Shown: positions 1 through 62,296 of the stretch, piece by piece
Numbering within the stretch: position 1 is the first letter of the stretch
Layout: each line of letters starts with the position of its first letter
Notes under the pieces: generated by a model
The model's input: the letters and a program-made list of their open reading frames with translations, nothing else
The model's database searches: none
What the model was told of the DNA's origin: nothing
NCBI GenBank assembly: GCA_042571725.1
Contig: JBHPFN010000006.1
Coordinates: forward strand, 1 to 62,296
Source: Candidatus Omnitrophota bacterium
GTDB taxonomy: Bacteria; Omnitrophota; Gorgyraeia; VGKH01; JBHPFN01
Reading direction: 5' to 3'
Length of the DNA stretch: 62,296 nucleotides
Made by a program: the position numbers and the translations under genes

Positions 1-67
1 CTCTCTGCAGCCTAAGCCTCATCCGATCCTTTCCTTTTAATATAATGTTTGTGCAGTAAAAGCGTGG

Positions 68-226
68 TCACGTTGCTCTTTTTCTTTTCCGACGCAAAGC
101 CTTTTCCATTCGACTACGTGCCTCTTGACGGGTGCTTCCTTCGGTAAGATGATCTGCGCATAGTGCAGCAAATCCCCTTCTGTTCTTTATCTTAAAGATC
201 TTAATTGTTTTTCCTGAAGCTTTCAT
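68..226 (-). CDS. small hypothetical protein (52 aa, basic C-terminus)
   Basis: ATG at 226-224 preceded by AAAGGAG about 6 nt upstream; translates MKASGKTIKIFKIKNRRGFAALCADHLTEGSTRQEARSRMEKALRRKRKRAT; below the ORF-track size cut-off; function unknown. Confidence 0.3.
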   Translation of the reverse strand: MKASGKTIKIFKIKNRRGFAALCADHLTEGSTRQEARSRMEKALRRKRKRAT

Positions 227-336
227 CCACGCTCCTTTCCAACAATGCCTCTGTTAAGTATGGCATCGCATTAATCTTAAATTAATCATCCTTTCCATTA
301 TACCAAAAAATTTTTATTTATAAGTATTTTCCTGCC

Positions 337-786
337 TCAAGCGGAAAATAAGCTGCCTACGTACACCATAAGAAATAAAGTGATAAAAACTATGGTAAGC
401 TCAATGAGTGTTTTTATAATGTTTGAAAGGCGATTTTCTTGATCTGCCCCTCTCATTAAGGCGCGTACAAGGGTTAAGACATCAACTGCAGTCCAAATCA
501 TAATAAAGGATAATAGTGCATGAACGCGCATTACTGACTTGGGAATTTCGAGCTTATAAAGCACGGCGTAAGTGCACACCACTGACACAAATCCAATAAT
601 TCCTACCAAAACAAATTTAGATGGCTTTCTAAGAGATAGAAGAAACAGGCCTCTTTTCGTTGGCTGATCACCGGAATCCTTCAGGTAGCTTGAATACACA
701 TTTTGAACATGCGCCAGCACCCCTAAGAAAAAGAAAGCAAAAAAACACCCCATTAATAAAGCTTCGATTATGGTTATATATGGCAT
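337..786 (-). CDS. hypothetical integral membrane protein
   Basis: 149-aa ORF with about 4 hydrophobic helices; no recognisable motif. Confidence 0.5.
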   Translation of the reverse strand: MPYITIIEALLMGCFFAFFFLGVLAHVQNVYSSYLKDSGDQPTKRGLFLLSLRKPSKFVLVGIIGFVSVVCTYAVLYKLEIPKSVMRVHALLSFIMIWTAVDVLTLVRALMRGADQENRLSNIIKTLIELTIVFITLFLMVYVGSLFSA

Positions 787-869
787 CGCTATCTCCTTCT
801 TGATTTATTTCCTTGTCGAATGTGTCTTGCTATAAACTTTTCCCGCGACCTAAACTTCCTTAAGGTCTT

Positions 870-1481
870 TTATTGTGTGCGTTCAGGGAACGTCAGAATA
901 GTGTCGACAATCCTCAAAAAGCGATTATCTTCTGCTTGGCTAAGGATATGATGAAACAGCATTGCTAAAAACAACACATAGAGCAAATACACCTTGTGCC
1001 AATACAAGCTTACCATTAAATTCTTAGACACTTCTAGATTTTCCGCCGTCGATTCTTTATATTCAGCCGCTTCCTGAGTAGGAGTCTTAAGATATTTCAA
1101 GGCAGCTATCTGCTCATCAATAACTCTGGCAGCCGCGGCAATATATATCTTGGCACCGCAAAAAATTATTGCTATAACCACCAGCAGCGCAATGCACGGT
1201 CCCACTTTATACATTTTACTTTTTCGACGTATGAGAAACTGCGCATCGGCTGAACTCAGCTTTGCCCCCATTGCTACTCCTTTTTCAATACGACTATGAA
1301 TACTGAACTCCTTAAAGATATTGTACATCCCTGTTGCTGCTATTGGCAAGGTTAAATTCCTTAATTTTCCATTATTTTTTTTCTTTACATTCCAACTGCT
1401 CAAGCATATAATAAACACACTGCCCACCAATAAATTAATATAAGCAAACCTTAAAGGGAGGTCAAAAATGGGATTGGACAT
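870..1481 (-). CDS. hypothetical membrane protein
   Basis: Long ORF with several hydrophobic segments. The first ATG (1481) overlaps the divergent STAS gene start and has no SD, so the start is uncertain. Confidence 0.4.
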   Translation of the reverse strand: MSNPIFDLPLRFAYINLLVGSVFIICLSSWNVKKKNNGKLRNLTLPIAATGMYNIFKEFSIHSRIEKGVAMGAKLSSADAQFLIRRKSKMYKVGPCIALLVVIAIIFCGAKIYIAAAARVIDEQIAALKYLKTPTQEAAEYKESTAENLEVSKNLMVSLYWHKVYLLYVLFLAMLFHHILSQAEDNRFLRIVDTILTFPERTQ

Positions 1482-1848
1482 CAAAGTTACAAAGAAAAAA
1501 GATTTTGTCTATACCGCACAGTTAGAAGGCCCTATCGATAGCGACACCTACCATCAACTCGAAGAAGAGTTAAAAGAAATTATTGATGAAAAAACAAAAG
1601 CACTTATTTTAGATATGAGTAATGTTGACTACGTAAGCAGTGCAGGGATTCGAACCGTGCTCTGGGCACAAAAAGCCCTTAAAGAAAAAAATGCAACCTT
1701 TGCCATGACCAACCTACAACCTCAAATCAAAAAAGTATTTGATATGATGAAAATCCTGCCTATCATTGATATCTTCGAAGACATGCCCGAGGCAGACAAA
1801 TACATCGATCAGGTCATTAAAGAAGAAACGCAAAAGCAAGGCACATGA
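1468..1848 (+). CDS. STAS-domain protein (anti-sigma-factor antagonist, SpoIIAA-like)
   Basis: 126 aa; 'LILDMSNVDYVSSAGIRTVLWA' is a typical STAS core; strong SD AGGGAGG upstream of the ATG. Confidence 0.8.
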   Translation: MGLDIKVTKKKDFVYTAQLEGPIDSDTYHQLEEELKEIIDEKTKALILDMSNVDYVSSAGIRTVLWAQKALKEKNATFAMTNLQPQIKKVFDMMKILPIIDIFEDMPEADKYIDQVIKEETQKQGT

Positions 1849-2873
1849 AACCAGTTGTATCCTTTGTGGACATCGAAGACCTCTGGGAAGCAGAGTATCT
1901 TAAAGATCGCCTGCAAACGGAAGTTACTCTTAAGCATTACGCAGAAACTGCTGATCTTGCCCTCGATAAAATTAAAGACAGTGTAGTTCTCTCCACTTTT
2001 ATTAATTCTAAAGTAGATAAAAAGGTAATCGATTCTCTCCCTAAGCTTAAATACATCACTACGCGCTCCACTGGCTTTGACCACATCGATATTGAACATG
2101 CCCGCTCAAAAGGCATTAGCGTTTCAAACGTACCCACCTACGGTGAAAACACCGTTGCCGAACACACCTTTGCACTCATCCTCTCCATTGCACGCAATTT
2201 AAAAAAATCACATTTTAAAGTAAGCGAAGGAGATTTTTCCATTAAAGAACTCATGGGCTTTGACCTGAAAGGAAAAACCATCGGCGTTGTGGGTACCGGC
2301 CACATCGGCCTTCGGGTGATAAAGATGGCGGTAGGTTTTTGCATGAAGGTCTTGGCGTTTGACCCGATGCAAAATCATTTTCTTGAAGAGGTGCTCGGGT
2401 TTAAATACGCTGATTTCGAAACACTGCTCAAGGAATCTGACATAATCACTCTGCACGCACCTCACAATAAAAAAACTCACCATTTGATAAACGAAGATAA
2501 TATTAAGCTTATAAAAAAGGGCGCGATCCTTATCAATACTGCGAGAGGTGCTCTGGTAGATACGCTAGCCCTTACCAAAGCGCTGGATGAAGGAATCTTA
2601 GCTGGTGCCGGCCTTGATGTGCTTGAGGGAGAAGATATTATCCTTGAAGAAAAACAACTCTTAATGCGCAAAAAGAAAGAACTATACAACCCTGAAAAAC
2701 TCCAGCTAATGCTTCGAAACGGCTTCCTTTTACAGAGGGAAAATGTAACATTTACCCCCCATACTGCCTTTTATTCCAAAGAGGCCCTGCAGCGGATCCT
2801 CGATACCACCTGCCAAAATATAAAAGGATTTCTCGAGGGAAATCCTGCAAACGCAGTAAATGCCGCAACCTAG
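1845..2873 (+). CDS. D-isomer-specific 2-hydroxyacid dehydrogenase family (NAD-binding)
   Basis: 'GKTIGVVGTGHIGLRV' Rossmann motif, 'ILINTARG' and 'TPHTAF' family motifs; ATGA overlap with the STAS gene. Confidence 0.85.
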   Translation: MKPVVSFVDIEDLWEAEYLKDRLQTEVTLKHYAETADLALDKIKDSVVLSTFINSKVDKKVIDSLPKLKYITTRSTGFDHIDIEHARSKGISVSNVPTYGENTVAEHTFALILSIARNLKKSHFKVSEGDFSIKELMGFDLKGKTIGVVGTGHIGLRVIKMAVGFCMKVLAFDPMQNHFLEEVLGFKYADFETLLKESDIITLHAPHNKKTHHLINEDNIKLIKKGAILINTARGALVDTLALTKALDEGILAGAGLDVLEGEDIILEEKQLLMRKKKELYNPEKLQLMLRNGFLLQRENVTFTPHTAFYSKEALQRILDTTCQNIKGFLEGNPANAVNAAT

Positions 2874-2879
2874 ATTTTA

Positions 2880-2908
2880 TTGACTGTTGCAAAAGACTGC
2901 TGTAGACT
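2880..2908 (+). promoter_or_regulatory. sigma70-like promoter, apparently leaderless (TTGACT-17-TAGACT, 8 nt to ATG 2917)
   Basis: Hexamers read directly from the sequence; no SD between the -10 and the ATG. Confidence 0.4.
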
Positions 2909-2916
2909 ATAATCCA

Positions 2917-4800
2917 ATGACCAAACAGCAATCCTTGCTTCGTAAATCGTTTTCTATCCTTAATTCCGTCATTATTCTTGTTTTTTTCGCCTTCCTGCTT
3001 GATCTAGCTTGTAAATGGACCTCTCAGCATCCTTTTAGCCTCCTAACGCTCTTTATCATTTTCCCCCTTAAGGTTTACCTATTCAGCGGCATCTACGGCA
3101 CTCTCGCAGAGCTTGCCAGCGGCAAAGAAATGGTAGTAAGCGTTGCGCTCTTAAAAAACAATGTAAGAAAATTTTGGAAACCTTATATCGCTTTTGCGCT
3201 TTTTCATGTTGCCGCTCACCCCTACTCACCGCTTGCCGCAACATCATCACTCGGCCCTTTTAATAGTATCATCGCATGTATATTTATCTATTGGGTTATC
3301 GTCAGAAAATGCCTATCGCCTAGGGATCTTGCAAAAAGAAAGATCGCCATTGCACCCCAGTTAACTTTTTCTCTTTTAGCGCTCTATCTGCTGCAGATAG
3401 CTCTTTTCTACCCCCTTGGTTTTACAGGCCTCGGTAGATGGTATTCGCTGATTCTCTTTGCATCACGATATATTCATTTTCTTATCGTGCTCTCAATCAC
3501 CCTGTCAGTGTTCGATGTCTATCCTGAGATTAAAAAAAATCGTATCCATCAAAAGGAAATATTTCTCGTTAATCCGGTAGGCGGGGGAGTTTTTAACAGC
3601 TTCTCTCTTATCGCGACACGCTTCCTATATCCTCCGTTTTTCTTGATCTTAAAAACACTCACCCCGAAACACTATCACTTCAAAGAGTTCAACCGTGTTA
3701 ATTTTTATGATCGCTACTACAAAAGCAATGTGCTGGTCGCCATATCCTGTTACACTTCAAACTGCCAAGAGGCTTACAAAATAGCCAAAGAATTTAAAAA
3801 GCGCGGCGCAACCGTCATTATGGGTGGGCCTCATGTCACCTACCTTTCTGATGAAGCCCTGGAGTTCTGCAACAGTGTAGTGCTGGGGGAAGCCGAAGGC
3901 GTTTGGAAACAAGTCATCAAAGACTACGAAAACGGCTGTCTTCAAGAAAAATACGTTGCCCAGCCCCTTGAGAAGTACTATCAAGAAGTTCAACCTGGAA
4001 TCCTGAATGCTTCCCCCCATATGATCAAAGACTATCTTGAGGCTAGCCGTGGATGTAAGTACCGCTGCGATTTTTGCACGGTGCCTAATTTCAATGGAGT
4101 GCCTCTTAGAAAAAAACCCATTCGCTTGCTTCTGGCACAGATTAAAAGATTTAACCAATCCCACAAAAAAGTATCGTTTCTCGATAATAATATGTACGCG
4201 GACCCGCACTATGCTGAAAAACTTTTTAAGGCGCTAAAACCCCTCAAGATTAAGTGGGGCGGTCAGTGCACAATTGACATTGCCAGAGATGCTCAAACCA
4301 TTCAACTGCTGAAAGATTCTGGCTGCGATCGCATCCTCTTCGGATATGAGATTTTCGGTGATTCTCAAGAAAAGAAACAGGGTGGGAAATACGGCTTATC
4401 GGAAAAATACCTGCAGTTTACCAAAAGAATTAAAAAAGCGCGGATTGCAATAAAAGGCCAGTTTATCTTTGGCTATGATTCTGATAATCTAAAAAATTTG
4501 CTTCGCTTATGGAAATTCAGCTTCCTGCTTAGTCCCTCGCGAATAGGGCTTTCTATCCTCACGCCTGTTCCCGGGGCGCCGATGTATTACACTATACTAC
4601 GAGAAAACCGCTTAACCAGCCTTAACTGGCGCAATTTCGACTGTTTTAACCTTGTTTTTCAACACGCCCGGTTAAAAAATGGTCTGCTCAACGCCTTCTC
4701 GCCTTTACTGCGCTATGTCTTTGTACTTACCGCTTCAAAACAAGGATATGCGATACTCGCGGTTTCAGCATTAGCTCTAATAGTGTTGCGTTTTAAGTAA
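2917..4800 (+). CDS. polytopic-membrane B12-binding radical SAM enzyme, paralog 1
   Basis: N-terminal ~210 aa with about 6 TM helices; B12-binding-type segment 'VLVAISCYTSN...KKRGATVIMGGPHVT'; CX3CX2C 'CKYRCDFC'; C-terminal TM helix. Start moved to ATG 2917 because it aligns with the paralog start (MTKQQSLLRKSF vs MVPREPAFKRSF). Confidence 0.85.
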   Translation: MTKQQSLLRKSFSILNSVIILVFFAFLLDLACKWTSQHPFSLLTLFIIFPLKVYLFSGIYGTLAELASGKEMVVSVALLKNNVRKFWKPYIAFALFHVAAHPYSPLAATSSLGPFNSIIACIFIYWVIVRKCLSPRDLAKRKIAIAPQLTFSLLALYLLQIALFYPLGFTGLGRWYSLILFASRYIHFLIVLSITLSVFDVYPEIKKNRIHQKEIFLVNPVGGGVFNSFSLIATRFLYPPFFLILKTLTPKHYHFKEFNRVNFYDRYYKSNVLVAISCYTSNCQEAYKIAKEFKKRGATVIMGGPHVTYLSDEALEFCNSVVLGEAEGVWKQVIKDYENGCLQEKYVAQPLEKYYQEVQPGILNASPHMIKDYLEASRGCKYRCDFCTVPNFNGVPLRKKPIRLLLAQIKRFNQSHKKVSFLDNNMYADPHYAEKLFKALKPLKIKWGGQCTIDIARDAQTIQLLKDSGCDRILFGYEIFGDSQEKKQGGKYGLSEKYLQFTKRIKKARIAIKGQFIFGYDSDNLKNLLRLWKFSFLLSPSRIGLSILTPVPGAPMYYTILRENRLTSLNWRNFDCFNLVFQHARLKNGLLNAFSPLLRYVFVLTASKQGYAILAVSALALIVLRFK

Positions 4801-4833
4801 GGACAATGTAAATTCTCGAATAAAAAATTGTGG

Positions 4834-4862
4834 TTGACAATTGTTTATTAATGCAATAAAAT
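4834..4862 (+). promoter_or_regulatory. sigma70-like promoter TTGACA-17-TAAAAT upstream of peptide genes 1 and 2
   Basis: Consensus -35 at 4834-4839, 17-nt spacer, -10 at 4857-4862. Confidence 0.5.
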
Positions 4863-4946
4863 AAAGCAGATAGAATAATTATTACTGCATTTCTGGAACT
4901 TCATAAAAGTAGATTCGATAAAACCTAGCAAAAGAAGGATGGAAAA

Positions 4947-5030
4947 ATGGGAGCTATTTCAGTAATTGCATTAGTCGGTATTTTTGTTCTATCGCTGAAC
5001 TTCCTAGATTTTTACTGGTGGATGCGTTAA
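4947..5030 (+). CDS. small hydrophobic peptide, DFYWW family (27 aa: MGAISVIALVGIFVLSLNFLDFYWWMR)
   Basis: ATG with a purine-rich GAAGGA upstream; shares the C-terminal FLDFYWW.R with two other sORFs in this locus. Confidence 0.6.
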   Translation: MGAISVIALVGIFVLSLNFLDFYWWMR

Positions 5031-5083
5031 ATAGCCGCTAATTTTTTTGGCGAGCATGGCGACTTTCCTAACAAGGAGAAAAA

Positions 5084-5170
5084 ATGAGTGCAATAGGAAT
5101 ATCTGTAGTAATAATAGTGTTACTTACTATTAGTTTTAGTTTTTTTGATTTCTACTGGTGGTTGCGTTAA
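5084..5170 (+). CDS. small hydrophobic peptide, DFYWW family (28 aa: MSAIGISVVIIVLLTISFSFFDFYWWLR)
   Basis: AAGGAG SD 5-6 nt upstream of the ATG; 22/28 residues identical to the peptide at 7258-7344. Confidence 0.65.
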   Translation: MSAIGISVVIIVLLTISFSFFDFYWWLR

Positions 5171-5197
5171 AATAGCCGTTAAGTTCTTTAGCAGTAA

Positions 5198-5234
5198 GGC
5201 GAATTTCCCGAACAGGAAAATTCGCCCTTTTTTT
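5198..5234 (+). terminator. intrinsic terminator after peptide gene 2
   Basis: GGCGAATTTCC...GGAAAATTCGCC hairpin followed by CTTTTTTT. Confidence 0.6.
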
Positions 5235-5235
5235 A

Positions 5236-5264
5236 TTGCGCCAATGAATGAACTATTGTACACT
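5236..5264 (+). promoter_or_regulatory. sigma70-like promoter, apparently leaderless (TTGCGC-17-TACACT, 8 nt to ATG 5273)
   Basis: Same geometry as the promoter of paralog 1; no SD. Confidence 0.35.
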
Positions 5265-5272
5265 ATATTTCA

Positions 5273-7168
5273 ATGGTACCCCGCGAACCAGCTTTCAAAA
5301 GATCATTTGAGATACTCAGTTCTACTCTTATCCTCGTAATCATTGCTTTTCTGTTTGATTTAATCTTTAAATCTGCACTTGCAAACTCCCTATCCTGGCT
5401 GACGCTCTTATTCTTCTTACCCGCAAAAATCTATCTTGTAAGCGGCCTCTACGGTAGCTTGGTTGAAATAGTAAGTGGCCAAGAAATGGTAGCAAACGTT
5501 GCACTCTTAAAAAGGAACGTAAAAAGTCTCTGGAAACTCTATGCCCCGTTTGCGCTGTTTGAACTCATTGCATATTTACCCTACTCTACAACCTCCTCTT
5601 TCTCTCTTGTGCCCTTTTCGCTTATTCCTCTTTTTTTCCTTTCCTATGTAATTGTCGCTAAGAAATACCTCAAGCCTTTTAAGATTGAAAGAAAAAAAAT
5701 CAACATAAGCGTTATCAACGTCGCCGTTGTCCTTGCGCTCTTGCTTATCGATATAGTCCTTTCCTTGGTATTAAAGAATATGGCCATAGGAAAATCGCAA
5801 CTGTTACTTATAGCTATTTCTAGATGTCTGCATTTTCTGTTCTTTCTTTACATAACAACTCTTTTTTTAGATGGATACCCGGAGATTTATAAGAAGTTCG
5901 ATGCAAAAAAAGAAATCTTTCTAATTCACCCTGTATGGGGTGGCGTATTTGATCATCTGGGAACAGCCTTAATACGTTACTATCCGGCAGTTTTTATAGT
6001 CCTCAAAGCGCTCACTCCTAAAAATTACACGTTCAGAGAGTTCAATAGGATTAATTGGCATAAAAGATTTTACAAAAAAAATAAATTAGTAGCTATTACC
6101 TGTACCTCCTCAAACTCCTACGAGGCCTACAAAATCGCCAAGGAATTCAAGAAGCGTGGCTCAACGGTCATCATGGGCGGCGTGCACGTTTCTTATTTTT
6201 CAGATGAAGCCTTAGAGTTCTGTGACAGTGTTGTTATCGGTGAAGTCGAGGGAGTGTGGAAGCAGGTAATTCATGATTATGAAAATAACTGCCTTCAAAA
6301 AAAATACCTCGGCTATCCCAAGGAAGATTTCTATACGGAGACCCATCTTGAACTCCTTAATTCTCCTCCTGAAATAATACATAGTTACCTTGAGACGATC
6401 CGAGGATGCAAATATAAATGTGATTTCTGTACCATTCCTTCTTTAAGCGGTCACTCCATCAGACATAAGCCCATCGCTCAAACTGTTGAATTAATTAAGA
6501 AAATGGGACCCCGATACGCAAAAGATGTGAAATTCATCGATAACAACATATATGCAGACCCGGCACACTCCAGAGAACTCTTCAAGGCATTAATCCCTCT
6601 TAATATCCAATGGAAAGCCCTCTGCACCATTGATGTCGCAAAAAACGATGAAATACTATCGCTTGCCAAGAAAAGCGGATGCTCTGGATTTCTCATTGGC
6701 TATGAGATATTTACCGGTTCAAGCGAAAAAAAACAAGGTGGGAAATTTACCCTTTCAGAACAATATATACAGCTAAGCAATAAAATTAAAAAAATCGGCA
6801 TCAGGATTAAAGCACATATGATCATAGGGTGGGACTCTGATAATGTAAAAAGTGTATTTCGGTTATGGAAATTTTGTTTCACTATTAATCCTTATGCGTG
6901 CTCCCTTTCGCTTCTCACCCCCCTGCCCGGATCAAATCTCTTTTACTTCATGATAAAAGAAAACCGAATAACCAATCTGAGCTGGAGAAACTATTCTTAT
7001 CACAGGTTAGCGTTTCGCCACAAACAAATAAATGGCTTTATCCTGGGTAGCTTATTTACTCCCTTGCGTTTTCTTTATCTCTACACCACAACTAAAGTAG
7101 GGTACGGAATAATGGCAATAGCGGCCTTTATGACTTTAGTATTTCTAGGCCTCAGCTTCCTGGCTTGA
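5273..7168 (+). CDS. polytopic-membrane B12-binding radical SAM enzyme, paralog 2
   Basis: Collinear with 2917-4800 over its full length; 'KLVAITCTSSN...KKRGSTVIMGGVHVS', 'CKYKCDFC', N-terminal multi-TM region and C-terminal TM helix. Confidence 0.85.
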   Translation: MVPREPAFKRSFEILSSTLILVIIAFLFDLIFKSALANSLSWLTLLFFLPAKIYLVSGLYGSLVEIVSGQEMVANVALLKRNVKSLWKLYAPFALFELIAYLPYSTTSSFSLVPFSLIPLFFLSYVIVAKKYLKPFKIERKKINISVINVAVVLALLLIDIVLSLVLKNMAIGKSQLLLIAISRCLHFLFFLYITTLFLDGYPEIYKKFDAKKEIFLIHPVWGGVFDHLGTALIRYYPAVFIVLKALTPKNYTFREFNRINWHKRFYKKNKLVAITCTSSNSYEAYKIAKEFKKRGSTVIMGGVHVSYFSDEALEFCDSVVIGEVEGVWKQVIHDYENNCLQKKYLGYPKEDFYTETHLELLNSPPEIIHSYLETIRGCKYKCDFCTIPSLSGHSIRHKPIAQTVELIKKMGPRYAKDVKFIDNNIYADPAHSRELFKALIPLNIQWKALCTIDVAKNDEILSLAKKSGCSGFLIGYEIFTGSSEKKQGGKFTLSEQYIQLSNKIKKIGIRIKAHMIIGWDSDNVKSVFRLWKFCFTINPYACSLSLLTPLPGSNLFYFMIKENRITNLSWRNYSYHRLAFRHKQINGFILGSLFTPLRFLYLYTTTKVGYGIMAIAAFMTLVFLGLSFLA

Positions 7169-7210
7169 TTTATTGTACTGCAGGGTTATGAAAAAACGTA
7201 AAATTTACGC

Positions 7211-7239
7211 TTGACAATTTTAGTGCTGAGCATTACAAT
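7211..7239 (+). promoter_or_regulatory. sigma70-like promoter TTGACA-17-TACAAT upstream of peptide gene 3
   Basis: Hexamers read directly. The 13-nt palindrome CGTAAAATTTACG ends two bases upstream of the -35. Confidence 0.55.
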
Positions 7240-7257
7240 TTAAACAAAAGGAGAAAA

Positions 7258-7344
7258 ATGGGCGCAATAGGAATATCTGTAATAGTCATAGCGTTATTTA
7301 CAATAAGTTTTAGTTTTTTAGATTTCTACTGGTGGTTGCGTTAA
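7258..7344 (+). CDS. small hydrophobic peptide, DFYWW family (28 aa: MGAIGISVIVIALFTISFSFLDFYWWLR)
   Basis: AAGGAG SD upstream of the ATG; conserved C-terminal motif; followed by a strong terminator. Confidence 0.65.
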   Translation: MGAIGISVIVIALFTISFSFLDFYWWLR

Positions 7345-7375
7345 ACCGCTAGTATTGGTCTAGAAAATAATTAAA

Positions 7376-7410
7376 GCCAATTTTCTTTAAAAGAAAATTG
7401 GCTTTTTTTT
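7376..7410. terminator. intrinsic (probably bidirectional) terminator
   Basis: GCCAATTTTCTT/AAGAAAATTGGC stem followed by T8; lies between convergent genes. Confidence 0.7.
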
Positions 7411-7428
7411 AACAATATCGGCGATTGC

Positions 7429-8037
7429 CTACTTAAAACGCTTATACATAAACGGCATGTTTATTACGATATAGACAATAAAATATGCGCTGATGGCAAA
7501 AAGATATACCTTAAGAATGCTTGAGCTAAAAACAAAACAGGCAATGATAAACGCAGCCACAATAGTAATGCGAGATATATTATCAAGCGCCTGGATGCCA
7601 TCCACCAGAGACAGAGTGTCGTATTTCCTGCTGTAAATTTCACCGAGCTGATAAAGGGTTTTTTGGGATAGCTCTTGTTTCTTATAGTCGCAAGTTATCA
7701 GCTGTGTGCTGATCTCTACTACAGTTTTTTTTCGTAAATAGTGCAATCTGATACACGGATACATTAGAATCGGCACCCACCCAAAATAGATATATTCTTC
7801 AGTATACAGCGCAAATAATCCTACGCACAACAACACCGCACAAAGCATTCGCTGTACCCTAATTGCCTTGCTCAAGCGGCAGCATAGCTCTATATAGCCT
7901 TTTACCTTTTCAAGCCGTTGCTTTACCCCGGGTTGCGCGATAAGAAACGAAAACCAGCGGTACACCTGATGGTCGGTTTCAATCGAACTGGCAATCGATT
8001 CGATACTACTTACGTTTTCCTGCTTAGGTACGTCCAT
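7429..8037 (-). CDS. hypothetical membrane protein
   Basis: ORF with about 4 TM segments. Start placed at ATG 8037 (GGGAGA SD-like upstream) rather than the TTG at 8073. Confidence 0.5.
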   Translation of the reverse strand: MDVPKQENVSSIESIASSIETDHQVYRWFSFLIAQPGVKQRLEKVKGYIELCCRLSKAIRVQRMLCAVLLCVGLFALYTEEYIYFGWVPILMYPCIRLHYLRKKTVVEISTQLITCDYKKQELSQKTLYQLGEIYSRKYDTLSLVDGIQALDNISRITIVAAFIIACFVFSSSILKVYLFAISAYFIVYIVINMPFMYKRFK

Positions 8038-8099
8038 TACATCTTTCTCCCGTAAATGTAGTAAGTGTAGCAAAGACTACGTGCTGCTTCAAGAGAAAA

Positions 8100-24684: not shown

Positions 24685-26313
24685 ATGCAATTTAACCCCT
24701 TTTCAATTCCTCCACTTATTGGCAGCAGCATTCTATTTTTTTTAACAATTTTTGTTTACTTAAAGAACCCAAGATCTCTTGTTAATATTAGTTTTTCCTT
24801 GCTTTGTATAAGTGTTTTTATCTGGCTAATCGCTGACTCCGTTCTTTTTTCTCTAAAAGAGGCTCGTTACGTAATTCTTTTTACCCGATTGGTTTATATT
24901 GGAGTTACAGCGATACCAATAACGGGCCTTCTTTTTGTATTTTGTTTACTAAAAAGAAATTTGAAACAATATAAATTTCTATTTGGAGGCTTAATAGCTG
25001 CATATTGCATCGTGCTCTTGTTAATTTTTGAAACCAAGCTCCTTGTCTCTGGAAGCTATGAATTCTTCTGGGGCTATTACCCGAAAGCAGGCAAATGGCA
25101 TTTCATATATATGGCTTTGTGGCTTTCTTTATATTTAAAAACAATGTATTTAACTTACATCCACGGATATAGAAATATTGCAAATTTATATACTAAAGAG
25201 GAGTGCAACAGAATCAAATACGGCTTTTGGATTCTCGTGTTTGGTTGTCTTGGAATAATTGATTTCTTAGCCAAATATGGATTTGAGGTTTACCCCATCG
25301 GCTACATATTCATTCCAATTTTCGCTTTTATCACAGCGTATTCTATAGTAAAGCATCATATTTTAGATATCGAAATAGTCTTGAAAAAAGGCTTGGTCTA
25401 TTCAATATTAGTAGGAATAATCACCATCATTTACCTTCTTTTGGTTGTCTTAGTTGAAAAGCTATTACAAGGCATGATGGGATACCAATCAATAGTTATA
25501 AGTGCTGCTGCTGCTCTGGTTATAGCGCTATTATTTATTCCTCTCAAAAACAAGATCCAGAATTTTGTAGATAGAGTGTTCTTTAAAGGAACATTTTCTC
25601 AGATTGCCCAAGAAAAGGAGCTAATGCAGCAAGAGCTTGAGCGTTCTGAGCGGCTCAAGGCGGTTGCTACCCTTGCCTCGGGCATGGCACACGAGATAAA
25701 AAACCCATTGACTGCTATAAAGACGTTTAGTGAATATCTGCCAGAGAAAAAGGATGATGCTGAATTTTTGAATAAGTTCTCAAAGATAGTCGGCAGCGAA
25801 GTAGATAGGATCGACTCGCTAGTGCATCAATTGCTTGATTTTGCTAAGCCTGCACCTTTAAAGCTACAGAAAATAAATATTAATGTGCTTCTCGATGAAA
25901 CCCTTACTATATTAAACAATGAATTTATTAAGCATAAAATTACCGTGACCAAGGAACTCACGCTCACGAATAACCGGAAAATTCAAGCAGACCTTAATCA
26001 ATTGAAGCAGGCCTTTTTAAATTTATTCCTCAATGCGATAGATTCAATGCCTAAAGGTGGATCGCTTATCGTAAGAACGCTTAGGCAGACAACTACTAAA
26101 CAATCTATCGAGATCGCAATCAGCGATACCGGATGCGGGATCTCTAAAAAAGATTTACCTCGTCTCTTCGACCCGTTTTTCTCTACGAAAGAAAACGGAG
26201 CGGGCTTAGGACTTTCTATTACGCATGAAATCATCAAAAACCACGGCGGGAAAATTCGTGTAGAAAGCAAAAACGGCAAAGGTTCAACTTTTATGGTGGA
26301 ATTACCTGCTTAG
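24685..26313 (+). CDS. sensor histidine kinase with N-terminal multi-TM (7TM-type) domain
   Basis: About 7 TM helices; H-box 'HEIKNPLTAI'; HATPase 'DTGCGI...GAGLGLSI'. Confidence 0.85.
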   Translation: MQFNPFSIPPLIGSSILFFLTIFVYLKNPRSLVNISFSLLCISVFIWLIADSVLFSLKEARYVILFTRLVYIGVTAIPITGLLFVFCLLKRNLKQYKFLFGGLIAAYCIVLLLIFETKLLVSGSYEFFWGYYPKAGKWHFIYMALWLSLYLKTMYLTYIHGYRNIANLYTKEECNRIKYGFWILVFGCLGIIDFLAKYGFEVYPIGYIFIPIFAFITAYSIVKHHILDIEIVLKKGLVYSILVGIITIIYLLLVVLVEKLLQGMMGYQSIVISAAAALVIALLFIPLKNKIQNFVDRVFFKGTFSQIAQEKELMQQELERSERLKAVATLASGMAHEIKNPLTAIKTFSEYLPEKKDDAEFLNKFSKIVGSEVDRIDSLVHQLLDFAKPAPLKLQKININVLLDETLTILNNEFIKHKITVTKELTLTNNRKIQADLNQLKQAFLNLFLNAIDSMPKGGSLIVRTLRQTTTKQSIEIAISDTGCGISKKDLPRLFDPFFSTKENGAGLGLSITHEIIKNHGGKIRVESKNGKGSTFMVELPA

Positions 26314-27491
26314 ATCTTCCCTTCCTCACACAACTCTAAAAATGCCTTTGCTGCAATAGGAGTGAATTGCGTGCCGCTGCCTTTTTTGATTTCTCCGATT
26401 GCAGTTTCTTTTGGCAGGGCCGGACGGTAGGGCCTGTCGGAAGTCATGGCATCATACACATCGGCAACAGCAATGATCGCGGCAATTAAGGGTATCTCAT
26501 CGCCTTTTAAGCCTTCAGGGTATCCTCTGCCATCATAGCGCTCGTGATGATACTTAACGCCTTTAATAGCTTCTTCTAATTCCTTGATCGGCTGCAGGAT
26601 TTTTATCCCTTGGATTGGATGGGATTTAATTTTTGCAAACTCCTCATCGGTGAGCTTTCCCGGCTTATTTAAGACTGCCTCAGGGATCGCAATCTTTCCG
26701 ATGTCGTGTAATAAACTTGCGATATGTAGATTCTCTAAGAATTTCTGCGGGAGATTAATCTCTTTATAGGTAAGCACTTTCTCGGCGATGAGCAGCGAGT
26801 ATTTCGTGACTCGCTCAGTGTGACCACCGGTATAGTGGTCTTTGGCTTCGATTGCCTCTGCTAAGGCAACCGTAGTATTGATAAACAGTTCGTGGTTAAT
26901 CTTGACCTCGCTCTGCAGATCTTCAAACAGCTGTGCATTGCGAATAGCCATGGCTACGTCATAGGCAAGGGCAACAAAGAAATCTAACTCTCCTTTAAAA
27001 AACTTTTTCTGTGTATTTTTTCTACCTAAAATCAGTACGCCTAAAAGCTCCTTACGGTAATAGCTGGGGATGCATACCCTTGCCGCAAAAAGCTCCATTT
27101 GTGTTTTGACCTCATGCAGAAGTTCGTCGATGCCCTTTTCTTTCTTGATTACCTGATCCTTCCAAATAATGTTATTGATGTTATCATAAACCAAGGCGCC
27201 GCCGTCTTTGCTTAATAAATATTCTTTCTGTAATTTAAAAAATTTGATTAAAGCGTTATTGTTGTCAATGCGTGCGTAGCCCGCCGGGATCTTTATCCCC
27301 TGCTCGCCGCGGGAAACTGTTAAGACATAGGATTCTTTGAGCTTATCATAAAGAAGTATCCCGGCGTGGGTGACGCCGATTTTTCTATTCATCATACGCA
27401 CGACCATCCTAATCAAGGATTTAGGGTCATGCACCAAGATCATGGTTTTGGCTGCTGTTTCTAATTCTTTTTTGTAATCTAAATGTGTCAT
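26310..27491 (-). CDS. GAF plus HD-GYP domain protein (c-di-GMP phosphodiesterase family)
   Basis: 'HDIGKIAIP', 'HHERYDGRGYP'; N-terminal GAF-like region. Confidence 0.85.
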   Translation of the reverse strand: MTHLDYKKELETAAKTMILVHDPKSLIRMVVRMMNRKIGVTHAGILLYDKLKESYVLTVSRGEQGIKIPAGYARIDNNNALIKFFKLQKEYLLSKDGGALVYDNINNIIWKDQVIKKEKGIDELLHEVKTQMELFAARVCIPSYYRKELLGVLILGRKNTQKKFFKGELDFFVALAYDVAMAIRNAQLFEDLQSEVKINHELFINTTVALAEAIEAKDHYTGGHTERVTKYSLLIAEKVLTYKEINLPQKFLENLHIASLLHDIGKIAIPEAVLNKPGKLTDEEFAKIKSHPIQGIKILQPIKELEEAIKGVKYHHERYDGRGYPEGLKGDEIPLIAAIIAVADVYDAMTSDRPYRPALPKETAIGEIKKGSGTQFTPIAAKAFLELCEEGKI

Positions 27492-27493
27492 AG

Positions 27494-27850
27494 CTAGGTC
27501 AATTCTTTTAAAACAACACCCTCCAATTCATCCAGTATTAATGGCTTATGGACATAGTTGAGCGCGCCCCGTTGCTTTGCGGTTTCCATGGCCTCGGGTT
27601 CATCGACGCCGGTGACCATAATAACCTTTATGGCGCTGTCGATCTTCTTTATCTCCCCTAGCACATCCAAGCCACTCATGTCTTCCATGCGGATATCGAG
27701 CAATACCAACTGGGGCTTCTGCTCTTTGATCATTGCAATGGCTTCGTTGCCTCCGGATGCGGTTGCGGTATCGATATTTCTTTTCAGAAAAAAGTTCTTA
27801 GCGAATTCACGTACGTCTTGTTCATCGTCGACGATTAATAATTTCGGCAT
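27494..27850 (-). CDS. response regulator, receiver domain only
   Basis: Start at MPKLLIVDDEQD (ATG 27850, AGGAGGA SD); 'LVLLDIRMEDMSG', 'VIMVTG'. Confidence 0.8.
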   Translation of the reverse strand: MPKLLIVDDEQDVREFAKNFFLKRNIDTATASGGNEAIAMIKEQKPQLVLLDIRMEDMSGLDVLGEIKKIDSAIKVIMVTGVDEPEAMETAKQRGALNYVHKPLILDELEGVVLKELT

Positions 27851-27875
27851 ATCTTCCTCCTTTAATGAGCGCAAA

Positions 27876-30062
27876 CTACTCTTTTGCTGCCGGTAACTTA
27901 ATGGTAAACATCGTTCCTGTGCCGAATTCTGACTCCACATTAACCCGGCCTTTGTGGTTATCAACAATGATCTTCTGAATTACGTACAACCCTAAACCCG
28001 TTCCTTTCTTGCTGGATGCCTTGGTAGTAAAGAACGGTGTAAACAGCCGCTCCTGATCAACATCCTTTACGCCCATGCCGTTATCGATGAAGCGTATCTC
28101 AATGATAGAATCCGTTGCCACTGCCTGGATAGTAACATTACCCCTATAGTTAGGATCTTTTACCTCGTCTCTTCTCTGCATAATAGCATCGTAGGCATTG
28201 TCAATCAAGTTAAAGAAGACTTCTTGGAGCTGGACAAAGTTTCCTTTTATGCAAACAATGTCCTTGGGGTAATCACGTATTAAATCAATTTGGCTGAGCT
28301 TTACCTTATACTGGGCCATGCCTAAAGAGGCGTCAATAAGCTCATCAAGATTTATCGGTTTAAAACCAGATTCACCTGCCCGGGAATATTTTAACAAACC
28401 ATGCACAACCTCCCCGCCCTGCTTGACGTTTTCCTTTACCCTCTCTAAGGCATGACGGATTTGCTGGATGACTTCGCGTATCTGCTCAGGCGAAGAGCTT
28501 TCATTAAGCAACCTTATCGTATCTAAGGTATCTGCTGCAATCATGCCTAAGGCGTGAAAACGGTTGTTAATCTGATGCGAGAGGCCGTCTGCCATGGTAC
28601 CGATAGTAGTCATCTTCTCTGCCTGGAATAGCTGCGTTTGAGTTTCCTTTATATCTTCGTAAAACTGGGCGTTTTCAATTGCTAAAGCTGATTGATTTGC
28701 CAACACTGCGAATACTGCCAGGTCATCAGGAGAATAAAACTTTCCAGAAATCTTCTCTCCTAAAACAATAAAGCCCAGCAAATCTTCTTCTACCAAGCTA
28801 GGCACTACTACAGCAGCGTTTAAAGATTCCATCTGTTTTTGTATAGTGAGCAAGCGTGAGTCATTAAAATCTTCTGCTTGCTGCTTTATCTCTTCATAGA
28901 CAAGCGGTTCTTGCGCTTTCTTTAAGGCCTTTATCAATGAAGAGTCTTCTTTAATCTCAAACTGCGGCGGTGATTTTTTCTTGTCTCTAAACGCTTGCAG
29001 AGTAAATGTATGATTTTTAGGATCTACAAGGTATATAGAACAGCGCTTTATACGGACAGTGCGGGTTACGATATGGACAATCAAATTAAGCAGCTTCTTA
29101 AGATCTCTAATCCTAGTCATACCACTCGATGCCTGTCGCAGGGTACGCTGATACCTCCTCTGCTCTCTTAATAAGGCATCCTCAGCTCTGCGTTGAATGT
29201 AGAGATAGATAAACGGCCCGACTGTTGCCAAAAATGTAGACATTGCCAAAGGTCCAATCCACCAGTTTTGACCGAGCAAAAGAATTAGATATTTTCTGAA
29301 AGCAAAAGCTGTGATAAACGGTGTCCCTAAAACTAATGAATATACAATGACAAAAATACCTGTACGGGTAACTGCCAAAGAGATATCCATCAGTCGATAT
29401 CTAATAATGGCATAAGTAGCAATAATGCAATAGATAGGAATAAGGAAATTACCTAAGTGCATCGGAGGAATATTAATACCAAATATTGGCATGAGAGTTG
29501 CCGTTCCACCTGCAAAACCAATCATTGAGCCCAAACTAAGATATAAAGCTTGATTGCGCTTTATGCCTGAAGTTTTTCTGTAATAACTTACTAATTCGAT
29601 GTTGCCCAATAAGGCGAAAACCAGCCAAGGTAAAAAACATAACGGATAAATAAAATTCGTTGCGAGTGGATAATAAAGATTTATTTCATGGAAAAAATTA
29701 ACATTCGAAAAAAGAATATTTGTAAAATTCAAAGTTACTAAAATCATAAAATAGAAATAAGCAAAAGAAATTGTTTTATTTCTCTTTAGTAAACAAAATG
29801 AAGAAACCATATGATAGAAAGAAATTGAAATAAACAACCCACTTAAGTGCGCGATCTTCCAATAAAAAATTGCCTGAGCTTCAGAAGTTGACCTTCCTAC
29901 TAAAAATATTCCTATCCCCCAAAGAAAAAGAATGCAATTGAATACCCCCCACAAAAGATGCACTCTACTTTTTCCGCGAGAAGAAAGAATAAGTATTAAA
30001 AAGAAAGAGGTGAAAGTAACACATAATCCTGACAACGAAAATAAATTAATTTGTAGTGTCAT
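27876..30062 (-). CDS. sensor histidine kinase: multi-TM N-terminus, GAF, HisKA, HATPase
   Basis: About 7 TM helices; GAF-like 'LLGFIVLGEK'; 'DGLSHQINN' H-box; 'GTGLGLYV'. Confidence 0.85.
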   Translation of the reverse strand: MTLQINLFSLSGLCVTFTSFFLILILSSRGKSRVHLLWGVFNCILFLWGIGIFLVGRSTSEAQAIFYWKIAHLSGLFISISFYHMVSSFCLLKRNKTISFAYFYFMILVTLNFTNILFSNVNFFHEINLYYPLATNFIYPLCFLPWLVFALLGNIELVSYYRKTSGIKRNQALYLSLGSMIGFAGGTATLMPIFGINIPPMHLGNFLIPIYCIIATYAIIRYRLMDISLAVTRTGIFVIVYSLVLGTPFITAFAFRKYLILLLGQNWWIGPLAMSTFLATVGPFIYLYIQRRAEDALLREQRRYQRTLRQASSGMTRIRDLKKLLNLIVHIVTRTVRIKRCSIYLVDPKNHTFTLQAFRDKKKSPPQFEIKEDSSLIKALKKAQEPLVYEEIKQQAEDFNDSRLLTIQKQMESLNAAVVVPSLVEEDLLGFIVLGEKISGKFYSPDDLAVFAVLANQSALAIENAQFYEDIKETQTQLFQAEKMTTIGTMADGLSHQINNRFHALGMIAADTLDTIRLLNESSSPEQIREVIQQIRHALERVKENVKQGGEVVHGLLKYSRAGESGFKPINLDELIDASLGMAQYKVKLSQIDLIRDYPKDIVCIKGNFVQLQEVFFNLIDNAYDAIMQRRDEVKDPNYRGNVTIQAVATDSIIEIRFIDNGMGVKDVDQERLFTPFFTTKASSKKGTGLGLYVIQKIIVDNHKGRVNVESEFGTGTMFTIKLPAAKE

Positions 30063-31468
30063 CTCTTCTTTTCTTTCTTAAGGATTAAATCTGAAATTGC
30101 CAGCCCATTGTAAACAACCCCCCTTATGCCATGGGCCACAGTAGTCCAATGGCCTACAAGATACAAATTGGAGAAAAAAGCCTTCTTCATAAAATTTGAA
30201 ACAAAAACTTGCCTTGGCATAGACGCCCAACCATAAGCTGCTCCTTCGTAATTCTGAGTCCATTTAAATAACGTGTAAGGAGTGGCAGCTTCTTTAAAAA
30301 CAACATGGCCAGAAAGGTCATCAATCAGACTTCTAGCTTTATCAATCAAAACTGAAGTCATTTCGTCTTTCGCTTTTTCCCAATAATCATGATTTTCAAA
30401 ATTAGCATTAACAAAAACCATCAAGCTTCTTTTTTCAGGGAGAACTCTAATCATGAATTCTGCTAAATTTTTTGCCTTCCTTCTCTTTGCGCTGCGATAC
30501 ATCTTTTCTACGTTATAGTAGGGTAAATACCAAATATTTGAGCATGCCGGGAGCTTAACATTCGTGTTCTTGCTTAAACCTAAATACAGAATAAACATTG
30601 AAAGAGATGGAATCATTTTTCTGAGCTGCCTTTTCAATAAATGTCCTACATGACAATTCTCAATTAGACTAAAAAACGTTTGCATAGCATCGCAATTCGA
30701 TACAACATGCTTAGCTGTTACAAAATTGCCCTTGGCGAATTCAACGCCAACTGCTTTCTTATCTTTAATTACTATCTTACTTACCGAGTTAGATAATAAT
30801 AAATTCCCTCCACACTCAATGAATTTTTTGGCCAAATTATTCGATAGGCTCTGCATTCCTCCCTCTGGATAATAACCACCGTCAAGCAAAAACTCTCTAT
30901 AGAGCAGAGTAGCAGAAAAGCTAGAAATTAAAGATGACGGCAAGCCAGCGTTTCCTAATAAAGGAAATGACAAAATAGATTTTAACTTATTATTCTTGAA
31001 GAATTCATCTAGAACTACTTTAAAAGGCTTATATCGTAACTTGAAAAGCGATTCGTTGCTAGAATTCGATAAGAAATTAAAAAAAGATGAAATGTTCTTT
31101 GATTCATCTGGAAAACAGCGTTGAAACTCCCTAATTGTTTTGTTAGAATCGGCATCAAAATTTATTTTGAAATCAGGCGTAACGATAATATCTGATGGAG
31201 TGTGACGATTTAAGCGAATTTCGTTTACTAAGTCTAAATCGTCGAAAAGTTTTCTTAATATGCCTCCTTGCCTAAAACCCCCAAGAGAATGCGCGCAAGC
31301 ATCAAACTTAAAGTTTTTCCTTTTAAAAGAAGTGCAGTATCCACCTGGCTGAAAATTCTTTTCTACAATTAAAACGTCAAGTCCTTTTTTTGCAAGATAG
31401 CAACCGCAGACTAAACCGCCAAGCCCTGCTCCTATTATAACTACATCATAATTCTTAATTTTAGTCAT
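30059..31468 (-). CDS. FAD-dependent oxidoreductase, phytoene-desaturase (CrtI)/amine-oxidase family
   Basis: 'DVVIIGAGLGGLVCGCYLAKKGLDVLIVEKNFQPGGYC' dinucleotide-binding motif; ~470 aa, typical of CrtI-like enzymes. Confidence 0.7.
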   Translation of the reverse strand: MTKIKNYDVVIIGAGLGGLVCGCYLAKKGLDVLIVEKNFQPGGYCTSFKRKNFKFDACAHSLGGFRQGGILRKLFDDLDLVNEIRLNRHTPSDIIVTPDFKINFDADSNKTIREFQRCFPDESKNISSFFNFLSNSSNESLFKLRYKPFKVVLDEFFKNNKLKSILSFPLLGNAGLPSSLISSFSATLLYREFLLDGGYYPEGGMQSLSNNLAKKFIECGGNLLLSNSVSKIVIKDKKAVGVEFAKGNFVTAKHVVSNCDAMQTFFSLIENCHVGHLLKRQLRKMIPSLSMFILYLGLSKNTNVKLPACSNIWYLPYYNVEKMYRSAKRRKAKNLAEFMIRVLPEKRSLMVFVNANFENHDYWEKAKDEMTSVLIDKARSLIDDLSGHVVFKEAATPYTLFKWTQNYEGAAYGWASMPRQVFVSNFMKKAFFSNLYLVGHWTTVAHGIRGVVYNGLAISDLILKKEKKR

Positions 31469-32771
31469 ACTTTTTGAATATTACTGACCCATTATAACCT
31501 GCAAAGCCACACGATAACTTCATAACGATATTAAGTTGCTTCTTAATCAAAGCCTTAACTAGTGCAATATGATACTTATCTTCTACATCATCGCAGTTTA
31601 ATGTAGGAGGAACTATTCCTTTTTGCATTGATAAGAGAGTTATTATCGTTTCGGCAATAGCACTCCCACCCAAGTTATGTCCAATGAATGGTTTAAAGGC
31701 CGAAACCAAATTTTTTGGCTTTTTTCCAAAAATTTCCGTTATGGCCTTTGCTTCATAAGCATCGGTAACTTTAATCCCTACACCATGAGGATTAATTAAA
31801 GAAATATCTTTCGGTCTTAAATCACTACTATCCAGGGCCTGTTTTATAGCTTTTTGATACGATAAACTTCCCGGCAAAGGCAAAGTTACTTTCCAGCCTT
31901 CCAAAGAAAAGCCTCCGCTTAAATACTCAGCATAAATTTTTGCTTTTCTAGACAAGGCATGTTCTAATTCTTCAAAAACCATAGCATAAGCACCATCTCC
32001 CAATGCTATGCCATTGGCTTTTTTTGAAAAAGGCTTTATTTTTCCGTCCTCTGCGTACATTCCTCGCGTCTTAAACCATAAGTGTTTAAACATTGTACAC
32101 GAAAAATCACCCCCTGCAACTATAGCAATTTTGCTCTTTCCGTACTTAATTTGATTTACTGCGGCATCCATGGCGAATAAACCAGAGGCGCAGGCATTAT
32201 TTGTAAATAAAGAATAGCCGTGTATCCCAAAAGCCTTCGCGATTAGAAACAAATACATAAATGTCTGCAGGTCATAACCATGCTGAACAAATTTTTCATA
32301 TAAATGACTGAAGGTATCTTTTTTTGAGAAATCTTTCTTTGAAGCAATTTGCTTTTCCAGAAATTCCAAGGTTTCTTCTAGCAAGCCCTGGCAAAAAGAC
32401 TCAAATCCGGGATGCTCCGCAGTCAAAAAAATACCAACATCATCGCTGTCAGCATTGATTAAAGATAATTTACTATCGTCAAGGGCTAATTTAATTGATG
32501 CCAAAAGGTAAAGCAATAACCTATCTTCTCTATGACCCTTCCATGATTTAATGTCTTCAATTATCCTTTCGTCTGGAAAGAATTTATCAAAATTAAAATC
32601 GACAACTTTATGCAGCAAAAAGCTATCCCAGACTTCTTTTTTTATTGAAAATTTTTCTTTTTCCAAAACTACCCGTTGTTTCAAAATTGAATCCCAAAAG
32701 ATATCTTTCCCAAATCCTAGTGGAGATACAGGACCTAATCCAGTAACGACAACTCTTCTTTTAACCGACAT
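31461..32771 (-). CDS. divergent beta-ketoacyl synthase (KAS I/II-like)
   Basis: 'RVVVTGLGPVSPLG'; active-site 'NNACASG'; 'NPHGVG' and 'IGHNLGGSA' at the positions of the His-His residues; extra insert relative to FabF. Confidence 0.75.
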   Translation of the reverse strand: MSVKRRVVVTGLGPVSPLGFGKDIFWDSILKQRVVLEKEKFSIKKEVWDSFLLHKVVDFNFDKFFPDERIIEDIKSWKGHREDRLLLYLLASIKLALDDSKLSLINADSDDVGIFLTAEHPGFESFCQGLLEETLEFLEKQIASKKDFSKKDTFSHLYEKFVQHGYDLQTFMYLFLIAKAFGIHGYSLFTNNACASGLFAMDAAVNQIKYGKSKIAIVAGGDFSCTMFKHLWFKTRGMYAEDGKIKPFSKKANGIALGDGAYAMVFEELEHALSRKAKIYAEYLSGGFSLEGWKVTLPLPGSLSYQKAIKQALDSSDLRPKDISLINPHGVGIKVTDAYEAKAITEIFGKKPKNLVSAFKPFIGHNLGGSAIAETIITLLSMQKGIVPPTLNCDDVEDKYHIALVKALIKKQLNIVMKLSCGFAGYNGSVIFKKYD

Positions 32772-32834
32772 ACGCTATCCTTTTTTAATTTGCTATATTA
32801 CTAATAAAGATTTAAAATTAAAATCAACTCTTCT

Positions 32835-34478
32835 TTATATTACAAGTTGCAATTCGATGCAAAATTGTACTCCCTGATTTATTTTACTATTTACTGTTAT
32901 CGAGCCTCCATGATTCTTTATTATCCCTTGAGCAATAATAAGACCTAAGCCGATGCCATCCTTTTTTGTAGTGAAAAAAGGAGTGAAGAGCTTTTGTAAG
33001 TTTTCTTCGGAGATTCCGCCGCCAGTATCTTTAACGCAAATAGTTGCAGATTTAGACGTAGATAGCCGCAGATTAACAGCAATTTCTAGAGTACCAGCTT
33101 CATCCATGGCTTGGATAGAGTTTAAGAATAAGTTCAAAAATACCTGGCGCAGCTGCTCTTCGTCTCCCTTAACAACAACTTCATTACTTTCATAGTCTTT
33201 TTTGACATTAATCGTTTTTAGCTTGAGGCTCTCATCTAATAACGCAAGAGTAGCGTCTATAGTATCAATAATATTAACGGGTCGTAAAGCGGGTTCCTTC
33301 GGTTTGGCTAAGTCCAATAATTGATTCACCACCTTATTAATCCTCTCTATTTCCTGCGGGATAAGGCCTTGGAATTTTTCTCTAAAGTCTTTATCCTGAT
33401 ATTTTTCCGGTAAATACTGAACATAGGTCTTAATCGCTGTTAAAGGGTTTTTAATCTCATGCACAATAGAGCTTGCCAGTTTACCCACGTATGCTAATTT
33501 CTCTGCTTGAAAGAGCTGATCTCTTAAGCGCTCTCTCTCCTGCTCTAAGCTCTCCAGGGTACCTTCAAAAAACTGTCTGTCCAAAAAATGCTGTATTCTA
33601 TCTCGTAAAGGATTAAAAATAAGCGCAATAGCAAATACGGCCATGAGGTTTACTATAAAAGACTGATAACCCACCAACCCCTGAAAAAGCTTTCCCACTC
33701 CAATAACAAAAATTAAATATCCTGCTGTAATTATAGCCACCAAAATTGAATAAACCAAACTTTTTTTAATCGCAATATTTATATCCATAAGGTGATGTCG
33801 CAAAATCGCATAGGAAACTATTAAGCAGTAGATTGGAATAAGAAAATTGCCATAAGGATAAAAGTTGGTTTTAAAAGCTGTTAGAAAATTTAATGAACCA
33901 CCAGAAAAACCGATTATCATTCCAATAAAAAAATAAAGAATTTGATTACGTTTTTGCAAAAAAGTTTTTTTATGTAATTTAAATAACTCAAAATGTCCAA
34001 ATATAACAAAAAATAGCCATATAGAAACGTATAGCATTCCAAATAAAATACCATCAATTTTCTGAACCCACACAGGATAGTAAAAAGAATTAAAAAGATA
34101 ATCGATGCCTATAAATCTTTCGCTAAAAAGAGAAAAAAACAAAAAACAATAGATTATTCCTTGAAAATATGCAAGAATTATAACTTTTCTTTTATAAATT
34201 TCACAAAAAATACTTGCTGTATGATAAAAAAGGATGGGTATGAAAGTTGCTCCCGTAATAGCAAATTTCCAATATAATTTTGCAATCTCTTTATTGTCAG
34301 CGGTTGCCATTAAAAAAGCGCCAAGTCCCCAAACAAAAACTGCTAAATTAAAAAAAATCCATATGCGATGGAGCTTAGTTTTACCAAATTTTATCAAGAT
34401 TAACATAAGCGTAAAACAAATAGCGATAATTAATAAGTTGGAAGTAGTAAATGGATTTAATTGAATGTTATTTATCAC
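32835..34478 (-). CDS. sensor histidine kinase with N-terminal multi-TM domain (paralog of 24685-26313)
   Basis: 'HEIKNPLTAI' H-box, 'DTGGGI', 'GIGLGLII'; 11-nt overlap with fabF. Confidence 0.85.
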   Translation of the reverse strand: MINNIQLNPFTTSNLLIIAICFTLMLILIKFGKTKLHRIWIFFNLAVFVWGLGAFLMATADNKEIAKLYWKFAITGATFIPILFYHTASIFCEIYKRKVIILAYFQGIIYCFLFFSLFSERFIGIDYLFNSFYYPVWVQKIDGILFGMLYVSIWLFFVIFGHFELFKLHKKTFLQKRNQILYFFIGMIIGFSGGSLNFLTAFKTNFYPYGNFLIPIYCLIVSYAILRHHLMDINIAIKKSLVYSILVAIITAGYLIFVIGVGKLFQGLVGYQSFIVNLMAVFAIALIFNPLRDRIQHFLDRQFFEGTLESLEQERERLRDQLFQAEKLAYVGKLASSIVHEIKNPLTAIKTYVQYLPEKYQDKDFREKFQGLIPQEIERINKVVNQLLDLAKPKEPALRPVNIIDTIDATLALLDESLKLKTINVKKDYESNEVVVKGDEEQLRQVFLNLFLNSIQAMDEAGTLEIAVNLRLSTSKSATICVKDTGGGISEENLQKLFTPFFTTKKDGIGLGLIIAQGIIKNHGGSITVNSKINQGVQFCIELQLVI

Positions 34479-35694
34479 TGCATCTCCTCAACACCAAACT
34501 CGCATTATTTCCCCCAAAAGCGTACGAGTTATTTAGGACAATATTCAATTTCTGTTTTCGCGCCTTATTCGGCACGCAATCAATATCGCACTCCGGATCA
34601 AAGGTTTCAAAATTTATAGTTGGGGGAATCATCCCTTCTTTAATGGCAAGGCAACAGGCAATCGCTTCAATGGCAGAAGCTGCTCCCATTGAATGGCCGA
34701 GCATTGACTTAATTGAGCTAACCGGCGTTTTGCTATTGGTTTGACCGAATACTTTTTTTATTCCAGCGCATTCTGTTTTATCATTAGGAATAGTGCCAGT
34801 GCCGTGTGCGCTGATATAATCCACATCATCACTACTGACTCCAGAATATTTTAATGCCTTTTGCATGCATCGGATAACACCTTGCGCTGCTGGTGCGGTC
34901 ATATGATAGGCATCGCAGGAAAGTCCATAGCCTAATACCTCAGCATAAATAGGGACCTTTCTCGCTAAAGCACTTTCTAAAGACTCTAATATAATAATTC
35001 CGGAACCTTCTCCCACTAACATCCCTTGACGGTTTTTATCAAATGGCTGACATTTTTCAGAAGCCATAGCATACAAACGACTAAATCCCACTAGATTTGT
35101 GCGCGAAAATGCATCAACTCCACCTGAAAGCATGAAATTTAATCTTCCTAACCTTATCAAATCAAAAGCAAAGCCAATAGAATAATTGCCAGCAGCACAA
35201 GCATTCGCAAATAAAAGATTTCGCCCTCTTATCTTAAACTCTTTGGCAACATTTGCAGGTATTGCGCTAGATGGAGCAAGAGCAATAAATCTTTTGCTTA
35301 TATTTTTGTCCCCCGATTCAATCCAGATACTATCGATTTTCTCAATAATGCTTATTTCAGCCATTGTAGTTCCAATGCAAACACCAATCTTTTCGCTAGT
35401 TATCTCATGTCTATTCAATTTCGCATCCTCAATGGCCAATTTACTTGCTGCTACTGCTAACTGTGAAGCCCGACCCATGGTTTTAAGCTTGCGCCTATCG
35501 ATAAACCGCTCAGGTTTAAAATCCTTAATCTCTCCTCCGTAATGACGGTCGAACTTGGAGGTATCAAACGACTCTATCTTGCTGATGCCGGATTTGCCGG
35601 CTAGGCAATTTTTCCAGAACTCGTCCTTTCCAATGCCTATGGAAGTGACTGCGCCTAAGCCTGTTATTACTACTCTTCGATTATTCTTTTTCAT
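34468..35694 (-). CDS. fabF: beta-ketoacyl-ACP synthase II
   Basis: 'RVVITGLGAVTSIG', 'ANACAAG', 'SAHGTGT', 'GHSMGAASA'. Confidence 0.9.
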   Translation of the reverse strand: MKKNNRRVVITGLGAVTSIGIGKDEFWKNCLAGKSGISKIESFDTSKFDRHYGGEIKDFKPERFIDRRKLKTMGRASQLAVAASKLAIEDAKLNRHEITSEKIGVCIGTTMAEISIIEKIDSIWIESGDKNISKRFIALAPSSAIPANVAKEFKIRGRNLLFANACAAGNYSIGFAFDLIRLGRLNFMLSGGVDAFSRTNLVGFSRLYAMASEKCQPFDKNRQGMLVGEGSGIIILESLESALARKVPIYAEVLGYGLSCDAYHMTAPAAQGVIRCMQKALKYSGVSSDDVDYISAHGTGTIPNDKTECAGIKKVFGQTNSKTPVSSIKSMLGHSMGAASAIEAIACCLAIKEGMIPPTINFETFDPECDIDCVPNKARKQKLNIVLNNSYAFGGNNASLVLRRCSDK

Positions 35695-35713
35695 TAAACT
35701 CCCTTAATACAAA

Positions 35714-36140
35714 GGTCTATAGTCCACAGTCGACGGTCCATAGATTTCATTTCTTCAAGTAAGCCCTAAGTTTTTGTAGCATTCGAATAATTACTTCTGC
35801 TTCTGAATACAGTGTTTGGAAATCAGGCTCATTAATTATACCTCTTTTCTGCCCGAGATATAAACAAGACACAACTTCAACAGCTGATCTGATTGCATAA
35901 CCAACAAATTGTTTAAATTCTGCATTGCTCTGCCCAGTAGAGCCTTCAGCGATATTTAAAGCAATCGAGTCGGCTGCTCTTTTAATTTGACTTGTCAATA
36001 TATACAACTCTTCTTTTGGAAAAGTTTTGGTTAACTCATGAATTCGTGTACTGAGCTCTATCGACTTATTCCAGACTTCTAGCTTCTCAAATTTAAATCC
36101 CATCTTTATCTGTCGACCATGGACTGTGGACCATGGACTA
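35714..36140 (-). other. stem-enclosed (rRNA-IVS-like) cassette carrying a four-helix-bundle gene
   Basis: 35714-35731 can pair with 36122-36139 (about 18 bp, one mismatch, core GTCCACAGTC/GACTGTGGAC). Flanks are built from GTCGAC / CCATGG / GTCCA units. Confidence 0.5.
35747..36103 (-). CDS. four-helix-bundle protein (23S rRNA intervening-sequence protein / Avd-like family)
   Basis: 'FEKLEVWNKSIELSTRIHELTKTFPKEE...AEG' is typical of the family. Start at MGFKFEKL (ATG 36103) rather than the long ORF. Confidence 0.8.
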   Translation of the reverse strand: MGFKFEKLEVWNKSIELSTRIHELTKTFPKEELYILTSQIKRAADSIALNIAEGSTGQSNAEFKQFVGYAIRSAVEVVSCLYLGQKRGIINEPDFQTLYSEAEVIIRMLQKLRAYLKK

Positions 36141-36356
36141 ACTCTCTCTCCGTTCTTGTTTTTTCGAATTATACTGCACTTTATCAACAATCCACTTATC
36201 AATGATCTTTTTATGAAAACGCCAGTCATAGCCGATTTTAAATGCTGGGATCTTACCTGCCCGGGCATACTTATAGACCGTTGCAGGATGGATCTGTAAA
36301 TAGTCAGCCACTTCCTGGATGTCCATTATGTCTCTTGAAGTATCGGTCTTTTTCAT
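36138..36356 (-). CDS. excisionase/MerR-type helix-turn-helix DNA-binding protein
   Basis: 'MDIQEVADYLQIHPATVYKYARAGKIPAFKIGYDWRF' matches the excisionase-family HTH. Confidence 0.7.
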   Translation of the reverse strand: MKKTDTSRDIMDIQEVADYLQIHPATVYKYARAGKIPAFKIGYDWRFHKKIIDKWIVDKVQYNSKKQERRES

Positions 36357-36467
36357 AAAAACTAACCTGTGTTAAAATGAGCCAAACTGAGCCTAAGTAT
36401 GTATAGTTAATATAAATTAATTCGCTCTATTTGTCAAGGATTTTATTGGTAGGGGTGAAAATTCTGT

Positions 36468-37388
36468 TTACGGCAGGGCCTCGATGTCTTGAGGTTTCTC
36501 AATGTTGTGGACTTTAAGCTTTGGATCGATGCGGCGTAGGAGGCCTTTTAATACCTTGCCGGGGCCGATCTCTAAAAACGTAATAACTCCGTCAGCGGCA
36601 ATCAATCGAATTGAATCTTCCCAAAGCACAGAAGAACTGACTTGTTTTTTAAGGTTCGGGCGGATATGATCGATGTTTTCATGAGGCTTGGCAGTCACAT
36701 TGCTTATTACCGCGGCAGCCGGCTCCATCACCACAATATCTTCAAGTTCTTTCTCTAGCCTTTCTCCGGCTGAAGTCATCAGGGAAGAATGAAACGCTCC
36801 GCTTACCTCTAAATCAACCGCGGTCTTTGCGCCGGCAGCGATAGCCTTTTCCTTGGCAGCGTCTACTGCTTTAGCTTTGCCTGTGATAACAATTTGCCCC
36901 GGGCAATTAAGATTAGCTATCTCCGCGCCGGTTTGCGCGCAGATCTCTTTTAGCTTGGTTTTATCTAAGCCGATTACCGCAGCCATCTTGCCGGGATTCT
37001 TCTTTGCCTCTTCTTCCATAAGCTGTGCGCGCTTTCTAACTAACGCTAAGCCCTCTTCAAACTCTAATACCTCCGCGGCAATAAGCGCAGAATACTCCCC
37101 TAAGCTTAAACCTGCCATGAATCGAGGGGTAATCGTTAATGATTTCTCATGAGTCTGGAGTGCACGTAAGGCAGCGATGCTATGGATAAGGATTGCGGGT
37201 TGGCAATTAATAGTGGATTTAAGTTCTTCAGCAGGGCCTTCAAATAGAAGTTTTGTGAAATCACACTGTAAAACCGAATTTGCAGCATCGAAGATCTTAC
37301 GCGCTGCTACTGAAGATTCGTAGAGCTCTTTGCCCATCCCCACATACTGGGCGCCCTGGCCGGGAAAGATATATGCGGTTTCTGTCAT
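36468..37388 (-). CDS. fabD: malonyl-CoA:ACP transacylase
   Basis: 'FPGQGAQYVGMG', 'GLSLGEYSAL'. Confidence 0.9.
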   Translation of the reverse strand: MTETAYIFPGQGAQYVGMGKELYESSVAARKIFDAANSVLQCDFTKLLFEGPAEELKSTINCQPAILIHSIAALRALQTHEKSLTITPRFMAGLSLGEYSALIAAEVLEFEEGLALVRKRAQLMEEEAKKNPGKMAAVIGLDKTKLKEICAQTGAEIANLNCPGQIVITGKAKAVDAAKEKAIAAGAKTAVDLEVSGAFHSSLMTSAGERLEKELEDIVVMEPAAAVISNVTAKPHENIDHIRPNLKKQVSSSVLWEDSIRLIAADGVITFLEIGPGKVLKGLLRRIDPKLKVHNIEKPQDIEALP

Positions 37389-37428
37389 TATCTGATAATG
37401 AAAAAGAAAAAAGACAAAACGAAATCTG

Positions 37429-38409
37429 TTACCACTTAATCACGCAAGAGCCCCAGACAAGGCCTCCGCCAAAGGCATCGAGTACTACGATATCGCCCTT
37501 TTTAATGCGCTTCTGTTTTACCGCCTCTACCAACGCAGTTGCAGTTGACGCTGAAGACATATTTCCGTAGCGGGAGATATTCATAAACACCTTCTCAGTG
37601 GAAACCTTAAGCCTCTTGGCAACTGCTAAGAGTATGCGGATATTTGCTTGATGGAAGATAAAACAGTCTACCTTATCAACCGAGAGGCCTGCTTTTGCAA
37701 CCGTCTGCTCTGCAGCATCCGCTAGAATCTTTACGGCGAGCTTAAAGAGCTCATTGCCTTTCATCTTTATAAAATGCTGCTTATTTCCTACGGTTTTATG
37801 CGTCGCCGGATGCCGTGACCCACCACCGGGAATCAAAAGAAGATCGCTTAAGCTACCATCACTGCCTAAATAAGTAGAAAGAATCCCTCCGTGATGAACC
37901 GACTCCAATACGCATGCGCCTGCGCCATCACCAAATAAAACACAGGTATTTCTATCTTCCCAATCAGTAATCGAGGTGAGCTTCTCAGAGCCGACCACTA
38001 ACGCGTTTTTATACAGGCCGGTTGAGAGAAACTGCTGGGCAATCACAATCCCATAGACAAATCCCGCACACGCAGCACTTATATCAAAACACGCAGCATT
38101 TTTAGCACCCAGTGCCTTTTGTACAAAGCATGCGGTGGAAGGAAAATTCATATCCGGGGTGATGGTGGCAACAATAATAAGATCGATATCGTGAGGATTG
38201 AGTTTGGCATTTTTTAAGGCTGCCTTTGCTGCCTTAACTGCCATGTCGCTTGCGGCTTCGGTTTTTTTTGCAACCCTGCGTTCTTTGATGCCTGTTCGGG
38301 TGGTGATCCACTCATCGGAAGTCTCTACCATTTTTTCTAAGTCCGCGTTGGTCAAGCGCTTCTTAGGAACATACATTCCTAAGCCGGTGATACCGATGTG
38401 CTTTATCAT
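37429..38409 (-). CDS. fabH: beta-ketoacyl-ACP synthase III
   Basis: 'DISAACAGF', 'HQANIRI', 'GNMSSAS'. Confidence 0.9.
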   Translation of the reverse strand: MIKHIGITGLGMYVPKKRLTNADLEKMVETSDEWITTRTGIKERRVAKKTEAASDMAVKAAKAALKNAKLNPHDIDLIIVATITPDMNFPSTACFVQKALGAKNAACFDISAACAGFVYGIVIAQQFLSTGLYKNALVVGSEKLTSITDWEDRNTCVLFGDGAGACVLESVHHGGILSTYLGSDGSLSDLLLIPGGGSRHPATHKTVGNKQHFIKMKGNELFKLAVKILADAAEQTVAKAGLSVDKVDCFIFHQANIRILLAVAKRLKVSTEKVFMNISRYGNMSSASTATALVEAVKQKRIKKGDIVVLDAFGGGLVWGSCVIKW

Positions 38410-39395
38410 GCTGATGCAATCTCCTCAACAATTGCTTCGTTAATCTTGCCTTCTACCTCTTTTTTAGCAGCGCGGATAGCATTTTTAATCGCCTTTGCAG
38501 TAGAACGCCCATGTCCGATAATAACAATTCCATTAACTCCTAAAAGAGGCGCGCCGCCATATTCTGAATAGTCCATACTTTTCTTAAGCCGCTTAAGGCT
38601 GCCCTGCATCAAGAGGATTCCCAGCTTCCCCCAGAAATCACTTAGGATCTCCCGTTTAAATAGCTGCATAAGAACCTCAGCCAAGCTTTCTGATACTTTT
38701 AGGGCCACATTTCCTACGACACCATCGGTGATGATACAGTCGCAATTGCCGGAGAAAAGCTCTCTGCCTTCTACGTTACCGATAAAATTAAACTTTGCGC
38801 TCTCCATTAAGACGTGGGCCTCTTTTACTACCCCTGTGCCTTTTGATTGCTCCTCGCCGATATTTAACAAACCGACTGAGGGAGTATTCTTTTTTAAGAC
38901 AGTACGCGCATAGGCATCTGCCATTAAGCCGTAGTGAAGAAGATGGCTCGGCTTAACATCGATATTCGCCCCGACATCCATAATCAGCGTCGTTCCCTTG
39001 AGCGTGGGCATAATGATGGCAATGCCGGGCCGTTCAATATTAGGAAGCATTTTTAAGATAAACGTTGCCGCACACACTACCGCACCGGTATTGCCGGCAG
39101 AGACCATAGCATCGACTTTTTTCTCGTTGAGTAATTCGGTAGCCTTAGTAATGGAAGAGTCTCTCTTTTTGCGGATACTGCTGGTGGCGGGTTCGTTCAT
39201 ATCGATTACTTCAGAGGCATGCTCAATTGAAATGCCTGCAGGAAGATTCTTGTATCTTTTGAGTTCGCGCTCAATTTCATCACGGCGGCCTACGAGCACT
39301 ACCTCAACGCCGTGCTCTTCCACCGCGGCAATGGCGCCGCCTACAACAACTTGCGGGGCATAATCCCCGCCCATAGCATCAACAGCTATCTTCAT
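38406..39395 (-). CDS. plsX: phosphate acyltransferase PlsX
   Basis: 'KIAVDAMGGDYAP', 'SAGNTGA'; conserved position after rpmF. Confidence 0.9.
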   Translation of the reverse strand: MKIAVDAMGGDYAPQVVVGGAIAAVEEHGVEVVLVGRRDEIERELKRYKNLPAGISIEHASEVIDMNEPATSSIRKKRDSSITKATELLNEKKVDAMVSAGNTGAVVCAATFILKMLPNIERPGIAIIMPTLKGTTLIMDVGANIDVKPSHLLHYGLMADAYARTVLKKNTPSVGLLNIGEEQSKGTGVVKEAHVLMESAKFNFIGNVEGRELFSGNCDCIITDGVVGNVALKVSESLAEVLMQLFKREILSDFWGKLGILLMQGSLKRLKKSMDYSEYGGAPLLGVNGIVIIGHGRSTAKAIKNAIRAAKKEVEGKINEAIVEEIASA

Positions 39396-39595
39396 TATCG
39401 TTTTTTCTTCTTTTCTTTCTTTTTGATTTCGATTACCTGTTTTCCCTTATACGTGCCGCACGTCGGACAGACCTTATGAGGACGCTTGGGCTGTTTGCAT
39501 TTAGGGCAAGGGGTAAGGCTTACTGCCGCTAACTTCCAATGGGTTCTTCGTTTTCTTCCGCGTGTTTTCGAGTGTCTTCTTGGTGGTAATGCCAT
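39395..39595 (-). CDS. rpmF: 50S ribosomal protein L32
   Basis: 'MALPPRRHSKTRGRKRRTH', CxxC...CxxC. Confidence 0.9.
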   Translation of the reverse strand: MALPPRRHSKTRGRKRRTHWKLAAVSLTPCPKCKQPKRPHKVCPTCGTYKGKQVIEIKKKEKKKKR

Positions 39596-39596
39596 C

Positions 39597-40085
39597 TTAT
39601 GTCCTTTCTTTCGTTGTGTTATTGCAATTACACTTCTTGATATTTAAATTCTCACCACAATGAATACAAAGCCCTTTACAATCTGATTTACAGATTGATT
39701 TCATCGGGTAGCTTAAGATAATCTCTTGGCGAAGATCTTCGGTAATATCTATGGTATGGGTGTTCGGTTCAATGCAAAGGTGTACTTGGCAATCAATGTT
39801 TGAGTTCTTTTGGAATTCTTCCAGGCAGCGGTCGCAGACAACTGTGGCGCTGGCGTCGATCTGCACCTCAGCAGAAATGTTGTTGATGCCCCTGAAAAAG
39901 TGAGCAGTGATCCTTAAAGGGTTAGCAATATGGATGTTGTTGACATCTAATTCTAGTTGCGCAGGATTACACTCCTTATATACCTCTAAACCTTCCGGGG
40001 GGATTTTGTTAATGTCAACGCTCAGGCACCGAACAGTGCTTGGCTCAGAGGCGGCTTTCTTTTTTTCTGTCTTTGCTGCTTTCAT
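39597..40085 (-). CDS. yceD: DUF177 / YceD family protein
   Basis: Conserved position upstream of rpmF; C-terminal 'CKSDCKGLCIHCGENLN'. Confidence 0.8.
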   Translation of the reverse strand: MKAAKTEKKKAASEPSTVRCLSVDINKIPPEGLEVYKECNPAQLELDVNNIHIANPLRITAHFFRGINNISAEVQIDASATVVCDRCLEEFQKNSNIDCQVHLCIEPNTHTIDITEDLRQEIILSYPMKSICKSDCKGLCIHCGENLNIKKCNCNNTTKERT

Positions 40086-40564
40086 TTTTTGAGCCTCTTT
40101 TTTAATTCCTTTTCAACATAGGAGGGCACAAACGAAGAAAGGTCTGCGCCTAATGAAGCAGCTTCTTTTATCAACCGGGAAGAAAGAAAAGAATATTGTT
40201 CGGAGGGCATTAAAAATATTGTCTCGATATCTGAAGCTAACCTCCTATTGGTAAGCGCCATCTGAAATTCATACTCGAAATCAGAAATCATGCGTACCCC
40301 GCGGATGATTACATGGATATGATTTTTTCGCGCGAAATCCACCACGAGGCCATCGAAGTCTTCAATAATCACATTGTCAAAACCCTTGGTCGCCTCTTTG
40401 AGCATCTTCACGCGTTCTTCAATGCTGAATATGGGCTTTTTATGAGCATTATGGGCAACCGCTACCACTACCTCGCTCACTATCCCTAATGCGCGCTTGA
40501 CTAAATCAATATGGCCATAGGTTATCGGATCGAAACTCCCTGGATATATCGCGCGTTCACACAT
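40082..40564 (-). CDS. coaD: phosphopantetheine adenylyltransferase
   Basis: 'AIYPGSFDPITYGHIDL'. Confidence 0.9.
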   Translation of the reverse strand: MCERAIYPGSFDPITYGHIDLVKRALGIVSEVVVAVAHNAHKKPIFSIEERVKMLKEATKGFDNVIIEDFDGLVVDFARKNHIHVIIRGVRMISDFEYEFQMALTNRRLASDIETIFLMPSEQYSFLSSRLIKEAASLGADLSSFVPSYVEKELKKRLKK

Positions 40565-41109
40565 TATGTTTCCTTCCTGTAAAAAGAAAGCGTAGTAGTC
40601 CCATATCTCCTTCTGGTGTATAAAGATAACTCGCCATAGGAGTCTTCTAAAGAGTCATTTTTGAAATGTTGGACTACTACAAAACCGTAGGGCTTAACTA
40701 TATCATAAGTGACTAACTGCTGCAAGGTTTTTTTGGCTAAATCTTGGTAGTATGGCGGGTCGAGAAACACTACATCGAATGCTTTTCTCTCTTTGGCTAA
40801 CAAAGCTATGGCAGAGAACACATCCCTGGCGGAAAGATTGAAAGAATCCACGCCTAGACCGGTAAGATTCTCCTTTAAAAACTTTATGCAGCGGATATCT
40901 TTTTCTACAAAGCAAACCTCTTTGGCACCGTTGGATACTGCTTCAATTCCAACCGCACCGGTCCCGGCAAAAAGCTCTAAGAAGCTCGCTTCTTTTACTA
41001 CGTCGCTTAGGATATCAAAGATTGCCTTGCGCACCTTCTGCTCTGTAGGACGCACATCCTTTGGAGACTTAAGCTGTCTACGTTTAAAAATTCCAGAGAT
41101 TACTCTCAT
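40564..41109 (-). CDS. rsmD: 16S rRNA (guanine966-N2)-methyltransferase
   Basis: 'FLELFAGTGAVGIEA', 'DVVFLDPPY'. Confidence 0.85.
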   Translation of the reverse strand: MRVISGIFKRRQLKSPKDVRPTEQKVRKAIFDILSDVVKEASFLELFAGTGAVGIEAVSNGAKEVCFVEKDIRCIKFLKENLTGLGVDSFNLSARDVFSAIALLAKERKAFDVVFLDPPYYQDLAKKTLQQLVTYDIVKPYGFVVVQHFKNDSLEDSYGELSLYTRRRYGTTTLSFYRKET

Positions 41110-41130
41110 GCCTGACCTTTCCGAATACTT

Positions 41131-43227
41131 TTATACAAGCATTAATTGCTCGTATTCAGGAAACCGCTGTTGTACGAGTTTCTTGATTTCAGCATTTTGT
41201 CGCTGGGATAACGATGGATCTTGCTGGATAAGCGCTATCGCCTCTTCCCGGGCTGCTTTTAAACTATGCATCTGGGTTATAGGATTGGCAATCCTTAGCT
41301 CAGAAAGACCGCTTTGGCGTTTACCAAAAAACTCTCCCGGTCCTCGAATACGCAGATCTTCCTCTGCAATGTCAAACCCGTCCGAGAGCTTGGTAATCGC
41401 CTTAATCCTGGCAACCGCTGCCTCATTTTTAGGATCGGCAATCAGTATACAGAATGACTGATGTTTGCCTCTGCCGATGCGCCCTCTCAATTGGTGTAGC
41501 TGAGAAAGTCCAAAACGCTCAGCATGCTCAACCACCATTACTGAAGCATTAGGCACATCCATGCCTACTTCTAAGACTGAGGTAGCTACCAAAATATGGA
41601 TCGCGCCGCTCTTAAAAGCCCGCATAATCTCATCTTGCTGCTTCTGTTTTAATCTTCCATGGATCAGGCCGACCGCATACTTTGCAAACACCTTTTTAAG
41701 CTCCGTATGCATCTGTTCTGCTGCCTTTAAATCCACATTTACTGAAACTTCAATAATAGGATAGATTACATACACCTGCCTTCTCTCGGCAACTTTCTTT
41801 GAAATAAAATCGTACACCTTTTCTCTTTGTTCTTCGTTGTAAAGCTCAGTTTTTACCGCAAGTCTGCCCTTAGGCATTTCATCAATGCTTGAGATATCTA
41901 GATCGCCGTAGACGGTCATCGAGAGTGTTCGCGGTATCGGTGTAGCGGTCATAATCAAGACATCGGGATTATCCCCTTTTTGAGGAAGCAAAGCACGCTG
42001 AGCAACGCCAAACTTATGCTGCTCGTCAATAACCACTAACCCAAGATTTTTAAAGCTGAGCTCTTCTTGAATTAATGCGTGGGTACCGATGACCAATTGT
42101 GTTGCACCTGCATTAATATTCTTATACAGTGTTTTTTTCTTGGCAGCAGTGAGGCTGCTGGTAAGGAGTGCAACCTTGATCTTCTTACCATCAAACTTGA
42201 TCTTAGCAATCTGTTTCTTGACGGTTTCGTAGTGCTGGGTGGCTAGAATCTCAGTGGGCACCATGAAAGCAACCTGCCACCCGCCGGAAAGCGCCATGAG
42301 TGCAGCGCAGCTTGCAACGACTGTTTTACCTGAGCCGACATCTCCCTGTAGAAGCCGCTGCATAGGACGGGTAGATACCATATCCGCTTTTATCTCTTTG
42401 AGCACCCGTTGCTGTGCGCTGGTTAATTCAAAACCTAATCCCTGGATAAATCCATCTACCACTGCCTCATCAACAGCGTGAGAAATTCCCTTCTTCTCTT
42501 TTGATGAACGCTTACGCAAGACAACCGGCACCTGATACAAAAAGAAATCGTCGAACGAAAGACGTTTATAAGCCTGGTCTCTTAGCGCTTCATCCTCGGG
42601 AAAATGAATATTGCGTAGGCCCTGCGCGAGGTTTAAGAGTTCTCTTCTCTTTCGGATATCATAGGAGAGCGGATCGACAACCTTCGAAAGATATTCTTCC
42701 AGGGCAAGGTTTATCAACCAGCGTAGATACCGCTGGGTAATACCTTGCGTCAAAGAATAAATAGGGACAATCCGACCGACGCTTAAGGTATCAGCTTTAT
42801 CATCTTCGCTGGAGCCTAAAATCTCAAATTCAGGAGAGTTTATTTGTAGTCGCTCTGCATACTGCTCTACTTTGCCGAATAAAACCACCTCTTGCCCGAT
42901 ATTAAAATAGCTATCCAGATATGGCTGGTTAAACCAGACTGCGGTTATCTTACCGGTATCATTAGAAACCAGCACCTCTAAGACACTAAAGCCTCTTCTG
43001 CGAAACGATTTTCTTAAATTTTTATAGATGACTTTTGCCTTAAGGGTGAGCATCTGCCCTGCTTCGGCTTCGCTGATCGGTTTAAGCTGGCGCCTATCCT
43101 CATATCGATAGGGAAAATAATACAGCAAGTCTATAATCGTCTCAATCCCGAGACGGCTAAACACTTGCGCCTTTTTGGGACCAACGCCTTTTAGATAGCG
43201 GATTGAGGCATCGAGGTTTTTAAACAT
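41131..43227 (-). CDS. recG: ATP-dependent DNA helicase RecG
   Basis: 'GDVGSGKT', 'DEQHKFG', wedge-domain N-terminus, 'QLRGRIGRG'. Confidence 0.9.
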   Translation of the reverse strand: MFKNLDASIRYLKGVGPKKAQVFSRLGIETIIDLLYYFPYRYEDRRQLKPISEAEAGQMLTLKAKVIYKNLRKSFRRRGFSVLEVLVSNDTGKITAVWFNQPYLDSYFNIGQEVVLFGKVEQYAERLQINSPEFEILGSSEDDKADTLSVGRIVPIYSLTQGITQRYLRWLINLALEEYLSKVVDPLSYDIRKRRELLNLAQGLRNIHFPEDEALRDQAYKRLSFDDFFLYQVPVVLRKRSSKEKKGISHAVDEAVVDGFIQGLGFELTSAQQRVLKEIKADMVSTRPMQRLLQGDVGSGKTVVASCAALMALSGGWQVAFMVPTEILATQHYETVKKQIAKIKFDGKKIKVALLTSSLTAAKKKTLYKNINAGATQLVIGTHALIQEELSFKNLGLVVIDEQHKFGVAQRALLPQKGDNPDVLIMTATPIPRTLSMTVYGDLDISSIDEMPKGRLAVKTELYNEEQREKVYDFISKKVAERRQVYVIYPIIEVSVNVDLKAAEQMHTELKKVFAKYAVGLIHGRLKQKQQDEIMRAFKSGAIHILVATSVLEVGMDVPNASVMVVEHAERFGLSQLHQLRGRIGRGKHQSFCILIADPKNEAAVARIKAITKLSDGFDIAEEDLRIRGPGEFFGKRQSGLSELRIANPITQMHSLKAAREEAIALIQQDPSLSQRQNAEIKKLVQQRFPEYEQLMLV

Positions 43228-43251
43228 GGTGTGTTTAAATTTCGTAGTCAG

Positions 43252-44190
43252 CTAGGTATCGGTTTTATTCGGGAGAAGTTTTTTTACCGCATCAATAACT
43301 ATTTCTGAATTTATCTTCATGCACTGATAATCTCTTGAGCATCCAGAGGATCCACAGGGAATGCACTCCATAATACTACTCTGCAACACTATTGATTTGT
43401 CTGAATAGGGACCAAATCTCTGCGGAGGTGTCGGTCCGAACAGCGCCACCACAGGGATATTGAGGTAGCTGCACAGATGAATTGTGCTAGAATCCACACC
43501 CAGAAGCACCTGTGCATAGTGCGTGAGAAGATAGGCAACCTCAACCATATCCTTGGTTCTGCCCACCAAATCAAACACATTCTCCATAGCAAGAATTTCA
43601 CCGTAATATTCACGGTCGCGTTCTTCACCAATAATAACAATGGGAAACATCTTACGGATACGATCTATTACTTTTTTCAAATTCTCCGGTTCATAACATT
43701 TCATCCGCGAACGGGAAGAACACGATATAAAGAGCGCCTTGGGGATATTGAAACCTTTTAACATATTGCGCTCGCCGTGTGAAATTAAAAAGGTGCTGCG
43801 CACCGCTTCTTCTTGACGAGCAATCTTTTTAACCAACGCAAGATACTGATGCCTGACGTGAATATTCTTAGGAAAGCGGCGGATCACAGGAGACCGTTTT
43901 CTTGCCCCTGAAATAAAAGGAAGCAAGGTGTTCTTTGAATCGACAAAGATATCGAATTTATTGCGCAGCGAAAATGCGAATCGTGTTTGACTACCAAAGC
44001 TCCAGCGTTTATTAAAAATAAGTACTTCATCAATATAATTATTCCTGGAGAGAAACTCTTTGGTTTGGGGCGAGGCAATAGCGGTAATTCTGCTGATAGG
44101 GAAACTAGCTTTAAGCCTATCCAGCATCGGCAAGGCTAATATCACATCGCCGGTATTAGAAGGAAAAGTTATAGCAATTCGTTCGTTCAT
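43252..44190 (-). CDS. glycosyltransferase family 9 (heptosyltransferase-like)
   Basis: 'GDVILALPMLDRLK', 'GVDSSTIHLCSYLNIPVVALFGPT'. Confidence 0.7.
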   Translation of the reverse strand: MNERIAITFPSNTGDVILALPMLDRLKASFPISRITAIASPQTKEFLSRNNYIDEVLIFNKRWSFGSQTRFAFSLRNKFDIFVDSKNTLLPFISGARKRSPVIRRFPKNIHVRHQYLALVKKIARQEEAVRSTFLISHGERNMLKGFNIPKALFISCSSRSRMKCYEPENLKKVIDRIRKMFPIVIIGEERDREYYGEILAMENVFDLVGRTKDMVEVAYLLTHYAQVLLGVDSSTIHLCSYLNIPVVALFGPTPPQRFGPYSDKSIVLQSSIMECIPCGSSGCSRDYQCMKINSEIVIDAVKKLLPNKTDT

Positions 44191-44264
44191 AGATACGTTT
44201 TATTAAGGTATTTTACCGCACCTATTTGGTCTTTGGCAAGATTTAAAAGGATTATTTAGAAGGC

Positions 44265-44654
44265 TTACGCAACTGAAATGGCAATCTCCGGATGGGTAGC
44301 TACGGTATTGTGAATGGGGCAGTTTTTTACAAAGTTTAAAAATGCCTGCGCGCGGTCTTTTAAATCTATCCCTAAGTCAATCTTTATATCAATGTGAGAA
44401 AATCGCACAGGCTTCTCATCGGAAAGTTGAGCATTAATCTTTATGGTAAACCCTTCTGCAGGGATTTTTGCATTACTGCAATATACTTGAGCATATACGG
44501 CAACGCACGCTCCCAAAGAACCCAAGAAGGCCTGGGTTGGACCCATGCCTTTATCAGTTCCTCCTTTAGCACTTGGCAGATCAAGAATAAATTCGTGCTC
44601 GCCGCTCTTAACGGTAAATCTTCTTTGCTCTTGATGCTTGATGATTACTTCCAT
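44265..44654 (-). CDS. OsmC/Ohr family protein
   Basis: 'GGTDKGMGPTQAFLGSLGACVAVY', 'CPIHNT'. Confidence 0.75.
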   Translation of the reverse strand: MEVIIKHQEQRRFTVKSGEHEFILDLPSAKGGTDKGMGPTQAFLGSLGACVAVYAQVYCSNAKIPAEGFTIKINAQLSDEKPVRFSHIDIKIDLGIDLKDRAQAFLNFVKNCPIHNTVATHPEIAISVA

Positions 44655-44675
44655 TGCACTCTCCTTGCAACAGTG

Positions 44676-45074
44676 CTATAAATTCTTGGTTTTTCTAAGC
44701 TGCCGCTCCAACTGAACCTTATAGGTTTTGTCAAAGGCCTTTTTAAAATCAAAGATATTCTTAAAATCATCAATGCTGTCTTCTTCGGTCTTGCTCATTA
44801 CACCTTTATTGATCATGTTAAAGACAATATTTCCCACATCCTCGGTGGTTTTTATGCCCCAGTGCTCAATCACTGTCCTGGCCATGGGGCCGAATTCCTC
44901 AAGGCAAAGCCTACGCATACCTTCGAGCAGATCCTTGCCTACGACATGACCTTTTTTCTTAAGCTTGCGCTGTGTATAGTAGAGTGCCCGCATCACAAAC
45001 TCATACGCATCTACCTTATAGCGCGGATCTACTTTAATTATTTCTTCTACCTTACGTATAAAATCTGTTTCCAT
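44676..45074 (-). CDS. conserved hypothetical protein (resembles a small family common in PVC bacteria; unverified)
   Basis: 132-aa ORF; 'GKDLLEGMRRLCLEEFGPMARTVIEHWGIKTTEDVGNIVFNMI'. Confidence 0.45.
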   Translation of the reverse strand: METDFIRKVEEIIKVDPRYKVDAYEFVMRALYYTQRKLKKKGHVVGKDLLEGMRRLCLEEFGPMARTVIEHWGIKTTEDVGNIVFNMINKGVMSKTEEDSIDDFKNIFDFKKAFDKTYKVQLERQLRKTKNL

Positions 45075-45090
45075 GTCTTTTAACTATTCC

Positions 45091-45408
45091 CTAGCAAATC
45101 TTGCCGTGTTTGTATGGCCTGGTTTTATTATGTTTCATCTTTTTAATAATCTCTTTTTCTATATCGATATCGAGCCCGCCGCAGAGGTCAAAAAGCCTAA
45201 TAAAGGTATCGGCCATTTCTTCGTTGAAATTATCTTTATCCTGCAGGCGATACGCCTCCATGCCCTCTGCAAGTTCTGTGACGATAAGCATCAGCATTTC
45301 ACCAACATTACGCTTTTTATCCCAGAAACCCTTTTCCTTAGCAATGCTGTGACATAATTTGGTTAATCCTTTTACAGTGCGCGTATTGATATTTGTCTTT
45401 TTTTTCAT
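45091..45408 (-). CDS. MazG-like nucleotide pyrophosphohydrolase domain protein
   Basis: 'ELAEGMEAYR...EEMADTFIRLFDLC' EExxE/D-type motifs. Confidence 0.6.
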   Translation of the reverse strand: MKKKTNINTRTVKGLTKLCHSIAKEKGFWDKKRNVGEMLMLIVTELAEGMEAYRLQDKDNFNEEMADTFIRLFDLCGGLDIDIEKEIIKKMKHNKTRPYKHGKIC

Positions 45409-45419
45409 AGTATTTTTTG

Positions 45420-45920
45420 TTATATTTTTTTTACCAAGCCTTTTAAGGCTTTACGGTTGCTTTTAGTCACCTTCTCATCCGAGAAGCCAAGTGTTACTAC
45501 TGCCATTAATTCGTAATCAGAATCTGCGTCTACAACTTTGCACACCTGTTTTTTTTGATTTAAGATCTCTCCCATCCAGCAGGTAGCCAACCCCTGAGCA
45601 TGAGCACAAAGAAGCATATTTTGTATGCTGGCTCCGATCGCCAAGACATCTTTATCGCGATTGTAGGAAGAGCCCATATCCAGAAATACGCAGATTGAAA
45701 TCGGTGCGCTCTCGATAATCTCAGAATATTCTGTGCATGCGGCCAGCTTCGTTTTAAGGTCTGTATCTTTGACTACGATAAACCTCCAAGGCTGATTATT
45801 TAATCCTGACGGTGCCCAGCGGGCTGCCTCAAGCACTGAATCTATCTGTTTATCAGCAGGGATATCTTTAGTATATTCTCTAATGCTCCTTCTGGAGCGA
45901 ATCGCATTGAATGTATCCAT
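45420..45920 (-). CDS. nitroreductase family protein
   Basis: 'RRSIREY', 'APSGLNNQPWRFIVV'. Confidence 0.8.
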   Translation of the reverse strand: MDTFNAIRSRRSIREYTKDIPADKQIDSVLEAARWAPSGLNNQPWRFIVVKDTDLKTKLAACTEYSEIIESAPISICVFLDMGSSYNRDKDVLAIGASIQNMLLCAHAQGLATCWMGEILNQKKQVCKVVDADSDYELMAVVTLGFSDEKVTKSNRKALKGLVKKI

Positions 45921-45928
45921 AGGGTAGT

Positions 45929-45957
45929 ATATTATCGCAAAATGAAGAGTAAATCAA
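45929..45957 (-). promoter_or_regulatory. sigma70-like promoter TTGATT-17-TAATAT, 8 nt from ATG 45920 (leaderless)
   Basis: Reverse-complement hexamers at 45952-45957 and 45929-45934; no SD. Confidence 0.45.
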
Positions 45958-46026
45958 CACATTCGTTTATCTCTCAATTTTGACACTGAGCGCCTTGAAA
46001 TCATAGATGTCAAGGCGTCGAACGCG

Positions 46027-49000
46027 TCAAGACTTAGGTGGGATTTGATTGTGGTGGTCATTATGATTCTTTTTAACCGATTCATGCTTCAAGAGCTTAA
46101 GCGAAATGTCATCGATAATTGCATAGAGGCAGGGGATAACTACAAGCGTAAATCCTGTTGAGAAAAATAACCCCCAAATAATTGCTAAACCCATCGGCTT
46201 TAAAAACGGATCGCCTCCGCCGATTCCGTAGGCAACGGAAACTAATCCGGCAATCGTGGTAACGCTGGTCATGATAACCGGCCGCATCCTCATTTGCCCA
46301 GCCTCAATCAAAGAGACTGTGCGATCTTTCCCTGATTTGCGTAATTTATTCACGAAATCCACCAAGACGATAGAATCATTGACTACAATGCCTAATAACC
46401 CTACAAGACCCATGAAGGCAAAAAAGCTTAAAGGTCTACCAATTCCAAAGAACATTTTTCCAAAGAAATCATGCAGCATGAATGCAATGAGAACACCGAT
46501 CATTCCTGCTGGTATGGCGAACAATACAAGGATGGGCTGAATTAAAGAATTAAATATCGCTGCTAAGATTATAAAGATAAGCAAGAAGGCAATGAGGAAG
46601 GCCCTAAGAAGATTCTGCAACATCTCCATCTGATCTTCGTACTCGCCGCCGTAGTGAACAGTATAGCCTGGAAAGCGCTGGCTTATATCCTTAAATTTCT
46701 CCTTAAGCATGTTGTTTACTTTTAAAGAGGTGACATTCTTATTGTCAACCTGAGCAGTAACCATAATCACGCGCTTACCGTCAAGATGGTCGATTTTAAA
46801 AACTCCCTCTGTTTCTTCAATAGTGGCTACAGACTGCAATGGTATTAGATTACCAAAGGTGTTTGCAACTAGTATTTTATCAAATGCATTGAGATTACTG
46901 CGATCCTCTTCTGAGAATCGCACCACGACATTGATTTCTTCCTCTGCCTTTGTAGGCTTAACCGTAGTAGCCACCCCTCCTCTAAATGTGCTTCTTACGG
47001 TCGAGGCGATTTGACCAACGGTTAAAAAATATTTTTTAGCCTTCTCTTCATCAATTTTTACCCTTAATTGCTTCTTGCCAAACTCATACGCAGAGACAAT
47101 GTCAGAAACGCCCTTGGTTTCAGATAAGGCATCGATAAATTCACCTGCAATTTTCTGTGAAACCTCAAAATCATCGCCTTTTATACCTACCTCTACCGGT
47201 TGACCTTGAGGAGGACCTTCCTTTTCCCGGAAAAAAGTTAATTTCTCAAACCCTTCAATTTTCTCTAAGGCTGGTCTTAAAGACTCCGTAATCTCCTCTG
47301 GTCTACGTTTGCGGTGTTGTGAAGGTGTAAGAAAAACCCTGATCTGTCCTAAATGAGTTCCTTTTTTAGCATTAGGATCAAAGTGTCTTTCTGTTTCTAT
47401 GCTACCTAAATAGGTGCGGTAGCTATCTAATTCTGTGTCTGGAATAGTTGCCATAAGGTCTTCAACAGGGGCGATAAGCCTGTTCAGTTCTTCTAAGGGT
47501 GTCCCTTTCTTAGCCTCGGCGCGCACAAAGAAATATTCGATTCCCTCCCCTCCCCACATCTCGATCTTCATGAAAGCACCAGCAATAACGATTACTGCGA
47601 CAAATATCCCAGACATGCCTAATAATACCTTGTAGCGATGCGCAAGTGCACCCTTAAGTACTTTTGTATAAAAGGCAACTAACCTCTTATACCAAGGCCT
47701 GTCTTTTCTCAATGAACGCCTCTTTGCCCCGTTAGCCCTGCGAACCTTAACAAAATCTGAAAGGTGTGACGGCAGAATAATAAACGCCTCAAATAGCGAA
47801 GCGCCTAACGCAATCATAACAACAATTGGTATAAAGCGGATAAACCTGCCTATGAGATCTTGCATAAAGAGAAACGGTGAGAACGCAGCGCAGGTTGTTA
47901 GAATAGTTGCCGTCACCGGGGCTATGACCTCGCTTGTGCCTTTGATTGCTGCATCTTTAGGAGTCATCCCGTCTTCAATATAGCGATAGACGTTTTCCGC
48001 AACAATAATACCGTCGTCTACAAGCATACCTAAAACAATAATGAGCGCAAGCATGGTGACAAGATTAATCGTTGCTCCCATAGATAACATAACCGCAAAT
48101 GTAGTAAACAGTGCGATAGGAAGACCGATTGCAGTCATAAGAGCAGGGATCGGATCGAGGAACAAAAAGAGCACCACTAAGACAAGGACAAGACCTATTG
48201 CACCGTTTGTCTGCACCACCTTAAGACGCCTTTTGACGTAATATGAAAAATCATTAGTAGTAATCACCTCCATGCCTTCTGGAGTGCCCTTTTCGAATTG
48301 CGCAATTGTCTCTTTGACTTTATCAACGATTTTGAGAATATCGCCTGTTTTATTTTTTACCACCACCATCGAAACCGAACGCTCACCGTTAATCTTTGCA
48401 ATGACATCTTCATCTTCAAAGGTATCGCTTACACGAGCAACATCTTTTATCTTTAACCAGTTGCCAGCGTCATTAGCCCGTATCACCACCTCTCCAATCT
48501 CTTCCACTGAGGTAAACTCACCGGTAATGCGCACATTAAATTCATTTGTAGCAGTGGTAAGCTGTCCTCCTGGAAGAGCAATATTGCGCGAACGCAGAGC
48601 TAATATAATCTCATCTATCGAGACATGATACTCTTTAAGCCTATTCGGATCCACCTCAACCCAATACTCGCGGTCTCGCCAACCGATCCTTCTTACGTTG
48701 GCTACGCCCTCAACTTCAAGGATTAAATCCTCGAGCTGCTCTGCATATTTATGCTTTTCACGTTCTGAAAAATTCCCTCCGATAGAAAGCTCAATTATAG
48801 GAAATTCATCTGCGGTGAGCTCAAAAACAGTTGGGTCTTCTTCAATTTCGGAAGGCAGATTTCTTACCCTATCAACTGCTTTCTGGATGTCATCGACAAC
48901 TTTTTCTTTAGCCCTGGCATCCGGATCAATATCAATTCCTATCGAAGAAATTCCTTCCTCTGATTTAGAAGTCATTTCTTTTATACCGCTAATGCCCTTT

Positions 49001-49212
49001 AATTCTTTTTCGATAGGCGTAGTGACAAGCTTTTCAACATCCTCAGGAGACGCACCGGGATACACAGTTGTTATTATAACGGCGTCAAAATCCACCGGAG
49101 GAAAGGCCTCGCGGCGCAGCTGAACCATTGCAATGATTCCAACGATGATAATAAATCCTGAGATTAAGTTAACGAGTAACGAATTTTTTACGGAGAATTC
49201 TGCTAGTTTCAT
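46027..49212 (-). CDS. RND efflux transporter, AcrB/CzcA family
   Basis: 1061 aa, 12-TM AcrB-like layout with two large periplasmic loops. Confidence 0.9.
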   Translation of the reverse strand: MKLAEFSVKNSLLVNLISGFIIIVGIIAMVQLRREAFPPVDFDAVIITTVYPGASPEDVEKLVTTPIEKELKGISGIKEMTSKSEEGISSIGIDIDPDARAKEKVVDDIQKAVDRVRNLPSEIEEDPTVFELTADEFPIIELSIGGNFSEREKHKYAEQLEDLILEVEGVANVRRIGWRDREYWVEVDPNRLKEYHVSIDEIILALRSRNIALPGGQLTTATNEFNVRITGEFTSVEEIGEVVIRANDAGNWLKIKDVARVSDTFEDEDVIAKINGERSVSMVVVKNKTGDILKIVDKVKETIAQFEKGTPEGMEVITTNDFSYYVKRRLKVVQTNGAIGLVLVLVVLFLFLDPIPALMTAIGLPIALFTTFAVMLSMGATINLVTMLALIIVLGMLVDDGIIVAENVYRYIEDGMTPKDAAIKGTSEVIAPVTATILTTCAAFSPFLFMQDLIGRFIRFIPIVVMIALGASLFEAFIILPSHLSDFVKVRRANGAKRRSLRKDRPWYKRLVAFYTKVLKGALAHRYKVLLGMSGIFVAVIVIAGAFMKIEMWGGEGIEYFFVRAEAKKGTPLEELNRLIAPVEDLMATIPDTELDSYRTYLGSIETERHFDPNAKKGTHLGQIRVFLTPSQHRKRRPEEITESLRPALEKIEGFEKLTFFREKEGPPQGQPVEVGIKGDDFEVSQKIAGEFIDALSETKGVSDIVSAYEFGKKQLRVKIDEEKAKKYFLTVGQIASTVRSTFRGGVATTVKPTKAEEEINVVVRFSEEDRSNLNAFDKILVANTFGNLIPLQSVATIEETEGVFKIDHLDGKRVIMVTAQVDNKNVTSLKVNNMLKEKFKDISQRFPGYTVHYGGEYEDQMEMLQNLLRAFLIAFLLIFIILAAIFNSLIQPILVLFAIPAGMIGVLIAFMLHDFFGKMFFGIGRPLSFFAFMGLVGLLGIVVNDSIVLVDFVNKLRKSGKDRTVSLIEAGQMRMRPVIMTSVTTIAGLVSVAYGIGGGDPFLKPMGLAIIWGLFFSTGFTLVVIPCLYAIIDDISLKLLKHESVKKNHNDHHNQIPPKS

Positions 49213-50684
49213 AGAGCACCTTCAAAATGCTTATTCAGCAGGGTATTTTCTGCTACGCTTAAATCGATAAGCGCTAGCTGATATTCATACGCTGCTTGTT
49301 CTGCTAAGAGTTTTGCCGTAAGCGCATCGCCCTGATAGCGGATAATCGTATCGGTATCTGACCGGCCGTATTTGAATCGCTTCTCTTCAGCCTTTAGCTT
49401 GCTTTCTTGAATCTCTGCAACCGTTCGCTGCTTCATTAAGCGCTCATGGCGAATAGCTGTATCGCGCACCCTATCGACTAAATCAGTTAGAATCAAACGT
49501 TCCAGCCGTTTAAGTGAAAGAATTGCCTTTGCTTTCTCTAGCTGCGCTTTATCATAACCAGACTCAGCGAGCCGGTTTTCCAAAGGAATGCTGATTGAAA
49601 ACCCAACGTATAATTCAGGGTTATCTTCGCTGGTGATATCACCCATTGCCTTGGAGAAATTGCTATCGATTCCGTTTCTGGCATAGGTTGCCTGCAGGTT
49701 TATTTCAGGCCACCGGTTATTTTTATCTATCACGAGCTGGATTTCTTTTGCCTCAACAGAATTTTTCGCGCTTTCGTAATCACGGCGTGATGCAAATGCG
49801 CTCCTCAAGCTTTCGTCAAGCACTGCATTTCTCTCAGTTGCGCTGAAACCATCTTTCGGAACAATGTCAGGAACACCTTGATTAAGATTAAGCGCAAATT
49901 TCAGCTGATTAATACTAAAATCTACTTCGTTTTTCGCCAATAGCACGTCTGATTCACGCTGCCGCAGGTTTGCCTCTGAAGCTAAGAGTGCCGGCTCTTC
50001 AACTAATCCGTCTTGAATCTTGTCCTTATGTAGACCGTAGAGCTCTTCGGCCTGACTTAGTATCTCTTGTTTTATTTCTAATGACTTTAGAGCCAGCACA
50101 ACTTGGAAATATGCTTTTTGCGTAGCGGCAAGCTGGGCCTCAATTTTATCAAGCGAGGTGTATCCAGCGTTTTCGATGTCGATTTTGGTAATCTTTATCC
50201 TGCTTCTATCCTGTAAGCCAAAGAAGTTCTTTCCTAAATCTTGCGTAATGCCTAGCTTGGCTCTTGAGTCATACGCCGGATTAAGAGTAGCAAAGCTCGA
50301 ATTGGTCCAGGTTCTATCATTGGTAAAATCAACATCAACGGTGGTGCCGGTAGGAAGCTTTTTGCTCACGCCAAGATTGTATTGATTATTCAAACTTTTG
50401 CTTCCAAAAATTGAAGACGTTTGCTTAAATTGATCATTTTTATACTTAATCTCAGCATCGATTACTGTATCAAATATTGACTGATCTCTATCTAAATCGG
50501 TTGCTTTGATTTGAGCGTCGAATTTTGCAAGCTGAACATCAAAGTTATTCTCAAGTGCCAAGCGACTGACCTCATCTAAAGATAAGGTATAGACAAACGA
50601 AGGCGCTTCTTCTGCAAGGACTCTTCCAGAAGAAACGCATGCGATACTAAAAATTATTATAATAGATATAGTTTTTAAGTTCAT
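49209..50684 (-). CDS. TolC-family outer-membrane efflux protein
   Basis: Signal peptide; duplicated coiled-coil/OEP repeats; 4-nt overlaps with both neighbours. Confidence 0.85.
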   Translation of the reverse strand: MNLKTISIIIIFSIACVSSGRVLAEEAPSFVYTLSLDEVSRLALENNFDVQLAKFDAQIKATDLDRDQSIFDTVIDAEIKYKNDQFKQTSSIFGSKSLNNQYNLGVSKKLPTGTTVDVDFTNDRTWTNSSFATLNPAYDSRAKLGITQDLGKNFFGLQDRSRIKITKIDIENAGYTSLDKIEAQLAATQKAYFQVVLALKSLEIKQEILSQAEELYGLHKDKIQDGLVEEPALLASEANLRQRESDVLLAKNEVDFSINQLKFALNLNQGVPDIVPKDGFSATERNAVLDESLRSAFASRRDYESAKNSVEAKEIQLVIDKNNRWPEINLQATYARNGIDSNFSKAMGDITSEDNPELYVGFSISIPLENRLAESGYDKAQLEKAKAILSLKRLERLILTDLVDRVRDTAIRHERLMKQRTVAEIQESKLKAEEKRFKYGRSDTDTIIRYQGDALTAKLLAEQAAYEYQLALIDLSVAENTLLNKHFEGAL

Positions 50685-51112
50685 TGTCTCTGCTCTGCTG
50701 ATTGAACAATCTTTTTAGTTATCCCAAGGAATGTCTCTCGCTCAGCTGGCGATAGCAATATTAGCACTGACTTCCATTTCTTTTGAATCCGGGCAAATAC
50801 ACTTTTTACCTCAAGAACACCTTTTTTAGTCAGCTGGATACGAATCACCCTTCTATCTTTTTTATCGGGGAACCGCTGCAAATAATGATCCCGTACCAGC
50901 CTATCCACAATTCCGCTAATCGTTGGAGGAGAAACCCGCATTGTTTTGCTCAATTTACTTGTAGTGGTTTCATTCTGCTCGTAGGTTGCAAACAAAACCG
51001 CAACTTGTGACATAGTTAAATGTTGTGGCAATACATAACCCATCTGCATGGTTCTAATCCATCGAGGAGCGATTAAAGAGATCTCTTTTGCGATACCCTC
51101 TACTCTATCCAT
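50681..51112 (-). CDS. MarR-family transcriptional regulator
   Basis: Winged HTH 'LSKTMRVSPPTISGIVDRLVRDHYLQRFPDKKDRR'. Confidence 0.85.
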   Translation of the reverse strand: MDRVEGIAKEISLIAPRWIRTMQMGYVLPQHLTMSQVAVLFATYEQNETTTSKLSKTMRVSPPTISGIVDRLVRDHYLQRFPDKKDRRVIRIQLTKKGVLEVKSVFARIQKKWKSVLILLSPAERETFLGITKKIVQSAEQRQ

Positions 51113-51290
51113 TATTAACCTCCCGTAATTATTTAGGAATGCTAATAGTTTGCTTAGCTATACTAAATATTAGCATAAATAAGCTAATTTGTCAAGAGCG
51201 AAAAGTAAAATATTATTTTTTGAAGCTGCACTGAAATTGTGGTGAGGAACCCCGCGCGACATATTTGACTTTTACAGTCGCTGGGGCTAA

Positions 51291-51320
51291 ATTAAAAACC
51301 CCACTACGTTAATAGCGGGG
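51291..51320 (-). terminator. intrinsic terminator after the 5S rRNA
   Basis: CCCCGCUA/UAGUGGGG stem (one G-U pair) followed by UUUUU on the minus strand. Confidence 0.6.
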
Positions 51321-51334
51321 TTTTTAATTATAAC

Positions 51335-51448
51335 GGAGCATCGACCTACTCTCCCGTAGCCTTGCGACTAGAGTACCATTAGCCCTGAGGAGCTTAACTG
51401 CCGTATTCGGAATGGGAACGGGTGTTTCCCCCTCGGTATAGACACTCC
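51335..51448 (-). rRNA. rrf: 5S rRNA
   Basis: Reverse complement contains CCCGTTCCCATTCCGAATACGGCAGTTAAGC and GGGAGAGTAGG; terminal helix GGAGUGUC/GAUGCUCC. Confidence 0.85.
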
Positions 51449-51489
51449 TTTAAAATTTTAATAACTACACAGCGTAAAAAAACGAAATG

Positions 51490-54508
<3,019 letters not shown>

Positions 54509-54608
54509 TACGCAGATAACCGTCTTTTTCCGCTATGTAGTTATCAAAGAACAAGTGCGTTTTAAAACGCATTAAATCTATGTGTGCTTAATTTTTTTGC
54601 TTATGTTA

Positions 54609-54684
54609 TGGTGGACCTGAGGAGGCTCGAACTCCTGACCCCCTGCTTGCAAAGCAGGTGCTCTCCCAGCTGAGCTACAGGCCC
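54609..54684 (-). tRNA. tRNA-Ala (UGC), CCA encoded
   Basis: Cloverleaf folds by hand; G3:U70 pair; anticodon loop CUUUGCAAG. Confidence 0.9.
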
Positions 54685-54702
54685 CGAAAATATTATCTAA
54701 AG

Positions 54703-54778
54703 TGGTGGGCCCAAGAGGACTCGAACCTCTCACCCCCGCGTTATCAGCACGGTGCTCTACCGGATGAGCTATGGGCCC
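54703..54778 (-). tRNA. tRNA-Ile (GAU), CCA encoded
   Basis: Acceptor GGGCCCA/TGGGCCC; anticodon loop CUGAUAA; T-loop TTCGAGT. Confidence 0.9.
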
Positions 54779-54949
54779 AGTCCGTAGCTTCCTATAATCT
54801 ATTTGAGCCCAGTTGCTCGATTTGATTTCGAGCGAAATTTAGAGCCCTCAAAAAAGAAAAATAGCCAAGTTCCTCCGTGGAGAGAAACTATGTTTTTAAA
54901 TTCCTATTTTTAAAAAAGTATTTTCGAAAAAAAACTTTTAAAAAAATAG

Positions 54950-56550
<1,601 letters not shown>

Positions 56551-56715
56551 AAAACTTGGCTATTGATTTCCAAAGAACAAAACAACAAAAAAGGCATCAA
56601 GACGATGCCTTTCATTACATCTTCTCGTAATTTTTAACTAACTTGTATTGTCAAACGTACAAATTTTATTTTTCACAATTAAAGATATAAATTCCTTGAT
56701 TGTGTTTGTTGCTCT

Positions 56716-56743
56716 ATTTTAATACAAATTAAAAATTTGTCAA
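56716..56743 (-). promoter_or_regulatory. candidate rRNA operon promoter TTGACA-16-TAAAAT
   Basis: Reverse-complement hexamers at 56738-56743 and 56716-56721, about 170 nt upstream of the 16S 5' end. Confidence 0.45.
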
Positions 56744-56843
56744 GATTTATTTTAAAGTTGTATCTACTTGAGTTATAGGACGTTTTGCTTGTGCGCAATG
56801 CTTTATACGTATACCTGTAGATAACTTTTACAGAGTTGCGCAT

Positions 56844-57860
56844 TTAATGCGAGGTCTCGAAAATACCGTCAATTTTCGCTCCGCAAAAAGCGCAGTTATT
56901 TTCTTCTAAATGAATATTTTCTACATTAAAACTGATCCGCTCAATCACGCTTTTTCCGCAATTATAACAATCGGTGTGCTCTGATTCTCCTGAAACGTTA
57001 CCCAGATATACATAGCGTAAGCCTGCGTTTTTACCGATCACTTCTGCGCGCTTTAATGTTTTAAGCGGCGTAGGGGCTTTATCACCACACTGAAAATCGG
57101 GATGGAATTTACTAATATGCCAGGGAATTTCAAATCCTACGCTTGCAATAAAAGCTGCAATATCTTTTAATTCATCTTCGGAATCGTTATCGCCGGGCAC
57201 GATCAATGTAGTGACTTCTACCCAAATCCCCAGTTTTTTCATGTGCTGGATTGAATCCAAAACCGGCTGCAAACGAGCACCGCAAATATCTCTATAAAAC
57301 TCATTGCGGAAAGATTTCAAATCAACATTACAAGCATCTAAATATGGGGCTATTGTATCCAGTGCCTCTTTAGTCATGTAGCCGTTGGTGACAAAATTAT
57401 TATAGAGCCCTTGCTGTTTCGCACTCTTTGCAGTATCAAATGCGTATTCAAAAAAAATCGTCGGCTCAGTATAGGTATACGATATACTCTTGCATTGTTT
57501 GCGAATGGTTTGCGTAACGATCTCTTCAGGAAGCAACCGTGTACCCTTAAAATCATTTTGCTGTTTTGAGGCTTGAGAAATTTGCCAGTTTTGACAAAAA
57601 CCGCATGTAAAATTACAACCGATGGTTGCCACAGAAAACGATTGACTCCCTGGAAAAAAATGAAATAACGGCTTCTTCTCAATCGGATCAATTTGCGCTG
57701 CGATAGCTTCAGCATAAACATGGCTATACAGCTTTCCATCTAAATTCTGCCTGACACCGCAGATGCCAAGCTGTGAAGATTCGATGGTGCAGCGGTGCGA
57801 GCAAAGCTTACACTGCAGTGCACTGCCGGACTTTTCATAAAGCATAGCCTCTTTACGCAT
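56844..57860 (-). CDS. AmmeMemoRadiSam-system-type radical SAM enzyme (PflA-like activase fold)
   Basis: N-terminal 'CKLCSHRC...GICGVR' cluster and CX3CX2C 'CNFTCGFCQNW'; C-terminal CxxC..CxxC. Confidence 0.7.
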   Translation of the reverse strand: MRKEAMLYEKSGSALQCKLCSHRCTIESSQLGICGVRQNLDGKLYSHVYAEAIAAQIDPIEKKPLFHFFPGSQSFSVATIGCNFTCGFCQNWQISQASKQQNDFKGTRLLPEEIVTQTIRKQCKSISYTYTEPTIFFEYAFDTAKSAKQQGLYNNFVTNGYMTKEALDTIAPYLDACNVDLKSFRNEFYRDICGARLQPVLDSIQHMKKLGIWVEVTTLIVPGDNDSEDELKDIAAFIASVGFEIPWHISKFHPDFQCGDKAPTPLKTLKRAEVIGKNAGLRYVYLGNVSGESEHTDCYNCGKSVIERISFNVENIHLEENNCAFCGAKIDGIFETSH

Positions 57861-57883
57861 ACTCTAACTTTCGTAAAAAATTC

Positions 57884-58267
57884 TTAGTAATCTGATGGGA
57901 CGTCTACTTTTTTTCTTAAACGCTTCTTCTCTGAGTGGATTTTCTTCTTTTTAAGAATCTTCTCTTTTACCCCAAAAGGGATTGCGGTAGGGACGCGCAG
58001 TTTGTCAATCTTATTAAGCTGCCGTAGTCTGTTTTGCAGCCTTTTAAATGCTAACTGCTTGTTGTTTGATTGCGTGCGATGTTCTGTGGCGATAACCCAA
58101 ATACCAGATGGTATGTGATGCAATTTTATTGCCGTTTCTCTTTTATTTTTTCTCTGCCCACCCGGACCAGAACTTTTGTAATATATAATCTTAGTTTCTT
58201 TCTCAAGATTATCTAGGCTTGTTCTAAAAATTGGTTTTTTTGCAAATGGTGATGGTACTTTAGACAT
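57884..58267 (-). CDS. release-factor-like GGQ protein (ArfB/ICT1-type peptidyl-tRNA hydrolase)
   Basis: 'SSGPGGQRKNKRETAIKLHHIPSG' GGQ motif and a basic C-terminal tail. Confidence 0.75.
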   Translation of the reverse strand: MSKVPSPFAKKPIFRTSLDNLEKETKIIYYKSSGPGGQRKNKRETAIKLHHIPSGIWVIATEHRTQSNNKQLAFKRLQNRLRQLNKIDKLRVPTAIPFGVKEKILKKKKIHSEKKRLRKKVDVPSDY

Positions 58268-58306
58268 TTTTTAAAAAATCAAATAGTATCCATGACTGGC
58301 AGGTTT

Positions 58307-58726
58307 TCATTCTGGATATATAGTTTCAAGGCTGGAAAAGATAATCGCAGATAGAAACGTAACGGCCTGTGCGCTGATTGCGCTTACCTCGACTTTGGTT
58401 TTTGCGTCTCCTTCGGATAAGGGAGTAAAGAATATGCCGACTTCGGTTGTATCGACACAGCAACTAAGATCCATTGCAACAATAAGATTACGTTTTTTAT
58501 CTTTAATGAAAACAGTTGCCTCTTCTTCCTTTAGTATTTCTAAAACGCTATCGAAACAGGCTTGCACAGAACAAGGAAATGAATCTACTGCGGCATCCTT
58601 CCTCGCTTTTTCAATAGCCCTTACAGAAGAACCCCAGACCGTTTTAAAAGGCTCGCTTATTATTGCGCAGCCACACAAAAAAAAGAAAATAGAACAATAA
58701 ACAATAATATTTTTATGTGTATTCAT
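58307..58726 (-). CDS. hypothetical lipoprotein
   Basis: Lipobox-like 'FFLCGCA' after a hydrophobic signal. Confidence 0.55.
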   Translation of the reverse strand: MNTHKNIIVYCSIFFFLCGCAIISEPFKTVWGSSVRAIEKARKDAAVDSFPCSVQACFDSVLEILKEEEATVFIKDKKRNLIVAMDLSCCVDTTEVGIFFTPLSEGDAKTKVEVSAISAQAVTFLSAIIFSSLETIYPE

Positions 58727-58753
58727 AAAAAAGATGACGTTTACAAGCTGCCT

Positions 58754-59131
58754 TTAAGGCCTATTGCTTTTTAAATCTTCGAGAATAAATTCCGGCGTTA
58801 TAATGGGTCCGTAATTATTAGGGTAAGGAATGGGAAATGTCAATACTTCATATGCCCCAACAACAGTCCTCTGCCCAAAATAAAGCAGACCCTTCGCAAC
58901 TCCTGTTGGAATTGCTACAACGTTTTTGTGTTTTTTCCATTCTTTGTCCGCTTGGACAAAAATCTCAAAGCAAGCAAAAGCGAAATTTCCCAAACCCCTA
59001 CCCAGCTTCGATATAGGATTATCAAGATACTTTTCCATCGGTTCATCGATCGGGCTTTCCGCATAAATGAACGTACCCCATGAGAACATTACGCTAACCA
59101 TTATTGCTATCATCAAACCTTTCTTTACCAT
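58754..59131 (-). CDS. secreted small protein, resembles the exosortase-system-associated TIGR04073 family (unverified)
   Basis: Signal peptide; 'KLGRGLGNFAFACFEI' and 'RTVVGAYEVLTFPIP' motifs. Confidence 0.45.
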   Translation of the reverse strand: MVKKGLMIAIMVSVMFSWGTFIYAESPIDEPMEKYLDNPISKLGRGLGNFAFACFEIFVQADKEWKKHKNVVAIPTGVAKGLLYFGQRTVVGAYEVLTFPIPYPNNYGPIITPEFILEDLKSNRP

Positions 59132-59208
59132 TACGCCCCCTTTCTTTACTTTGTATTGTAAGTCAATTGTTAACTATTTGTCAATTTATTTTACCACTGA
59201 TTGTTAAG

Positions 59209-60294
59209 CTATTCAAAGCTTCTCTTCATTTCTTTAATCATGTGCCGAGCGAGATTAAATCGTTTTCTTTTCGGAAATCCGGGAAAAACATTCACATCCA
59301 AAACATACACATCCTTCCAATTCTTATCAATGATGACATCAACTCCAGCAAAATTCAAACCCAAGGCGTTAGAGGTTTTAATAGCCTGCCGTTTAGACGC
59401 CTCGACTGCGTTTCTAGGTAATTGCTTTAAGAATGTCTGCTTGTGACCCTTGCCACCCTGAGAAATATTCGTCGTTACCTTATCAGATTCATTGGTTCTG
59501 GGATAGACGTAGAAAACTTTTCCTAAGAAAGTATAAATCCTTAAGTCAAACTTTTTATTCTTGATAATAGGAGAATGTACCTCTTCTTCAATATCGATAT
59601 CGCTTTTTAGCAATTTTCTTAAGAACACATCGTTGTTGGTGATGTTTTTAAACGCCCACCCTGAATCTGATTTACGGCTCAAGATTTGATTATTGCGGAA
59701 AGTAAAATTTGTCTGCCAGCGTGAATTAGATAAAAACGTAATACCTTTGCCCATAGATCCGAATCGGGGCTTTAGGAAAAACCTGTGCCCTTGCGCTAAC
59801 ATCCGTTTTATTCTTTTGATATCCCTTGTGCTATGCTCGCGCGGAATTTGAATTTTTGTTTGCTTCAAAACACTAGCTACAAAGCGCTTATCTCTACTTC
59901 TGCTACAGGCATGGGGCGGATTAATAAAATGGACATCCTTATCGGGAAGGTGTAGCTTTACTGCAGTGTCGACACTCTTAAAAAATGCCTGAAACTTATT
60001 AAAAAAAGAGCTGTTCCCATAAAGACCTTTATAGTATCTATGCTCAATTCTTTTGTTCCAGTAGGAAAAAGGAAAAAACAAGAAAACGATAATCTTTTTT
60101 GTTCTAATTTTTGGAATATCTCCAGACAATAATCTGTCATAGGTAACGGTTGCATAATTCCAACCGCTGCGCTTAAGCTGCATTCGCTCCCTATGAAGCT
60201 TCTTGAAAGAGTCATAATCCAACCGATTTCCCACGGCCAAGAGCGTAATAGCGGCTTTCTGTTTTTTCTTCGTAGTCGCTTTTACCACAGACAT
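59209..60294 (-). CDS. ATP-grasp family ligase (RimK-like)
   Basis: 'FFLKPRFGSMGKGITFL', 'NISQGGKG', 'GLNFAGVDVIIDKNWKDVYVLDVNVFPGF'. Confidence 0.75.
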   Translation of the reverse strand: MSVVKATTKKKQKAAITLLAVGNRLDYDSFKKLHRERMQLKRSGWNYATVTYDRLLSGDIPKIRTKKIIVFLFFPFSYWNKRIEHRYYKGLYGNSSFFNKFQAFFKSVDTAVKLHLPDKDVHFINPPHACSRSRDKRFVASVLKQTKIQIPREHSTRDIKRIKRMLAQGHRFFLKPRFGSMGKGITFLSNSRWQTNFTFRNNQILSRKSDSGWAFKNITNNDVFLRKLLKSDIDIEEEVHSPIIKNKKFDLRIYTFLGKVFYVYPRTNESDKVTTNISQGGKGHKQTFLKQLPRNAVEASKRQAIKTSNALGLNFAGVDVIIDKNWKDVYVLDVNVFPGFPKRKRFNLARHMIKEMKRSFE

Positions 60295-61589
60295 TTCTTT
60301 AAATAGTTATAATTTTTTGCGAATTTCCCGTTCTGGGTGATAACCGCTTGGCGAATTTCTCGAGGAATCTCAATATGTCTGGTAATATCTTTTGCGCCAT
60401 GTGAAGCAACCTGATAAACGTATTCCCGTATAAGGGTGCTAAAATGACAAGTGGCATCCTTGGGTAGTTCTGCAGGAAGATTGTCGCGCGCCATGATTGA
60501 AATTCCTTTTGCTTCGTGTCCTTCGACAAAATCTTTCTTTTTAACTCTATAGGTAAAAGTAGGATTATCTATCGTGGTAGGCTTATACGTAAGCTCTATG
60601 CCACCTTTAACATCGCACGAGACATCATTGATAAATTTTAAGCGGAAACCTTTTCGATGCAATTTCTGTATCATCTCTTCTGTCACAAGCTGCGGAAAAC
60701 GGCTATCCCAGTAACTTCCATGAATAAGCATGGTAAGATACGGTAGATAGGCATCAAGGTTAGACTCAAATCTCTTGGGATGCATGAGATAATCGTTGAA
60801 ATAGAAACCTTCGCCGTTTTTGCTGCGCACTAATCCTTGCCGATAAAAAATAATTTTGTAAATCCGATTGTGTAAGAATTTTCTCTTTCGAAGAAACTCA
60901 AGCATATCATGAGGATGAATTTCAATAGGATGCAGCAAGGCAAGCATCTCCTGAGCGCCTTTGCTCACGTTTCCATATCCGGTAATCCCTATCATAAAAG
61001 GAACAATCTTTTTATCAAAACCCCTACGATAGATATGGTGATTCAACCTTTCAAAATCATGTTGTATCGCTTCGAGCGAATCGTATTGATAGGAGGGCCG
61101 AATTATCGAAAAGGGATTCCTTGCTCTCTCCCACTCAAGTTTTTTGCCTAAATAGTAGAGGCTATTTACTAACCCGCAAATGCCTGCGAATCTGCCAAAA
61201 TACACAAGACGATGACCCTTTGCATCTGTTATCTTTTCGTAATCGATTAATGTTATTTTTTTATGGAGGAATTCCTTTAAAAGAGGCATATTCTGAAATT
61301 GACCTTTAGCAACATGAGAAAACAACATATAGATCGTATTGCTATGCAGATCTCTGATTTGCGGTTCTTTTATGCCAACCAACAACGAGGCGCTTTTGAA
61401 TTTTTGAACAATCTTTGCGCCGGCATTTTTATATTCAACATCTCTAAATATTCGCACTGGACTCGTCTCTACCTCCACGCTAATCCCGTGTTTAACCAGC
61501 CAGCGGACATCTTTGGGTATCAAGGGAGCTCGTCGCTCAGACCCATATTTGGTCTCTTGTAGAATTCCAACAGTTAATTTTTTTATCAT
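60282..61589 (-). CDS. lysine-ketoglutarate reductase / saccharopine dehydrogenase-like (AlaDH/PNT fold)
   Basis: 'ERRAPLIPKDV', 'FSHVAKGQ..NMPLL', 'LIDYEKITD', 'GITGYGNVSKGAQEM', 'DVSCDVKGGIE', 'DNLPAELP' are collinear with the LKR domain of AASS as recalled. Confidence 0.75.
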   Translation of the reverse strand: MIKKLTVGILQETKYGSERRAPLIPKDVRWLVKHGISVEVETSPVRIFRDVEYKNAGAKIVQKFKSASLLVGIKEPQIRDLHSNTIYMLFSHVAKGQFQNMPLLKEFLHKKITLIDYEKITDAKGHRLVYFGRFAGICGLVNSLYYLGKKLEWERARNPFSIIRPSYQYDSLEAIQHDFERLNHHIYRRGFDKKIVPFMIGITGYGNVSKGAQEMLALLHPIEIHPHDMLEFLRKRKFLHNRIYKIIFYRQGLVRSKNGEGFYFNDYLMHPKRFESNLDAYLPYLTMLIHGSYWDSRFPQLVTEEMIQKLHRKGFRLKFINDVSCDVKGGIELTYKPTTIDNPTFTYRVKKKDFVEGHEAKGISIMARDNLPAELPKDATCHFSTLIREYVYQVASHGAKDITRHIEIPREIRQAVITQNGKFAKNYNYLKKCLW

Positions 61590-61868
61590 AGAGAATCGTT
61601 CGTTAGGTTCAAGTGCCCATTAGAAAAAACGCAAATCCTATTATTGCTTTTTTGATGGATTTCGCTGTAAATCGATAAGATTACTTCAGGTAAAATAGCT
61701 TGATATTACTTTAGAAAAAGGAGTCTGTGATGTTCTGGGGTCAAAAAACGACTCAATACCTGCCCGTTCCCATTTTGTCTTAAGGGCACTACTAGCTACG
61801 GTATCACCATTCTCCATCCCTTTAACCAGAGAATCACAATAAAGAATCAGCTTATCCCTTTTGGTCTT

Positions 61869-62296
61869 CAGCTTATTGATGATGAACCTTGTATTCGGGA
61901 GATGTTGGCTGAACAGCTAAAGAAAAAAGGATACGATGTAGCCACCGCAGAAAATGGTGAGGAAGGGTTGCAACGATTTGATCAAGAAAAGTCTGATTTG
62001 ATTCTTTTGGATGTGGTAATGCCAGGGATGGATGGCTTTGGATTTTTTAAGGCTATCAAAAAAGATCCTCAAAAATCTCAGACCCCTGTTATCGTGTTAA
62101 CCGCTCGAGGCGGCATGAAGGCTACCTTTGAAGCCTTTGAAGCGGATGATTTTATCACTAAGCCTTTTGACGTAGAAGACCTTTTAGCTAAAATCGAGTT
62201 CTGCTTGGCAAAAAAAGCCTTGGTGTTTGGAGACGACCCTGCTTTTATCAATGTTGTAAAAAAAGCACTTGAGAAGAGCAAGTGCCAGGTAGAAGT
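61869..62296 (+). CDS. response regulator receiver domain protein (runs off the window; 5' end unresolved)
   Basis: 'LIDDEPCIREML...DLILLDVVMPGMDGF...PVIVLTARG...DDFITKPF'. The reading frame opens at 61731 but has no ATG/GTG/TTG before the DD pocket (see finding). Confidence 0.6.

Follow-up and report, generated by a model that had tools for sequence, protein, structure and literature searches.

The window (62,296 nucleotides) contains, near its start, two genes for predicted membrane radical SAM (rSAM) proteins, three short peptide genes (P1, P2 and P3) and a gene for a small membrane protein, here called the partner. Enzyme 1 (2917..4800, plus strand) was identified as an ORF of 627 aa with Pfam matches and transmembrane (TM) segments, and has a second candidate start, a TTG, at 2887. 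Enzyme 2 (5273..7168, plus strand; ORF of 631 aa, Pfam matches and an AF2 model) is 49% identical to enzyme 1 over the full length. The two enzymes scored 49.3 and 39.3 bits, respectively, against the Pfam Radical_SAM family, both above the cutoff of 29.5. Against the B12-binding family (cutoff 32.1 bits), enzyme 1 passed with 34.0 bits and enzyme 2 fell short with 24.9; the Pfam check that an earlier note on this DNA had proposed bore out Radical_SAM in both proteins and B12-binding in enzyme 1 only. The CX3CX2C motif reads GCKYRCDFC in one enzyme and GCKYKCDFC in the other, and its three cysteines were invariant in an alignment of 23 homologs. The only conserved cysteines outside the motif in this alignment were C317, which was invariant, and C470, present in at least 90%. 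The motif, together with Radical_SAM scores above the Pfam gathering score, places both enzymes in the radical SAM superfamily. No SPASM domain was matched by Pfam in either enzyme.

As modelled by AF2 (pLDDT 81.9, pTM 0.82), enzyme 2 has six N-terminal helices (residues 19-200), then a Rossmann domain of five strands, the rSAM barrel and finally helices at the C-terminus (residues 588-630). The layout, with a Rossmann B12-binding-type domain N-terminal to the rSAM core, is that of class B enzymes, as judged from Pfam, the AF2 model and the fold matches. The hydropathy and the distribution of Lys and Arg were compatible with a cytoplasmic N-terminus and a cytoplasmic catalytic domain. The earlier note had read both enzymes as a polytopic membrane domain, a B12-type domain, an rSAM core and a C-terminal TM helix, and as products of a tandem duplication; the former agrees with Pfam, AF2 and hydropathy, and the latter with the position of the two enzymes as sisters in a rough NJ tree.

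The best Foldseek matches of the enzyme 2 model were AprD4, MgmA, TsrM, OxsB, MiaB, CysS and TokK, and the catalytic part of the enzymes is class-B-type in fold and in sequence. In TsrM, MgmA, TokK, CysS and OxsB, a partial TIM barrel with the CX3CX2C motif likewise follows an N-terminal Rossmann B12-type domain (class B matches had Foldseek E values of 1e-7 to 1e-10); however, their identity to the window enzymes is only 13-16%, and they have no polytopic membrane domain, C-terminal TM helix or dedicated membrane partner. We know of no other radical SAM enzyme with a polytopic domain dedicated to membrane integration. AprD4, a radical SAM 1,2-diol dehydratase (PDB 6fd2), has the same two-domain layout and was the best PDB match both by profile (E = 2.5e-9) and by fold (E = 4.9e-12), with an NCBIfam score of 28.6 against a cutoff of 500. 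Unlike the membrane-anchored window enzymes, AprD4 is soluble and acts on an aminoglycoside. Its B12-like domain is not known to bind cobalamin, which calls for caution in assuming methyltransferase chemistry for the window enzymes. Cobalamin binding by their own B12-like domain is putative.

Among the named B12-rSAM families of NCBIfam that were compared (HpnJ, TIGR04013, ladderane rSAM, BchE, PhpK, MgmA/TIGR04014, HpnR, ApyD, AprD4 and TsrM), none reached its curated cutoff (251-750), and the top score was 75 bits. HpnJ (75 bits), HpnR, the ladderane-associated rSAM (53-61 bits) and BchE (40-50 bits) were among the top matches (cutoffs 360-650). Their hydrophobic substrates would rationalise the membrane integration of the window enzymes, although we know of no polytopic membrane domain in these four families, and no hopanoid or ladderane gene context was present in the window. 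In Tes, another lipid-modifying rSAM enzyme, no TM helices are predicted with confidence (PMC8941075). A literature search returned no account of TM-fused B12-rSAMs or of the present family.

The enzyme family search returned 344 matches, most of 620-690 aa, and every match with a source name was from Omnitrophota. Among 185,579 species genomes, 253 relatives were found, nearly all in Omnitrophota. The window enzymes matched the family HMM over the full length, at 883 and 918 bits. A search of 1.84 billion representatives located the N-terminal TM domain nowhere but at the start of proteins of this family; all 49 matches were N-terminal, in proteins of ~640 aa or truncated fragments, with none in another architecture.

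The second component of the locus is the partner gene (7429..8037, minus strand), which encodes an all-helical protein of ~202 aa with four predicted TM helices and was identified by tblastn, HMM and its conserved position. It lies just beyond the interval 2880-7410, on the opposite strand, and had been overlooked in the earlier note. The window protein matched the partner HMM with E = 3e-66 and its gene is 261 nt downstream of enzyme 2. Across the family, about 50 of the 54 evaluable arrays have a convergent gene for a ~200-aa four-helix membrane protein immediately behind the enzyme gene or tandem enzyme genes (tblastn and HMM). The 52 partner-domain matches comprised 50 separate ORFs, almost all convergent and at distances of -59 to +143 nt relative to the stop codon of the enzyme gene, and two N-terminal fusions to the enzyme, both in the single lineage L049. 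By blastp clustering, the partner was the only conserved neighbour, present at 40 of 50 loci against 11 for the next family, and it was absent from about 30 TM-less enzyme homologs of 450 aa. No other conserved neighbour hinting at a pathway was found, either at the TM-fused or at the TM-less homologs. The closest relatives (P0003, P0004 and P0007; about 50% identity) each consist of an enzyme gene and a convergent gene for a 202-aa protein, which overlap by 9 nt or lie 7 nt apart. With full-length enzymes of 6-TM, B12-like and rSAM regions and a convergent ~200-aa partner downstream, the window contains the same Omnitrophota TM-rSAM and partner module, a category defined in this analysis. The module is present in 4-5 old paralogous copies per genome, and at some loci 2-3 tandem enzymes accompany a single partner.

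The AF2 model of the partner (pLDDT 82.6) had no PDB match (best E = 0.87), and no Pfam family was matched. D22, W28, T127, Q130, E133, S143 and D146 are invariant, and no cofactor-type motifs are present. The possibility that the partner is a homolog of the enzyme TM domain was rejected (hhalign probability 0.4%). From the loops rich in Lys and Arg and the even number of TM helices, both N-termini, the conserved loop of the partner and the rSAM domain are predicted to be cytoplasmic; the order of the L049 fusions agrees with this placement.

The peptide genes are all on the plus strand: P1 (4947..5030; 27 aa, MGAISVIALVGIFVLSLNFLDFYWWMR; SD GAAGGA), P2 (5084..5170; 28 aa, MSAIGISVVIIVLLTISFSFFDFYWWLR; SD AAGGAG) and P3 (7258..7344; 28 aa, MGAIGISVIVIALFTISFSFLDFYWWLR; SD AAGGAG). 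All three lie directly 3' of enzyme genes in the same orientation. Each peptide has a single TM helix and ends in DFYWW[ML]R, and P2 and P3 share 79% aa identity. The substitutions among the three genes, of the coding type for P1 versus P2 and P3, number 13, 6 and 14 at codon positions 1, 2 and 3; in addition, a Ser codon is swapped between TCG and AGT, an indel keeps the frame, and P1 has synonymous differences from P2 and P3 at 5-7 codons. These four features identify the peptide ORFs as genuine coding genes and uphold the claim of the earlier note that they are real.

Their expression signals were likewise as strong as had been proposed. Near-consensus sigma-70-type promoters precede the P1-P2 unit (TTGACA-17-TAAAAT; 4834..4862, plus strand) and P3 (TTGACA-17-TACAAT; 7211..7239, plus strand), each with an 11/12 match, and these were the two top sigma-70 matches in a consensus scan of 2700-8200 (5.5 kb). 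An intrinsic terminator between P2 and enzyme 2 (5198..5234, plus strand), seen in RNA folding as a bulged GC-rich hairpin followed by U7, has a folding energy of -20.2 kcal/mol (z = -3.2; 0/200 shuffles equally stable) and ends 38 nt before the start codon of enzyme 2. A bidirectional terminator (7373..7405) with a 15-bp stem and a U-run, read on both strands, serves P3 on the plus strand and the partner gene on the minus strand (z = -4.0).

The survey for similar genes elsewhere, which the earlier note had put forward as the check on its claim that enzyme and DFYWW peptide form a functional enzyme-substrate module, spoke against that claim. No DFYWW-like sORF was found near enzyme homologs at 77 genome loci or at the three closest-relative loci, and the neighbour that proved conserved was the ~200-aa membrane protein. 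Nor did any other sORF family recur around 50 enzyme loci. The linkage of a precursor gene to its modifying enzyme across homologous loci, by which RiPP systems are recognised, was thus not observed. The peptides had no match to a Pfam or NCBIfam family, in Rfam or in phage genomes. Consistent with the earlier observation that RiPP accessories are lacking, Pfam detected neither a SPASM domain nor an RRE, and no leader protease or exporter, among the enzymes and neighbouring proteins, and none of these was a conserved neighbour. The gaps that hold the peptide genes are both anomalous, while the corresponding gaps elsewhere are almost empty. Enzymes 1 and 2 are 473 nt apart, whereas the spacing of tandem enzymes in the other arrays is -7 to +43 nt, and the 261 nt between enzyme 2 and the partner gene, which P3 fills, compare with -59 to +143 nt elsewhere.

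Our preferred reading, held tentatively and at a little under an even chance, takes the locus as a version, elaborated in this lineage, of a conserved membrane module of two genes that acts on a membrane-embedded substrate and is found in nearly all cases in Omnitrophota; the peptides would not define it. One gene of the module encodes the rSAM enzyme, with its family-specific 6-TM N-terminal domain, predicted cytoplasmic Rossmann B12-binding-like domain, barrel and C-terminal TM helix; the other encodes the ~200-aa four-helix membrane protein, convergent with the enzyme gene and abutting or overlapping its 3' end. In this genome the enzyme gene is duplicated in tandem, and three copies of an orphan single-TM peptide gene occupy the two intergenic gaps. 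Enzyme and partner may associate within the cytoplasmic membrane; every conserved polar residue of the partner, like the conserved SG..E motif loop in the TM domain of the enzyme, is predicted to lie on the cytoplasmic side, beside the rSAM domain. Such a complex could carry out radical chemistry on the membrane-embedded substrate at the inner membrane face. The chemistry is probably cobalamin-dependent and of the methylation type, the substrate most likely a hydrophobic small molecule such as a lipid, and the partner most likely a non-catalytic subunit for substrate presentation or assembly. Nevertheless, 4-5 ancient paralog pairs per genome would be unusual for a lipid-modifying enzyme, and protein or peptide clients fit this number at least as well. 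The DFYWW peptides are most likely lineage-specific small membrane proteins, associated with the module or merely lodged in it, and not its ancestral substrate.

The eye-catching peptides are specific to this lineage, and the component that is conserved across the family is the minus-strand partner just outside the interval first flagged. A family with several ancient copies per genome across a candidate phylum, each paired with a partner that matches no PDB fold and no Pfam family, points to unrecognised envelope or membrane biochemistry in the ultra-small, largely uncultured Omnitrophota. Whichever of lipid, partner protein and peptide the substrate is, its identification would place radical SAM chemistry in a new reaction context.

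The partner could itself be the substrate, each rSAM paralog modifying the invariant cytoplasmic loop (T127, Q130, E133, R137, S143 and D146) of its cognate ~200-aa protein, with the peptides unrelated or accessory. Class-B rSAMs that modify McrA provide the analogy, and the roughly 1:1 co-diversification of the 4-5 enzyme-partner pairs per genome, the lack of a recognisable function or fold in the partner and its invariant polar residues, including a Gln in the predicted cytoplasmic loop and unaccompanied by cofactor-type motifs, all point the same way. MgmA, a glutamine C-methylase, ranked third among the structural matches and was matched weakly in NCBIfam, but this likeness is generic to class B (13% identity). 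Moreover, 2-3 enzymes have one partner in common in some arrays, an enzyme-substrate fusion such as that in L049 would be unusual, and seven scattered invariant residues resemble a binding or assembly surface more than a single modification site. We consider this explanation unlikely.

As low a probability is given to the peptide genes being unrelated passengers. They would encode membrane-active peptides, for example of a type I toxin-like kind, and local duplication would have carried them into the sole intergenic gaps of any size at the locus. Each unit is transcribed independently, from its own promoter to its own terminator, P1 and P2 are tandem duplicates, as at many type I toxin loci, and the peptides are orphans in the metagenome and phage searches. 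A TM helix with an aromatic and basic tail is typical of small membrane toxins, but the match of P2 to Ibs_toxin was not significant (E = 0.23; 11.9 bits, cutoff 27). No Rfam sRNA and no minus-strand promoter overlapping the peptide ORFs were found, the latter in a consensus-only scan that does not strictly exclude an antisense RNA. An unrepressed toxin would hardly be expected to have strong promoters that look constitutive, and all three copies share the orientation of the enzyme genes and lie immediately downstream of them. The peptides may instead be small membrane partner subunits, the alternative given in the earlier note. They resemble CydX, KdpF and AcrZ in their length of 27-28 aa, single TM helix, lineage restriction and position beside genes for a membrane complex. 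Such small proteins are usually co-transcribed within an operon, whereas each peptide unit in the window has its own near-consensus promoter and terminator.

Since the arrangement matches that of many precursor and maturase pairs, a functional link between peptides and enzymes is conceivable in this lineage. Peptide genes lie exactly behind both enzymes, and P2 is parted from enzyme 2 by a terminator alone. The polytopic enzymes would then methylate or cross-link the cytoplasmic Phe/Tyr/Trp/Trp tail of N-out/C-in peptides, whose TM helix the 4-TM partner could recognise. Each enzyme gene is followed by a peptide gene, and the 62-kb window holds no DFYWW peptide genes beyond P1, P2 and P3. The strong promoters of the peptides and the terminator before enzyme 2 would suit the stoichiometry of precursor and maturase. 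The P1-P3 divergence (52%) is similar to the figure for the sister enzymes (49%) and is compatible with enzyme-peptide co-duplication. Class-B rSAMs acting on peptides or proteins exist, MgmA being third among the fold matches and ApyD a weak NCBIfam match (30.9 bits, cutoff 750), and the RiPP methyltransferases PoyB/PoyC, ApyD and the TsrM type belong to the same superfamily. In contrast to those systems, the window has neither a leader or RRE nor a protease or exporter, and a putative leader would be a TM helix; the precursor-enzyme linkage, too, is not conserved in homologs. About 60 full-length homologs at more than 50 loci, the closest relatives included, have no such or any recurrent sORF beside them, two metagenome scans contained no peptide homolog, the enzyme family keeps a different partner, and the three-copy clustering is explicable by local duplication alone. 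Such a pathway, which with the peptides as clients would be the first intramembrane one of the RiPP type, appears rather improbable. A wholly membrane-embedded maturation, with the partner as an intramembrane analogue of an RRE and other family members acting on divergent, unannotated sORFs elsewhere, is distinctly improbable.

Four further readings were rejected. For a defence system, PADLOC returned only a weak match to PDC-M51A (about 30 bits), in the generic B12/rSAM region, and none for the partner. The gaps do not hold remnants of a deleted second partner or of an enzyme fragment, as a maximum-sensitivity HMM search of the six-frame translations gave only noise. Nor are the peptides a split-off enzyme C-terminus, since the homologs finish in a TM helix and have no DFYWW tail. 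Attenuation by leader peptides, suggested by the Phe, Tyr and Trp codons and the terminator before enzyme 2, fails as a general explanation because P3 stands alone and is followed only by the bidirectional terminator and the convergent gene.

Two long open reading frames on the forward strand, encoding the membrane-anchored radical SAM (rSAM) proteins enzyme 1 (2917-4800; 627 aa from the ATG, with an upstream TTG at 2887) and enzyme 2 (5273-7168; 631 aa), were present as the earlier note described, with the cluster motifs CKYRCDFC and CKYKCDFC. The two proteins are 49% identical over their full length. Pfam Radical_SAM scored above threshold in both, and the B12-binding domain also claimed for both was recovered in enzyme 1 (34.0 bits, threshold 32.1) but fell below threshold in enzyme 2 (24.9 bits). 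No NCBIfam family cutoff was reached; the top match, HpnJ/TIGR04013, gave approximately 75 bits against cutoffs of 251-578, and the next-ranking models (ladderane rSAM, BchE, PhpK, MgmA, HpnR and ApyD) were all far under theirs. In its catalytic part, each enzyme belongs to the radical SAM superfamily and has the class-B domain layout.

The AlphaFold2 model of enzyme 2 was confident (pLDDT 81.9, pTM 0.82; 23-homolog alignment). In it, six N-terminal helices (19-37, 42-68, 76-101, 113-133, 147-169 and 174-200) are followed by a Rossmann domain of five strands and by the rSAM barrel, with two helices (588-630) at the C-terminus. The predicted fold is of the class-B two-domain type, with Foldseek matches in the PDB to AprD4, MgmA, TsrM, OxsB, MiaB/RimO, CysS and TokK at 13-16% identity. 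AprD4 was the best match by fold and also ranked first in a profile search of the PDB sequences; to our knowledge, its B12-like domain binds no cobalamin. Methyl transfer by the enzymes would be no more than the default assumption for class B. The hydropathy and K/R distribution were consistent with an N-in topology and a predicted cytoplasmic catalytic domain.

The enzyme family comprised 344 proteins at E <= 1e-5; among the 120 of these that were listed, most were 620-690 aa and every source name given was Omnitrophota or Omnitrophica. Scanning 185,579 species, each represented by a single genome, returned 253 relatives. Among 1.84 billion representative proteins, the N-terminal transmembrane (TM) domain occurred in this family only, and always N-terminally. 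Full-text literature searches turned up no account of either a polytopic-membrane B12-rSAM or the present Omnitrophota family. The lipid rSAM Tes is reported to have no confidently predicted TM helices (PMC8941075). While the radical SAM superfamily is known, the membrane-integrated architecture and its obligate-looking partner are new, and the module matters as one that is phylum-wide and uncharacterised.

That partner, a four-helix membrane protein, forms a conserved pair with the integral-membrane class-B-type rSAM and is occasionally fused to it. In the window it is encoded on the reverse strand directly after the peptide gene P3, by a 214-codon ORF (7429-8073; 202 aa from the probable start at 8037). 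By tblastn, over 40 loci had a match in the corresponding position, and an iterated HMM gave 52 partner-domain matches, comprising 50 separate ORFs and two fusions. Nearly all the separate ORFs are convergent and lie at a distance of -59 to +143 nt from the enzyme stop codon, or from that of the final enzyme where several stand in tandem. The blastp clustering of neighbouring genes identified the partner as the only conserved neighbour (40/50 loci), the runner-up being a response regulator (11/50). The partner was missing in four arrays with enough downstream sequence (L020, L024, L025 and L051), four further arrays are cut short by contig ends, and the TM-less homologs (~450 aa, n~30) never occurred with it. 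Besides the basic order of one enzyme and a convergent partner, which is repeated within L002, L023 and L029, two tandem enzymes precede the partner in L035, L038 and the window, and three in L003/L078.

Single genomes hold four to five loci (OY759724.1, CAZAXH01, JAKQKX01 and JAIORP01). In a rough NJ tree, these multi-locus copies split into separate old clades common to several genomes, and the tandem copies were mostly lineage-specific. At L062 (DAOWGP010000103.1, 5938-7909), the enzyme gene is split over four consecutive reading frames (apparent frameshifts, a pseudogene or an assembly error); the downstream partner gene is intact. The closest relatives (L118-L120 and the P0003 contig) carry a conserved block upstream of the enzyme that is missing in the window and by which the module may have been extended in that lineage; it consists of a 183-aa ORF, an NAD-dependent epimerase, an ORF of ~450 aa and one or two ORFs of ~145 aa, all but the epimerase without a Pfam match.

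The partner matched no Pfam, NCBIfam or PADLOC family, and is named only 'hypothetical protein' in the database sources. Its AF2 model (pLDDT 82.6) was helical throughout: four of the helices are long and hydrophobic, and the N-terminal region is likewise helical. It had no significant fold match in the PDB (best E = 0.87). An origin in common with the enzyme TM domain was rejected, as comparison showed no homology. Across two deep subfamilies, D22, W28, T127, Q130, E133, S143 and D146 were invariant and R137 and L113 near-invariant; there was no conserved Cys or His. With its N-terminus inside and four TM helices, the partner is predicted to have the conserved residues on the cytoplasmic side, together with the rSAM domain. 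This orientation would be compatible with the order at L049 (JAIORP010000096.1), where two paralogous ORFs (1-2382 and 5269-7896), of 794 and 876 codons from stop to stop, each begin with the partner domain and continue into the enzyme with its N-in TM domain. The fusions suggest, in the Rosetta-stone sense, a physical enzyme-partner complex.

We infer that enzyme and partner assemble into a complex in the membrane; its active site and conserved surfaces would lie at the membrane interface on the cytoplasmic side, and its substrate would be membrane-embedded. We tentatively favour a substrate that is a lipid or another small hydrophobic molecule; the partner would be a presenting or assembly subunit with no catalytic role. 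This choice rests on the dedicated polytopic domain that distinguishes the family, on the fusion, which speaks for a subunit rather than a substrate, and on the sharing of one partner by several enzymes. The one-to-one co-diversification of enzyme-partner pairs, the partner loop with an invariant Gln and the MgmA-like fold of the enzyme would also suit a partner that is itself the substrate, but this appears unlikely.

To the conserved pair the window adds an enzyme duplication and three orphan peptide genes, all on the forward strand: P1 (MGAISVIALVGIFVLSLNFLDFYWWMR; 4947-5030), P2 (MSAIGISVVIIVLLTISFSFFDFYWWLR; 5084-5170) and P3 (MGAIGISVIVIALFTISFSFLDFYWWLR; 7258-7344). The C-terminal DFYWW[LM]R-stop is common to all three. 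Between P1 and P2/P3, there were 13-14, 6 and 14 substitutions at codon positions 1, 2 and 3, respectively, 5-7 synonymous codon differences including a Ser TCG<->AGT switch, and a single length difference of one codon; judged on sequence, these are real coding genes. Each is preceded by an AGGAG-type SD, and the top two sigma-70-type matches in 2700-8200 (11/12 each) lie directly upstream of P1 (TTGACA-17-TAAAAT) and P3 (TTGACA-17-TACAAT). Strong hairpin and U-run terminators follow P2 (z = -3.2; its end is 38 nt from the enzyme 2 start) and P3 (z = -4.0). Only a weak hairpin was identified 3' of P1, so P1 and P2 are probably on one transcript. The claim of peptide genes with strong promoters and SD sites was therefore borne out, and with the ORFs, coding pattern, SDs, promoters and terminators all present, the underlying observation was confirmed in full.

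P1 and P3 (52%) are about as divergent as the two enzymes, which are sisters on long branches in the NJ tree, and the proposed duplication of an enzyme-plus-peptide unit is thus compatible with the data; on that view, P2 arose more recently, as a copy of P3 (79%). A small gene spreading locally accounts for the same pattern equally well. Because P1 and P2 lie between them, enzymes 1 and 2 are separated by 473 nt, where other arrays have a spacing of -7 to +43 nt, and the enzyme 2-partner gap, which holds P3, is the widest of all at 261 nt. Such peptide-filled gaps in an otherwise compact module argue that the peptides are lineage-specific insertions.

The earlier note had read the locus as a candidate membrane-embedded RiPP-like system in which the enzymes would modify these peptides. 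In the best 77 loci of the 253 relatives, each taken with 6-kb flanks, no DFYWW-type sORF was found by motif scan, by sensitive tblastn with P1, P2 and P3, or in a listing of the hydrophobic sORFs that follow each enzyme gene within 700 nt. Unbiased clustering of SD-preceded intergenic sORFs from 50 loci (20 sORFs) gave the window's P1-P3 as the sole cluster. Nor were the peptides present in the three nearest relatives that the protein database contains (~50% identity to the window enzymes). A metagenome-wide F[LF]DFYWW scan gave 138 pattern matches and no peptide relative, the 39 matches of a second metagenome scan, with DFYWW-x-R-stop, were all by chance and none had a hydrophobic ORF, and there was no match in phage genomes. 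Homologous enzymes were thus not linked to such sORFs, an outcome that the earlier note had itself named as refuting its reading, and the RiPP reading lost its comparative support among relatives at or below ~50% identity, the distance of the nearest genomes in the collections. The peptides could be unrelated passengers or toxin-like genes, which we consider improbable and which concerns their role only, being able to coexist with either substrate model. It is more doubtful still that they are enzyme substrates in the window's lineage.

The window is ordinary chromosome, with an rRNA operon, fatty-acid synthesis genes, RecG, RND efflux and signalling proteins, and showed no sign of a mobile element, cobalamin pathway or lipid-tailoring cluster around the module. 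Neither of two hydrophobic ORFs upstream of the module (337-786, reverse strand, 149 aa; 870-1484, reverse strand, 204 aa) matched a Pfam or PADLOC family, and tblastn gave no match to them in the fetched loci. A c-di-GMP-I riboswitch (12325-12426, reverse strand) scored 74.6 bits against a gathering score of 35; immediately downstream of it is the gene for a GHL15-like putative glycosyl hydrolase of 466 aa (10748-12148, reverse strand), with HD-GYP-type proteins nearby at 8100-9506 and 26310-27491 (both reverse strand). A 2484-aa Rhs/Tc-toxin-like polymorphic toxin ORF (13133-20587, reverse strand) contains SpvB, TcdB_toxin_midN, FG-GAP, Laminin_G_3, RHS repeat and PT-HINT domains. The region 24685-35694 encodes three histidine kinases with an N-terminal HisKA_7TM domain and, in between them, an HD-GYP protein, an amine oxidase and two beta-ketoacyl synthases; beyond it lies plsX-fabH-fabD (36468-39395). 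The rRNA operon (51333-56550, reverse strand) is complete, with 16S, two spacer tRNAs, 23S and 5S, which makes the window chromosomal and taxonomically placeable from the 16S. Adjoining it is another, unrelated radical SAM protein of 338 aa (56844-57860, reverse strand).

What the first reader, a model, noticed from the sequence alone, without database searches (positions are those of the whole stretch)
4947..7344. Three unannotated sORFs encode ~28-aa hydrophobic peptides with an invariant C-terminal DFYWW(L/M)R motif
Three small ORFs fall below the ORF-track cut-off. P1 is at 4947-5030 (MGAISVIALVGIFVLSLNFLDFYWWMR). P2 is at 5084-5170 (MSAIGISVVIIVLLTISFSFFDFYWWLR). P3 is at 7258-7344 (MGAIGISVIVIALFTISFSFLDFYWWLR). 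P2 and P3 share 22 of 28 residues. P1 has diverged across the hydrophobic stretch but keeps FLDFYWW.R exactly, so selection appears to act on the protein. P2 and P3 have an AAGGAG Shine-Dalgarno site; P1 has GAAGGA. The P1-P2 pair and P3 each sit behind a near-consensus promoter (TTGACA-17-TAAAAT and TTGACA-17-TACAAT), and each unit ends in an intrinsic terminator (5198-5234, 7376-7410). Each peptide amounts to one TM-length helix followed by an aromatic cluster and a terminal Arg. I do not recognise this family.
Basis: seen in the sequence. Interest (0 to 1): 0.8.

Follow-up and report, generated by a model that had tools for sequence, protein, structure and literature searches.

The report
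Three orphan small membrane-peptide genes
Three tiny unannotated genes, each with its own start and stop signals, very probably encode 27-28-residue membrane peptides; they sit beside two membrane-bound radical SAM enzymes in an Omnitrophota-like genome, have no relatives in any database searched, and their function is unknown.

Summary

Coding is well supported. They are the only intergenic SD-plus-TM sORFs in 62 kb. P1's N-terminal half has diverged to 47% nt identity yet remains a stop-free TM-grade helix (p~1e-3). pN is below pS.

P1's non-coding 3' flank is as conserved as the motif (82%), so the copies are mosaics of recent duplication or gene conversion.

The units follow two paralogous, polytopic-membrane, B12-type radical SAM genes. 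This family is widespread in Candidatus Omnitrophota and is always paired with a convergent ~200-aa membrane protein. Ten homologous loci lack any such sORF, and no homolog appeared in metagenome, viral, plasmid, phage or protein searches.

Best reading: lineage-specific single-pass membrane microproteins, possibly partners or substrates of the rSAMs. Rivals: RiPP-like precursors, type I toxin-like peptides, attenuation leaders, non-coding repeats. Interest is moderate.

The parts
2917..4800 (+). rSAM-A: 627-aa polytopic-membrane, B12-binding-domain radical SAM protein. The ATG at 2917 matches the database gene call P0002.
   Evidence: Pfam Radical_SAM and B12-binding. No NCBIfam equivalog reaches its cutoff. 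49% identical to rSAM-B.
4834..4862 (+). Sigma-70-type promoter of the P1-P2 unit (TTGACA-17-TAAAAT).
   Evidence: Matches 11/12. One of nine such sites in the window, against 2.3 expected.
4947..5030 (+). sORF P1, 27 aa: MGAISVIALVGIFVLSLNFLDFYWWMR. SD GAAGGA at 4934-4939.
   Evidence: KD19 hydropathy 2.35. The N-terminal half is stop-free and TM-grade, with p~1e-3.
5084..5170 (+). sORF P2, 28 aa: MSAIGISVVIIVLLTISFSFFDFYWWLR. SD AAGGAG at 5073-5078, lying in a weak 6-bp hairpin.
5198..5237 (+). Intrinsic terminator of the P1-P2 unit (GGCGAAUUUCC...GGAAAAUUCGCC plus U7), 36 nt upstream of rSAM-B.
   Evidence: RNA fold. Missed by the consensus scan because of a bulge.
5273..7168 (+). rSAM-B: 631-aa paralog of rSAM-A. 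It has six N-terminal TM helices, a Rossmann/B12-like domain, a radical SAM barrel (CxxxCxxC at C379/383/386) and a C-terminal TM helix. It has no SD and only a 7/12 promoter-like site of its own.
   Evidence: AF2 model with pLDDT 88. Closest solved folds are AprD4, MgmA, TsrM, CysS and TokK. Upstream sequence read directly.
7211..7239 (+). Sigma-70-type promoter of the P3 unit (TTGACA-17-TACAAT). It implies a 5' UTR of about 12 nt that holds only the SD.
   Evidence: Matches 11/12. The SD is unpaired in the folded mRNA.
7258..7344 (+). sORF P3, 28 aa: MGAIGISVIVIALFTISFSFLDFYWWLR. SD AAGGAG at 7248-7253.
   Evidence: 74/84 nt identical to P2.
7313..7368 (+). 23-bp hairpin specific to P3. Its 5' arm is the last ~9 codons (FLDFYWWL), the stop codon lies in the loop, and the 3' arm is a degenerate inverted copy of the motif codons.
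   Evidence: dG -26.7 kcal/mol, z -7.95. 17/25 nt match, and 6 of the 8 differences are transitions that give G.U pairs.
7373..7413 (.). Bidirectional intrinsic terminator shared by the P3 unit and the convergent 202-aa gene.
   Evidence: 15-bp stem followed by a T-run, found on both strands.
7429..8037 (-). Conserved ~200-aa membrane protein. It is the invariable convergent partner of this rSAM family and has no known domain or fold.
   Evidence: 31-42% identical to the convergent genes in L002, L004 and L005. No Pfam or NCBIfam hit. AF2 model with pLDDT 77 has no PDB fold match.

Best explanation
P1, P2 and P3 are genuine, translated small genes encoding single-pass inner-membrane microproteins. 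They form a family restricted, as far as can be seen, to this poorly sampled Omnitrophota-like lineage.

Shown:
- Each unit has a near-consensus promoter, an exposed SD, an ATG, a TM-length hydrophobic helix and a terminator. The helix ends in an aromatic belt (F-Y-W-W) plus Arg.
- The three copies are mosaics produced by local duplication or gene conversion.
- They lie on the same strand as, and directly downstream of, each of two paralogous polytopic-membrane B12-type radical SAM genes. The P1-P2 unit, with its terminator, lies immediately upstream of rSAM-B, which lacks a convincing promoter or SD of its own.

Inferred:
- The peptides insert N-out/C-in. The N-terminus is uncharged, and Asp21 and the terminal Arg lie on the cytoplasmic side, so the DFYWW(L/M)R tail sits at the cytoplasmic membrane interface. 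The catalytic domains of the rSAMs must also lie on that side.
- They act inside the membrane on the neighbouring rSAM / 202-aa-protein module, packing through their Gly/Ser/Ala-rich helix face as accessory or modulatory subunits.
- Abundant peptide and scarce enzyme are produced from the strong promoter plus leaky terminator.

My confidence that they are translated membrane peptides is about 0.75. My confidence that they are functionally tied to the rSAM module in any way is about 0.4.
For: - Sequence signals.
- They are the only intergenic SD-plus-TM sORFs in 62 kb.
- In-frame indel and conservative replacements; pN/pS is 0.37 for P2-P3 and 0.46 for P1-P2; within the motif, pN is 0.05-0.10 against pS of about 0.6.
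- P1's N-terminal half has near-random nt identity to P2 and P3 yet is hydrophobic and stop-free, with p=0.0013 to 0.0003.
- KD19 hydropathy is 2.35-2.60.
- The flanking genes are membrane-embedded rSAMs with 6+1 TM helices. They are followed by a conserved membrane partner.
- No known RNA family covers the region.
Against: - There is no expression or translation data.
- No homologous sORF was found anywhere. Searches covered the metagenome motif scan, viral contigs, plasmids and phages, and protein databases.
- In ten homologous rSAM loci the rSAM(s) abut the convergent partner gene (gaps of about 50 bp or less, or overlapping; up to 90 bp between tandem rSAMs). No sORF is present, so the rSAM module does not need these peptides.
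- The closeness of the two units to each other is explained by local duplication. Linkage to the rSAMs therefore rests on essentially one insertion event.
- The statistics rest on only three short paralogs.
Confidence: 0.45

Rival explanations
1. RiPP-like or peptide-cofactor precursors. The peptides are substrates of the adjacent B12-type radical SAM enzymes. The enzymes would methylate or cross-link the invariant aromatic C-terminal tail (DFYWWxR), with the TM helix acting as a membrane-embedded 'leader' recognised by the enzyme's TM domain.
For: - The peptides are short, in multiple copies, with an invariant aromatic C-terminal motif and a variable remainder. They lie next to, and on the same strand as, two rSAM genes.
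- The order strong promoter, precursor copies, terminator, enzyme gene without its own signals resembles nisA- and pqqA-type operons (own knowledge).
- The closest solved folds include enzymes that act on Trp or on proteins: TsrM and MgmA.
- The inferred topology puts the tail on the same side as the catalytic domain.
Against: - The rSAM family is conserved in hundreds of Omnitrophota sequences. In ten inspected loci it has no such sORF within 5-8 kb.
- The enzyme has no RRE/PqqD or SPASM domain.
- There is no protease or exporter nearby; the neighbours are STAS, a 2-hydroxyacid dehydrogenase and an HD-GYP protein.
- P2 and P3 are recent copies, whereas rSAM-A and rSAM-B are ancient paralogs.
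Confidence: 0.15
2. Type I toxin-like, or otherwise free-standing, membrane-active peptides with no functional link to the rSAM genes. They would be small hydrophobic toxins amplified in tandem in intergenic DNA.
For: - The peptides are under 30 aa and hydrophobic, occur as tandem plus nearby copies in intergenic regions, and have their own promoter and terminator. These are the features used to find type I toxins (Fozo et al. 2010; own knowledge).
- The only Pfam whisper is Ibs_toxin, at E=0.23, which is not significant.
- The 23-bp intramolecular duplex over the end of the P3 ORF would be an RNase III-type substrate.
- The sORFs are absent from orthologous loci, as expected for a mobile or selfish module.
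Against: - No minus-strand promoter-like site overlaps or faces any of the ORFs.
- There is no Rfam antitoxin RNA.
- The SD of P3 is fully exposed on a ~12-nt leader, and the P1-P2 mRNA has no unusual structure (z -0.94). Toxin mRNAs are normally translationally locked.
- There is only one basic residue at the C-terminus.
Confidence: 0.15
3. Regulatory leader peptides. Translation through the F-Y-W-W codons would sense aromatic aminoacyl-tRNA supply (or free Trp) and control read-through of the downstream terminator into rSAM-B.
For: - Tandem Trp codons preceded by Phe and Tyr codons lie at the very end of a short ORF, as in trpL (own knowledge). They are followed by an intrinsic terminator and then by rSAM-B, which has no SD and only a 7/12 promoter-like site.
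- In P3 the aromatic codons form the 5' arm of a strong hairpin just before the terminator, a '1:2 / 3:4'-like layout.
Against: - P3 is followed by a convergent gene, so there is nothing to regulate.
- No competing antiterminator pairing was found for P2, and only a 7-bp AU pairing for P3 (inspection).
- The hairpin is not shared by P1 or P2.
- The TM-grade N-terminal half is maintained in the diverged P1, which a leader peptide would not require.
- rSAM-B has no known link to aromatic amino-acid supply.
Confidence: 0.07
4. Non-coding repeated elements. The units would be duplicated promoter/terminator cassettes or small RNAs, with the open frames incidental in T-rich DNA.
For: - There is no homolog or expression evidence.
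- The motif is no better conserved than P1's non-coding 3' flank.
- T-rich sequence readily encodes hydrophobic residues; 33% of shuffles of P1's N-terminal half are stop-free.
Against: - All three copies have a well-placed SD and ATG, the same frame, length (27/28/28) and stop, and an in-frame indel.
- The joint probability of a stop-free, TM-grade P1 segment is about 1e-3.
- pN is below pS.
- No RNA family matches, and the P1-P2 transcript has no conserved or unusual structure.
Confidence: 0.08

Closest known systems
Bacterial small single-pass membrane proteins encoded beside larger membrane proteins (e.g. KdpF, CydX, AcrZ, MgtS)
   Same: They are 25-50 aa with one TM helix and interfacial aromatic or basic residues. 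They are routinely missed by annotation and are encoded next to polytopic membrane proteins.
   Different: - There is no sequence relationship.
- Each unit here has its own strong promoter and terminator rather than an in-operon position.
- There are three paralogs.
- They are not co-conserved with the neighbouring genes in ten other loci.
Type I toxin-antitoxin toxins (Ibs, Ldr, Fst, TisB, PepA1 and similar)
   Same: The peptides are tiny and hydrophobic, lie in intergenic DNA, occur as tandem or nearby duplicated copies, and form independent transcription units.
   Different: - No antisense or overlapping sRNA signals were found.
- The SD is exposed.
- There is no family-level sequence match (Ibs_toxin E=0.23, below the cutoff).
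Radical-SAM-modified peptide precursors (PqqA/PqqE, MftA/MftC, darobactin DarA/DarE, B12-rSAM-methylated RiPPs such as bottromycin and polytheonamide)
   Same: The peptides are short and unannotated, with an invariant C-terminal, aromatic-rich motif. They occur in multiple copies next to radical SAM genes, and a terminator separates peptide and enzyme genes.
   Different: - The enzyme has a polytopic TM domain and no RRE or SPASM domain.
- The would-be leader is a TM helix.
- There are no protease or transporter genes.
- The enzyme family occurs without the peptides elsewhere.
Attenuation leader peptides (TrpL, PheL)
   Same: It is a short ORF with consecutive aromatic codons near the stop, followed by a hairpin and an intrinsic terminator.
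   Different: - One copy has no downstream gene.
- There is no antiterminator alternative.
- A TM-length hydrophobic segment is conserved.
- The downstream gene is not an aromatic amino-acid gene.

Membership tests
Type I toxin-antitoxin system | Toxin is a peptide of under ~60 aa with one hydrophobic TM segment | tested here: met
   The peptides are 27-28 aa with KD19 hydropathy of 2.35-2.60.
Type I toxin-antitoxin system | Cis-encoded antisense or overlapping sRNA antitoxin with its own promoter | tested here: inconclusive
   No minus-strand promoter-like site faces or overlaps any ORF, and there is no Rfam antitoxin family. A consensus scan cannot exclude a weak or non-sigma-70 promoter.
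Type I toxin-antitoxin system | Toxin mRNA folded so that translation is restrained (SD sequestered, long structured leader) | tested here: not met
   The P3 SD is unpaired on a ~12-nt leader. The P1-P2 mRNA has z -0.94. Only a weak 6-bp hairpin covers the P2 SD.
Type I toxin-antitoxin system | Sequence membership in a described toxin family | tested here: not met
   The best Pfam hit is Ibs_toxin at E=0.23, 11.9 bits against a cutoff of 27, and for P2 only.
Type I toxin-antitoxin system | Toxicity on over-expression, neutralised by the RNA | not testable with these tools
   This needs an experiment.
rSAM-dependent RiPP / peptide-derived cofactor cluster | Short precursor gene adjacent and co-directional to the radical SAM gene | tested here: met
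   P1-P2 lie between rSAM-A and rSAM-B, and P3 lies 90 nt after rSAM-B. All are on the + strand.
rSAM-dependent RiPP / peptide-derived cofactor cluster | Precursor and enzyme co-occur across genomes | tested here: not met
   Eight loci with DNA and two gene tables were inspected. In all of them the rSAM(s) abut the convergent partner gene, and no motif or SD-plus-TM sORF is present. Caveat: all relatives are at most 50% identical.
rSAM-dependent RiPP / peptide-derived cofactor cluster | Peptide-recognition (RRE/PqqD) or SPASM/twitch domain in the enzyme | tested here: not met
   Only B12-binding and Radical_SAM domains are detected. The AF2 model shows TM helices, a Rossmann domain and a barrel.
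rSAM-dependent RiPP / peptide-derived cofactor cluster | Leader protease and/or exporter encoded nearby | tested here: not met
   The neighbours are a STAS protein, a 2-hydroxyacid dehydrogenase, a 202-aa membrane protein and an HD-GYP/HAMP protein.
rSAM-dependent RiPP / peptide-derived cofactor cluster | Peptide is chemically modified by the enzyme | not testable with these tools
   This needs co-expression and mass spectrometry.
Ribosome-mediated attenuation leader | Short ORF with a run of regulatory codons near its end | tested here: met
   Phe-Tyr-Trp-Trp codons occupy positions -6 to -3 before the stop in all three copies.
Ribosome-mediated attenuation leader | Terminator between the leader ORF and a co-directional regulated gene | tested here: not met
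   This holds for P1-P2 and rSAM-B. P3's terminator, however, is followed by a convergent gene.
Ribosome-mediated attenuation leader | Mutually exclusive antiterminator structure | tested here: not met
   None appears in the folds of the P2 3' region. For P3 only a 7-bp AU alternative was found by inspection.
Known small-membrane-protein families (KdpF, CydX, AcrZ and similar) | Sequence match to the family model | tested here: not met
   There are no NCBIfam or Pfam hits, and no hit in 1.84 billion representative proteins.

The most novel reading that the evidence does not exclude
The peptides are membrane-anchored substrates of the flanking polytopic B12-type radical SAM enzymes. This would be a RiPP- or cofactor-like system in which the 'leader' is a transmembrane helix recognised inside the bilayer, and the invariant cytoplasmic DFYWWxR tail is methylated or cross-linked. 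It would also give the first handle on the chemistry of a radical SAM family that is widespread in Omnitrophota and has no assigned function.
Probability: 0.13. Interest if true: 0.8.

Novelty: new member of a known kind. Interest (0 to 1): 0.4.

Why it matters
Small hydrophobic proteins are systematically missing from annotation, especially in candidate phyla known only from metagenomes. These three are a clean, signal-rich example with no relatives in any catalogue searched.

Their position around two membrane-embedded B12-type radical SAM enzymes is the only lead to function. That enzyme family is conserved across Omnitrophota together with an unknown 200-aa membrane partner, and it has never been characterised. 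If the peptides turn out to be partners or substrates, they would make that enzyme family experimentally tractable. If they are not, they are simply one more orphan micro-protein or toxin-like family.

Tried and rejected
1. Searches for homologs. All were negative.
- A metagenome scan for DFYWWxR-stop gave 39 stretches. None was a homolog, and many are the antisense strand of sigma-54 activator genes (IAATNKN...FREDLY).
- The same motif scan on viral contigs gave six copies of one unrelated element.
- A concatenated-peptide search of 5.8 billion proteins found nothing.
- A profile search of 1.84 billion representatives found nothing.
- tblastn against plasmids and phages found nothing.
The first scan had returned one spurious Spirochaetes locus.

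2. Looking up the window's own contig found nothing on record.

3. Origin of the sORFs from the C-terminal TM helix of the rSAM genes was rejected. DNA and protein local alignments were not significant after multiple testing (p 0.03-0.67). Family C-termini are variable, although a few end in WW.

4. A fourth copy or relics in the window were not found with nhmmer or hmmsearch. The inverted relic after P3 is not significant as a sequence match (E=21), only as a hairpin.

5. The sORFs are not a defence-system component. PADLOC gave only a weak generic rSAM hit (PDC-M51A, 1e-7 to 1e-8).

6. Structure-based identification of the 202-aa partner gave no fold match.

7. Literature searches for the motif, and for Omnitrophota radical SAM enzymes or small proteins, returned nothing relevant.
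Full report
OBSERVATION

- P1 is at 4947-5030: MGAISVIALVGIFVLSLNFLDFYWWMR.
- P2 is at 5084-5170: MSAIGISVVIIVLLTISFSFFDFYWWLR.
- P3 is at 7258-7344: MGAIGISVIVIALFTISFSFLDFYWWLR.

P2 and P3 share 22/28 residues, and all three end in DFYWW(L/M)R-TAA. Each ATG is preceded by AAGGAG (P2, P3) or GAAGGA (P1) at normal spacing.

The promoter-like sites TTGACA-17-TAAAAT (4834-4862) and TTGACA-17-TACAAT (7211-7239) match 11/12. My own scan finds only nine such sites on both strands of the 62-kb window, against 2.3 expected from shuffles. Most of the others I checked also sit in front of genes.

The P3 unit ends in a 15-bp bidirectional terminator at 7373-7405 plus a T-run. The P1-P2 unit ends in a bulged-stem terminator at 5198-5226 plus U7, which is seen by folding but missed by the ungapped scan.

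IS IT CODING?

Several independent lines say yes.
- In the whole window there are 13 SD-preceded sORFs of 18-55 codons with a TM-grade hydrophobic stretch. Only three lie outside long reading frames, and they are P1-P3.
- The copies keep frame, length (27/28/28 codons) and stop codon, and they differ by a one-codon in-frame indel.
- Nei-Gojobori counts give pN/pS = 0.09/0.24 for P2-P3 and 0.34/0.73 for P1-P2. Within the last eight codons, pN is 0.05-0.10 against pS of about 0.6. These are very small numbers of sites.
- P1's first 19 codons after the ATG are only 47% identical in nucleotides to P2 and P3, which is essentially unrelated sequence. They still form a stop-free helix with KD15 hydropathy of 2.79. 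Only 0.13% of shuffles of that segment, and 0.03% of random sequences of intergenic composition, do as well.
- KD19 hydropathy is 2.35-2.60 for all three peptides.
- No Rfam family matches the region.
- The P1-P2 transcript is not unusually structured, with z -0.94.

That inference is weaker than it looks.
- P1's non-coding 3' flank is 82% identical to P2's (41/50). This is the same level as the motif codons (20/24).
- P2 and P3 share the ORF (74/84) and the upstream region (34/46), but their 3' flanks share much less (32/48).

The copies are therefore mosaics of recent local duplication or gene conversion. The 24-27-nt motif is the only segment common to both homology tracts. Purifying selection on the motif remains plausible, since the substitutions in it are synonymous or Leu/Met/Phe exchanges, but it is not demonstrated.

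The sORF units flank two paralogous genes on the same strand: rSAM-A (2917-4800) and rSAM-B (5273-7168), which are 49% identical. Both proteins have Pfam Radical_SAM and B12-binding domains. No NCBIfam equivalog comes anywhere near its cutoff.

An AlphaFold2 model of rSAM-B (pLDDT 88) shows the following architecture:
- six N-terminal TM helices;
- a Rossmann (B12-type) domain;
- the radical SAM barrel, with invariant CxxxCxxC;
- a C-terminal TM helix.

The closest solved folds are the generic class-B-like enzymes AprD4, MgmA, TsrM, CysS and TokK.

Directly after P3 comes a convergent 202-aa membrane protein (7429-8037). It has no domain hit and no fold match.

rSAM-B has no SD and only a 7/12 promoter-like site of its own. 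It may therefore depend on read-through of the P2 terminator.

COMPARATIVE EVIDENCE

The rSAM family has at least 338 database relatives with the same length and architecture. Where a source names them, the name is Candidatus Omnitrophota/Omnitrophica. No external homolog is more than 50% identical to rSAM-A or rSAM-B, which are as far from each other as from any of these homologs. The window's lineage is thus poorly sampled.

I retrieved eight homologous loci with DNA (L002, L004, L005, L045, L046, L053, L054, L055) and two with gene tables only. In every one, one to three rSAM genes are followed by the convergent ~200-aa gene, which is 31-42% identical to the window's copy. Gaps to that gene are about 50 bp or less, or the genes overlap, and gaps between tandem rSAM genes reach at most 90 bp. 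This leaves no room for a sORF. Motif, HMM and SD-plus-TM scans of the 5-8 kb flanks find none.

Searches beyond these loci were also negative.
- The metagenome scan for D-F-Y-W-W-x-R-stop returned 39 stretches. None has a hydrophobic ORF in front of the motif, and many are the reverse strand of sigma-54 activator genes (IAATNKN...FREDLY).
- Viral contigs, plasmids and phages gave nothing.
- The 5.8-billion-protein collection and a full HMMER profile search of 1.84 billion representatives gave nothing.

Peptides under 30 aa are rarely called as genes, so the protein searches are weak negatives. The six-frame and motif searches are stronger, but they required the exact motif.

RNA FEATURES

The P3 mRNA would start about 12 nt before the ATG with its SD unpaired. 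Its last ~9 codons form the 5' arm of a 23-bp hairpin at 7313-7368 (dG -26.7 kcal/mol, z -7.95). The stop codon lies in the loop.

The 3' arm of this hairpin reads, on the minus strand, as a degenerate copy of the motif codons (F-L-D-Q-Y-stop-R). It matches 17/25 nt, and six of the eight differences are transitions that preserve pairing as G.U.

This hairpin is absent from P1 and P2, so it is not a family feature. It may be a relic of an inverted duplication retained as a stabilising or processing structure.

The P1-P2 spacer is homologous both to P2's terminator and to P3's promoter region. It holds the P2 SD in a weak 6-bp hairpin.

INTERPRETATION

The best-supported reading is that these are genuine, strongly expressed genes for single-pass membrane microproteins, specific to this lineage. 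The topology is inferred: the N-terminus is uncharged, and Asp21 and the terminal Arg flank an aromatic belt. This suggests an N-out/C-in orientation, with the DFYWWxR tail at the cytoplasmic interface, on the side where the rSAM catalytic domains must sit.

A functional tie to the rSAM / 202-aa module, as accessory subunit or as substrate, is suggested by four things:
- position on the same strand;
- the shared membrane location;
- the layout promoter, peptides, terminator, enzyme;
- the multi-copy peptide with an invariant aromatic C-terminus, which recalls PqqA-, MftA- and darobactin-type precursors (own knowledge).

Against that tie:
- the module exists without the peptides in every other locus seen;
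- there is no RRE, SPASM, protease or exporter;
- P2 and P3 are recent copies beside anciently diverged enzymes, so linkage rests on essentially one insertion plus local duplication.

The type I-toxin-like reading fits the size, hydrophobicity, tandem amplification and patchy distribution. It lacks any sign of an antisense RNA or of translational locking.

The attenuation-leader reading fits the terminal F-Y-W-W codons and the terminator before rSAM-B. It fails for P3, which has a convergent downstream gene. It also lacks an antiterminator and does not explain the conserved TM character.

A purely non-coding origin is disfavoured by the coding tests above.

My probabilities are:
- membrane microprotein, partner unknown or the rSAM module: about 0.45;
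- RiPP-like substrate: 0.15;
- toxin-like or free-standing: 0.15;
- leader peptide: 0.07;
- non-coding: 0.08;
- the remainder unassigned.

NOVELTY AND SCORE

The kind (tiny hydrophobic bacterial proteins) is well known, but this family is unrecorded. With no homologs, no expression data and no conserved linkage, it is a well-formed orphan rather than a demonstrated new system.

The most novel reading not excluded is a TM-helix-anchored peptide substrate of a membrane-embedded B12 radical SAM enzyme. That would be notable, but I give it only about 0.13.

Overall interest is 0.4.

Noticed in passing
window 2917-8037; loci L002, L004, L005, L045, L046, L053, L054, L055: A conserved, uncharacterised Omnitrophota module. 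One to three tandem ~630-650-aa radical SAM proteins (six N-terminal TM helices, B12-type Rossmann domain, rSAM barrel, C-terminal TM helix) are always followed by a convergent ~200-aa membrane protein. That protein carries a conserved VYRWF motif and a PF(I/M/F)YK..K C-terminus, and has no domain or fold match.
   Followed up: partly
window 7313-7368: A P3-specific 23-bp hairpin (dG -26.7 kcal/mol, z -7.95). Its 3' arm is a degenerate inverted copy of the motif codons (minus strand reads FLDQY*R), and most differences are G.U-preserving transitions. It could be a relic of an inverted duplication or a selected mRNA structure.
   Followed up: partly
window 5031-5083 compared with 5171-5237 and 7205-7257: The P1-P2 spacer is homologous both to P2's terminator region (82%) and to P3's promoter region (74%). 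A head-to-tail duplication therefore turned a terminator arm into the P2 Shine-Dalgarno site and lost the promoter hexamers.
   Followed up: partly
window 2905-2919 and 5259-5275: Both rSAM genes lack a Shine-Dalgarno site and share the start context CTATA(A/T)T(C/T)CAATG. rSAM-B has only a 7/12 promoter-like site (TTGCGC-17-TACACT), positioned as for a leaderless mRNA. Its expression may depend on terminator read-through.
   Followed up: no
window 13133-21118 (-): A 2484-aa RHS/Tc-toxin-like polymorphic toxin (SpvB, TcdB_toxin_midN, FG-GAP, Laminin_G_3, RHS repeats, PT-HINT) lies immediately next to an IS200/Y1 transposase gene.
   Followed up: no
window 34468-39395 (-): A fatty-acid synthesis cluster (plsX, fabH, fabD, fabF-like). 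A gene for a 23S-rRNA-intervening-sequence-type protein (35747-36268) is inserted between fabD and a ketoacyl synthase. A second ketoacyl synthase and an amine-oxidase-type flavoprotein lie further downstream at 30059-32771, beyond a histidine kinase gene.
   Followed up: no
window 8100-9506, 24327-30062, 32835-34478: Signalling genes are unusually dense here: three HisKA_7TM histidine kinases, two HD-GYP-type HD_5 proteins (one with HAMP) and stand-alone receiver domains.
   Followed up: no
loci L008, L009, L014, L017, L021, L022, L025-L027, L029, L030, L033, L034, L036, L043: The back-translated DFYWWLR-stop pattern is a recurrent false positive. It is the reverse complement of the conserved ...IAATNKN... 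segment of sigma-54-dependent activator genes, followed by FREDLY.
   Followed up: yes
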